From NCBI RefSeq assembly GCF_030028105.1, contig NC_092393.1, positions 59,275,121 to 59,339,120 on the forward strand: 64,000 bases of DNA. The letters are read 5' to 3'. Positions 1-64,000 of the stretch are shown here, one piece after another. Made by a program: the position numbers and the translations under genes. The notes below the pieces were generated by a model that had not been told where the DNA came from, did not search any database, and saw only the letters and a list, made by a program, of their open reading frames with translations. This DNA is from Mobula birostris (taxonomy: Eukaryota). Numbering within the stretch: the stretch's first letter is position 1; each line of letters starts with the position of its first letter.

Positions 1-1220
1 ATGTAACTTACAAGTTAAACCTGGGTTAAACAGTGGTTGTAAAAGTTGAAGATCTTTTTCTAAAAGACCGTTTTGTATGAGAGCAAAAATATTTATAGGA
101 AATTGATGTTACTGCATTTATCATTCACTTCCAAATTTAGCAAGAGAAGTCCATGTAGGTTGCTTGCTAATCATAAACCTTAAAAGTAACAATCAGTAAA
201 ACCTGTGAACAAAACTTCCAATTTCTGGTGGGCAGAGATCAGACAACAAAATAGGTCATCAATTAGGGAATGTAACAGCCCAGATTATCCCATCACCTTT
301 GTTTCCAAGTGGAAATTGGTTGGATTAGCAGGAGGGTTTCCTGATTAACTACTAACTCCCTAGCATTTCTCAGCCTTTACATCAGCAAGCCATTCCACTA
401 CACAGTTTAGAAACTGCAATGCTGAATGGTGGGAGCTTCTAGCCCTTCCAGTATCACTCTTGCTAATATTATTATAATATTAATGCACCAAAAATTTTAT
501 TCCTTGACTATGTCTCAAACTTTGTTTAAAAATTATCTGTTCTGCATCAAATTACTTTCCCATTTTATTTTGAGAATTGCTGTTTTTGATTCCTGGCAAG
601 GCTTTAATGAAACAAGTAATGTAGGAGTCATGTATCTATTTCCTATCTGTACTGTATTTTGTGTTGCGCGTTTATAGTAGTCACATGGGTTTGGGTGTGG
701 TAGAACTGAAAAGTTTAGTTATGTATTTTTGATTTGTCGTAGGAGCCTGTCTAGTTTAGGTAGAGCTAAGTGAGTGAGCTAGGGTTGATATCTTTTTTTG
801 TTGACCATTTTAATTATGCTTAAACACACTTAAAATTGCTTAAATACATTTGAATATTCTTGAAAACCTTTGAGAATACTTGGCTTATGTACATTTAATA
901 CACTAAGATCGTTTATTCCGTTATATCGCTAGTTTTAGTTTTGTTAGTTTTTTAATAAAAGATTAAACATGTTCTTCAACTTTGGAACTTTGTTATTGGA
1001 TTGGAGAGTGTGTTATATAGTATCAACCCCACTGTGATGCTTAGTCTCCAAGCAGTTTTGGTTTGTTCGAGTAACCACTGCAAGTAACAATATGAAATAT
1101 ACATAAATAATAGAAGCAGGTAGAGCTAATAGACTTCCATTTAAATGGAAATTTCCTGAGTCTTTTTAAACAAAATGCTAGTGTGCTGTAACCAAATACT
1201 CATTTAAATAATCTGAGTAG

Positions 1221-1514
<294 letters not shown>

Positions 1515-2026
1515 TGATCCATCTTGTGTAGCAGCATGTCAGAACTTAACCATCGTAATCTTAAACCATTGTTTAATTTTGAGACAAGACTTGTTAGGTT
1601 TTATTAACAGGAAATTGGTTAAGTTCTTTATTTAAACATAATTTTTAATTGGAAATTGAAAGATTGACAGCCATTTTGCTTCCACTTCAGCTTTACCACA
1701 TAATCCAGAGAAACATTAAAATAATTGTAAACATTTGTTCAAAAGCTATTCACGACTTTAGTTCTTGTCTATGTGAGTATTCACTTCCATTGCCACAAGA
1801 GGGGAAGAGTCATTGTATGGACCTCTGCTTGACTTAACCACAGGAGGAGAATGTGATCACATATGTCAGTAGATGCTTGCCAAGACATGTGTGTACCTTG
1901 AAATTAGAAATCTGTTTTGATTGATGCACTTAGTTCATGGGTATTTCCATGGTTTAGGGAGTGCTGTGGACAATTTTGCAGGGCTATCGGAGTTTTATCT
2001 TACCATTTTATTCAATAGTTAGCCTT

Positions 2027-2195
2027 NNNNNNNNNNNNNNNNNNNNNNNNNNNNNNNNNNNNNNNNNNNNNNNNNNNNNNNNNNNNNNNNNNNNNNNNNN
2101 NNNNNNNNNNNNNNNNNNNNNNNNNNNNNNNNNNNNNNNNNNNNNNNNNNNNNNNNNNNNNNNNNNNNNNNNNNNNNNNNNNNNNNNNNNNNNNN
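2027..2195. other. Assembly gap (run of N)
   Basis: 169 consecutive N within a RHOT1 intron. Confidence 0.99.
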
Positions 2196-2289
2196 AAGTT
2201 TCTCAATTCCCCAATGGAATTATCCCATTGCTCTAATTTAATTCAGCATTGAATTTAAATTCCTTGCCCTTTTGTTGCAGGGATGGTGA

Positions 2290-2568
<279 letters not shown>

Positions 2569-3203
2569 TAAAGTAACTGAGAATCTGGTGTTCAATAAAC
2601 CAGTGGTCTTTTAGAGTTTAGTTTCTCATAATATACCAAACTCTGAAAGTGATAGTTTTCATAACTCTCTGAGCAAGCTGTTTTCTTGCCCTCAGCTTCT
2701 GCAATAAGAAGAAAAATAGTCTAATAGTTATAATGCAAGTATTTAGTTTTTAGTTAAATTCTTCAGCCACGAAAAAGATAAATATTCTGAAAACTTGTCT
2801 TTCATGTAAACATTTTACAGAAGGAACTTGATGTTCTGTTAATTATTTTTAGTTACAATGACTGTAATTATTTAATGCAGAACAACTTTATTATTAAATA
2901 TCCCTAAGCTGCCAGCCTTCAATGTCACAAAAAAAATGGATTGTAAAATGTAAAGAATAGAAGTGTGGAAGGGAGTGACAGAGGAACATGTTTGTTTTCC
3001 TGTTGTTTCTTTTTGCTTCAGGTGTTCCATGTAGTTCTGCCGAGCTTTGTGGGCATGCTATGTTGGCACCAGAATGCGTGATGACACTTGCAGACAGTCC
3101 CCAGCACATCATTGGATGTGTTGGTTGTTAACATAAATAACACATTTTGCTGTATGTTTTGATGTACATGCGATAAATCAAATTTAGACCCCCATCTCAG
3201 ATC

Positions 3204-3715
3204 TACACTCTGGCCACTTTATTAGGTACTCTTGTATACCTGCTCGTTAATGCAAGTTTCTAACGTAGTAACTCAATGCATAAAGACATGCAAATGTGGT
3301 CAAGAGGGTCAGTGAGTGCTCAGACCAAGCATCAGAAAGGAGAAGAAATGTGATTTAAATGACTTTGACCATAGAATGATTGTTGGTGCCAGACGAGGTA
3401 GTTTGAGTACCTGAGAAATTGCTGATCTCCTGAGGTTTTCACACATAACAAACAGTCTCTAGAATTTACAGAGAATGGTGCAAAAAAAAAACAAGTACAT
3501 CCAGTGAGCATTTCTGTGGATGTAAATGCCTTGTTAATGAGAGAGATCAAGCAGAATGGCCAGATTGGTAGGTGACAGTGATTCAAATAATCACACGTTA
3601 CAGCAGTGGTGTGCAGAAGAACATTTCTAAATGTACAACATGTCATACCTTGAAGTGGATGGGCTACAGCACCAGAAGACCATGAACGTACACTCAGTGG
3701 CCACTTTATTAAATA
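3204..3715. mobile_element. Non-autonomous Tc1-derived remnant; second copy at about 11570-11915
   Basis: tacact(ca)gtggccactttatta end motifs; shared internal sequence (gccttgttaatgagagag, ccttgaagtggatgggctacagc). Confidence 0.65.
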
Positions 3716-4034
3716 GAAGAGCATGTAAATCTGACTTAACATCTTAAGTAAAAAACAGGTAAAATTCTGGTAAATACTTATTTCATAAATTCTGTTATAT
3801 TATATGCCTGCAAGTAAATGAATGGCAAATATAGTGACGTAAGTATTTGAAAATAAATTTACTTTGACTTTGAGTTTTTGTTTAAGTTGCATGGTCAGCT
3901 TTTAGAGTGAAGCCTTAGTGTGACTTTGATTAATCATATTGCTCAATGTCACATTCACAATAATGGAATACTCAGGTGTTCTACTGTTCTAATGGATTGT
4001 GCAAGTTAAAAGTTTGTTTGTGGGTGACAACTGA

Positions 4035-4148
<114 letters not shown>

Positions 4149-5081
4149 TGAATTTGCAGATGTGTCCTTTATTAATTTCCTCTTCATTTCTGTGGTTTAT
4201 TGGTCTGTTCTGTCAAATCTTTGCCTGTGTATCATAGCCTAAAGATTTTATAAAGATAAAGATTAGCTTTATTTGCCACATGTGCATCAAAACATACAGT
4301 GCAAAGCGCCATTTGCGCCAATGACCAACACAGCACGAGGATGGTGCTGGGGGCAGCCTGCAAGTGTCACCGTGCTTCTGGAGCCAATGTAGCATGCCCA
4401 TAACTTACCCTAACCCATTAGTCTTTGGCATATGGGAGGAAACCAGAGCATCTGGAGGAATTGCAATTATTGGAAGAATTATAGGTACAATCTCCTTGCA
4501 GATAGCGGTGGGAATCGACCCCAGTCGATGATCACTGGTTTTGTAAAGTCATAACCACTACGTTACTTTGCCACCGCAATTTCTATTCAATTAGAGTAGA
4601 AATATTCAAATAATTGGGCCTGTTTATGATATCCCAGTTTACAAAGCTCCTTCACTCCAGCACGTCTCATTTCTAATTTCAACCCAATTTTTCCCCAGAA
4701 ATCACCTCCTGTAGACATGCTATGCAGAACATTCCACACGTGCTAATGGTAGCCAGTTCCGTCTGTCCACCACCTCTCAATTCTTTTTGTTTCTCCTTGT
4801 ATTATTACTTCCTTGTTTGATATTATTTAGAATATCAAGATTGTATCTGTCATGTTTGTGTCAGGTCCATTGCTCTTTTTTGCTTTATCATCCTCTATGT
4901 TTCCCCTTGTCCTATTGATAGAAAACGGAATATTTCAGCCCCATTTTCTATAAAAGGCTTCATGCTTCATCTTTCAAAATGACATCTAGCTGTGTATTAT
5001 TTTTAAATGTATACCATTTGATTGTATGTTTCAATGTACAAGTGACAAATAAAGTTAAATCTTTTCTTCATATTTGGTTAT

Positions 5082-8000
5082 TTGGTCCTGAAAGGAGAAT
5101 ATAGGGAGCTAGGAAGGGAGTTGAGAAAAAGGACCGCAAAGGTAGTAATCTCGGGATTACTGCCTGTGCCACGCGACAGTGAGAGTAGGAATGCGATGAG
5201 GTGGAGGATAAATGCGTGGCTGAGGGATTGGAGCAGGGGGCAGGGATTCAAGTTTTTGGATCATTGGGACCTCTTTTGGCGCAGGCGTGACCTGTACAAA
5301 AAGGACGGGTTACACTTGAATCCTAGGGGGACCAATATCCTGGCAGGGAGATTAGCGGGGGCTACTGAGGTGACTTTAAACTAGAATGGTTGGGGGGTGG
5401 GAATCAAATTAAAGAGGCTAGGCGTGAGGAGGTTAGTTCACAACAGGGGGATGGGAACCAGTGGAGAGAGACAGAGGGGTGTAAAGTGAGGGTAGAAGCA
5501 AAAAGTACTAAGGAGAAAAGTAAAAGTGGCAGGCCGACAAATCCAGGGCAAGCATTAAAAAGGGCCACTTTTCAGCATAATTGTATAAGGGCTAAGAGAG
5601 TTGTAAAAGAGTGCCTGAAGGCTTTGTGTGTCAATGCAAGGAGCATTCGTAATAAGGTGGATGAATTGAAAGTGCAGATTGTTATTAATGATTATGATAT
5701 AGTTGGGATCACAGAGACGTGGCGCCAGGGTGACCAGGAATGGGAGCTCAACGTTCAGGGATATTCAATATTCAGGAGGGATAGACATGAAGGAAGGGGA
5801 GGTGGGGTGGCGTTGCTGGTTAAAGAAGAGATTAACGCAATAGAAAGGAAGGACATAAGCCGGGAATATGTGGAATCGATATGGGTAGAGCTGCGTAACA
5901 CTAAGGGGCAGAAGACGCTGGTGGGAGTTGTGTACAGGCCACCTAACAATAGTAGTGAGGTCAGAGATGGTATTAAACAGGAAATTAGAAATGTGTGCAA
6001 TAAAGGAACAGCAGTTATAATGGGTGACTTCAATCTACATGTAGATTGGGTGAACCAAATTGGTAAAGGTGCTGAGGAAGAGGATTTCTTGGAATGTATG
6101 CGGGTTGGTTTTTTGAACCAACATGTCGAGGAACCGACTAGAGAGCAGGCTATTCTGGACTGGGTTTTGAGCAATGAGGAAGGGTTAATTAGCGATCTTG
6201 TCGTGAGAGGCCCCTTGGGTAAGAGTGACCATAATATGGTGGAATTCTTCATTAAGATGGAGAGTGACATAGTTAATTCAGAAACAAAGGTTCTGAACTT
6301 AAAGAGGGGTAACTTTGAAGGTATGAGACGTGAATTAGCTAAGATAGACTGGCAAATGACACTTAAAGGATTGACGGTGGATATGCAATGGCAAGCATTT
6401 AAAGGTTGCATGGATGAACTACAACAATTGTTCATCCCAGTTTGGCAAAAGAATAAATCAAGGAAGGTAGTGCACCCGTGGCTGACAAGAGAAATTAGGG
6501 ATAGTATCAATTCCAAAGAAGAAGCATACAAATTAGCCGGAGAAAGTGGCTCACCTGAGGACTGGGAGAAATTCAGAGTTCAGCAGAGGAGGACAAAGGG
6601 CTTAATTAGGAAGGGGAAAAAAGATTATGAGAGAAAACTGGCAGGGAACATAAAAACGGACTGTAAAAGCTTTTATAGATATATAAAAAGGAAAAGACTG
6701 GTAAAGACAAATGTAGGTCTCCTGCAGACAGAAACAGGTGAATTGATTATGGGGAGCAAGCACATGGCAGACCAATTGAATAATTACTTTGGTTCTGTCT
6801 TCACTAAGGAGGACATAAATAATCTTCCAGAAATAGTAGGGGACAGAGGGTCCAGTGAGATGGAGGAACTGAGCGAAATACATGTTAGTAGGGAAGTGGT
6901 GTTAGGTAAATTGAAGGGATTGATGGCAGATAAATCCCCAGGGCCAGATGGTCTGCATCCTACAGTGCTTAAGGAAGTAGCCCAAGAAATAGTGGATGCA
7001 TTAGTGATAATTTTTCAAAACTCATTAGATTCTGGACTAGTTCCTGAGGATTGGAGGGTGGCTAATGTAACTCCACTTTTTAAAAAAGGAGGGAGAGAGA
7101 AACCGGGGAATTATAGACCGTTTAGCCTAACGTCGGTGGTGGGGAAACTGCTGGAGTCAGTTATCAAGGATGTGATAACAGCACATTTGGAAAGCGGTGA
7201 AATGATCGGACAAAGTCAGCATGGATTTGTGAAAGGAAAATCATGTCTGACGAATCTCATAGAATTTTTTGAGGATGTAACTAGTAGAGTGGATAGGGGA
7301 GAACCAGTGGATGTGGTATATTTGGATTTTCAAAAGGCTTTTGACAAGGTCCCACACAGGAGATTAGTGTGCAAACTTAAAGCACACAGTATTGGGGGTA
7401 AGGTATTGGTGTGGGTGGAGAATTGGTTAGCAGACAGGAAGCAAAGAGTGGGAATAAACGGGACCTTTTCAGAATGGCAGGCGGTGACTAGTGGGGTACC
7501 GCAAGGCTCAGTGCTGGGACCCCAGTTGTTTACAATATATATTAATGACTTGGATGAGGGAATTAAATGCAGCATCTCCAAGTTTGCAGATGACACGAAG
7601 CTGGGTGGCAGTGTTAGCTGTGAGGAGGATACTAAGAGGATGCAGGGTGACTTGGATAGGTTGGGTGAGTGGGCAAATTCATGGCAGATGCAATTTAATG
7701 TGGATAAATGTGAAGTTATCCACTTTGGTGGCAAAAATAGGATCCTAAAGGGATTGGACAGGCTAGATGCAGGAAGATTGTTCCCGATGTTGGGGAAGTC
7801 CAGAACGAGGGGCCACAGTTTGAGGATAGAGGGGAAGCCTTTTAGGACAGAGATTAGGAAAAACTTCCTCACACAGAGAGTGGTGAATCTGTGGAATTCT
7901 CTGCCACAGGAAATAGTTGAGGCCAGTTCATTGGCTATATTTAAGAGGGAGTTAGATATGGCCCTTGTGGCTACGGGGGTCAGGGGGTATGGAGGGAAGG

Positions 8001-8107
8001 CTGGGGTGGGGTTCTGAGTTGGATGATCAACCATGATCATAATAAATGGCGGTGCAGGCTCGAAGGGCCGAATGGCCTACTCCTGCACCTATTTTCTATG
8101 TTTCTAT
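5082..8107 (+). mobile_element. Young 5'-truncated CR1-clade LINE with internal deletion
   Basis: ORF1 C-terminus (SGNH esterase-like, DGLHLN) at 5082-5384; ORF2 5390-8017 with APE motifs (NARS, GITETW, GDFN, SDH) and RT motifs (GVPQGSVLGP, FADD); 3' hairpin ggtgcagg/cctgcacc and TTCTATGT tail. Confidence 0.96.
5390..8017 (+). CDS. CR1 ORF2 endonuclease-reverse transcriptase, internally deleted
   Basis: 875-aa open frame; the segment normally between HFGGKNR and ILKGLDR is missing. Confidence 0.85.
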   Translation: MGGGNQIKEARREEVSSQQGDGNQWRETEGCKVRVEAKSTKEKSKSGRPTNPGQALKRATFQHNCIRAKRVVKECLKALCVNARSIRNKVDELKVQIVINDYDIVGITETWRQGDQEWELNVQGYSIFRRDRHEGRGGGVALLVKEEINAIERKDISREYVESIWVELRNTKGQKTLVGVVYRPPNNSSEVRDGIKQEIRNVCNKGTAVIMGDFNLHVDWVNQIGKGAEEEDFLECMRVGFLNQHVEEPTREQAILDWVLSNEEGLISDLVVRGPLGKSDHNMVEFFIKMESDIVNSETKVLNLKRGNFEGMRRELAKIDWQMTLKGLTVDMQWQAFKGCMDELQQLFIPVWQKNKSRKVVHPWLTREIRDSINSKEEAYKLAGESGSPEDWEKFRVQQRRTKGLIRKGKKDYERKLAGNIKTDCKSFYRYIKRKRLVKTNVGLLQTETGELIMGSKHMADQLNNYFGSVFTKEDINNLPEIVGDRGSSEMEELSEIHVSREVVLGKLKGLMADKSPGPDGLHPTVLKEVAQEIVDALVIIFQNSLDSGLVPEDWRVANVTPLFKKGGREKPGNYRPFSLTSVVGKLLESVIKDVITAHLESGEMIGQSQHGFVKGKSCLTNLIEFFEDVTSRVDRGEPVDVVYLDFQKAFDKVPHRRLVCKLKAHSIGGKVLVWVENWLADRKQRVGINGTFSEWQAVTSGVPQGSVLGPQLFTIYINDLDEGIKCSISKFADDTKLGGSVSCEEDTKRMQGDLDRLGEWANSWQMQFNVDKCEVIHFGGKNRILKGLDRLDAGRLFPMLGKSRTRGHSLRIEGKPFRTEIRKNFLTQRVVNLWNSLPQEIVEASSLAIFKRELDMALVATGVRGYGGKAGVGF

Positions 8108-8936
8108 TTCTTAGTTGCTAAAGTTTAGCCAAAGTCTGTTTCACAGTCAAGTCCTGTTCCTTTACCAGTCCTGTGTTTGCTGACCTACATTAGCTCCTGT
8201 ACCATCAACACTTTCATTTTTGACCAAAATCAGAAAAAAAAAATGCAGTAGCTGAAGATACTCGAGGTCATGACCTTGTTTTAAAGTTCCCTTTCATTTG
8301 TTTGTTCATTTCAAAGCCTTGTGTTTTCCTTTCTCCAGAACCCGTTTTAGCCCCACAAACCTGTGGGATCTCTTCATTTGTTTAGATCTGTTTTTCATTC
8401 CTTTGAAAGAAAGATAAAGATTAGCTTTATTTATTACATGTACATCAAAACATACAGTGAAATGCACCGTTTGCATCAATGACTAACACAGTCCGAGAAT
8501 GTGCTAGGGACAGCCTGAAAGTGTCACCATACTTCTGGCACATAGCATTCCCATAACTTCCTAACCCTAAGCCTAACTCTATCCTGTGCATCTATGTAAT
8601 GAGGGAAGAAACCAGAGCACCTAGAGGAAACCCATGTGATCATGGGGAGAACATACAAATTCCTCACTGACAGCAGCTGGATCGCAGATGTTGTAAAGCA
8701 TTGCACAAACTCTACACTACCGTTCCGCCCCATCTCAACTTAGTCAACTGTTGTTAGTTGAGCCATTATCTATGTAAGCCCTAAATAATGTAGTTCTTGT
8801 CTTTTGTAATTTCTACCTTTAACTCTTCCTCTGAATACATTTTAAAACCTATCTCTCACCTAGTCTTATGTCATTCCTTCAAATGATTCCCTCCGTTCAT
8901 TTTTATCTGTTGATGAATTTCCATGAAACATCCTAA

Positions 8937-9158
<222 letters not shown>

Positions 9159-9265
9159 TGAGTCATTTTTTCCTTTGTGATTGTTGAGCAATATTTTCAA
9201 TCTATTCTTTTTCTGTAAAATGCTGATTCAGTAACTTTGTAAATAGCTGTATATTTGTGTTCTGA

Positions 9266-9388
<123 letters not shown>

Positions 9389-9869
9389 TAGTAACTTATT
9401 CTCCTTAATTTCTTAATTGGATGAATTATTACCATGTGGCTACATCTTAGCCACGTCTTCTCTCTCCAGCTACCCTCTCAGATTTGTCTATATTTAAGAC
9501 TTCTATCACACCTCCATCAGTCTTCCGTCAAAAGTTCCCATTTGTGTTATCACTCTAGTAAATTCTGTATTCTGTCTCTAATGCAGGGACTAGGATCATT
9601 TACTGTTCTCTGATCTAACTGAGGTTTCATAAAAACATTCAACATGGTTTCCAATCTATCCCTCTTAGCAAAGCTTGGTTGGTTTTTAACTACCTGAATT
9701 CAACTGAAGTTGATATTGTTGGACATTGCTGTATCTGTAACACTGTAACTCTGTGCTTCTCAACCCATCATAAACCCATATTCTTTTCTTCCAGCTGAAT
9801 TGAAAACCTAACAATATGTTATTCTTAAGGTTTAGCTTCAGTACAGTGGAAATGAAAATTAAATTTCCT

Positions 9870-10345
9870 TCACAAAATGCTGAAGGAACTCAGTAGGTTG
9901 GGAGGCATCTATGGAAGGGAATAAAGAGTCGACATTTTGGGCTGAGAACCTTCATCAGGACTGGAAAGGAAGGGGACAGAAGCCAGCATGAGTAGGTTGG
10001 GGAAGGAGAAGCCATACAAGCTAGAAGGTGATAGGTGAGGTGGGGGGTATATATTGAGAAGCTGGGAGGTGATAGATGGAAAAGATAAAGGGATAAAGAA
10101 GCTTCCCACTTCATCCCCCTTCCCCCACACACCTACCTTTTCCTTCACCTGGCTTCACCAATCAACATCCCTTCCCCACCCCCCACTTTATTCTGGCTTC
10201 TTCCCCCTTCCTTTCCAGTCCTGATAAAGGATCTGGGCCCGAAACATCAACTGTATATTGCGTTCCATAGCTGTTTCCTGACCTGCTGAGATCCTCCAGC
10301 ATTTTGTGTGTATCACTCTGGATTTCCAGCACCTGCAGAGTTTCT
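9870..10345. mobile_element. Inverted pair of Penelope-type short elements with decayed hammerhead cores
   Basis: Minus copy ccagtcctgatgaaggttctcagcccaaaatgtcgact near 9927-9964; plus copy cagtcctgataaaggatctgggcccgaaacatcaactg at 10216-10253. Confidence 0.8.
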
Positions 10346-10384
10346 TGGGTTTAAATTTCTGTCACCTGATAAAAAATGTCATAA

Positions 10385-10645
<261 letters not shown>

Positions 10646-12641
10646 TAGAATAAAATTTTAAAATCTTGTTGTCCATCATTGAGGACACTGTAGAGCTAAT
10701 TGAATTAGATATTAATGCATATTGGAGCCACTTCACAAATCTGTTTGTTCTGTGCAACACTTTAGTGGTTAATGATTTAGGGTGGAGAGAAATTGTAGAT
10801 TTTCAAGTCTGATTGATTCTGTATTGTCAATGAGAAAAAGATTGATGGTTTTGAATAAAAGAGAATAGTTAGCTTTATTTGTCTCATGCACATCGAAACA
10901 CAATGAAATGCGTTGTTTTGCAAAAAAAAAAACCAAGCATTTAATTATATATTGGATACTGTAACAGATAGTGTAAGGTCTTACGACACTAGCTGTAAGA
11001 TCAGGGTTCAATTCCCATTGCTGTCTGTAAGGAGTTTGCACGTTCTCACGTGGATTTCCTCGGGATGCTCTGGTTGCCTCCTACATTCTAAAGCTGTGCG
11101 GGATAGGGTTAGTGAACTATGGGAATGTTATGTTGGTGCCAGAAGTATGGTGACATTTGCAGGCACAATCTTCACTGACTTGATTTGACGCAAACAGCAC
11201 CTTTCTCTGTATGTTTTTTATATATGCCAAAGTTATTGTAAAATCTTAAGGAGGGTAATTATAATGGCAGGAACTACAAATAAGAGGAGAGGGTTCAAGT
11301 AAAGTTCAAATAATTTTAGTTATCAGCCCTATTGCTTCCTCTCTTACTAAAGTTCTGTCTGCATCTCCCAAGGCATGTTAAACATTCATTAATTATCATT
11401 TGTGTATCTAGGATGAAAAAGACTAAAACCACTGTGAGGTGTGTGGTTGGGTAAGGGATAGGGTCAGCAGACTGAGTCTGTAGAATTTAACTTGATGAAG
11501 CAGAATGTGAATTTAAACACTAACGATATGAAACCCTTGACAGTTGTCATATGGGTTGTACTTAGTAAATATACTCAGTGGCCACTGAGTGTATGTTCAT
11601 GGTCTTCTGCTGTTGTAGCCCATCCACTTCAAGGTTCAGTATATTGTGCAACATCTGCACGATGGTGCAATAAAACAAAAAAACATCCAGTGAGCGGCCG
11701 TTCTGTGGGTAAAAAACGCCTTGTTAATGAGAGAGGTCAGAGGGGAATGACCAGACGTACCAGCTGACAGGGAGGTGACAGTAAATTAAATAACTGGGAT
11801 ACAACAGTGGTGTGTGGAGAGCAGAGATGTTGTACATTCAAAGATGAATGTACGACATGTCAAACCTTGAAGTGGATGGGTTAGAGCAGCAGAAAACCAA
11901 GAACATACACTCGGGCTATCGTATGAGAGAGAGGGAAACTGATCATCTGACTACTTGGGTTTAGAACATCATTCCCATGTTGATTAGGCCCAAAGAAATG
12001 ACACCACTAAACAGTTCTGTAGAATGTAATGTGTAATGTCCTTGAATTGCCCAAGAGTGTTGTACAGCAGTGAAACATTATCAATGCTTTATCTTCCCAC
12101 ATGTTCCTTTGTGTCTTTCCATCTCCCTCAGAGATTAGATTTCATGGAGCACTAGTTAAAACTCATCATGGTCTACAATAAGCACGAGAGATTCTGCAAG
12201 TACTTAAGATCTTGCACTAGAAATTAGCTTCATTTGTCACACGTCTATCAAAACATGCAGCAAAATGTGTCATTTGCATCAATGACCAGCACAGCCCAAG
12301 CATGTGCTGGGGGCAGCCCACAAGTGTCACCAGGTTCCCGGTGCCAACCTAGCATGTCCATAACTCACTAACCCTAACCTGTACATCGTTGGTCTGTATG
12401 AGGAAACCGGAGCACCCAGAGGAAACTCGCGTGTAAGAACATACAAACTCTGTACAGTGGCAGGAATCGAACCCTGATCCATGATTACTGGCACTGAAAA
12501 GCAGTTGTGCTAACCATTATGCTACTGTGCTGCCCTGGTCATACTCTGTTTGATTTACTGAGTAGTTTATTTTTCACATTCACAATGTTAAGTCAATGTG
12601 TTTCGTAATAGATGTTGTAACGTTCTGTTCAGAAGCTGTAA

Positions 12642-12872
<231 letters not shown>

Positions 12873-12944
12873 TAAATGTGTTGAATTTTTTAGGAAGTTT
12901 AAAAGTTATCTTAACTTTTTTTTATAGTAGATAAGACTCACAGA

Positions 12945-13310
12945 ACACTACAGCACAGAAACAGGCCTTTTGGCCCATCTAGTCCATGCCGAATTATTAT
13001 CCTGCCTAGTCCCATCGACTTGCACCTGGACCCATTTCCCTCCCATCCATGAACTTATCCAAACTTCTCTTAAATGTTGAAATCAAACCCACAACTGCCT
13101 TTCTATTGCAACTTGTTTCACACTCTCACCACTCTGAGTGAAGAAATTCCCCTTCATGTTCCCTAAGAATTTCACCATTCATCCTTAACCAATGACCTCT
13201 AGTTCTAATCTCACCCAACCTCAGTGGAAAAGCCTACTTGCATTTACCCTATCTATAGCCCGCATAATTCTGTACACCTCTATCAAATCTCCCCTCAATC
13301 CTACGCTCAT
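12945..13310 (-). mobile_element. CR1 LINE 3' fragment; similar pieces at about 20505-20850 (-), 27040-27640, 28870-29270, 40960-41470, 49640-49830 and 56860-57180 (+)
   Basis: acagcacagaaacaggcc...cctctatcaaatctcccctca is the reverse complement of the CR1 3' region. Confidence 0.75.
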
Positions 13311-13544
13311 ATTGGATTGGTGGTAATTCCACTCGATTTATTTCGTGCTGTATAAATAACTACTAATGGTTACTTAACATTCCTGAACAAGTATTATTGC
13401 AAAGAGAGAAAGTTATAATGAAGTTGCTATTGTTGGGATTATGTTTGATCGACTTTTGTCTCAATATTTGTGATCTTCTGTAGAAGTGTCAGCGCTTGGC
13501 TTCATTAAGGTTTTGCCTTTTGTACCGGATGAAACTGGATGGCA

Positions 13545-13895
13545 GGGTGGAGATGCGTCTCTACCAAAGGAGGTGTAAGGCACTCCTTCCCTTCGCTAGC
13601 CAGCAAGATGTAGCACCTCTTAGCCCCCGATCAGAGTCACGTGAAGCCGTGGGAGCAGCTGCTTAGAATGGTTGCATGTGCAGCTGGTGCATATCACAAG
13701 TCCTGGTTATGCCACTGACGGGCAGATGATCTCTGAAGAGTATTGATAATGGCTGGGGTCACCTGTCTTGTAAAGACACTGCCCAGAAGAAGGCAATGGC
13801 TAACCACTCCTGTAAAAAGATTTGCCAAAAACAATCGTGGTCAGGGGGAAAACTATGATCACACACATCATATGACATGGCATGCATGTAATGAT
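13545..13895 (+). mobile_element. Short interspersed repeat with RTE/BovB-like tail; other copies at about 16205-16510 (-), 20855-22195 (+, interrupted), 26015-26400 (-), 50530-50860 (+)
   Basis: Shared ggtggagat...ctctaccaaaggaggtgtaaggc head, agaagaaggcaatggc.aaccact motif and (GAT)n tail. Confidence 0.7.
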
Positions 13896-14129
13896 GATGA
13901 TGACCAGATGAAAATCTCATCAAGTTTTACATCTTGTCCTTCGGGATGATACCCATTATAGTTTATAACCTCTGTTCTGAACAGCAAGGATTTCAATCTG
14001 AAGCCCCAATTACAAACCTCTGGACATGTTTGCTTATTTAACTGGTAGTATTTTCAATGCCTCAAAGTTATGATTTTGAGCCCTACTTTAGTAGGGCATA
14101 CAATTCCGTAGGCTAACATAGGAGGAGGT

Positions 14130-14694
14130 CTTGTACTGATCCACACTGACTGTGATCTCCCAGTAAGGAAGTTAAGGATCCAGAGGGAGAGGGAGGTGCA
14201 AAGGCCAAGGTTTTAAAGCTTGTTGATTAGTACTGAGGAGATGATGGTGTTGAACGTTGAGCTGTAATCAATAAGCAACATTCTGACATAGGTGCTGTTG
14301 TCTAGGTTCTCCAGAACTGTGTGGAGAGCCAGTGAGATTGCATCTACTGTAGACCTGCTGGCAAATTCAGCAGGTCTGGGTACTTGCTCAAGCAGAAGTT
14401 GATTTTAGCCATGACCAACCTCTCAAAGCACTTCATCACAGTAGATGTAGGTGAAAGTCATTGAGGTAGCTCGCCCTGCTTTTCTTAGGGACTGGTATGA
14501 TTGATGTCATTTTGAATTGGGTAGGAACCTCTGAGCACAGCAGTGAGAAGTTGAAGCTGTCCTTGAACACTCTAGCCAGTTGGTCGGCACGGGTTTTCAT
14601 TGCCCTGCCAAGTACACCACTGGGGCCTGACACCTTGCAAGGGTTCACCCTCTTGAAGGCTGCTCTGACATCAGCCTACAAGACGAGATCACAG
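14130..14694 (-). mobile_element. Rex1/Babar-like LINE RT fragment
   Basis: KVSGPSGVLGRAMKTRADQLARVFKDSFNFSL...IIPVPKK...LNDF resembles the N-terminus of a non-LTR RT of this clade. Confidence 0.7.
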
Positions 14695-15590
14695 GGTTAG
14701 TGCTACCATTTGGGCTGCAGTTTCCTGTTGATGCCACAGAGAGAGCTTTGATTGAGTGCCAGTCTAGTTGGATTTTTCTCAACCATTCACGTCCAAAAAG
14801 TGCTGGCCCTCCACTTTCCAATACATAAAGTTCAAACTGTTGTGTTTGGCCTCCATATGTCACCTTCACTTTCAGTTTGCCTTTGGGGGGCATTTTTTTT
14901 TTTGCCTGTGTAAGTCATTAGCATCACTGCATTCTTCTCTAATGGTATCTCAGAAAACAGTCTGTTGTAGTCAGCCTCTGGAATTATGGACAAAGGTGAC
15001 CCTGCATCCAGCTCCATTTTCAGTTTTAAACTGGACACATCTATTGTGATCCAGATGACTTTGTGATCTGCTAAAGTTATACTATGCAGTTCTAGGCATG
15101 ACGCTCTTTTGAGTGCCACATACAAGTCTATCCCTTAATGCATCAGAAAGTGCATATCCAAAGTCACAGTACTGGGAAATTTTACATAGTTCTGCAATAT
15201 ATTCAGAAATGCTTTCCTCTTTTGACTGGTTCCTTTTGTAAAATCTAAATCTCAGCTATTGCTAATGGCTTAGGGCTCAAATGATTTTGTAAAATGTCTG
15301 GCTGCTGGCTTTTCAGGGGTTACTAAGTGCAATACGAGAGTGTATGTTTTTGGGCCCATTAAGCTAAGAAATGTAGGGGCTTTCTTTTACTCCATGTTAT
15401 TCACCTTCATTAGCATTATCAAATTAATCAACTTTCCCAACTGATGCCATTGCAAATAATTTCAGTACGTTTCTCACTATTACTCATGTGTCTTTTGGCT
15501 TTCTCATGCTGTTTAGCTCTTGCTGTTTCGTCCCATAACCGTCGGTGCAGTTTGTGATAAAGTTCATACTCGTCGCCAATTTGTTGTGTC
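14695..15590 (-). mobile_element. Gypsy LTR retrotransposon remnant (PBS and aspartic protease)
   Basis: Frameshifted KMELDAGSPLSII...ALFGREWL retropepsin at 14760-15070; PBS-like TGGCGACGAG on the minus strand at 15569-15578. Confidence 0.75.
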
Positions 15591-17289
15591 TGTGCACAGC
15601 TACATATCGGCGGGGGAGTGGGACTAAATGGGAGAATGGATCAGGTCATGATAAAATGGCGGAGCAGATTCAATGGGCCGAATAGCCGACTTCTGCTCCT
15701 TTGTCTCATGGTTACCAGTTGCTGTAGGGATTCCCAAGGTGTAGTGTTATTCTACCTTTCAAAGTGTGCATAAAAGACATAGAGCTCATCAAGAAGTGAA
15801 TCATCACTGCCATTTATGCTGTCAGGTTTCACCTACTAGAAAGGACTGGCATGTAAATCCTCCCACAGCTCTCATACACCTGATTATGTCTCTAACTTCA
15901 CCTCTCACAAAGTTCTGCTTCCTTTTGTTATGGTGATGCAAGTTCCATTTCAGCAGAGGAAACTATTTAAAATATAATGGAAATAGTTAGAATTTTAAAG
16001 TTGAAGGTGCTGTCTAGGGTAGTATTTAAAGCAGAAAGCAATATTGCCTAAAAGTACTGTTCCCTTTCTTCTGCATATGTGCACACACACATGGACATGC
16101 CTCCCGAGTAGTTTTAAACGTTGGAAGCACATAAGGTCATGCCATTTACACTCTTCCTTGTTCAAAGTACCTATACTACCCATATCCATATTCATTCATT
16201 ATGTATGACGTGGGCGATCATGGCCTTGACCATGATTGTTCTTGGCAAATTTTTCTACAGAATTGGTTTGCCCTTCTGGGCACTGTCTTTACAAGATGGG
16301 TGACCCTGGCCATTATCAATGCTCTTCAGAGATGGTCTGCCTGGTGACAGTAATCACATAACCAGGAATTGTGTTATGCACCAGCTGCTCACATGACTCT
16401 GATTGGGGGGCTAAGCAGGTACTACACCTTGCCCAACGGTGACCTACAGGTTAGTGGAGGAAATGAGCAACTTGCACCTCCTTTGGTAGAGACCTATCTC
16501 CACTCCACCACCCCACCATATCCATATACTACCTTGAGATTCCTGCAAGAAAATGAACCTCAGTGTAACTTATACGTACTTTGATAATAAATTTACTTTG
16601 AACTTTGTAGTAATGAACCTCTGTTGTCGACTGAACCCAACAAATTTAAATTTGTCCTTTGATGCTAAAACTCCAGAAACTCTTTAAATATTCTGTTTTC
16701 CATTTTCATGGAGGTACTTCTTACTTACCATCTCTAGATTAAAAATATTCAAATACTTTAATCTCTAGAGTTCCCTCCAATCACCTTTTGGATTATTTAG
16801 TTTTGGTGCCTTCTCATGTTAGGAATTGGTATTACATCAGTTCAAATCCATCTGTTTTGTGTATCGAAATAGAAATAAGGCTCCAGTAATCTGGCACCAT
16901 TGGGGCTTTGGTCGTGCCGTGTTTCCAGACTATTGGATGTTAACAGAACACAGTTGCGACTGTTGCTTACATGTTGTGAACTTGTATAATAAATTTTCCA
17001 GTGGACTATCTGGATTTCTGAACAATCAGGCTGGATTATTCAAGTTTTTACTACTAGAGTTTGGCCAATAAATAGCAGTAGAGGTGCCCGATAATGGGAA
17101 TGCCTAACGCTCTGTATTTTAACAGTATACTCGGTAGATCTCCCAGGAATATCAAATTAACACTTTTACCACTAATATGAAATAAACCATTACTTGGGAA
17201 CAGCATGTGGCCATTCTACCTTCTTGAACATATTTTTTCATTTGGTGGCTCATATGGAACCCAATTACAGAGAGTCAGTGTTAAGTTTT

Positions 17290-17920
17290 CCAGTTTGGGA
17301 TGTAATCCTGAGACTGTAAAAGGCACTGATGATGTCTCACTTAGAGTGTTATGAGCAGTTTTGGGTTTCTTGTTTAAGAATGGATGTGTTGACAGTGGAG
17401 AATGTTCAAAGGAGGTTCAAGACAATGATTCCAGGAATGAAAAGGTTATCATATGAGCAACCATTGAAGAGGGCTTTGAGCCTGTACTGGCCGGACGTTA
17501 GAAGAATAATGATGGATCTCATTGAAATAATGGTGGATCTAATCTCTATCGAATGTTGAAAGGCCTTGATAGGGTAGATGTGAAGAGGATGTTTCCTTTG
17601 TTGGGGAAATCCAGGACCAGAAGGCACAGTCTCAAAATAGAGGGACATCCATTTAGTGCAGAGATGAGGAGGAATTTCTTTAGCCAGAGGGTGGTGAATC
17701 TGTGGAATTTGTTGCCAGAGGCGGCTGTGGAGGCTAGGTCACTGGGTACATTTAAGACAGAGGTTGATAGATTCTTGATTAGTAAGAGTGCTGAAGGGTT
17801 ACGGGAAGAAGACAGGACAATGGGGTTGAGAAGGAAATGGACAAGCCATGATCAAATAGTGGAGAAGACTTGATGGACTGAATGGCCTAATTCTGCTCCT
17901 ATGCCTTATGATCTTGTATC
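17290..17920 (+). mobile_element. CR1 LINE 3' fragment
   Basis: LKGLDRVDVKRMFPLLGKSRTRRHSLKI...RVVNLWN, homologous to the end of the 5390-8017 ORF2. Confidence 0.85.
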
Positions 17921-17929
17921 CTGTTTTAG

Positions 17930-18124
<195 letters not shown>

Positions 18125-21090
18125 TAAAAATATGTATTAAAGTTAATATAAAATTCATTTGTATTTGTAATTTCTGTGCCACCTCCACATCTATGAAACA
18201 TAAAACTGAACGGTACAACACAGGAACAGGCCCTTTGGCCCACAACATTATGCCGAACCAAATATATTAATAATCAAATGATTAGCTAAACTAATCCCTT
18301 ATGCCTAAACAATGTACAAACTGTAGAATAGATTACTCTGCCCAACCCTCTGCTGAAACCTCGCCAGTTCAGTCCAAAGCCATAGCTGAACTGGTCAATG
18401 TCATGGGCTTTTGTCACACCTCTTTGACAGGAGTTATCCATTCAATCTGCTTTTATCATCTCACCTTCCTGCACCATTTCCCTGCATCCATTTGATGTGC
18501 TTATAGTCCTGTCAGTCAGCTGCACTAGTTAGCTTCTGCTCAGACAATAACTAATAGAGGAGTCAAAGCTTCACGGAGGGAACTCGTTCCCTTCCGTTGA
18601 TGCTGCCTGACTTGCTGAGTTCCTCCAGTGTTTTGTGTGTGTTGTTAAAGATTTCCAGCATCTGTCAATCTATAGTGTCATCTGTCACCCTTCACTTGTG
18701 TAATCCTGAGGTCAAATTTCATAATGCTGCTGCTTTATCTCTGCTACCCTCAGTTTCCTGTCCGATGTCTTGAGCTGTTATTTTTATAAAATTCTCCTTC
18801 ATCTCATCTGCCATAGCCTTCTTTTGCCTTCCTAATGTCCTTCTTGTGTGTACACTTACACGTTTAACCCCACTACAAGCAGCCTCTCCCAATTCATGTT
18901 TGCAAATTCTGCTCTGATGCCATTGAAGATAGCCTTCTCTTCCCCACCCCCCAGTTTAGAATTTTAACTCTTTCCATTACTAAACTGGAACTAGTATAAT
19001 TATAGTCAGTGTCCCTAAAGTACTCTCCACCATCATGTCACCCACTTGCCCTGCCTAAGGGGAGTTTGACTGTAGCGCCTTTTCTAGTAGAGCCAGTTAC
19101 TGGGAGGTATTGTTTAAAATGTCCCACTGACCAACAAAACAATATAATACCATGGTGCCACAGCATGGTAGCATAACAGTTAGCGTCTTGCTATTACAGC
19201 ACCAGCCCCTGGAACTCACTGCCTGAGAGGCTGTTTAGAGGTAGAGGCACAATAGCATAACGGTTAGTGTGACACTATTATAGACCAGTGACCAGGGTTC
19301 AATTCCCACTGCCATCTGTAAGGAGTTTGTATATTCTTCCGTGACCATGTGAGTTCCCCCACCCCACAACCACATTTCAAACGTGTACGGGTTAGTAGGT
19401 TACTTGGTCACATGGGTGTAATTGGGCGGCGCAGTCTCGCTGGACCGGTAGGGCTTGTTACTATATTGTACCTCAAAGTAATATTAAATTTAAAAGAAGT
19501 CAAATGCTGTGCCTGTGCTATCAGGAAGAAGGTTACAGGAGCCTCAGGACTCGCACCACCAGGTTTAGGAACAGTTATTATCCCTAAACCATCAGACTCT
19601 TGTACCAAAGGGGATAACTTCACTCATTTTCACTTGCCCCATCACTGAACTGTTCCCACAACCTATGGAGTTGCTCTCAGGGGCACTTCATCTTGTTCTC
19701 AATATTCATTGCTTATCTATTATTATTGTTGTTTCTTGTATTTACAGTTTCTTGTCTTCTGCACACTGGCTGTTTGTCCGTTCTGTCGGTGCGGTCTTTC
19801 ATTGATTCTGTTGTGGTTATTGGATTTATTGACCATACCTGCAAGGAAATTAATCTCCGGGTTGCATATGGTGACTTTGAACTTTTCAACTCTGAAATGG
19901 GGTAGGGGAAGTATGCTTCTAAGCATTTGAATAATTTGAGGAGAAATGTTGTAATTTAATGGGGTTATGTATAAATAAGCAAAACCTGGAAAGAAGATTA
20001 GTTTTGTATTCTAATTACTTCACAAATACAGGCTTGCACTTCCTCATGGAGAAAATGACCCTAACAGCTGCTCACACTCGTATCCTGCTTCAAATTCAAA
20101 CTTACATACTTACAGGGTGTAAGTGCTATGAAAATTAGCTTTTTGCAGCAGCAACACAATGCATTATAGACATAAGCCTAACACAAATTTTACATAATTT
20201 CCCCATGAGTAAAATCAATGACAAAATATAACATCATAATGCTTGGATGATGTAGGCCTGCTTGAGTGGCACGCCATTGGTCAGAAACAGTGAAGTGGTG
20301 CATGATGAGGGAGTGGCAAAGGGGTGAAGGAGGGGTGTAATTTTTTTTAAAAACTATTAAGTTTATGATTCATTTATTAGTTATAACTGAGTTCTTTGGA
20401 TCAGTGAAGTTCCAACTTAAACTCTCCATTATTTTGTTCGCTGGTAATAATCAGAGTGCAACAAATTAGGGAACGGAAAAGTCAGCCAGGATTCCTATTC
20501 CTTATAGAGTCGTAGAGTACTTCAGCACAGAAACAGGCCCTTTGACCCATCTAGGCCATGCAGAACTGTTATTCCGCCTAATCCCATCAACCTGCACCCA
20601 GACCATTGCCCTCTTACCCCTCCCATCCATATACTTATCCAAGCATCTCTTAAATGTTGCAATCGAACCTGTATCCACCACTTCCGCAGGCAGCTTGTTC
20701 TGCACTCACACTGCTCTCTTAGTGAAGAAGTTCCCCCTCAGGTTCCCCTTAAATATTTCACCTTTCACCCTTAACCTATGACATCTAGTTCCTGTCTCAC
20801 CCAGCTCCAATGGAAAACCCTATCTATACCCTCATTATTTTGTATACCTCAGTCACTGGGTGGTGGAGTAGAGATACATCTCTACCAAAGGAGGTGTAAG
20901 GCACTCCTTCCCTCCGTAAGCCTTGGGCAAGGTGTAGCACCTAATTAGCACCCCTCCCCCCCCCCCCCCCCCCCCGCTGCCTACCCGATCAGGGTCACAT
21001 GAAACAATGAGAGCAGGTGGTGGATAGTCATCTGAGCACTTGGTGCCTATCACAAGTCCTGGTTATGTGGACGCCAGGCGGTCAATCTCT

Positions 21091-22125
21091 AAAGGAAAAA
21101 CTCTTTGCGGGCTTCCAGCTGGGTACAAGTATCAATTTTTACTGATGTTTCAATGATAGACTCTGCCATCTTCATCAGGGATGATGCCAGTCCAGTGGTA
21201 TTTATACCCATATAACCATATAACAATTACAGCACGGAAACAGGCTATCTCAGCCCTTCTAGTCCATGCCAAACACTTACTCTCACCTAGTCCCACCTAC
21301 CTGCACTTCGACCCCTGTAATTAGAGTGCAAAACTTGCCCTCTTTCCAGGTTTTGCTTATTTAAAGATAACCCCAATTGAATTACATCACTTCTCAAATT
21401 ATTCGAATGTGCAGAAGCATACTTCGAGGAGGAACCTGTTGTTGTCACCTGTCTTCCCTATATTCCTTCGGTTTCTGGATGGATCGCCAAAATCCTGAAG
21501 AAATACCAGGTTAATAGCATCCACAAACCCGCAAGGAAGCTTAAGTCACAGCTTGTATGGGTCAAAAATGGCCTGGGACTCGGGTAGGATGGCACTTACA
21601 GGATTCTCTGTGAATGCAGTGCAGCATGTATCAATCAGACAGGATGCACAGTGGAAACCCACATCATGGAGCACAGGAGTTGTACCCTTTTGGGTTACCT
21701 GGAGAAATCAGCGGTAGCAGAACATTGCATTCGCAATGGCCATAGGATTGACTTCAACAGCACAAAATTACCGTGCCATGCCAATGGCTTTTAGGATGGT
21801 CTGGTGAATGAAGCCATTGAAATACAACTAGAGGAAAGGAATTTTAACTAAGATGAAGGCCTCACTCTAAGTAAGAACTGGAATTCGATTGTAAACAAGG
21901 TGAGACAGCGGAAACCTGATTGGAGGAGGACTAACCAATCAGGAGGGACAGGCGACAGTTATAAATACCACTGGACTGGACATACCCAGATATCATCTCT
22001 GATGAAGGTGACAGATTGTGTCATCGAAACGTTTGTTAAAATCAATACCTGTACGTGGCTGGAAGCCTGAGAAGAGTTTATTCGTTATATATGCCGGGAA
22101 AGCACTAGATCCTTTTTCAATTTTT
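21091..22125 (+). mobile_element. Penelope-like element remnant (GIY-YIG end) with inverted pseudo-LTR
   Basis: Degenerate LPYIPSVSGWIAKILKK...TYRILCECSAACINQTG...SAVAEH...EAIEI from about 21430; 21095-21208 is the reverse complement of 21960-22080; splits an RTE-tailed repeat at atctct|gaagagtattgat. Confidence 0.85.
21999..22033 (+). ncRNA. Degenerate hammerhead motif in Penelope pseudo-LTR
   Basis: CTGATGA-a-ggtgaca/gattg/tgtcatc-GAAACGTT; inverted copy at about 21141-21180. Confidence 0.55.
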
Positions 22126-22948
22126 GAAGAGTATTGATAATGGTTGGGGTCACCTTCTGGACAGTGTCTTTACAAGACAGAAGGCAATGGCAGAGGGGAA
22201 GAAGCTGTTCCTAAACATTGACGTGTGTCTTCAGGGTCTTGTACCTCTTCCTGGTGGCAGTAATGAGAAGAGGGTATGTACCAGATGGTGTTGATTGTGG
22301 ATTTTTCTGTTTTGAACTCCACTTATAGTGGGATGGATCACAAGCATCCAGTCATCGCCCACCCTGAAACTCAGCCTTGCTCCCTGTTAGATAATAGTCG
22401 TTTCACATGGTACAAAATGGAGCCTTGTCCATCCCAGTGTGTATCTAAGAGTGGAATAGAGAATCCTAAAGCAGTATGGCATGGATACCCACCCTTTGGT
22501 TCAACTGTCCATGCCCACAGCGGTGCCCACTCAGCTAATTCCAATTTCCTGCGTTCAGCCCGTATCCAACACAGGTCCATGTACCTATCCAGGTGCTTAG
22601 TTATACTGTTGTACCTGCCTCGCCATGCTTCCAGCGCCAACATAGCATGCCTACAGTTGACGAACCCAAGCCGTATGTTATTCGAATGTGGGAGAAAGCC
22701 AGAGCACCTAGAGGAAACCCTCGGGGTCACAGGGAGAAGGTACAGACTCCTTACAGGCAGCAGTCAGTAATGACTGGCAGTGTAAGTTACTGAGCTAACC
22801 ACTGCACTACTGTGCTGTCCCAAATTTTGGAAGCCATTTTTAAACTTAGGGTAGAAGCTGTTGAGTAACAAGTGTTAATTAATAATAATTCTCATTGTGC
22901 CTAAAACTGCAATTAATAATTGTATGTTTTTTTTTTGGATGACAATAG

Positions 22949-23152
<204 letters not shown>

Positions 23153-23429
23153 TAAGTATAATGGCAGTCACGTCACCATGGCGCTGCGTGTGTTATATTA
23201 AGATATGCAGGAACTCCCACTGTTAGCTACAAACTGACACAACACACAATTGTCAAAGTTGAGCTGAAGTAGCAGGAATACTCTGCAAAACTGGATGAAT
23301 AGTGACCATAAATAACTAATGAATTCAGATGGTTCACTTGGGTCACTTTGTTGTAATAGTTCAGTGAACACAAATATGTAACCAGATGTTCAAAATATTA
23401 AATTTTAGAATAGTTAGAATAACCCTTAT

Positions 23430-23900
23430 CTAGGAAATGATGTGCTGAGAAATGAGAGGGTCCAAAGGAGGCTCACGAGAATGATTCCAAGAATGAAAGG
23501 GTTAACATAATGAGGAACATTTGATGGCTCTGGGCCTGTACTCATTGGAGTTTAGAAGAATGTGCAGGGATATCATTGAAACCTTTTGAATCTTGAAAGA
23601 CTTTTGACAGAGTGCACATGGAGAGGACATTTCCTGTACTGGGGGAGTCTAGGACCAAAGGGCATGGACTTCCCTTTAGAGCAGAGATGAGGTATTTCTT
23701 CAGCTAGAGAATGGGAAATCTGTGGCATTCATTGCCACAGATGGCTATGAAGGCAAAGTCACTCAGTATATTTAAAGTGAAGGTTGATAGGTTCTTGATT
23801 AGTAAAGGTGTCAAAAGATTACAGGAAGAAGGCAAGAAAGTGAGTTTGCAAGGGAAAATAAATCCAGTGTGATTGAATGGTGGGGCAGACTTGATGGGTC
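23430..23900 (+). mobile_element. CR1 LINE 3' fragment
   Basis: Degenerate match to the CR1 ORF2 C-terminus and 3' UTR. Confidence 0.8.
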
Positions 23901-24600
23901 AAGTTCATTTTGTCTGTCCTACGGAAGTGGAGCTGAATATATGATGACTGGAATTCCACTTTCTGGAATATTTCTATTTCATAATCTCTCAAATCCAGTT
24001 TATTTGCAGAGTGTGCTGTTATTAATGGTTCAAACTTGAATGCCCATTCCCTCTTTGTAGCACGTGATGATATTAAGTGCATGGAGACTGCTTCTGAAAT
24101 GTGTGATAACTGCAGGCTTTTGACAGTATGACAGTCGGCATCCTGGTGTATTCATATGAATTGGATTCATCCAGGGTGTTTTACTAAAATAGACAGACAA
24201 ATCCTAGTAAAAATAAACTCTCGACTACAGCAGGGAGATGACAGCCAGTGAGCTAGCAGACTAGTACAAAGCCTTGGTGTTATTTTCTTTCAAATCTGGT
24301 ATCACTGGAATTGCTACGGATGTACGTTGTATTTTAAATGCAAAAGGACTTCTTGTGGTGCAATTCCTTTATTTTGGTTCATTTAGTTATTGCCGTATAT
24401 TGGTCTTGTAAATTTTACTTCCTCTCATTCCTGTAGGATTGTCACGTGTGTGTTCTCCCTGTGGGGAGTAGTTGAAAAATGTTCAGGACTGGCATTGGAC
24501 AGTTGGGGACCTTGAGAACCATGTGAATCTGCATTTTATTTTCTTTAATTTTTATTTACAACTGGCGACTCAACTGCCTTACTTCTGTGTGTTTCCGCAG

Positions 24601-24723
24601 CCATGCCCGATTACGCTGTCTATGCACCTGCAACAGGTGTACATTTTGCATCTGTCAGACCTTCCTCAACTCAGACTTGCTGCAATCTGTAAAGACCAAA
24701 TTCTGCACTACAGTTCTTAACAG
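24601..24723 (+). CDS. RHOT1: Miro1 alternative Cys-rich cassette exon (41 codons)
   Basis: ccgcag|C CAT GCC...AAC AG|gttctt; HARLRCLCTCNRCTFCICQTFLNSDLLQSVKTKFCTTVLN(R), closely resembling the 41-aa insertion of mammalian Miro1 isoforms; phase 2-2, 123 nt, weak donor. Confidence 0.9.
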
Positions 24724-27700
24724 GTTCTTCCTTTTATTTACTGGCTCTCAGAAGGTCTTCTGGTTGTTTTTCTGGGGCAGGGTAATCTTCAAAAGTCAGC
24801 TTCACTCAGCATATCCACTGAAGTTTATCTACATTTTCAGGATTTTAATTTTGAAGGTTTTTTTTAAGCTTTTATTCATGGGGGGGATTTTTAAAAAAAA
24901 TTTCAAGCCCTTGACGTCAGTAATTAAAATGTACTTGGTCTTAACTAGACTTGGTACATTCCTGTCAGTCATTACTGGTAAATTCTGATGAAAATTGTCT
25001 GGCAAGTCTGAAAAGATTACCTGTGGAAGGAAGGATATTAAACATTTCAGCAAAGACAACGATTAAAAAAAAATCGCTGAACTGATTCTGCTACATTTAC
25101 AGTGCTGGATGAGCAAAAGCACAGAATGCGATGTTTGATTCCTCATGCATGTAAAATAATATTCTACTTAAATCACTTGAGGAGATGCCCTTCCCCGGAT
25201 TGTGTATCCATTTTGGGCAAAGTGAATGCACAGTCAGTGTTAAGATTTAGAAAAGAACCTTCCTACACCAAACACCATTAAGGTTTCTAGTGTCAGAGCT
25301 GTGTGAGCAGATTAAATAAGCTCAAGTGATTTACCTTGATTTACCTTGTGTGTTGTGACTTTGATTGGGGTTAACAGATCAATGTCTATTCACAATATTT
25401 TGCATGATCCACGTCTTCAGTCAAAAGTTTGTGGCTTGCTTTAAGAAGAATTTAATGTAGGCAAATTGTCATTCCTAAATGTAAGATATTAGTTATTAAT
25501 TTAAAAGAAGCTCAACAGGTATTCCCTCTTCTTGTGCAAAGGATTTCTGAGTGCTGAGCAGAATTCTCTCCATACAGCTCTGACATTACCATCCAGAACA
25601 AAGTAGCCAACTTGATTGGGACTCCATCCACCACCTTAAACGTTCAATGACTTTGCCACACAGAGTAGCTGCAGTGTTCGCTATCTAGAAAATGCTCTGC
25701 TGCTGTTCGTCAAATCGACTCCATAGACATCTCTCAAATCCATGACCACTGCCATGAAAAAGAACAGACACACAAGAGCATGACCAGCATGTTTCCCTCC
25801 AGCCTAGGCATTACACTAACTCACCACCACCTTCTCAAGGTGCAATAAACTGTGAGTGTGCCACCAGCACCCACATCGCAAGAACTAAGTATATTAAGAT
25901 AACCAGAGATAGAGGAAGCACCAATAGGGACCAAAGCAGTAATTGCTGACCTTAGATGATGCAGGTGAGGTTTTAAATGTGTTCTGTATTCACAAAGGCT
26001 AAAGATAATGTCGTCATCATCTGTATGTGCCGTGTGGTAATGACGTGGGTGATCGTGGCATCCATGACCATGATTACTCTTGACAAATTTTTCAACAGAC
26101 GTGGTTTTCTGCAGAAGAAGTGGCCGCCTTCTAGGCGATGCCTTTACAAGACGTGTCACCCCAGCCATTATCAATCTTCTTCGAGATTGTCTGCCTGGTG
26201 TCACTGGTTGCATAACCAGGACTTGTGATATGCACCAGCTGCTCATACGACCATCCACCACCTTCTCCCATGGCTTCACTTGACCCTGATTGGGAGGCTA
26301 AGCAGATGCTACACCTTGGCCAAGGGGGACCTACAGGCTAGTAGAGCGAAAGTGCGCATTACACCTCCTTTGGTAGTGACCAATTTCCACCCCGCCACCC
26401 TAACAGATAATGTAGTGAGGTTGAAAGCTGAATTCTAGAGCAAGGTACCATTTATAAGGAAGAGGTATCAGAATCAGGTGTATTATTGATTTGTTTATCA
26501 TGAAATTTGTTTTTTTGTACAGTTCAAAGATGTAAAAATTACTATAAATTACAAAATAAATAGTGCAATAAAAAGAGAATAACGAGAGTTCATGGAAAGT
26601 TCAGAAATCTAATGGCAGAGGGAATGAACCTATTTCTGAAGCACTGAGTATGGGTCTTCACACTTGTACCTCCTCCCTGCTAGTGGTAACGAGAAATGGC
26701 ATGTCCCGGATGATGAGGCTCCTTAATGGATCCCATCTTCTTGAGGTGCCACCTCTTCAATATTTCTACCGTGATGTTAGATGCCTTATCAGGATTACAG
26801 ATGCATATTACCCAGAGCCTGGTACATTAGGGACATTTGTGATACTCTTAGATGGGCACATGGAAGAAAAATGGAGAGCTATGTGGGAGGGAAGGGTTCG
26901 ATTGATCTTAGGGTAGGTTGAAAGATCAACACATTGTGGGGTTGTGTTGTGCTATAATCTTCTGTGTATTTCCATCTGTTATGGGAGGCAAGGGGGAGAT
27001 AGCTAGGGCCCATAAGTGTAGTAGGTGTCAGATAACTGAGGAAACCAAATGGATTGCCTGTGTTTAAGAAAAGCAGCAGGGATAAGCTCATCAGTCAGTA
27101 GTAGGGAAGTTCTTGGAACAAGTTCCGAAAAACAGGATAAGTCTACTCTTGGAAGGCAGGGATTAATCACAGTTGATCAACATGGCTTGGTTGGGGAGAT
27201 CCCCTATGACCAATTTGATCTGAATACTTTGAAGACATAACAGAATATATTGATGGGTAGTATAGTTGATGTTGTTTACACAGACTTCAATGAGGCCTTT
27301 AACAAGGTCCCATGTGGGAGGGAGGACCAAAAGATTAGAGCCCATGAAATCTTAGCTAGGAGCACTCCCCACTCCAGTGGGTCAGAGGGAGTGCAGTAAT
27401 TAGAACTCAAACAGCAGGTTATTAGAATTTTGCTATAGTAGAAACTTTTCTCCATACCAGTGGGCAGAGGTTTAAGATCAAGGATAGGAATCTTGGAGAA
27501 GATTTCTGGAAGAATTTTTTTCACCTGGAGTTTGGTCAGCACCTAGAACACACTGCCTGAGGAGCTGGTGAAATCAGAAACTGTATATTTAAGAAGTAAC
27601 TGGGTAAGTGCTTGAATTGTCATGGCATTTGAAGGCTGTACACCTAGGGGTGGGGGAGAAAGAACCCTGGGTATACAGCTTTAAAATGCCTTGACAATTC

Positions 27701-30700
27701 AAGTGTTTGCAGGTATACAGAGGTAGGTTCTTGTGTTCTTCTTTGACTTTTTATTTTGGAATAAAAGGACTAAAATCTACACTTTTTCACATTTTTTAAC
27801 ATCTCCAGTATTTTCGCAGGGATTTCTGTAGATTAATATTATATCTGATGATAATACCTTATCACAAAAAACTCAGTTTAACAAACAGAATATAAATTAA
27901 GTGTATTGACTTTTTAACCAGAAGCAAAGGGGCCCTTGTTTACACAAGTAGAAAATTCAAAAGAAATGTGAATTAATTGATGGTTCTAGCTATGGTTTAC
28001 AGCTGACTATGGTCAGTAGTACTGACTGAGCTTTGGCCAGTGAACCAGTAACAGCCAGCATTTGAAATAAAACTGCAGAACCTAGCATATCATCTAGTGG
28101 ACCCTGTAAAACACACTGGGTTCTCTGCCTTACATCTGTCCTGAAAGACTACACTTTTGTCAGTCTAAATGATGTACTGAAGTCCGAGAGTAGGACTAGG
28201 AGCAGCTGTTCTTACTGGCTAGTGAAAAGAGTTTCTAATAAATCTGCATTAAAGGCTGAGGAGATTTAATGTAAAATTCATTTTTATGATCACTTACAAC
28301 ATAAATGAGGAGATGGATGTGTTAGATGGATTTTTCTTACTTTATGTCATTTAGGATTATTTGTTATTTCAGATCAGTATTGATCTTGACTTTTTCAGTA
28401 TGGAACTCTGCATTATAGGGCAGTTTTATGAAATTAGCTGAATACTGGTCAAACCACCTTCCATATAGTATTGCATAGTCCCTAAATGTAAAGATTGGAG
28501 TGAAATGACCATCTACTAAAACTTCAAAACAGGTTGAGATAAAGGAGCTGGTGCATTGTGTACAGGATCCATGTTAAAAGACCTTTACATAGAATGTGCA
28601 CCTCTGAAAAATATCTGTTGATATAATGCTTATAATGTGCATGTATTACATGTACATGTTTGCTGTCATGTATGTATAAATAAAATATCTGTTTTTTTTT
28701 AACTGACCAGAGAGATTTAGCAAGCCAGACACTGATATATCCAACCTTATAAGAATGCTTCAGTTCATCCCTTTTCCTGTCCTGAATACTCATTGTTACT
28801 GAGGTTAGGAACCAGCTATCCAAGGGGTGCACTGAACTGTGTATATAAGAATATCTACAGGTACGTATGTGGAAGCTTTAGAAAAAGTGCAGAGGGGATT
28901 TCACAGGATATTGCCTGGACTGGAGGGCATGTCTTGTGAGGAAAGGTTGAGGGAGCTAGGGCTTTTCTCTTTGGTGTGAAGGAGGATAAGACTTATAAAA
29001 TTATAAGAGGCATAGAGTGGAAAGCCAGTGCCTTTTACCAAGGGTGGTGGTGACCAGTACCAGAGAGCATCCCTTTTAAGGTGAGTGGAAGAAAGTTTAG
29101 GGGGTATGTCAGAGGTAGGTTTTTTTTACACAGGAAATGGTGGGTACATGGAACACCCTGCCAGGATTGGTGGTAGAGGCTGATACATTAGAGACATCTA
29201 AGAGCCTCTTAAATAGACACCAGTGATAGAAAAATGGAGGGCTATGTGGGATGGAAGGGTTAGATTGGTCTTATTTACTGCCTGTTAAGCTGCTGCATTT
29301 AGGGCAGCAATGAAGGTCCTACATTTCCAGAAACTAATTTTTGTCTTGGTTTTGGTTTTGGCGCTGTTCAGGTCTTCCTTCATCTCAGTAGCTTCCTCTC
29401 AGTTTTTACTACTGCCAACCACGCAAGTCCTGGGTGGAGATTCAGTAACTCAATTGCGCACAGATGTAGAACGATTCTTCATTGCTGTTTTCCTAACTGT
29501 TTTGTTTGACCAGTCAGCATTGTTAGTCCTGATCTGAACCATCCACCTCCTCTGAACCTGGAGGACCAATGGATCACTCTTAATCTGACCTCTACCCTTT
29601 CACTTATTTGGCATGTGTGACCCTACCAAGAGCCAAAGCATAAAGCCCTGACCCCAGCTAACATAGTTCTCCAGGTCATTGAGGCGTGCAAGTCTTCAAA
29701 CCAGAAGAAGATTGTGGTCCTCTTGGAGAAGATTAATCTTAGAGTAGGTTAAAAGGTCAGCTCAACATCGTGTGCCAAAGGTCAGTACTGTGCTATAATG
29801 TTTATAATTACATACAAGTTGGGGATAGGTGAATTTACGAAGTACCAGTTAACCTCACATGATGATGCAAAAGCAGGGTCAAACCAAGGTTTCTTTGTGG
29901 GATGATTTTTTTTTGTCCCCCATTCAAACTCTATTTTTATATATTACGTAGATTTAATTTTCTTTACATTTCTAAAAAAGTTGTAAATGTGGAGTTGAAA
30001 GGGTAGTTAGAGCTTTACAATTTGTCTAAAAACTTGAGATTCTAACGAGGTGGAGAAAGTGCTAAGTTAAATGTGTGAATTAATAATGTAAGGGACGGGA
30101 GACCAGAAATATTGCCCAGGTGTGAGAATTTTCTGTGCTGAGATGGAGAGATGTTAAATCTAGATACAGTATTCAGCTTATTTTGACCTTGGAAATTAAC
30201 TCAGCACAATGTTTTCTTTTCACTAATATTGGGCTTAATTAGAAATTTGTCTAGTTCTGTTTTAGAACATTTTGAATAAATTAATCACACAAATTTGAGT
30301 TAATTTCTGTATAAAGAACTTCCTGCTTAGCTGCGTTCATCCCCCATTTTGATAATTAGGTAGACCTTGTGGTAAAAAATACCTTCTATAGTTTAGTGTG
30401 AGAAGTAATTCTCCCTTTACAGGCAAGTGAGAACCTAGAAACATTTTAACAGAAGATCTGTTTTTGCTGCTACTTCCAAACCTTTGCAATCTGCCTTGGA
30501 CTTTTATTACACATCCTTCTATCTACCTGCACAGAAACATTGGAAGCATTTTGATTGCATCTAAGCTTTTTGAAAATAAATTTTCTACATCGTATATTCC
30601 ATTTTGGCTTCAGCAGGTGTTGAGTGTTACGTTTCTCAAGGTTATTTTCAGTTTTATGCCCACACCTGTTTTTTAGTCTTTTTGGACTTTATTCTTCATC

Positions 30701-30799
30701 AGAATATTGTTTTTCCATACATCTTAGCATCACATGCATATTTTGACAGGACTTAAAGCAGAAAGTATGCCTTTATATTTATTTTGTCCCATTTTTCCC

Positions 30800-31070
30800 C
30801 CAGAAAACATCAAAGTGCTTGATAATAAGACTTACTTCTGAAGTGTAGTCACTGTTGCAAGCAAATGTATCAATCAGATTCTTGATTGCAGGGTTGTGTA
30901 AACAGTAGTGCTTTTAACCTGCCTTACTATGGGGAGAAATATTGGTTAAAACACTATCTTCTTTGAACAATGTTGTGAGATTTTTCTACCTCCATCTGAA
31001 CAAGTAATGAGGGTCATGGTTTAATCCTAATGTAGAACACACTATCTGTAGTAATATACACTTCCTGAAG
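30800..31070 (-). mobile_element. Ancient Deu-domain SINE remnant (SacSINE1/AmnSINE1-like)
   Basis: Minus strand reads ...cagatggaggtagaaaaatctcacaacattgttcaaagaag...ccaatatt...cagtgactacacttcagaagta, resembling the Deu domain and tail from recall. Confidence 0.55.
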
Positions 31071-34000
31071 TTCTAAAGTAAAATACTCACAAGTAATGGA
31101 GAAAAGTGTATAGGATTTTACCTCTGCTTCTCTTCCAAAGCTGCTGTGTGACCTGCCTGAACGTTTCCACCATTTTCTGTTTATTTTGGGTCAAATTTAT
31201 CCTGGACTAGAATACCCACAGCATCAAACGTAACAAGCCCCCTGTCTGGATCTTGTTACTCAACCTGTAATCATCATTATTTTAATCGATTTCCCATCCT
31301 TGCAGTATTTTATAATAATCCAGTTTGCAACTTCCTCCTAGATCCTTTTAGTTTTTTCTCATCACAGATTGTGGGTTGAAAGGGGAATAGACTAATGTAG
31401 TTTTTTTCGGTTTTGGGGTTTAGTGACAGTGAGTTGGAGATGCTATACTGAATCACAAAATCAACACAGGCCAGGTTGCAGAGAGGAAACTGAGTACACA
31501 GAGTGGGGGAATGGATCGTTTCAGAATGTTGCTGATGTCACCAGGCTTATAAGCTCTTAAAGTCATCTAAACTGCTTTTTCAAACTAGACTGTGGCTTGA
31601 CTTTCATGGCTTGGATTTGTATTCCCTGTGTTCTGTAGATAGACTTCAATACTTCCCCAGCAGTGAAGAAATTAATATGCTTATAATTTCCAGGGTCTAA
31701 CCTCCAACTTCAGTAGCACTAACTTTTCTTTCTGTTATAACTTTAAAATTCCCACTAAATGCTACTAAGTTAAAACTAGGTTAAAAATATGTGTAGCAGC
31801 AATTTCTGATTCCTTGCTACATGTGTAACTCCCATTTTAATAGTGTATTAGAGGTTTCCAAACCTAACAATTAAAGATTAGCTTTATTTGTTATATACAT
31901 TGAATCACACACTGTATTTCACATACAGTGAATGGGAACCACAGTAGCATAGCAGTTAGTGCAGTGCTCTTACAGCTCGCAGCATTCTGGTGTTCCAAGT
32001 TCACTTCCAGTGCCGTCTGCAAGGAGTTTGTATGAACTGCATAGGTTTCCTCCAGGTGGTTCAGTTTCCTCCCACAATCCAACAACGTGCTGTTTAGTAG
32101 GCTTAATTAGTCATTGTAAATTTTCCTGTTTTTAGGCTAGTGTTAAATGGGTAGGTTGCTGGGCAAAGCAGCCTGATGGGCTGGAAAAGCCTGTTCCATG
32201 CTGTATCACTAAATTTAAAAATAATAAAATGCTTCTTTTGTGTTGAACATGCTGGGGACAGCTCGCTAGTGTCAGCATGCCAACATACCATGCCCACAAC
32301 TCACTAACCCTAACCTGTACGTCTTTGGAATGTGGAAGAAAACCCACACGGTTACAGGGAGAATGTACAAACTTCTTACAGACAGCAGTGACCAAATTCA
32401 CATACACTATTTTACACTTCTAAATAATTTTGAAAGATTGAAATTTCATTGGCATATTTCTGTCAACAATCACTTCACCATATCTCTCGGGGACTACCTG
32501 CTTACAGCTTTGACACTAAAATTGCAGTATCTGGGCTGGTTGTGGGCAAGCATCGTATGATTATGACAGGGAATGTCTACCCAGTTTGGAATGCTGCTCA
32601 TACCACAGGACTGATTGTCATATTGCTGCTGAACGAAGGAACTGATGCCTCAAGCACCCAAGGGAAAGTTGAGGGAATTGCTTCATTAGCTCTTTCAAAG
32701 ACTATCCAACCAAAATTAGGAGTAAACCACATGAAAGTATTTTGGGGTCAAATTCAATTCCCTAGCTACACATTCAGGCATCTCCGTTCGAAGGCTGGTT
32801 GCCTTCTTATACATGGAACAGTGTATCCTTCCTTCAGGTAAGTGATTTAAACTGGGCAGAACAATAACAGTGGATATGCCATGATTAAGATGGCTATTGA
32901 AGAATAATTAATAAGTACAGGAACTCAGAGTACAACCAACACTGTCAAGAGTCCTGACCTTTTGATCAAATGCCTCCTTGTAATTTTTAAGGCATTCAGA
33001 TCATTCAAACTGATATATTCAAAACTGGAAGTAATATTTTTGGGATGGGTGGTTAAAGGGACCTGATATTTAATGTTATTTGGTAAATTTTGGAGTTAAC
33101 TTCCCCAACTGAATTGAATATAGTAATCTCCATATTGTAAAAGCATTTCAGAAAATTAATACCAATCAGTTTTCTGTTTGGGAAGTGTGAGCAAGCTTAT
33201 CCTGTAAATGTACATGAGAGAAGTTAGCTGTGTTTGTTTAGATGTGGTATAATTCTCACTATGTTGGTTGTATTGTGGGGTTTCTGTCTGTAATACCCTT
33301 TACTGTTATCAGTAGCTGGGGCTGGGGAAATCTTTTCTACTCTCAATCTGTTATGGGAGTTCAAACCCTCATGCTAATAGTGTCAAAGGGGGTCCTTTGA
33401 GTTCTGGGTATACAAGGAAACACAGGAACTATCTAATGTTTTAATCTGGAACTTGCAAACTGGAGATAAATTAATCTCATTGATTTAAAATTAAACACTT
33501 TTCACATATTCCTTCACTGCACCAGTCTGACCCATGCAAAGGCAATGTACTGATGAAGGAAAGCATTTTAAACTACTTGAATTGTAAAGTCAATGTCTCA
33601 TAGAACCATGTTGTACATTAATCAAATCCTAAATCTACAAAGTCTGCTGAGCTAGAGAAAGTAATTCATGCAGTTAGCAGACTGCACTCCTAAGCAGCCT
33701 GGCAGGTTCCCGGGTTCAGTCCCTGCCTCGTGGTGAGTTCAGCCAGGTCACAGGTAGCTCCGTGCCTTAGTGAGAGGCTAATCACACAGAGGTCCTTTCT
33801 CTAATCACCTTCATATAATGTAGAAATGCATGTTATTTGATGTCCAGTTTTATACTGTAGGTCTGTAGGTGAAAAAGTTTGTTTTTGCACTAAATTTGAC
33901 ATTAATAAAGCAATTATAGGTTTTTATTTTGTTGAATTAACCTCCCCTGCTGGGGAAAAAACTTCTAATCAATCCCACTTATCACCTGAAAGTTTAAAGA

Positions 34001-34631
34001 TGAAAAATATTTAAAATTTTTATAGTCTAATTGAAAATATCTTGAAAGCTTGGCACTGGTGTTCAAAGTCATGAGTTTTTCCCCTTGTACTTAGTTGTAA
34101 CTACTTTTATTCCATGAGAATATTGGTGGTCTAATGGGATGGACCTCATCTCCAGAAAATGATATTTAACTAATTTTCCATCGTTTGAAAAGATTGTTAA
34201 AAAGCAAGGCAGAAGATAAATCTATCAATTAGTTTCAAGTCGGCAGTGAAATTTCTTTCTGTGACTTTATCAGAATTCAGGTTGTAATTTTTAGTTATCC
34301 AGGTGAATGTGAAACATCTGTCATGTTCTGTTGCATGATTTCAGTCTCATCAATGTCAGAAATGTACAGACTCTTCCAAACCCACTGCACCATGAGCAAA
34401 ATGCTGAAGAAACTCAGCAAGTCAGCCAGCATCAATGGAGGGAAATGGGCAGGTTGAGGATCTTCATCACGTCCTGTCTGTTTCTCTCCATCGATACTGC
34501 CTGTCCTCCTGAGACCCTCCAGAATTTTGTATGCTGCTCCAGATTTCCAGTATCTGCAGTCTCTTGCATCTCCAATATGCCATGACCTTACTTTTACATT
34601 CTTAATTTTATTTAATCCTAAAGCTTGATGG

Positions 34632-35256
34632 TTTGAACTACTATTATTGCACTTGCCTTTGTAAAACTTAAGATTCATTATTGCATGCACAAGTGAAGGC
34701 AAACTGTGGATAAATTTTAAATGTTCTTTTTAGATGTTCATTTTAATTTTATTTACTTGTCTGTAACAGTTCCATGCCAGTACCACAGCACTACTTATTA
34801 ACTATATCACATAATCCTGTCTGTTATCTGTTCTTCATCCCCTGCCAGCTTGTGTTATCTTGGAAAGATCTTCCTGTTTTCCTTGAGAAGATAATTATTT
34901 GATATGTCATCTGTTTTTAATGTCATTATGTTTATTTTGTAACATTTTGGTTTCTGGTTTAAATTTTCTTCACTCTCGTTAACAGGATTTCACTTTGGTG
35001 GTATTTGCCATAATTTATTTAATCACTGTAGATAACTTGCAGATATTGAATGCAGTAGATGGTCTGACATCGGTGGTTCTGTCCTTTTGAACTACTATTA
35101 TCGCACTTTGTAAAACTTCAGACTCAGTGTGTGCACAAGCAAAGGCGAACTATGGATACCTTAGTACCATTTTATAATTTTCCTTTCAGATGTTCATTTT
35201 AATTTTGTTTGCTTATCTGTCACTGTTTCTATGCCAGTATCACAGCACTTGTTAAC
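34632..35256 (+). repeat. Diverged local direct duplication (about 170 bp; 34632-34802 and 35086-35256)
   Basis: Both copies run tttgaactactatta...tttgtaaaactt...gcacaag...agatgttcattttaatttt...atgccagta.cacagcact...ttaac. Confidence 0.8.
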
Positions 35257-36884
35257 CGTGTGCCTGCACAAAGATCCTTTTTTGAAAGGCAGTTTGATAA
35301 CTTCCTTGTGATTAGGTCACTGACTTCTAATGTATTTCTATACTGTACATATGTGGAAAATGACTGCTGCTTGAAAACTCTGTCACCAAATTAACCTCCC
35401 TGGTGCTTGGCACTCATTTCCATCGTCATTTCCATCTTAGTTACTCAGTGGGAAACCCCAGTAAAACAATATTTGGAAAAGAATTCCATTGTCCCTATTT
35501 CTCATTCCCACTTTCCCACATTGGCTGCTCCTTGTACAGGCACTGCTTAGCTGATCTCAGCCTTTTGGACATCAGATTTTAAGCAACTTAGTGCTGGTAT
35601 TCAGATTTGGGTGTCCTAGTTGAGAACTCCAATACTATGTCGAGGATTGGTCATTTTTCATCTTTCTTGCAGTGTAAGTGCCCTCAAAGTGAAATGCAGG
35701 TGATACTATCTTAATACTTTGGCTGTTTAATCCGAATTGTTACTATCCTTAACTTGCAGTTTTCATGAATTCATTTATCACTGTCATGCCTACAGCAGTT
35801 CCATTTTTCCCTGGTATCTGTTGCTACTGTTCTTAATTGTCTGCTGTGCTTGAGGCCCACTGCACCAATAATCTCTGAGCCATCAGCAGAATTCTTGTTC
35901 ACCTCAAAACAGCCCTTCTAACTTGCACTGATCTTTGATCCTAACTTGAATTGACCAGACTTGAGCATGCTCAGTTAGCCAGTGCCTGCAGCCTGCTAGT
36001 CACTAACAGGCTAATCTGCTGATGCCAGCGTTGGTTTTAGTTGGTCATTTCATAAGTGTAAGAGATGATGTAACGTAGACAGCAAGAGGCTGATGCGAAT
36101 TAGTATGAAGGGGCAGTCCTGTTAAAAGAGAATGAATTTAAATTAAGTTTCAATTATAACTGAACTCTGAGGGTCTTAGAATTGGTAAAACACCTTTGGT
36201 GTGGTTTTCAGTGTTTATCTAAACTATCAGCTGAGTTTCATTCCCATCATGTTGTACTTTATCTTTCACCTAAGTTTCTCTTTCCGCCCCAGTATTTGGT
36301 GTTACAAAATCAGTTGCCCAAAACGTCAACTGTTTATTCCCCTCCATAGATGCTGCCTGATCTGCTGAGTTCTTCCAATATTTTGTGTTTGTTGCTCCAG
36401 ATTTCCAGAATCTGCCGAATCTCTTGTTGCAACTATTATTTGCACTGCCCATTAATGGTAACTTAATTCCAACACCACAGAGATTTTCAGAAGCAGGATA
36501 TTTTAAATGTTTTATCTGTTTATTACCCTGATGTGGTGTTTTAAATCCTTCAAACTTAACTTTAAGTTCCAGTGACGCTGGCCTACCACTGATTTCCCCC
36601 GCTCAGTAAGGGTAATTTTATATAGTGTGTGGCTTTCATAAACTACCTGTTTGAGCCCAGTTTTCTTGCCTGTTCTACTTTGACCATCCCAGTGATTCTT
36701 TAAAAATGTGATTAATACAAAACAACTGCCACCTTTCTTGATTTTCATAATTTAAAAAAATTAATTGGTTTGGCTGTTTAACCCTCCCAGTTTTGTCCAG
36801 TTTTAGCAGAAGCTTCACTTGGTTGGTATAGCTTCATGATTCATAAGGAGTAAACAGAAAGATGCCCTGTTACATGACAGAGTC

Positions 36885-37024
36885 AGAACGATCCACATGC
36901 ACACTAAATTACTAGACACAGAACGATCAACATGCACACTAAATTACTAGACACGGAACGATCCACGTGCACACTAAATTACTAGACACAGAACGATCCA
37001 CGTGCACACTAAATTACTAGACAC
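36885..37024. repeat. 35-bp minisatellite, 4 copies
   Basis: Unit agaacgatccac(a/g)tgcacactaaattactagacac starting at 36885, 36920, 36955 and 36990. Confidence 0.95.
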
Positions 37025-37660
37025 AGAGGAAATGGTGTTTGCCTCCTCAGCTAATGGCAATTCTTTTTAAATCTAAAGACAACTGTATTAGATCTTTTGT
37101 TCTGCAATGCTACCTAAGGGGAAAAAATATCTCCACTTAACTATTGTCCAAAGAAACCTAGGTTGCATGCACTCAATATCTTTTATGTAAGACTGACAGT
37201 GATCTTGAATGAACCTTCCAATTCCTACCCCAATTGCACCAAACCACCTCCCTGTCATCCTCAATGTACTTAAAGGTTAAAGAAGCACTTTGAGAGCTGA
37301 AACATTACAGGTAGTGATTTGCATATTCCATTCCGTTAATAAAGCTTAATCACTGATTCAGAATCAGGTTTGTTATCGCCAACAAATGTAGTGAAATGTA
37401 TTGTTTAGCAGAAGCAGTACAGTACAATACATAAAATATACTTTGAATTACAATAAAAATAAGTACGTAGTGTAAAAAGAGCAAAAATAGTGAGGTATTT
37501 ATAAAATAGTAGAGGACTGCTCCTTGAATCAAATGATTAATCAATCAATTGGGAATTCAAACTTGTGTAATGCAGAGAGGTGATCTGTGTGCTATTTTGT
37601 GCTATGTTATGAACTGTATACTTGTACGCATGTGTACGTGTGTGTGTGTGTATACACAAG

Positions 37661-37807
37661 GTTAAAAGACCGAGTAGACGAGGTGGGTGCTTTGCTGTTG
37701 GCGAATGATGAAGGCAGTCTCGTTCAGCAAGTACATGCCGTCAGCTGTGTTGAAGATTCTATCTTCATGGGTTCTTCTGGTGCCTGCAGTTTACAGCCTG
37801 AAGACAG
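37661..37807 (+). CDS. RHOT1: Candidate additional Miro1 cassette exon (49 codons)
   Basis: cacaag|G TTA...GAC AG|gtaact; 147 nt, phase 2-2, open only in the RHOT1 frame (LKDRVDEVGALLLANDEGSLVQQVHAVSCVEDSIFMGSSGACSLQPED); preceded by (TG)n; no homology recognised. Confidence 0.45.
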
Positions 37808-38581
37808 GTAACTGTATAAAGAGTAAATTCTCCTGCGCCAGACTATGGCTGTCACTTGGAAACAATAACTGATGTTTATTAGTTAACCGTTTTGTCCCCA
37901 CTCCAATAAACTGACTTTTCTCAGTCGTAAGCCCCCTTTGGGAGTTTTAAAGTACTCTCTTCTTTCATTCAGTCATTATTTTATATTTTCCCCTCCTACA
38001 TGCAAATTAGCAAATGAAAACATCCAAAGCTCTACAGGAGAGGAAAGAAGGGTCTTGGCCGAAAAACGTTAACTCTTTATTCCTCCAGCATTTTGTGTCT
38101 GTTATATGCAGGCTTTGATTTCTAATACATGAAGTAAATAAATTTACGCTGTAAGGTTGTGATTATTGAATGTGGAAGTTAAACTTTGGGAGAAAATAAT
38201 TTTGTTATTTAATGTGAAGTGACCACAAGGTATAATATGTTCACAGTCCAGAACTGCATACTAGGAGCCAGTGAAATTTAATGATGGTTGTAGTATACTT
38301 TCTCCCTGTGTGTCTGGATTGTTGAGTTTATTTTTAAAGCATTTTAATTTGTATAACTTTGTATATGATGGTGACAGGTAGTCACCCACGTCTGCCCAAG
38401 GTTGATTGGTCTGAGAAATATTTCCACTGTCTTTTCCACAGGCCTTGCAGCAGTATCTGTGATGTGTGTGTGTCTGTGCAGTTGTTATGGAAAATATACA
38501 TACAAGTTTGATTCTATAAGGATAAAGCATTTTTGTGCATAACAATCATTAAATATTCTACAATGTAAGAATAAAGTTATA

Positions 38582-40196
38582 CAGTGGCATGCAAAAGTTT
38601 GGGCACCCCGGTCAAAATTTCTGTTACTGTGAACAGCTAAGCGAGTAAAAGATGACCTGATTTCCAAAAGGCATAAAGTTAAAGATGACACATTTCTTTA
38701 ATATTTTAAGCAAGATTACTTTTTTTATTTCCATCTTTTACAGTTTCAAAATAGCAAAAAAGGAAAAGGGCCCAAAGCAAAAGTTTGGGCACCCTGCATG
38801 GTCAGTAGCACCCCCTTTGGCAAATATCACAGCTTGTAAACGCTTTCTGTAGCCAGCTAAGAGTCTTTCAATTCTTGTTTGTGGGATTTTCGCCCATTCT
38901 TCCTTGCAAAAGGCTTCTAGTTCTATCAGATTCTTGGGCCGTCTTGCATGCACTGCTCTTTTGAGGTCTGTCCACAGATTTTCGATGATGCTTAGGTCGG
39001 GGGACTGTGAGGGCCATGGCAAAACCTTCAGCTTGCATCTCTTGAGGTAGTCCATTGTGGATTTTGAGGTGCGTTTAGGATCATTATCCTGTTGTAGAAG
39101 CCATCCTCTTTTCATCTTCAGCTTTTTTACAGATGGTGTGATGTTTGCTTCCAGAATTTGCTGGTCTTTAATTGAATTCATTCTTCCTTCTACCAGTGAA
39201 ATGTTCCCCATGCTACTGGCTGCAACACAAGCCCAAAGCATGATCGATCCACCCCCGTGCTTAGCAGTTGGAGAGGGGTTCTTTTCATGAAATCCTGCAC
39301 CCTTTTTTCTCCAAACATACCTTTGCTCATTGCGGCCAAAAAGTTCTATTTTAACTTCATCAGTCCACAGGACTTCTTTCCCAAATGCATCAGGCTTGTT
39401 TAGATGTTCCTTTGCAAACTTCTGATGCTGTATTTTGTGGTGAGGACACAGGAAAGGTTTTCTTCTGATGACTCTTCCATGAAGGTCATATTTGTGCAGG
39501 TGTCACTGCACAGTAGAACAGTGCACCACCACTCCAGAGTCTACTAAATCTTCTTGAAGGTCTTTTGCAGTCAAAGGGGGGTTTTCATTTGCCTTTCTAG
39601 CAATCCTATGAGCAGTTCTCTCGGAAAGTTTTCTTGGTCTTCCAGACCTCAACTTGACCTCCACCATTCCTGTTAACTGCCATTTCTTAATTACATTATG
39701 AACTGAGGAAATGGCTGCCTGAAAACACTTTGCTATCTTCTTATAGCCTTCTCCTGCTTTGTGGGCATCATTTATTTTAATTTTCAGAGTGCTAGGCAGC
39801 TGCTTAGAGGAGCCCATGGCTGCTGATTGTTGGGACAAGGTTTGAGGAGTCAGGGTACTTATAAAGCTTTGAAATTTGCATCACCTGGCCTTTCCTAATG
39901 ATGACTGTGAACAAGCCATAGCCCTAACAAACTAATTAAGGTCTGAGACCTTGGTAAAAGTTATCTGAGAGCTCAAATCTGTTGGGATGCCCAAACTTTT
40001 GTATGGTGCTCCTTTCCTTTTTTTCACTCTAAAATTGTACAAAACAAAAATAATACACTAATCTTGCTTAAAATGTTGAAAAGAATGTTTTATCTTTAAC
40101 TTTATGACTTTTGGAGATCAGTTCATCTTTTACTCACTTAACTATTCACAGTAACAGAAATTTTGACCGGGGTGCCCAAACTTTTGCATGCCACTG
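38582..40196 (-). mobile_element. Full-length Tc1-like DNA transposon (IR/DR type), transposase inactivated
   Basis: TA|CAGTGGCATGCAAAAGTTTGGGCACCCC...GGGGTGCCCAAACTTTTGCATGCCACTG|TA; TIRs of roughly 200 bp with internal repeat AAAGTTTGGGCACCC; transposase pieces 39503-39838 (HTH, GRPRK) and 38738-39241 (QQDND...SPDLSIIENLW) separated by a stop. Confidence 0.96.
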
Positions 40197-42832
40197 TATG
40201 TATATGTCAAAAGTATGGAATAACCAGACAAGTTAAGAAAGGAAAAGAAATTGCTTACTGGCTTGGCATTAAAATGTAGTTTCATCCCGAAAGCATCTCT
40301 TGATAGTCCTAAAAGGGTCCGTTTCTATGCCATTTCAAATTGCTCTTTTATTAAAAGCACATGCAATGCTTATTTCAACACATTTTTGATTAAACCAAAG
40401 TTAACTAACTGTTGGAAAATCTAACGATAATTAATTAGTTTCTTATGCCTGGTGTTTGACATCTGTTTATTTTAATAATTGAAATTGGAATTGGTTTATT
40501 ATTATGTAAAGCTTGTCTTGCATATTGTTCACACAGATCAAATCATTACACAGTGCATTGAGCTAGAACAATAATAGAATGCAGAATAAAGTGTAACAGC
40601 TACATAGAAGGTGCAGTGCAGGTAAACAATAGCAGCAGCAATAGCTTATTTGTACAACATGTTTAATGTATTAATCTAGTAAATCAGCTCAAAGGCATTT
40701 TACAAGAACACTATCAAACAGAATTCAACAGAGAGGTACTGGGGTTTGAAGAGCTGCATGATGAATGAGAGAGGAGAGGTCTAGAAAGAGAATTCTAGAG
40801 GTTAGAGCCTTGGTAGATAAAAAACAAGATGAAGCCATTAAATTCTGAGACAGTTGAGGCACGAATTGGAGGAGCGCAGATATCTCAGAGGTTTAGAGAG
40901 CTAAAAGAGAAGAGAAGCTGCGTTGCAATGCAGATGTTTGGAATCAGGGTATGGACACTGAGAGTCACTCTGTGACGTGGTATGTGTGAGATCATGCTTT
41001 TAGGTAGGAGAAATCAAAAGGCAGATTATCTGAATGGAGAGATGTTGAGATACAGAGGCACCAAGGAGTTACTGTGCCGGAATCACAAAGGGAAGGGGGG
41101 TGTAACAAATAGTTGTGAAGGTAAATGGCACATTGGTCTTTATTGCAAGAAAGCTGAAGTTTGAGGAACAAGTGGTGATCATATTGAAACGTATAATGGG
41201 GCATCACGGAGTAGATGTTGGAATGTTTCCACTGATGGGAGAGACTCAAGCAAGAGGTCGTGGTCAATAGACAAGGGGTGGTCATTTAAGACTGAAGTGC
41301 ATAGGAATTTATTTTCACGGAAGGTATGACTGGATCCATGGATGTATTTGAGGAGGCAATAGGTAAGCAATTAAAAAGATGGCAAATTTGGGTCAATAGG
41401 AATGGACACAGAAAAGGAGTTAAAACCTGGAGCACATGGAGGATCAAGTCATAATTATATTGAATAGCGCGGTCAATTTTTATGTATTCTTGGATATGCT
41501 GCAGGAGTGAGGTCTGGTAAAACTATGGAGATATTTGAAAATTGGAATGAAAATTTTAAAACCAAAGTATTTCTTAAGCAGGAGCCATTGTGGGCCACTA
41601 AACATAGTGATATGTGGTAGTTAAGATTTTTGGAAAACCTCAGGTTTACACAGAATAGGAACTAAACTGATTGCAGGGCAAGGGTTTCAGCCACACACAA
41701 GTTGAGGTAAGAATGACATTAACATGAATCCGAATCACTGACTTAGGCCGTGAAATGTGTTGTTTTGCGGCAACAGTTCAGTGCAACGCATAAAATTTCT
41801 ACAAGTTACAATTAAGAATATTTTAAAAATGAGTAGTGTGGAAAGAGAATAAAATAGTGAGGTAGTGTTCATGGACCATTCAGAGGGAAAGAGGCCCCTG
41901 TACCTCCTTCCTGATAGTAGCAATGAAAAGAGGGCATGTCTTGGATGGTGAGGATGCCACCTTCTTGAGGCATTACCTTTTGAAGATGTCCTTGATACTG
42001 GGGAGGCTAGTGCCCATGATGGAGCTGACTGAACATAACGACCCTCTGCAGCTTTTTCCAATCCTGTGCATTGAGCATGAAAGGATGAGGGAAATCAAGG
42101 GTTCAATTCCATAATGTTTTATGGTTTAAAAGCCTCCCTGGTGTAGAGTGGATGGACCAGGTACATGATTTAGTGTTTATGTTTCATTGACGTTGTCAAG
42201 TATGTTGATGAATGGCTGAGTCAAACTAACAATTCAGGTGACAAAACCTAGCTTTGCTGCAAAGTAGAGTAAACTGAAAACAAGCAGCAGCTTTCTCAGC
42301 AACCGTAACACGTCTCAGACATTGCTCAGTTATATTTTAATGAATTTCTGAATGTAATATTTGTATCACTAATATATTCTGCACTTATCTCTTACTAACG
42401 TTATCCAGTGGAAACGACATGTAAATGTAGTGTTTAAAGTTTATGTGATATGTATTTTGCTGGATTACATTATCTTTCTGTAGATTTATTAAAAAGAAAT
42501 TCTCATGCGGTACAAAATGTCTAACTCAGCCCTTGATCAGTAACCACGCTGCCTCATTAACCAGCTCTCAAAGTTGTTGTACTGTGAGGAGTCTGGCTCA
42601 GTGCTTAACTGAGCATGCTCAATAACCACCTATCACATTGTGTATCCCGCTGTGGGAGCATTTAGTCTGACTGTCGACCACAGCCATGTCTTTCACAACT
42701 GCAGTGTGGCCTACGGTACAAGGAGCATGACTGTTATTGTCTGTGAGAGGAAAATTAGAACTTTAAAATAAAGAGTTCATGTTTGTGCTGAGCATGGTTT
42801 AAAATAAACTGCTCTTTAGATTTGAACTGTAA

Positions 42833-42988
<156 letters not shown>

Positions 42989-44060
42989 TCAGAACGGAGC
43001 TGCATCCCACGGTCACCATCTCAGTTTTATAAACAGTTTCAAGAGGCTGCAATGAATATTCTGAGTGTTTTTTTTATTTTAATATGCAAGCATTTCTTTA
43101 AAGGTAGGGTGCAAGACAATACTAAAAGATCGAGCTGGCCAGTGGCTAGGTGATATCTGAAAGAGCGATACAGACTTGAGCGATACTGACCCTTCTGCCA
43201 TTTCCAAACCCACTTTTGTTTGGAAGTAATATCCCTAGGGTACCTGTCATGTAAGAACTCAAATCTGCCAATCTCAGATCCCCAGAAGAGATATAATTGT
43301 GTAAATACTGTAAATAAGGATGCAATACACAAACAGCTTTGTTCCCCTAGGTGCCTGCTACAGTTAGTCCTACTCTAGCTCAATAGTGCAACAAATCGAA
43401 TGTTACAGAGTGGTTGTTTCATGTGGATATTTAAAACTTGATCCACCGGCCGGAGTTGCCTGGTGTTTAAAACAATGAGAGAGTTTTATTTATTCTATAG
43501 TTAATATTTTAATTTCAAGGAAGCACGTCTGCACAGAGAGGAATCGTCGAGAGATTTATTTCTCAGGGTATCGACCTACAAGGAATAGTGACCATTGTTC
43601 TTTTTTTCTCTCCCTGAGTAAAACTGACCTTATCTACCCAGTAAATTAATTTTATATTGGGGGGGCTAACAGGTATTATTTCTGTCTTTTTCCCCAACCC
43701 CTCAGATTATTCTGCATTGTTCTTTAAGGTAGGTTTGGTGGGGGGGAACAAAGATGGTCTTGCAGGTCCCAGGATCTTAAACTCGAGTAAGTAAAGGAAG
43801 ACTTCCTCCTCTTTTACTCTGTGCTGTGTTGCAATGCAAAGGCAGTGCGGGTATTGCTTTGTTAGTGTGTCCTAGTTGCATGTTCCACTCTATCTCTTTT
43901 ACAGTTAGCTCTAAAATACCACTCAGCAAATTTTCTGTTACAGTCAACTTCCGTTCTTCCTGTATATTAAACCAACAACTGTTGCATCACATTGTTTTTC
44001 ATCCTTGACTTTTTCAAACAGTTTCAATAAATATCTATGTGCTATATCGTACATTCTTTT
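42989..44060 (+). other. RHOT1: RHOT1 3' UTR (approximate end)
   Basis: Repeat-free AT-rich sequence after the stop codon, ending near AATAAA; SINEs resume at about 44160. Confidence 0.6.
44026..44031 (+). terminator. Putative polyadenylation signal of RHOT1
   Basis: AATAAA followed by a T/GT-rich downstream tract (ttctttttggttaatttctttgtgg). Confidence 0.6.
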
Positions 44061-45419
44061 GGTTAATTTCTTTGTGGGCAATTATTTTCATTCAAGACCG
44101 AAAATATTGTATCACAAGTGTCATGCCTGTCTGTAAAATGTTTGGTAGTAGATTCAAATTTATTTATCGTGTGTGCATGGAAACATACAGTGAAATATGT
44201 TGTTTGCGTTAACAACCAGCACACCTAAGAGTGCGCTGGGGGCAGCCCACAAGTATCACCACACATTCCGGCACCAACCTACCTTGCCCACAATGCTTGG
44301 CAGATCAACACAGAACAATGAGCAATAAAACAACAAGTCTCTCTCTTCCCACGCACTCACACACATATACAGTTCTTTAACCCCAGGACCAGCCATCTTC
44401 TTCAGTCTCCGGTGGACTCAGACTCAGGCTCAGGCTGCAGAATTCCCTAGTGGACTCTTGGGTCAATGCACTGAGTTAGAATTGGAAACCTTTTTCAGTA
44501 CCAGTTTTATGTCATTCTATTCCAGGTTAGGAGGATTAAAATTTGTTCTTTCGATTTGTAACATTGTGTGATGCTGAAATCAGATATGAACACCATGGTA
44601 GCGTAGTCATTAGCATAACGCTATTACACCTTGGAGCATTATGGATTTCAGAGTTCAGTTGCAGTGTGGTTTGTAAGGAATTGTGGGTTTCCTCTGGGTG
44701 CTCAGATTTCCTCCCATAGTCCAAAGGCATACTGCTTTGTTAGTTAATTGGTAATTGTAAATTGTCCTGTCATTAGGATAGTGGTTGCTGGGAAGTGTAT
44801 TTCATTGGGCCAGAAAGGAATATTCCACACTGTACCTCTAAGTAATAATGAAAACAAAAAATGCTGAAAATACTCAACAGGTCAGCCAGCATATGTCAAG
44901 AGGACATTTTGAGTTAATTGGATAAAAGGCTATTGACCTGGCCCATTAATACTCATCCTCCACCAGGCTTGACTGTTGGGTGTTTCCAGTTCTTTCTGGT
45001 AAGTTCTTTGCAGATACTAAGAACCTGATACTCAAGTTGGAATTAAGTACTCTAGGACTACTTTTTCTTTCACTTTCATTGAATATTCCCAGCTCCATGG
45101 CTTCAGCCTTCTCCAGTATCATGGAAGTGAATGAGCTTTGGCCGTTGGATTAAACACAATGATCCCTTGCTTTCCAGACTATTCTGTTGCATAACAGAGG
45201 AATTTAACAAATCTTCCACAATGTGAGTGAAAGGATTAGAGACCTGCTCGTGATCCTGTACTCTAAGGGTTACTTGTAAATGATTGTAACTCAGTACCAA
45301 GTTCAGTGTAATTGTGTTGTACACAAATAAATCTTTGTGCAAATCAGGAAGTGGACAATACAGCCTAGGGCTTTGAACTGAATCAAACATGAGAGATCTC
45401 CAACCTGAAAAGGATAACA

Positions 45420-45990
45420 ATGAGCTGCTGGAGGAACTCAGTAGGTCAGGTAGCATCTGTGGAGAGAAATGGGCAGTGACTGTTTCAGATTAAGTTCCTC
45501 CTATAGTTTTTTTTTAGCAACACCCACAAAATGCTGGAGGAACTCAGCAGGTCAGGCAGCATCTATGGAGGGGAATAAACACCTATCAGAATAGTTCTCC
45601 AGCCCTTTGCCTTCCCCACCCACCTGGCTTCACCTATCACCTTCCAACTAGCCTCCTCCCCTCCACTCACCTTTTTATTCTGGCATCTTCCCCCTTCCTT
45701 CTCAGTCCTGAAGAAGGGTCTCGGCTGGAAACATTGACTATGTATTAATTTCCATAGATGCTGCCTGACCTGCTGAGTTCCTCCAGCATTTTGTGCGTGT
45801 TGCTTTGGAATAAACAATTGATGTTTTGGGCCGAGACCCTTCATCAGGACTGGAAAGGGAGGGAGAAGAGGCCAGAATAAGAAGGTGGGTGGGGGTGGAT
45901 GGGAGGTGTATAAAATGGCAGGTGATAGGTGGGTGGGTGGGTGAGTGAGTTTTTTTTAAATTGCAGATTCTCCCATCTGTAGTCTTGTGT
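45420..45990. mobile_element. Cluster of Penelope-type short elements in both orientations
   Basis: Hammerhead-like cores at about 45703-45740 (+) and 45815-45853 (-); repeated gatgctgcctgacctgctgagttcctccagc motif. Confidence 0.78.
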
Positions 45991-46489
45991 CTTATCTGAG
46001 AGAACAGGCTTCAAGGTGAGGACTCTGAAGTCTGACAGATTTTTCTGTAGTGTTGATCAGGTCCTCAAGATACACTGAAGTACCTCACAGCCATAGATGG
46101 CTGAAATAGATATAAAACAGCTTCTTGATTACATCACCTGTAAGGATGACATCATCTTCTTAGAGGTGGGTACAATTCCAATATTTCAAATATATTTGGA
46201 CAAGTAACTGAATGGCAAATGTTTAGAGGGACGTTAGACATGTTTTGTTTTTGTATTTAGAGAGACAATATGGTAACAGACCCTTCCACCACCCAGTTAC
46301 ACCCATGTGAGCAGTTAACCTACTGACCCATAGGTCTTTGGAATGTGGGAGGAAGCGCACACAGTCATGGGAAGAGCATACAAATTTGTTACAGACAGTG
46401 GAGGAATTGAACCTGGGTCACTGGCACTGTAAAGCATTATACTAACTATTACGCTGCCTCTCAGATTTTTTATTAGTTACTGCCCATTA

Positions 46490-46790
46490 CCCCCGCTGGT
46501 GTTTAGGACAGTAATGAACATCGTCCATCCCTCTCTGTCCTTGGCCATCTTCTCTATTGTGCCTCAGGTGTGGTTCAGGTTCTGTCTCTGCAGTACGGTG
46601 CCAAGCTGTCTTTGGTCTCCCGTGTGTCCTCCACCCTTCAGGGATCCTATGAAGTACTGTCTTGATGATGGAGTTGGCCTCTCTTCTCATCACGTGCCCA
46701 ATGCACCTCCAATGTTTCCTCATGATGATTGTGGCCATGTCCTCTTGGTGACACCGAAGGAGTAGGCCGTGCTTGGGGATCTTACTGAGG
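46490..46790 (-). mobile_element. RTE-clade LINE 3' fragment
   Basis: WRCIGHVMRR...PEGWRTHGRPKTAW, the RTE C-terminal GH..R...GRP..W motif. Confidence 0.7.
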
Positions 46791-47169
46791 TACATAAAAT
46801 CATGAGTTAATCAAACAGGCAGATGATCGCAGTGTAGATGAGATGAGAGGGCATAAGTTTAAGAAGGGAAAGATATAAAGGGGAACCTGAGGGGCAAGGT
46901 TTTCCTCACCGGATTTGGTTTGTATATGGAATTGACAGAGGTGGGTACAATTCCAATACTTAAAATATATTTGGACAGATAAATAAATGGCAAGTGTTTA
47001 GAGGGATGTTAGACAAATCGACTAGCTCAGGAAGGTACTTCGTTTGGCATAGATGAATTGGACTGAAGACCCTTTATCCCTTTAACACAATGACTCCCTT
47101 AGTTTTCTCTTTCCTCACTGTTATAAGGAAAGATTAATTTGTAGAAAGATCGCAGCCTGTTGCTAGAAA

Positions 47170-49560
47170 CAAGATTGTTGTAGTAGGTGATTTTAACTTT
47201 CCACATATTGACTGGGATTCCCATACTGTAAAAGGACTAGATGGGATAAAGTTTGTCAAATGTGTTTGGGAAAATTTCTTTAATCAGTATGTAGGGGTCC
47301 CAATGGGGGAGTGTGCGATTATTAATCTGGTATTAGGGAATGAGACAGGGCAGGTGACAGAAGTTTGTGTAGGAGAACACTTCATATCTAGCGATCACAA
47401 AGCCATTAGTTTCAAAGTAAATATAGAAAAAGATAGGTCTGGTATGTGGGTTGGGATTCTAAACTGGAGAAAGGCTAATTTTGATGGTATCAGAAGTGAT
47501 CTGGCAAGTGTGGATTGAGCCAAACTGTTTCCTGGTGAGGTATACTTGGTAAATGGAAGGTCTTCAAAAGTGAAATTTTGAGAGTACAAAACTTCTGTGA
47601 TCCTGACAGGATAACAGGTAAAGATAGCAGTTTTAGGGAACCTTGGTTTTCAAGAGATACTGAGGCCCTGGTTAAGAAAAAAATAAGGAGATGCATAGCA
47701 GGTATAGGCAGGTAAGAACAAATGACGTACTTATTGGAGTATTAGAATTGCAAGCGAACACTTCAGAAAGAATTCAGGAGGGCTAAAAGAAGGCATGTGG
47801 TTGCCTAGCATCAAGGTGAGGGAGAATCCCAAGGGATTCCAGTTATGTTAGAGCAAGAAGATTGCGAGACAAAACTGGTCCTCTGGAAGAGCAGAATGGT
47901 AATCCATGCATGAAACCAAAAGAGCTGGGGGAGATCTTAAGTGGAGTTTTTGCATCTGTAGTTACTCAAGAGACAGACACAGAGTCTATAGAAGTGAGGC
48001 AAAGCAGCATCAACTTCATGCACCCTATACAGATTACTGAGGAGGAGGTGTTTGCTGGCTTGGGGCAAATTAGGGTGGATTAATCCCCAGTGTTCCCTCA
48101 GACCCTGTGGGAGGCAAATTGCAAGGATCCTTAGCAGAGATATCTAAATCATCCTTAGCGACAGTTGAGGTACCAGAGGACCTAATGTTCTGCTTTTAAG
48201 AAAGGCTCTAAAAGCAAACCAAGAAATTATAGGCCAGTAAGCCTGACATCAGTAGTGGAAAGGTTATTGGAAGGTGTTTTAAGGGATGGGATGTATGAGT
48301 ATTTGGATAGACTTGGACTGATTAGGGAGAGTCAGCATGGCTTTGTGCATGGTAAGCCATGTCTAACTGATCTTTGTGCCATGCCTAACCAATCTTGTAG
48401 AGTTTTCTGAGAAAGTTATCAGGAAAGTTGATGAAGGCAAGGCAGTGGATGTTGACCAGATCCCACAGGGGAGGTTGGGTCAGAAGGTTCAGTTGCTCAG
48501 CATTCAAGATGAGATAGTAAATTGGATTAGGCATTGGCTTTGTGGGAGAAGGCAGAGTGTGATAATAGATGGTTGCCTCTCTGACCAGAGTCCTGTGACT
48601 AGGAGTGCTGCAGGGATCGGTGCTGGGTCCGTTGTTGTTTGTCATCTATATTAATTATCTGGATGATAATGTGATTAACTGGATCAGCAAATTTGCAGAT
48701 GACACCAAGTTTTGGAGCGTGGTGGACAGCGAGGAGAACTGTCAGAGCTTGTAGCGAGATCTGAAAAAGTTGCAGCAGCTGAAAAAGTTGACTGAAAATG
48801 GAAAGTGGAATTTAATGCAGACAAGTGCAAGGTGTTGCACTTTGGTAGGACCAACCAGGATAAGTCTTGCACAGTGAATGGGAGGACACTGAGGAGTGTG
48901 GTAGAACAAAGTGATCTGGGAATACAGGTCCATAATTCATTGAAAATGGCCGGTAGGTCTATAGGGTTATAAAGATTGATTTTAACACATGGGCCATTAT
49001 AAATCAAAGTACTGAGTACAGGAGATGGGATGTTATAATAACATCCTACCTACAGAAAAGATGTAAATAATATTGAAAGAGTACAGAGAAAATTTACAAT
49101 GATGTTGTTGGAATGGAAGGACCTGAGTTATAAGGAAAGATTGAATAGGTTAGGACTTGGAATGTAGAAGATTGAGGAGGGATTTGATAGAGGTATACAA
49201 AATTATGAGGGGTATAGATAGGGTAAATGCAATCAGGCTTTTTCCACTGAGGTTGTGTGGAACTACTGCTGGAGATCGTGGGTTAAGGGTGAAAGGTGAA
49301 AAGTTGAAGAGGAATGTGAGGGGAAATTGCTTCACTCAGAGGGTTGTGAGAGTGTGGAACAGGCTGCCAGTGCAAGTGGTGCATGTGAGCTCAACTTCAG
49401 TGTTTGAGAGAAGTTTAAGACGGGTACATGGATGGTAGGGGTATGGAGGGCTATGGTCCCGGTGCAAGTGAATGGGAGTAGGCTGTTTAAATGGCTCAGC
49501 ACAGACTAGATGGACTGAAGGGCCTGTTTCTGTGATGTACTTTGTTCTGACTCTATTAAC
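47170..49560 (+). mobile_element. Degenerate CR1 LINE (ORF2 from endonuclease to 3' tail)
   Basis: Frameshifted VVGDFNF, SDH, NYRPVSLTSVV, CLTNL, FADD, RRLRRDLIEVYKI segments and CR1 3' end. Confidence 0.9.
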
Positions 49561-51199
49561 ACAAGAGATCCTGCAGGCACTGGAAAACCAGAGTAACCCA
49601 CACAAAACGCTGGAGCATTATGTTCCACCAGCCATTTGTGTGAGTTATAGGGGAAAACTGAATAAGTTAAGACTTTTATTCCCTGGGATATCAGGAGAAT
49701 GAGGGGAGATTTGAGAGATATACAAAATTGAGGGGTATAGATAAGGCAAATGCACACAGGCTTTTTGCACTGAGGTTGGGTGAGACTAGAACTAGAGGTC
49801 ATAGGTTAAAGGTGAAAGGTGAAATGTTTGTTTATTTTAGAGATACAGTGTGGGCTTCTGGTGACTGACCCTTCTGAGTGCAAGATCTCCGACTGGATTT
49901 AGTGATGCTTTCATTCATACTTCTGCGCCGGGCTTCATGTCTGCAGGCTCATTTCCATTCTGAACTCTGCCTGCTCTTATTGTTTTCACAATTCCCTCTC
50001 CCCTTCTCCCCCTCCCCAGTGGCTCCTTTTGGGTTTCTCGTTTTGTGGCTGCCTGTAAGGAGATGAATCTCAAGGTTGTATAATGTATACATACTTTGAT
50101 AATAAATGTACTTTGAACTTTGATCTTTTGAACACACCTTCACCACTCCACTCATTCCATTTCAAAGTCCACACACTTTACTGAGACCCCTGAACGTGGA
50201 TAGTCATGAATTGGCTTTCTGAAAAACTAGACCAGAAATAGTCATTTAATCCAGTAGAACACGACAAGTGCTCTCCTCCACATCCTCTGGTTTCCAACAT
50301 CAATATCATTATTTTCTCAGTAACTCTTACTCCCTTGAAAAACAGAATATGGACACTTCCACGAATATCCTCAAAGCTCACTTGCTCCACAGACAAGATC
50401 CTCTTCCTTTCTCTTCGCTTCCTGATGAAGCGTCTTGGCCCGATACATTGGCTGTTTATTCCTCTCCATACATTCTGCCTGACCTGCTGAGTTTCTCCAG
50501 CATTTTATATGTGTTACTCTGGATTTAGGGTGTTGGGGTGGAGACACATCTCTACCACAGGAGGTGTAAGGCTCTCCTTCCCTCCGCTAGCCTGTAGGTC
50601 ACCCTCGGGGGTCACATGAAACCATGGGAGCAGGTGGTGCATATCACAAGTCCTGGTTATGCAAGCACTGACGCCAGGCGGAGAATCTCTGAAGAGTATT
50701 GATGACGGCTGAGGTCACCTGTCTTGTAAAGACACTGGCCAGAAGAAGGCAATGGCAAACCACTTCTGTAAAAATGTTTGCCAAGAGCAATCACGGTCAT
50801 GAAAAGACAATGATGACCTACATCATACGACACGACATGGCATGGCACAGAACGAACAATGAACTCTGGATTTCCAGCATCTGCAGAATCGCTTGTGGTT
50901 TTCTCTTCACTTGTGATGGCTTCCAGACTTAGCTGTTTATTAACTTAATTTAGTTGCTTTGTGGTGCAGTTCCAATCCTGTGAATTACTCCCATCCTGTA
51001 AAAGGCCCTGGAATAAGTACCTTTCCCACCACCTGGACTACTGACACTGATTAAATATTCTTTTGGAGTCATGCGTTAGAATGTGAAGCTCTAGTTTAGT
51101 GCTGGTGTCCTGCTATTTATGCAGTACAGCCATAAAACATGATCCCTTCAGGGATTAGAAGGCATGTCAACATAGACCAGTACAGGCACCACACATAAG

Positions 51200-51695
51200 T
51201 CTGTGGTTGCCAGTGCGATCATGTTTGCTGTTGTGTGCTGGGGCAGCAGGCTGAGGGTAGCAGACGCCAACAGAATCAACAAACTCATTCGTAAGGCCAG
51301 TGATGTTGTGGGGATGGAACTGGACTCTCTCACGGTGATGTCTGAAAAGAGGATGCAGTCTAAGGTGCATGCCATCTTAGTCAATGTCTCCCATCCACTA
51401 CATAATGGACTGGGTGGGCACAGGAGTACATTCAGCCAGAGACTCATTCCACCGAGATGCAACACAGAGCGTCATTGGAGGTCATTCCTGCCTGTGGCCA
51501 TCAAACTTTACAACTCCTCCCTGGGAGGGTCGGACACCCTGAGCCAATAGGCTGGTCCTGGACTTATTTCCTGGCATAATTTGCATATTGCTATTCAACT
51601 ATTTATGGTTTTATTACTACTTAATTATTTATGGTGCAACTGTAACAAAAACCAATTTCCCCCGGGATCAATGACTATGACTATGACTATGACTA
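51200..51695 (+). mobile_element. Rex1/Babar-like LINE 3' end with (ATGACT)n tail
   Basis: VASAIMFAVVCWG...SHPLH...RSFLPVAIKLYN, typical of the post-RT C-terminus; tail atgactatgactatgactatgact. Confidence 0.75.
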
Positions 51696-54089
51696 AAATG
51701 CCGGAGGAACTCAGCAGGCCAGGAAGCACCTATGGAACAAAGTATAGTTGTCCAATCCTCCAGCATTTTGTGTGTGTCGCTTGGATTTCCAGCACCGGCA
51801 GACTTTCTCTTGTTTGGGACAGACCAGTACAGTGTAGGAAGTAACCCTTCGGCCCACTGAGTCTGTGCTAACCATGATCTCATTCCAAACTAATCCCTCC
51901 TGCCTGCACACAGTCGACATGATTCAAAATTCAAGACTGTTTCTTGTCATTTTTCAGTACACAGGTGTAAAGGAGAACAAAATGGTTGCTACTCCAGATC
52001 TCATGAGCATTAAAAAAAAAGCATAAAGAGCACAATAAATATAAAAGCAATCCCATAACCTGCAATGTACAAGTAACTGTTGAGTGAGTCCATATATCCA
52101 TAAGGTTCATGAGGTTCATAAGTTAAGATATATGGTAACCTTCACCTCACTTAGTCAGTTTTTCGATCGTGAGTTATCTTCCCTACAACTCACTGTCTCC
52201 TGACTCTCATGGTGCTGAAACCAGGACAAACATAGTCCAGTACAGGTTCTTCGGCCCTTCCCTCTCACGTAACCCTCCATTTTTATATCATCCATGTGTC
52301 TAAGAGTTTCTTAAATGCCCCCTAATGTATCTGCCTCTACCAGCACCCCAGTGCATTCTGTGCACCCACCACCCGCTGTGTAAAAAAGCTACCCCTGACA
52401 TCCCCCTGTACTTCTCCCCAATTACCTAACTGCCTGCTGAGACCTTTGACAATATTTCTCACCATCCGCAATTCCACCGGTTTTTCTGTCATCGGTCCAT
52501 CTATATTTCCATCCAGGGTGCCACGGTGGCGTAGCAGTCAGTGCAGCGCTGTTACAGCTGGGGGCCTCGGAGTTCAGAGTTCAATTCTGACATCATCTGT
52601 AAGGATATCCTCCCCGTGGAATGCGTGTGTTTCCTCCAAGTGCTCCAGTTTCCTCCTACAGTCCAAATACATACCGGTTGGTAGGGTAATTGGTCTTTTT
52701 AACATGTCCCATGATTAGGGACAGGTTAAATCAGTGGGTTGCTGGGCAGCGCAGCTCTATGCTGTATCCAGTGGAGGTCCTAACATTGGTCCCTGGGGAA
52801 CACCACAGGTCACAGACTTCCAGTCAGAACAACACACGTCCTCCACTCCCCTGTCTTCTCTAGCCAAACCAGTTTTGAATCCCTCCATAGTTTATCATCT
52901 TTTGGATCAACCTGCCAGCCCACTTTAGATTCCTTGCCGTTATCATATCAGAGCATCTGTCCTGGGACCAGTACTTAAGCGCTGTAGTAAAGAAGGCACA
53001 ACAGTGCTTCTCCTTTCTGAGAAGTTTGCATAGAATCAACATGTGACCAAAAGCTTTGACGGAGTTCTACAGAGACACAGTGGGGAGTACCCTGACTTTG
53101 AAGAGGCAGACATGAGTGCAAAGCACACAAAATGTTGGCATGCAGTGCTCAAGATTTCCAGACTCTCTCGTTCAAAGTTCAAAGTAAATTCATTATCAAA
53201 GAACATGTATGCCACCGTATACTGTCCTGGGCTTTCATGTTCAAGTTTAATTGTCATTCAACCACACATGATCATCCATGACCACAGCCAAACAAAACCC
53301 AGTCATTCACAGCACAAGGTGCATATAGTAAATACAAAGAAACATAATAGAACCAATAAAAGTCTGACTTTGTGTGCAGATTAGCAAGAGACCAACAAAT
53401 AGTGCAAATACAAAAAAAAAGGGGAAAAAAATCTTTAATTTATATAGAGATACAGTGGGAACAAGCCCTTCCAGCCCAATGAACCACAATACCCAAAGGC
53501 TCACCTATTTATTCCAATTTACACTTAACCTACTAGCTGGTACGCCTTTGGACTGTGGGAGGAAACTGAAGCACCCGGAGGAAACCCATGCAGTCATGGG
53601 AAGGACGTAAAAACTCCTTAAGGGCAGCACCAGGAATTGAACTCCGAAATCTGGAACATCTCCAGCTGTAACAGTGTTGCTCTAAGCACTATACCACCAT
53701 GGCACCCGAACAAATAAATTAGCAAAAAATTACTGAGAACATGAGTTGTAGAGTCCTTGAAAGTGAGCCCATACATTATGTCTATAACATGAGCGTTGCA
53801 ACTGTTCAGCTGCAGAAATGAACCCTTGTATTTTTCTTAAAGGGAAGCCAGTTTCATTTTGCCCCCTAAAGAGTTAACTGAAACTGAACCTTGTGCTGAC
53901 AGAACAAGGAAGTTCTTTGCCAAGCTGAGCTGAGAGTCTGGTTTTAAAGTGGGTGTTGCTGTCACACATACACCTGCACGCCAGAGCTGGTCCTTCTCGA
54001 GAATAAGCTCCGTGATTCTGGGAAGCAGAAACGGCCTTGGGAGAATCTTTGTCTGCCTCTTGATCATCACACTCCATCACCACACCACC

Positions 54090-54158
54090 ATGACTTCTGA
54101 AGAAAATGGCAAAGACCTGATCTTCGAAGGGTACTTGAAAAAGCAAAAAGACAAGATG
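54090..54158 (+). CDS. PH-domain protein, first coding exon
   Basis: ccaccATGA Kozak-like start; MTSEENGKDLIFEGYLKKQKDKM|gtgagc; xxEGYLxK is the PH beta-1 signature; phase 0. Confidence 0.85.
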
Positions 54159-54421
54159 GTGAGCTCATTCTCTACTCAATGCTTTTTATTTACCTGGAGG
54201 GTCTTTTACGAATGAGGAACAAAGGTACTTAAATATTAATTTTCCGAAGAAGTAACAATCCTAATTCAAAGTCTCAGTCTGAAACATTGGGTGTTTATTC
54301 CTCCCCATAGACGCTGCCTGACCTGCTGAGTTCCTCCAGCAATTTTTGTGTGTGGCTCTGGATTTCTAGTATCTGCAGAAACCCTTGTGTTAACAATTGT
54401 GATTTCTTTCTTTCTCTGCAG

Positions 54422-54499
54422 AAGTTTGCTTGGGCAAAGTATTGGTTTAGGCTCCAAAACACCACTTTATTCTTCTTCACCGATAAACAATGTGAGGCA
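54422..54499 (+). CDS. PH-domain protein, coding exon 2
   Basis: ttctctgcag|AAG...GCA|gtaagt; KFAWAKYWFRLQNTTLFFFTDKQCEA (W..YWF.L....L.FF, PH beta-2/3); phase 0-0. Confidence 0.88.
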
Positions 54500-54587
54500 G
54501 TAAGTAATCTTATTTAAAAGATCTCAACTCCTTTATTGTCAAGTATTTTTGAATGTCCCAAATAACAATACTGTTTTTTTTTCCTAG

Positions 54588-54620
54588 TGCCATCTCCGAG
54601 GGCAATATTACATCTACATG
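54588..54620 (+). CDS. PH-domain protein, 33-nt coding exon 3
   Basis: tttttcctag|TGC...ATG|gtgagc; CHLRGQYYIYM (PH beta-4 'xxG.I.L' position); phase 0-0. Confidence 0.82.
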
Positions 54621-54679
54621 GTGAGCCATGTTTCAAATGTTTAATGTAGTATTTCATTTCATGTAGTTCAGTCAACTCT

Positions 54680-54965
54680 GTAGAGTAGCGGTTACCATAA
54701 TGCTTCATTGCGCCAGCGATTGGGAGATCGGGGTTCAATTCCTGCCACTGTCTGTAAGGAGTTTGTACGTACCCCCTGTGACCATGTGGGTTTCCTCCAG
54801 GTGCTCCAGTTTCCTCCCACAGTCCAAAGATGTCAGGGTTCGTAAGTTGTAAGTGCGCTATGTTGGCGACACTTGTGGGCTTCCCTGAGCACAATTCTTG
54901 GCCACTGACGAAAAACGACCCATTTCACTGTATATTTCAATGTTTCAATGAGTAAGACCAATCTT
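54680..54965 (+). mobile_element. tRNA-derived V-SINE (HE1-like); representative of more than 15 copies, e.g. about 4250-4575, 8420-8730, 10960-11220, 12220-12530, 19245-19490, 22620-22820, 31940-32220, 44590-44840, 46260-46455, 52520-52770, 53445-53705, 57720-57990, 58980-59190, 59700-59970, 61260-61600
   Basis: A/B-box head (gtagcggtta...gggttcaattcc) followed by the V-domain core gtttgtacgt...gtgggtttcctccaggtgctccagtttcctcccacagtccaaaga. Confidence 0.8.
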
Positions 54966-55968
54966 TAAATCTTAAAACTCCGTGTTTAAAAGAAAAATCT
55001 GCCCTCATATCTCATTAAAACTTACCCCCTCTCATCTCAAATGCATATCCTCTGGTACTTGACATTCCAGCTGGGAAAAAGAATCTAAGCCTCTCATAAT
55101 CTTATAAACAACTAACAGATTTCCCCTCAGTGTCTGAAAACAACACAACTCACAACTTTGTCCAACCTCTCCGAATCAGAATCAGGTTTTATCACTGGGA
55201 TACAGAAGGTCGTAAAATGTGTTATTTTGTGGTAGCAGTGCAGTGGAATTCACTACGAATTGCTCCAAGTTAAAATAAGAATGTTTTATATGTATATTTT
55301 TTAAAAAGTGCAAAAAGAGAGCAAAATTGTAAGTTAGTGTTCATGGACTGTTCAGAAAACTGAGAGGAAGAAATTGTTCCTAAGTCGTTGAGGATGTGTC
55401 TCCTGTACCACCTCCTGATTGTAGTTATAGCTCATGCCCTCTAATCCAGTCAGCATTCTGGTAGAACTTTTCTTCAGCCTTTCCAAAGCCCTCACACCCG
55501 TCCTGTAACAGGGCGACCAGAAATATGCAGAGTATCCGCTCACAAAGCACATGCGCAAATGCACACAGGCACACACCCAGAGCACACACACAAAACGCTG
55601 GAGGAACTCAGCAGGCCAGGCAGCATCTATGGAGAAGAATAAACAGAAGATGCTTTGGGCCGAGACCCTTCTCCGGGACCTGATGAAGAGCCTCGGCCCG
55701 AAACATCGACAGTTTCTACGATACTCACCATGTTTCCCTATATCACTTGGCATACTGAGTATCCAGGTTCACAGTACGGAACCATTCCCCATTCATTCCC
55801 AGTATCACGTGCCCACTAACTCCTCTTCCACACCCACCCTTCTGCCCCCACATTCTCCAAGCAGCCACTACAAAATAAGAACAATTAAAAGAGGCCAATT
55901 AACCCAGCAACACACATCAAAGTTGCTGGTGAACAGAGCAGGCCAGGCAGCATCTCTGGGAAGAAGTA

Positions 55969-56006
55969 CAGTCGACGTTTCGAGCCGAGACCCTTCGTCA
56001 GGACTA
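55969..56006 (-). ncRNA. Minimal type-I hammerhead ribozyme motif
   Basis: Minus strand tagtc-CTGACGA-a-gggtctcggctc-GAAACGTC-gactg: complete core, stem I tagtc/gactg, 4-bp stem II, palindromic ACGT in place of stem III. Confidence 0.75.
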
Positions 56007-56351
56007 ACTGAAGGAAGAGTTAGTAAGAGATTTGAAAGTGGGGGGGGAGGGGAGATCCAAAATGATAGGAGAAGGCAGGAGGGGGAGGGATGGAGCCAAG
56101 AGCTGGACAGGTGATTGGCAAAAGGGGATATGAGAGGATCATGGGACAGGAGGCCTAGGGAGAAAGAAAAGGGGGAGGGGGGAAAAAAAAACAGAGGATG
56201 GACAAGGGGTATCTCGCTATCCTCTCATACCCGTTTTGCCAATCACCTGTCCAGCTCTTGGTTCCATCCCTCCCCCTCCTGTCTTCTCCTATCATTTCGG
56301 ATCTCCCCTTCCCCTCCCACTTTCAAATCTCTTACTAGCTCTTCTTTCAGT

Positions 56352-56389
56352 TAGTCCTGACGAAGGGTCTCGGCCTGAAACGTCAACTG
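56352..56389 (+). ncRNA. Minimal type-I hammerhead ribozyme motif (one stem-I mismatch)
   Basis: tagtc-CTGACGA-a-gggtctcggcct-GAAACGTC-aactg. Confidence 0.65.
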
Positions 56390-56754
56390 TACCTCTTCCT
56401 AGAGATGCTGCGTTCACCAGCAACTTTGATGTGTGTTGCTTGAACTTCCAGCATCTGCAGATTTCCTCGTGCTGGCGAATTAACCCAGCAAGTTGGATAT
56501 TGGGAGGATGCGGGAGGAAACCCACAGGGTCACAGGGAGAGTGTACGACCTCTGTACAGACAGCAACAGAGGTCAGGATCATACTCACTTGCTGGATCTC
56601 TGTGCCAGTGCAGCCGTACCCACCCAGGGAGGAGTGGGAAGTGCTGTGATCTGGAATTCCCCAGGTATTAAGTTCCCAATTTCAGCCTCAGCAACAGTTA
56701 CAGGTGAATATCCTTTTGTACTTTAATTCCTCTTTTGAAACAAATACTTCCAAG

Positions 56755-57510
56755 AATTTCTTCAGCCTCAGGAGGTCAGAGTTGGTTACAAACTTCACTA
56801 CAAGGTTCAATTGCCATTTATCTTCTGAGATGTGGCTAGATAGGGGGTGACAAAAGGCACAGGCCGAGTGGACAGCCAGAGGCTCTTTCCCAGGGTGGAA
56901 TTGGCTAATATCAAGGGGGCATCATTTTAAGGCGATTGAAGGAAAGTATAGGGGGATGTCAGAGGTAAGTTCTTTACACAGAGAGTGGTGAGTGTGGGAG
57001 GGACACACTGGCAGGGGCGTTGTAGAGGCAGATACATTAGGGACATTCTAGAGACCCTTAGATAGGCACATGGATGATAGAAAAATGGGGTGTTATGTGG
57101 AAGGGAATGGTTAGATTGAATAGGTTGGAAGGTTGGCACAACATTGTGGGCTGGAGAGCCTGTACTGTGTTACACTGTTCAAGGTTCAAAGACAATTTGT
57201 TTTGTTTACATCTGGTCTCGGCCCAAAACATCGACTCTTTATTCCTTTCCGTAGACGCTGCCTGACCTGCCGAGTTCCTCCATCATTTTGTGTGTGTTGT
57301 TCTGGATTTCTTGTGTGTACATTTTGTTTTGGATGGGACTTTTCACTACTAAGGATTAGCCATTTCCATCCTGGGGGAAAAGTCTCTGGCTGTCCACTTG
57401 GTCTGTGCCTTTTATCTCCCCTATCTAGTCACCTCTCAGAAGATAAATGCCGATCGAACCTCGTAGTGAAGTTTGATAAAGCTGCAAAGAACGAACTTAG
57501 CCTTGAGAAT
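56755..57510. repeat. Diverged inverted duplication (about 56755-56900 vs 57362-57510)
   Basis: aaacttcactacaaggttcaattgccatttatcttctgaga...gtggacagccagag is reverse-complementary to ctctggctgtccac...tctcagaagataaatgccgatcgaacctcgtagtgaagttt. Confidence 0.8.
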
Positions 57511-58049
57511 GAACAGCTCCTTCTGTTTTCTACAATTGTTTTGCCTGTGTAGAATTATGTTCGGTGCTTCCAAAGCGTACAGGTCTGACTTCCAACGGTT
57601 TGCTGCAAGAAAATGCTTTAAACTTCAGGGACGTGATGTGAAACACACACAAAATGCTGGAGGAACTCGGCAAGTCAGGCAGTATCTATGGAGGGAAATA
57701 ATCATTTAATTCAGAGACTGGCATAGAGTTTAGCGTAGCCATCACGGGTTAATTCCTGCTGCTGCCTGTAAGGAGTTTGTACATTCTCCCAGCGGCAACA
57801 TGGGTTTCCTCTCATGTTCTAAAGACATATGGATTAGGGTGAGTGAGTTGTGGGCATGCTATGTTGGTTCTGGAAGTATGGCGACTCTTGTGGGCTGCCC
57901 CCAGCATGTCCTTGGATTGTGTTGGTTGTTAACGCAAACGACACATTTCACTGAATGCTTTGATGTATATGTGACAAATGAAGTTCATCTTTCACTTTTT
58001 AAAATCTTTTGCGCTGTACCTGCTGCAATGATTGGAGTAGTGATTGTAT

Positions 58050-58592
58050 TTCAACAGCTTGTAAAGCACCTGGGGGTGTGGACAAGGGGCACTCCTGGGC
58101 CTCCGATCAAAGTGGCTTTTGAGGAGGGCACAGAGGTTCACTAGAATGATGCTGGGATTGAAAGAGTTAATGCTCAAGAAGTGTTTGATGCTTCTGGGAA
58201 TGAAGGAGATCTCTTTGAAACCTACCGAATATGGAAAGGCCTAGACAGAGTGGATGTGGAAATGATGTTTCCTACAGTGGGGGAATCTAAGACCAGAGGG
58301 CACAGCCTCAGAATGGAGGGACATCCATTTAGAACAGAGATGAGGAGGAATTTCTTTAGCCTTCTTTAGGCTGGTGAATTTATGGAATTCATCGCCACAG
58401 ATGGCTGTGGAGGCCAAGTCAGTGGGTACATTTAAAGCAGAGGTTGATAGGTTCTAGATTAATCAGGATGTTAAGGGATACAGGGAGAAGGCAGGAGAAT
58501 GGGGTTGGGAGGGATAATAAATCAGCCACGATGGAATAGTGGAGCAGACTGGAGTGGTTTATCGAGTCTGCTCTTATGTTTTATGGTTTATG
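58050..58592 (+). mobile_element. CR1 LINE 3' fragment
   Basis: GDLFETYRIWKGLDRVDVEMMFP...RGHSLRMEGHPFRTEMRRNFFS; tail ttatggtttatggt. Confidence 0.85.
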
Positions 58593-60304
58593 GTACTCTG
58601 AGCTTGACAGAAAAGTAGGTGGGGAGAGATGGGGAGGAGCTGGTTGTGGGAAAGGAGCTTCTGCCCTGATGCAAGGCGTGGGAACCCGGAGAGGAAAAGC
58701 TCCTCAGGGCAACTTCAGACAAGTCAGGCAGTGACAGCGCAGGAAGAACAGGTCACAGAGTGACTCACTGAACAGGTACATGACCTGCTGAGCTGTCCTT
58801 TTTGTTCCCTGTCTATTGTGAGCTCCCTGTTTCAACCACATTTACGTCACAGTGAGCAACACACCATTCTGTTGTCATCCCCAGCCCGTTTCACAACCGA
58901 ATGAGGTCATGGTCTGCTGGGATTTTAGTTCCTCCCGTCGGCTTCAGACCCAAATTGCTTGCATTTATTTATGATTGTTATTGAGATGCAGTGTGGAATA
59001 GGCCCTTCTGGCCCTCGAGCCATGCTGCCCAGCGACCCCCAAATTATCCGAGCATAATCGCAGGATAATTTACAATCAGTAATTAACTTACCAACCAGTA
59101 CATCTTTAGACTGTGGGAGGAAACCACAGCACCCGGAGGAAACCCACATGGTCACGGGGAGAGTGTACAAACCCCTTACGGGCAGTGGTGGGAGGTCTCT
59201 CTCCCTCTCAGTTCGAAACTCACTGACTGAGGGAGCGTCTACTCCTGTTTGTCAACACGAGAGATTCTGCAGAGGCTGGAAATCCAGAGTAACACACACA
59301 AGATGCTGGAGGAACTCAGCAGGTCGGGCAGCATCTGTGGAAGTGAATAGGAAGAGGGCAAAAGCCAGAATAAAAGGATGGGGTGGGGGTGGACATGAAC
59401 CAGCAGGTCATAGGTGATTCCAGGTGGGTGGGGGAAGTGGGAATGTTGTGAGAAGCTGGAAGTTGACAACAGAGGAGGGAAAGGGAATCCAATGAAGGGT
59501 CTCGGCCTGAAACATCGACTATTTAGTCATTTCCATAAACTCCGCCTGCCCTGCCCTGTTCCTCCGGCTTTTTGTGTGCGTTCCTCCTATTTGTGTCAGA
59601 GAATATCTGAGAAACAGAAAAAAAGAGAAGTACTTTTACAGGTACTTCCTACGTTTCCTTCCGAACAACCCACTCAGATTCTACAGTTAAACGTTCACAC
59701 GGGAGCGGCACGGTTGCGCGCGCACAGTTATCGATTCCTGCCGCTCCCTGTAATCCCCCCCGTGGCCACGAAGGTTTCTGCCGGACGCCCCGGTTTACTC
59801 CCACAGTCCAAAGACGTACGGGTCAGGGTCAGTAAGTTGTGGGCGTGCTATGTTGGCGCAGGAAGTGTGGCGACACTTGCGGGCTGCCTAGCCCAATCCG
59901 CGCTGACTAGGTTTGACACAAAAATGACACGTTCCACTGAGCATTTTGATGTACGTGTGACAAATAAATAAAGACATGTTAAACCCTCCCAACAGTGAAA
60001 TATTTTCTCTCCCTCCAAGCCCCAGATCAATAACAGTATCTGTGACTGTGTTTCTCTACCCATTCCCTCTGCCTGTCCATTTCTTTACCCTTATTCATCT
60101 GACCCCTTCACTCCTTCTCATTCCCCTCCCCACCCTCGCGACATGTCCGTTATCCATGCCTTCCTCCCTCAGGGTTCCCATCTCCTTCCCTACCTCCATG
60201 GTCCACTGTCCTCTCCGATCAGATTCCACCATGTTCATCCCTTTGCATCTTCCATCTATCACCTTCCAGTTTCCCACATCATTCCCACTTTCCTCCCCCC
60301 ACCT

Positions 60305-61262
60305 ACACATTCCACCATCACCCCCCATTCCATCATCTCCCATTCCATTACCACCCCATTCCACCCCCCACATTCCATCACCCCCATTCCACCCCCCACA
60401 TTCCATCACCCCCATTCCATCACCCCACATTCCGTCACCCCCCACATTCCATCATCTCCCATTCCACCCCCCACATTCCATCACCCCCATTCCACCCCCC
60501 ACATTCCATATCCCCCATTCCACCCCCCACATTCCATCACCCCCCACATTCCATCACCCCCCATTCCACCCCCCACATTCCATCACCCCCATTCCATCCC
60601 CCACATTCCATCACCCCATTCCACTCCCACATTCCATCACCCCCATTCCACCCCCCACATTCCATCATCTCCCATTCCATCACCCCGCATTCCATCACCC
60701 CGCATTCCATCACCCCCCATTCCACCACTCCCCATTCCACCACTCCCCATTCCACCACTCCCCACATTCCACCACTCCCCATTCCACCACTCCCATTCCA
60801 TCACTCCCCACATTCCACCACTCCCCATTCCATCACTCCCCACATTCCACCACTCCCCATTCCATCACTCCCCACATTCCACCACTCCCCATTCCACCCC
60901 ACATTCCACCACTCCCCATTCCACCACTCCCCATTCCATCACCCGCATTCCGTCACCCCCCACATTCCGTCATCTCCCATTCCATCACCCCCCCATTCCA
61001 CCACTCCCCATTCCATCACTCCCCACATTCCACCACTCCCCATTCCACCCCACATTCCACCACTCCCCATTCCACCACTCCCCATTCCACCACTCCCCAT
61101 TCCATCACCCGCATTCCGTCACCCCCCACATTCCGTCATCTCCCATTCCATCACCCCCCCATTCCACCACCCCATTCCATCCCCCCACATTCCAACATCC
61201 CCCCACATTCCACCAACCCCCTACATTCCATCACCCCCCCCCATTCCACCATCACCCCTCCA
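60305..61262. repeat. C-rich tandem repeat built on CATTCCA(T/C)CAC(T/C)CCC units
   Basis: About 950 bp of roughly 12-17-nt units, each containing CATTCC; produces the spurious Pro/His-rich ORFs. Confidence 0.95.
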
Positions 61263-61684
61263 TTTGTCACATGTACATCGAAACATCAAAACATTCAGTG
61301 AAATGTGTTGTTTATGTCAACGACCAACAGCATCCGGGGACGTGCGGGGGGCAGCCCAGTACACTTAACGAAACGCCCCAGTCGGGGTTTAACTCCTGCC
61401 GCTGTTTGTAAGGGGGTTTCCTCCAGGTGCTGCAGTTTCCTCCCACCTTTCAAAAAAGCACAGGTAAGGGTGAGTAAGTTGGTGCTGGAAGTGTGGTGAC
61501 ACTTGTGGGCTGCCCCCAGCACATCTTCAGGCTGTGTTGGGCATTGACGCAAACACTGCATTTCATGATATATCTCTATATAAGTGTGACAAATAAACCT
61601 AAGGAAAGATCTTTATCTTTAAGATTCACCAATTACAAATGTAAGTATTTAATTCTAAGCAGGTGACATTTTGTCATCTCCGGT

Positions 61685-63132
61685 CATCCCAACAAGAGAG
61701 TGTGTGATACTGAGTCCGCTATTAGGGACTGAGACGGGGCAGGTGACAGAAGTTTGTGTCAGGAAACACTTTGCACCTAGTGATCACAATGCCATTAGTT
61801 TCAAAGTTAATATGCAAACAGATAGGCCTGGTCCAAGGGTTGAGATTGTAAATTGGAGAAAGGCCAATTTTGATGGTATCAGAAATTATCTGGCAAGTGT
61901 GGGTTGGGGCACATTATTTTCTGGCACAGTGCTTTTCTTGGCAAGAGCCAGGCCTTCAGAAGTGAAATTTGAGAGTACAAAGCTTGTATGTGCCTGTCAG
62001 AGTAAAAGTTAGTAAATTGGATTAGACATTGGCTCTGTGGGAGAAGCCAGAGAGTAGTAGTAGGTGGTTGCCTCTCTGACTGGAGGCCGGTGACTAATGG
62101 TGTGCCACAGAGATCGGTGCTGGGGCCATTGATGGCTGTCATCCATATCAATGATCTGGATGATAATGTGGTTCACTGTATCAGCAGATTTGTGGGTGAC
62201 ACCAAGATTGGTGGTGTAGTGGACGGTAAGGAAGACTATCATGGTTTGGACCTGGACCTGGATCTGGACCCATTGGAAAAATGGGCTGAAAAATGGCAAA
62301 TGGAATTTAATGCAGACAAACGCGCGATGTTGTACTTTGGGAGGACCAGCCATGATAGGTCTCACACAGTGAATGGTAGGGCGCTGAGGAGTGCAATGGA
62401 ACAGAGGGATCTGGGAATCTAGGAATCTAGGTCCATAGTCATTGAAAGTAAAGAAAGCTTTCAGCACATTGGTCTCATAAATCAAAGTATTGAGTACAGG
62501 AGATGGGATGCTATGTTGAAATTTATAAGACATTGATGAGGCCTAATTTTGAGTATTCTGTACAGATTTGGTCACCTACCTACAGGAAAGATGTAAATAA
62601 GATTGAAAAAGTACAGAGAAAATTCACAAGGATGGTGCCAGATCTGGAGAACTTGAGTTAGTAAGGAAAGGTTGAATAGGTTAGGACTTTATTTCTTGGA
62701 ACGTAGAAGCTTGAGAGATGTGATAGAGGTATACAAAATTATGAGGGGTACAGATGGGCTAAATGTAAGTAGGTTTTTTTCACTGAGGAAGGGTGGGACT
62801 ACAGCCAGAAGTCATGGGTTAAAGGTGAAAGATGAGAGGTTTAAGGGGAACATAGGTTAAGGGTGAAAGGTGAGAGGTTTAAGGGGAACATGAGGGGAAA
62901 CTTCTTCACTCAGGGTCGTCAGAGTGTGGAATGAGCTGGCAGCGCTAGTGGTGTGTGCGGGCTCGATTTCGATGTTTAAGAAGTTTGGACAGGTACATCG
63001 ATGGTAGGGGTATGGAGGGCTATTGTCCTGATGCAGGTTAATGGGAGTAGGCTGTTTAAATGGCTCGGCACAGACTCGATGGGCTGAAAGGCCTGTTTCT
63101 GTGCTGTACTTTTCTATGACTCTCTAACTCTA
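61685..63132 (+). mobile_element. Degenerate, internally deleted CR1 LINE ending just upstream of PH-gene exon 4
   Basis: SDHNAISF, GVPQRSVLGP, WQMEFNADK, DVIEVYKI segments; tail gtgctgtacttttctatgactctctaactcta. Confidence 0.88.
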
Positions 63133-63150
63133 TAATTCACTCAAAAACAG

Positions 63151-63234
63151 GTTCAGTCGGTAAGAGAAAAGGAAGCCAGGAACCACGAGTATCTGTTTGA
63201 GATGGTCATGAAGAATGGGAAGAGAAAGGTGCTG
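63151..63234 (+). CDS. PH-domain protein, coding exon 4; gene continues beyond the window
   Basis: aaaacag|GTT...GTG CTG|gtaagt; VQSVREKEARNHEYLFEMVMKNGKRKVL (PH beta-5 to beta-7, F.I....R motif); phase 0-0. Confidence 0.82.
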
Positions 63235-63382
63235 GTAAGTCCAACTATGGGAACATGCTGCATTGCCTTTGGATACGAGTTAAACTACAGTCCTGCAGTA
63301 ATGCTCTATAATTCCACATTGAAGGTAACAAAAACAAAAAAATCTGGAAACTCAAGTTTGAATCACTCTGTAAAGGAACAAA

Positions 63383-64000
63383 GTGAACATTAATCTGTCG
63401 CCTCCCAAATCCTTACATCATTCCCACTCTCCCCACCCTCACCTGCCTATCAAACCCCACTCCTCTGGATCCACCAATCACCACTCTCTCCCACCTGCCT
63501 ATCAAACCCCACTCCTCTGGGTCCACCAATCACCACTCTCTCCCACCTGCATATCAAACTCCACTCCTCTGGATCTACCTATCACCACTCTCCCCCACCT
63601 GCCTATCACCTGGATCCACCAATCACCGCTCTCACCCCTCTCACCCCTCTCCTCCTCACCTGCCCATCTCCTCCCTCTGGTTCTCCTCGTCCTTCCCTTT
63701 CTCCCAAGGTCCACTCTGCTCTCCTATCAGATCCCTCCTTCTTCAGCCCCTTACCTTTTACACCTATTGCCTCCCAGCTTCTCACTTCATCCCCCTCCCT
63801 CACCCACCCACCTTCTGCCTCACCTGGTCTCATTTATCACCTGCCACTTGTACTCCTTTCATTCCCCCAACCTTCTTGTTTGGGTTTCTACCCTGCTCTC
63901 CTTTCCAGTTCTGATGAAATGTCTTTGCTCGAAACATCGACTGTTCATTCCCGTCCACAGATGCAGCCTGACCTGCTGAGTTCCTCCAACATTTTTGTGT
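63383..64000 (+). mobile_element. Penelope-type 3' end with internal tandem duplications and decayed hammerhead core
   Basis: Pyrimidine-rich body with repeated cacctgcctatcaaaccccactcctctgg units, then cagttctgatgaaatgtctttgctcgaaacatcgactg near 63906. Confidence 0.7.

Follow-up and report, generated by a model that had tools for sequence, protein, structure and literature searches.

Head-to-head ends of a probable Penelope-like retrotransposon bearing minimal hammerhead motifs in an intron of Mobula birostris

Analysis of a 64-kb stretch of Mobula birostris DNA (the window, by which we mean the whole stretch analysed) revealed, in an intron of a PH-domain gene, an insertion that with good confidence is best explained as a real integration with target-site duplication (TSD) of two head-to-head copies of a probable Penelope end, now likely dead. 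The inserted sequence is very likely the pseudo-LTR end of an endonuclease-bearing Penelope-like element (PLE), as judged by analogy with published elements, and this copy is in all probability inactive. The features of the locus are listed in Table 1.

Table 1. Coordinates of the host gene, the insertion and its parts, in window positions
Feature	Position	Strand	Basis
Host PH-domain gene, first four exons (54090-54158, 54422-54499, 54588-54620, 63151-63234)	54090..63234	+	open frame, all AG/GT
TSD, left copy, 14 bp	55897..55910	.	sequence; single copy at empty sites
Left arm, 5'-truncated family end with short, tail-less 3' terminus facing left	55911..56209	-	arm alignment; 5' limit approximate
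Minimal type-I hammerhead, intact, antisense to host gene	55969..56006	-	sequence and fold; features as in PMC4209133
Head-to-head junction, 9 nt, without clear palindrome	56210..56218	.	sequence
Right arm, more strongly 5'-truncated, sense to host gene	56219..56440	+	arm alignment
Minimal type-I hammerhead, core intact, two stem changes	56352..56389	+	sequence and fold
One-sided tail, 37 nt (42 nt with the 5-nt overlap assigned to the target)	56441..56477	+	arm alignment
TSD, right copy	56478..56491	.	sequence and empty sites
Older dispersed repeat hosting the insertion	56492..56570, left continuation from ~55882	-	paralogous pieces and inverted matches

The element is bounded on both sides by the direct repeat aattaacccagcaa, the two copies of which agree at 14/14 positions; an exact 14-mer was shared in just 37 of 20,000 random pairs of 30-nt segments spaced 580 nt apart. 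Comparison of contigs with 55727-55925 revealed the empty site in three of four sequencing runs (X10, X11 and X15). The empty-site contigs are anchored in the left flank over 184, 83 and 126 nt, respectively, starting upstream of the points where the paralogous pieces start, and carry one copy of the 14-mer followed directly by the sequence of 56492 onward. Counted by hand, the letters after the 14-mer are identical to that sequence at 28/30 positions in X10 and 26/30 in X11, and X15, with one change inside the 14-mer, is identical over the next 19 letters. The run X14 gave solely paralogous pieces of the older target repeat when compared with the left flank. As three other organisms carry the empty site, the insertion is real and its 14-bp repeat truly arose by duplication of the target site; the clean duplication reported in the preliminary description is thus upheld by both the 14/14 match and the comparison with empty sites in related species. 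The TSD starts with AATT in an AT-rich target, and the older repeat around it is presumably SINE-like. By arm alignment, the five terminal nucleotides of the left TSD copy (55906-55910) also match the element's own sequence at that place.

Contig comparison also brackets the age of the insertion. Organism A shows no differences from the window across 945 nt, in four pieces, and its contigs span the right junction. Organism B does likewise in X9, with 36 nt inside the element against 30 nt in X5, and at the left junction reaches 20-23 nt into the element, below the 31-nt rule for bridging; in X5 it differs from the window at 23 of 1089 nt, that is, by about 2%. The empty-site organism C differs at 19/278 and 23/~392 positions, its flanks being about 6-7% apart from those of the window. 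The insertion predates the split of organisms A and B and is absent from three other organisms. It is younger than the neighbouring copies of its family, yet shows no recent activity. The earlier view of a young, recently mobile element therefore holds in part: the insertion is better preserved than its neighbours, but recent mobility is weakened because a second organism, about 2% divergent, also has it and because its arms differ at 12 of 216 positions (5.6%).

Alignment of the arms over these 216 columns yielded, besides the 12 substitutions, two 1-nt gaps and one 12-nt gap, the last being a deletion from the right arm that follows 56411 at a repeated TGCTGC. Read in the sense orientation, nine of the 12 differences are C/T, two are G/A and one is a transversion; no ADAR scar was seen in the arms. 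The arms are unequal, as the right one extends 37-42 nt further at its 3' end and the left one about 70 nt further at its 5' end. Contigs of the family cross 56139 to 56182 in the left-arm orientation, with high depth up to 56214. The right-arm tail stops at the long 3' terminus of the family, and loose ends past 56471 (in X1 and X5) have about six further letters in common before they become heterogeneous.

The head-to-head truncated copies, the one-sided tail of 37-42 nt and the TSD agree with published Penelope-type anatomy, so that the type assigned in the preliminary description is supported. Canonical PLEs combine an inverted 5'-truncated copy with a one-sided 30-40-bp tail (PMC8557442, Craig et al. 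2021). Similar to the insertion units of endonuclease-bearing (EN+) PLEs (Adineta Pen2a_Av, PMC3846280; PMC8557442), the present unit has an inverted, 5'-truncated neighbour copy placed head to head, carries a tail of about that size on one side only, is enclosed as a whole by a TSD, and is inserted into another repeat. In contrast to the units described in PMC3846280, no ORF lies between the repeats, the junction has no palindrome, and the TSD measures 14 bp instead of the 8-10 bp of the Adineta Penelopes, among which the head-to-head arrangement is the commonest. As in Poseidon of Anolis carolinensis (PAc; Frangieh et al. 2024, PMC11167929), the hammerhead lies upstream of two reverse transcription (RT) start points that define the tail, the target is AT-rich and both strands appear to have been extended. 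The ORF of PAc begins within the hammerhead, whereas no such ORF start was found here, and initiation by PAc needs no homology, compared with a 5-nt match at one junction here (PMC11167929).

We infer the Penelope origin from this anatomy, because the defining feature, an ORF for a telomerase-related RT and a GIY-YIG endonuclease, was not linked to the family. Short protein motifs revealed no RT or GIY-YIG ORF in the six frames of the window, and Pfam gave no PLE domain in 13 chosen ORFs and exons, out of 762 window ORFs of at least 40 aa. Pattern scans of viral and metagenome contigs yielded 0 loci. Searches for proteins joining the motif to RT/EN domains gave two motif matches in 645 candidates, without such a domain, then 0 of 9 and the same 2 of 3. 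The family is placed in rays because two predicted Mobula proteins contain the translated motif. A literature search on the family in sharks or rays, or on two-strand priming, returned no matching title, a title-level result that is no proof of absence from print.

Based on the two arms, we propose that the insertion arose by two-strand priming, which we consider probable; slightly less probable, though still favoured, is the full account, in which it records how a dimeric Penelope protein carried out target-primed reverse transcription on both strands, with nicks 14 nt apart, tail and short starts, 5-nt pairing and uncleaved RNA. In this scheme, the element protein would nick both DNA strands at that spacing, and each 3' end would prime reverse transcription on element RNA. 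The right cDNA would start at the long (tail) site and the left one at the short site 37-42 nt upstream, with left priming perhaps aided by five nucleotides of pairing. Both cDNAs would stop early and would then be joined head to head. The templates were likely uncleaved, because each arm continues across the cut site of its hammerhead. In addition, the arms were likely copied separately, neither being a plain fold-back of the other, because each has family sequence that the other lacks. The Anolis PLE protein, a predicted dimer, cleaves and extends both strands and starts reverse transcription at two tail-defining sites, and it uses uncleaved RNA, hammerhead cleavage being dispensable (PMC11167929). 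The five target nucleotides matching the short end of the element exist in the empty site (4/5 in X15), a hint of primer pairing, which is not required in vitro.

The copies in the window can be compared with this scheme. Their 3' ends are bimodal: of the 28 pieces, the long point accounts for 8 and the short zone for 16 (including one at the window edge), with 2 further pieces ending between them and 2 internally. Among six clear head-to-head pairs, five combine a short end with a long or intermediate one, the sixth has short ends on both sides and no pair has two long ends, and a recognisable TSD (15 nt, 2 mismatches) was present in one of the five other pairs. Arm lengths and junctions vary between window pairs and among genomic joints. 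The inverted arm might also have been made by self-priming or fold-back from a single template, the tail being left by endonuclease resolution. Self-priming has been proposed for Adineta head-to-head structures (PMC3846280), and the arms belong to the same subfamily, at a divergence that neutral decay could yield, as the flanks differ by a similar amount from those of organism C. However, the fold-back model rests on junction palindromes (PMC3846280), whereas the arms here lie about 79 nt apart, 70 of them family sequence oriented as the left arm, and the tail is on the right arm only. We therefore regard fold-back as unlikely, though of some weight.

Far less probable is a non-autonomous, palindromic, retrozyme- or MITE-like unit, mobile as a whole and excised from transcripts by its hammerheads. 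The lack of an ORF, the clean TSD and the two intact cores would suit such a unit, and animal non-LTR retrozymes, which are argued to be PLE derivatives, resemble the element in being non-coding, PLE-related and equipped with a type-I hammerhead (bioRxiv 10.64898/2026.07.22.740005). These retrozymes are defined as head-to-tail tandems with one ribozyme per unit, however, while the element here is an inverted pair that would give each transcript one sense core together with its complement (bioRxiv 10.64898/2026.07.22.740005). Mobility of the whole unit is also at odds with the differing arm lengths and junctions, and with the cut site being spanned uncut in both arms.

Both arms contain CUGACGA, an extra A, a 4-bp stem II, GAAA, the palindrome ACGU and a GUC triplet, with cores at 55977-56001 (-) and 56357-56381 (+), confirming the earlier reading of one full hammerhead core per strand and arm. 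The 25-nt core motif matches the window eight times at up to three mismatches, compared with 0.00 expected. Positions are numbered by the hammerhead convention, to which their roles are tied. In the minus copy, stem I (56006-56002/55973-55969; five pairs, one of them U-G) is fully closed and is followed by CUGACGA (56001-55995), the extra A (55994), stem II (55993-55990/55985-55982, with one added G-U), GAAA (55981-55978) and the ACGU palindrome; the predicted cut falls after C 55974. In the plus copy, with a predicted cut after C 56384, C11.1 is changed to U at 56376, which turns G10.1-C11.1 into G-U, and G1.1 is changed to A at 56385, which leaves the innermost stem I pair as a C-A mismatch. 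CpG decay is a familiar mutation pattern, and both stem changes are of this type. The preliminary description had stem I closing the motif, which is true of the minus copy and fails in the plus copy at its innermost pair.

The motifs agree with the minimal hammerheads (min-HHRs) of PLEs (Cervera and De la Pena 2014, PMC4209133) in being of type I, in having no helix III and a palindromic 15.2-16.2, and in the extra nucleotide after position 9, the G10.1-C11.1 pair and the 5-bp helix I. All of the min-HHR features (CUGANGA, GAAA-NUH, extra nucleotide after 9, G10.1-C11.1, palindromic 15.2-16.2) are present in the minus copy, whose G10.1-C11.1 pair is replaced by G10.1-U11.1 in the plus copy. 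The description of a minimal, dimer-type hammerhead with stem III reduced to ACGU therefore matches the published features. Helix II has 4 bp here compared with 7-8 bp in the Schistosoma min-HHR, and dual motifs on opposite strands, 100-700 bp apart, are described for PLEs; sharks and rays are not named among the min-HHR hosts in the available part of the same paper (PMC4209133). Identification as hammerheads is based on the core consensus and these published features. Rfam gave no hammerhead family, either at the gathering threshold or with E relaxed to 10 (24 matches), so that the Infernal-type check suggested in the preliminary description went against it. The Rfam miRNA and snoRNA matches are hairpin artefacts, below their own thresholds.

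Folding of 55850-56540 as the plus strand gave 224 inter-arm pairs and a predicted energy of -476 kcal/mol. In this model, 94% of the plus-strand motif bases are paired to the left arm, and 97% of those of the minus copy are paired in the opposite transcript. The probabilities of stems I and II are about 0 on the plus strand in the whole-element fold, and that of stem II is about 0 on the minus strand too. As a monomer, the sense copy would adopt the hammerhead fold with a probability of about 2e-5, its stem I being near 0 even without the partner arm. For both lone monomers a rod is favoured, in which the core bases GACG pair with CGUC, and the monomer folding z-scores (-0.05 to -1.15) were without significance. 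Equilibrium folding takes no account of proteins, and the Anolis hammerhead is protein-assisted (PMC11167929). The hammerheads are predicted to be passengers, paired to the other arm and unfolded in the transcript of either strand.

The element lies in intron 3 of the host gene, with the right-arm hammerhead as the sense copy. The placement in an intron of a PH gene is supported by four exons in open frame on the plus strand, the Pfam PH match of exon 2 being weak (E=0.018, below the curated cut-off). It had been suggested that the sense copy could affect pre-mRNA processing; as self-cleavage this finds no support, the sense copy being damaged, having no tandem partner and being predicted to lie in a duplex of about 220 bp. 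Cleavage of dimers needs a tandem sense partner (review), and of all arrangements an inverted pair gives dimer-dependent ribozymes the smallest chance to cut. Cleavage of the host pre-mRNA is predicted to be unlikely, because an inverted pair cannot provide such a partner. A sense hammerhead that cuts the pre-mRNA nonetheless, by trans-dimers or with the help of protein, and is kept for regulation, is most improbable. Such a role would draw on the sense orientation, the intact core nucleotides, the retention of the insertion in two organisms and the domesticated intronic hammerheads known in amniotes (PMC6155905). It is opposed by the loss of the innermost stem I pair and of G10.1-C11.1, by the poor predicted fold of the monomer, and by the left arm, the complement of the sense copy, being transcribed earlier. 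In addition, min-HHRs are described as not cleaving as monomers and cleaving little as dimers (PMC4209133), the insertion is missing in three related organisms, and other sense-strand pieces of the family share intron 3.

The insertion might instead act independently of cleavage, either as a long hairpin open to A-to-I editing or as a cryptic 3' splice site before stem I, which we consider improbable, if less so than cleavage. The predicted inter-arm pairing would suit a hairpin effect. A pyrimidine tract with CAG ends one base before stem I (56330-56351 (+), 56007-56028 (-)), which may be where a retained intron has its 3' splice site; in the Drosophila virilis Penelope, the intron runs up to the 5' end of helix I (PMC4209133). 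Of the two predicted Mobula proteins, both of which translate the motif in sense, one begins at the codon spanning that AG. However, only these two proteins were found, and the boundary could equally be that of a genomic copy truncated there; moreover, the acceptor would be buried inside the hairpin, and such head-to-head pairs are common in the window. A left-arm TACTAAC was considered as a branch point and set aside, as the family majority reads G or T there.

The element belongs to a large repeat family, with 28 pieces in 64 kb as detected with a profile made from the window copies, so that the notion of a distinct non-coding ribozyme element gives way to one of at least 28 family pieces. 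In three large runs, between 73,119 and 179,870 contigs per run match a 1.8-kb stretch, a depth that does not equal copy number. Ten window pieces have a full core, of which five keep the conserved bases and only the element's two keep the palindrome as well. At 15.2-16.2 the older copies read CA in 9/10, TG in 1/10 and the palindromic CG in 0/10, a skewed set of decay products. Covariation of stems I and II across the ten decayed copies, proposed earlier as a check, was not seen: 0/9 pairs were changed on both sides against a shuffled mean of 1.6, with little power, and the absence of doubly changed pairs fits decay in this small sample. Core position 7 seemed to covary with 16.2, the two being C-G in young copies and U-A in the majority of older copies, but this was discounted, as CpG decay gives the same picture; genomic loose ends show both CpG decay products at 7/16.2.

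Among the older head-to-head pairs, that at 9859-10365 is tailed only at its right end and has a candidate TSD of 15 nt with 2 mismatches. Pairs of the older subfamily at 34395-34561, 45516-45810, 51695-51812, 59254-59586 and 55577-55715 show no convincing TSDs. Among the best 15 joints of a longer list (1630 more), nine fall at the front edge of stem I (56349-56356, 56004-56017), and seven of these nine start at 56004-56017, the corresponding edge in the left arm. A large number of genomic copies consist of tiny head-to-head pairs from the stem I edge, spread across several bases and not at the single base after the AG. Joints at this edge, beside the acceptor-like AG, may mark the start of a shorter template RNA.

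Other features of the window were also observed. Upstream of the PH gene, exons at ~1300-18100 (+) match Pfam EF_assoc_2 at E=3e-19 and belong to what we take to be a mitochondrial Rho GTPase (Miro/RHOT); an assembly gap (run of N) lies within this gene at ~2027-2195. An 882-codon open frame at 5369-8014 (+) resembles a LINE endonuclease/RT in sequence, with many shorter LINE-like fragments elsewhere, and two frames at 38741-39880 (-) resemble, as we presume, a Tc1/mariner transposase. Intron 3 also contains a long, degenerate, strongly C-skewed tandem repeat (~60300-61250) and an unrelated inverted pair (56789-56891 and 57374-57475) with arms of 58 and 48 nt at 85-90% identity, which is probably an old element resembling a DNA transposon, with insertions that came later.

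The locus follows the pattern already described and is ordinary; as one among a great many copies it has little weight by itself, and its value is that of a clean, datable case of Penelope-like integration. To the question of how Penelope-like elements integrate, it adds an empty site verified in three organisms and bounds on its age (common to two, absent in three). If two-strand priming is true, the copies in sharks and rays would give the nick spacing, the choice of start on each strand and the use of homology statistically.
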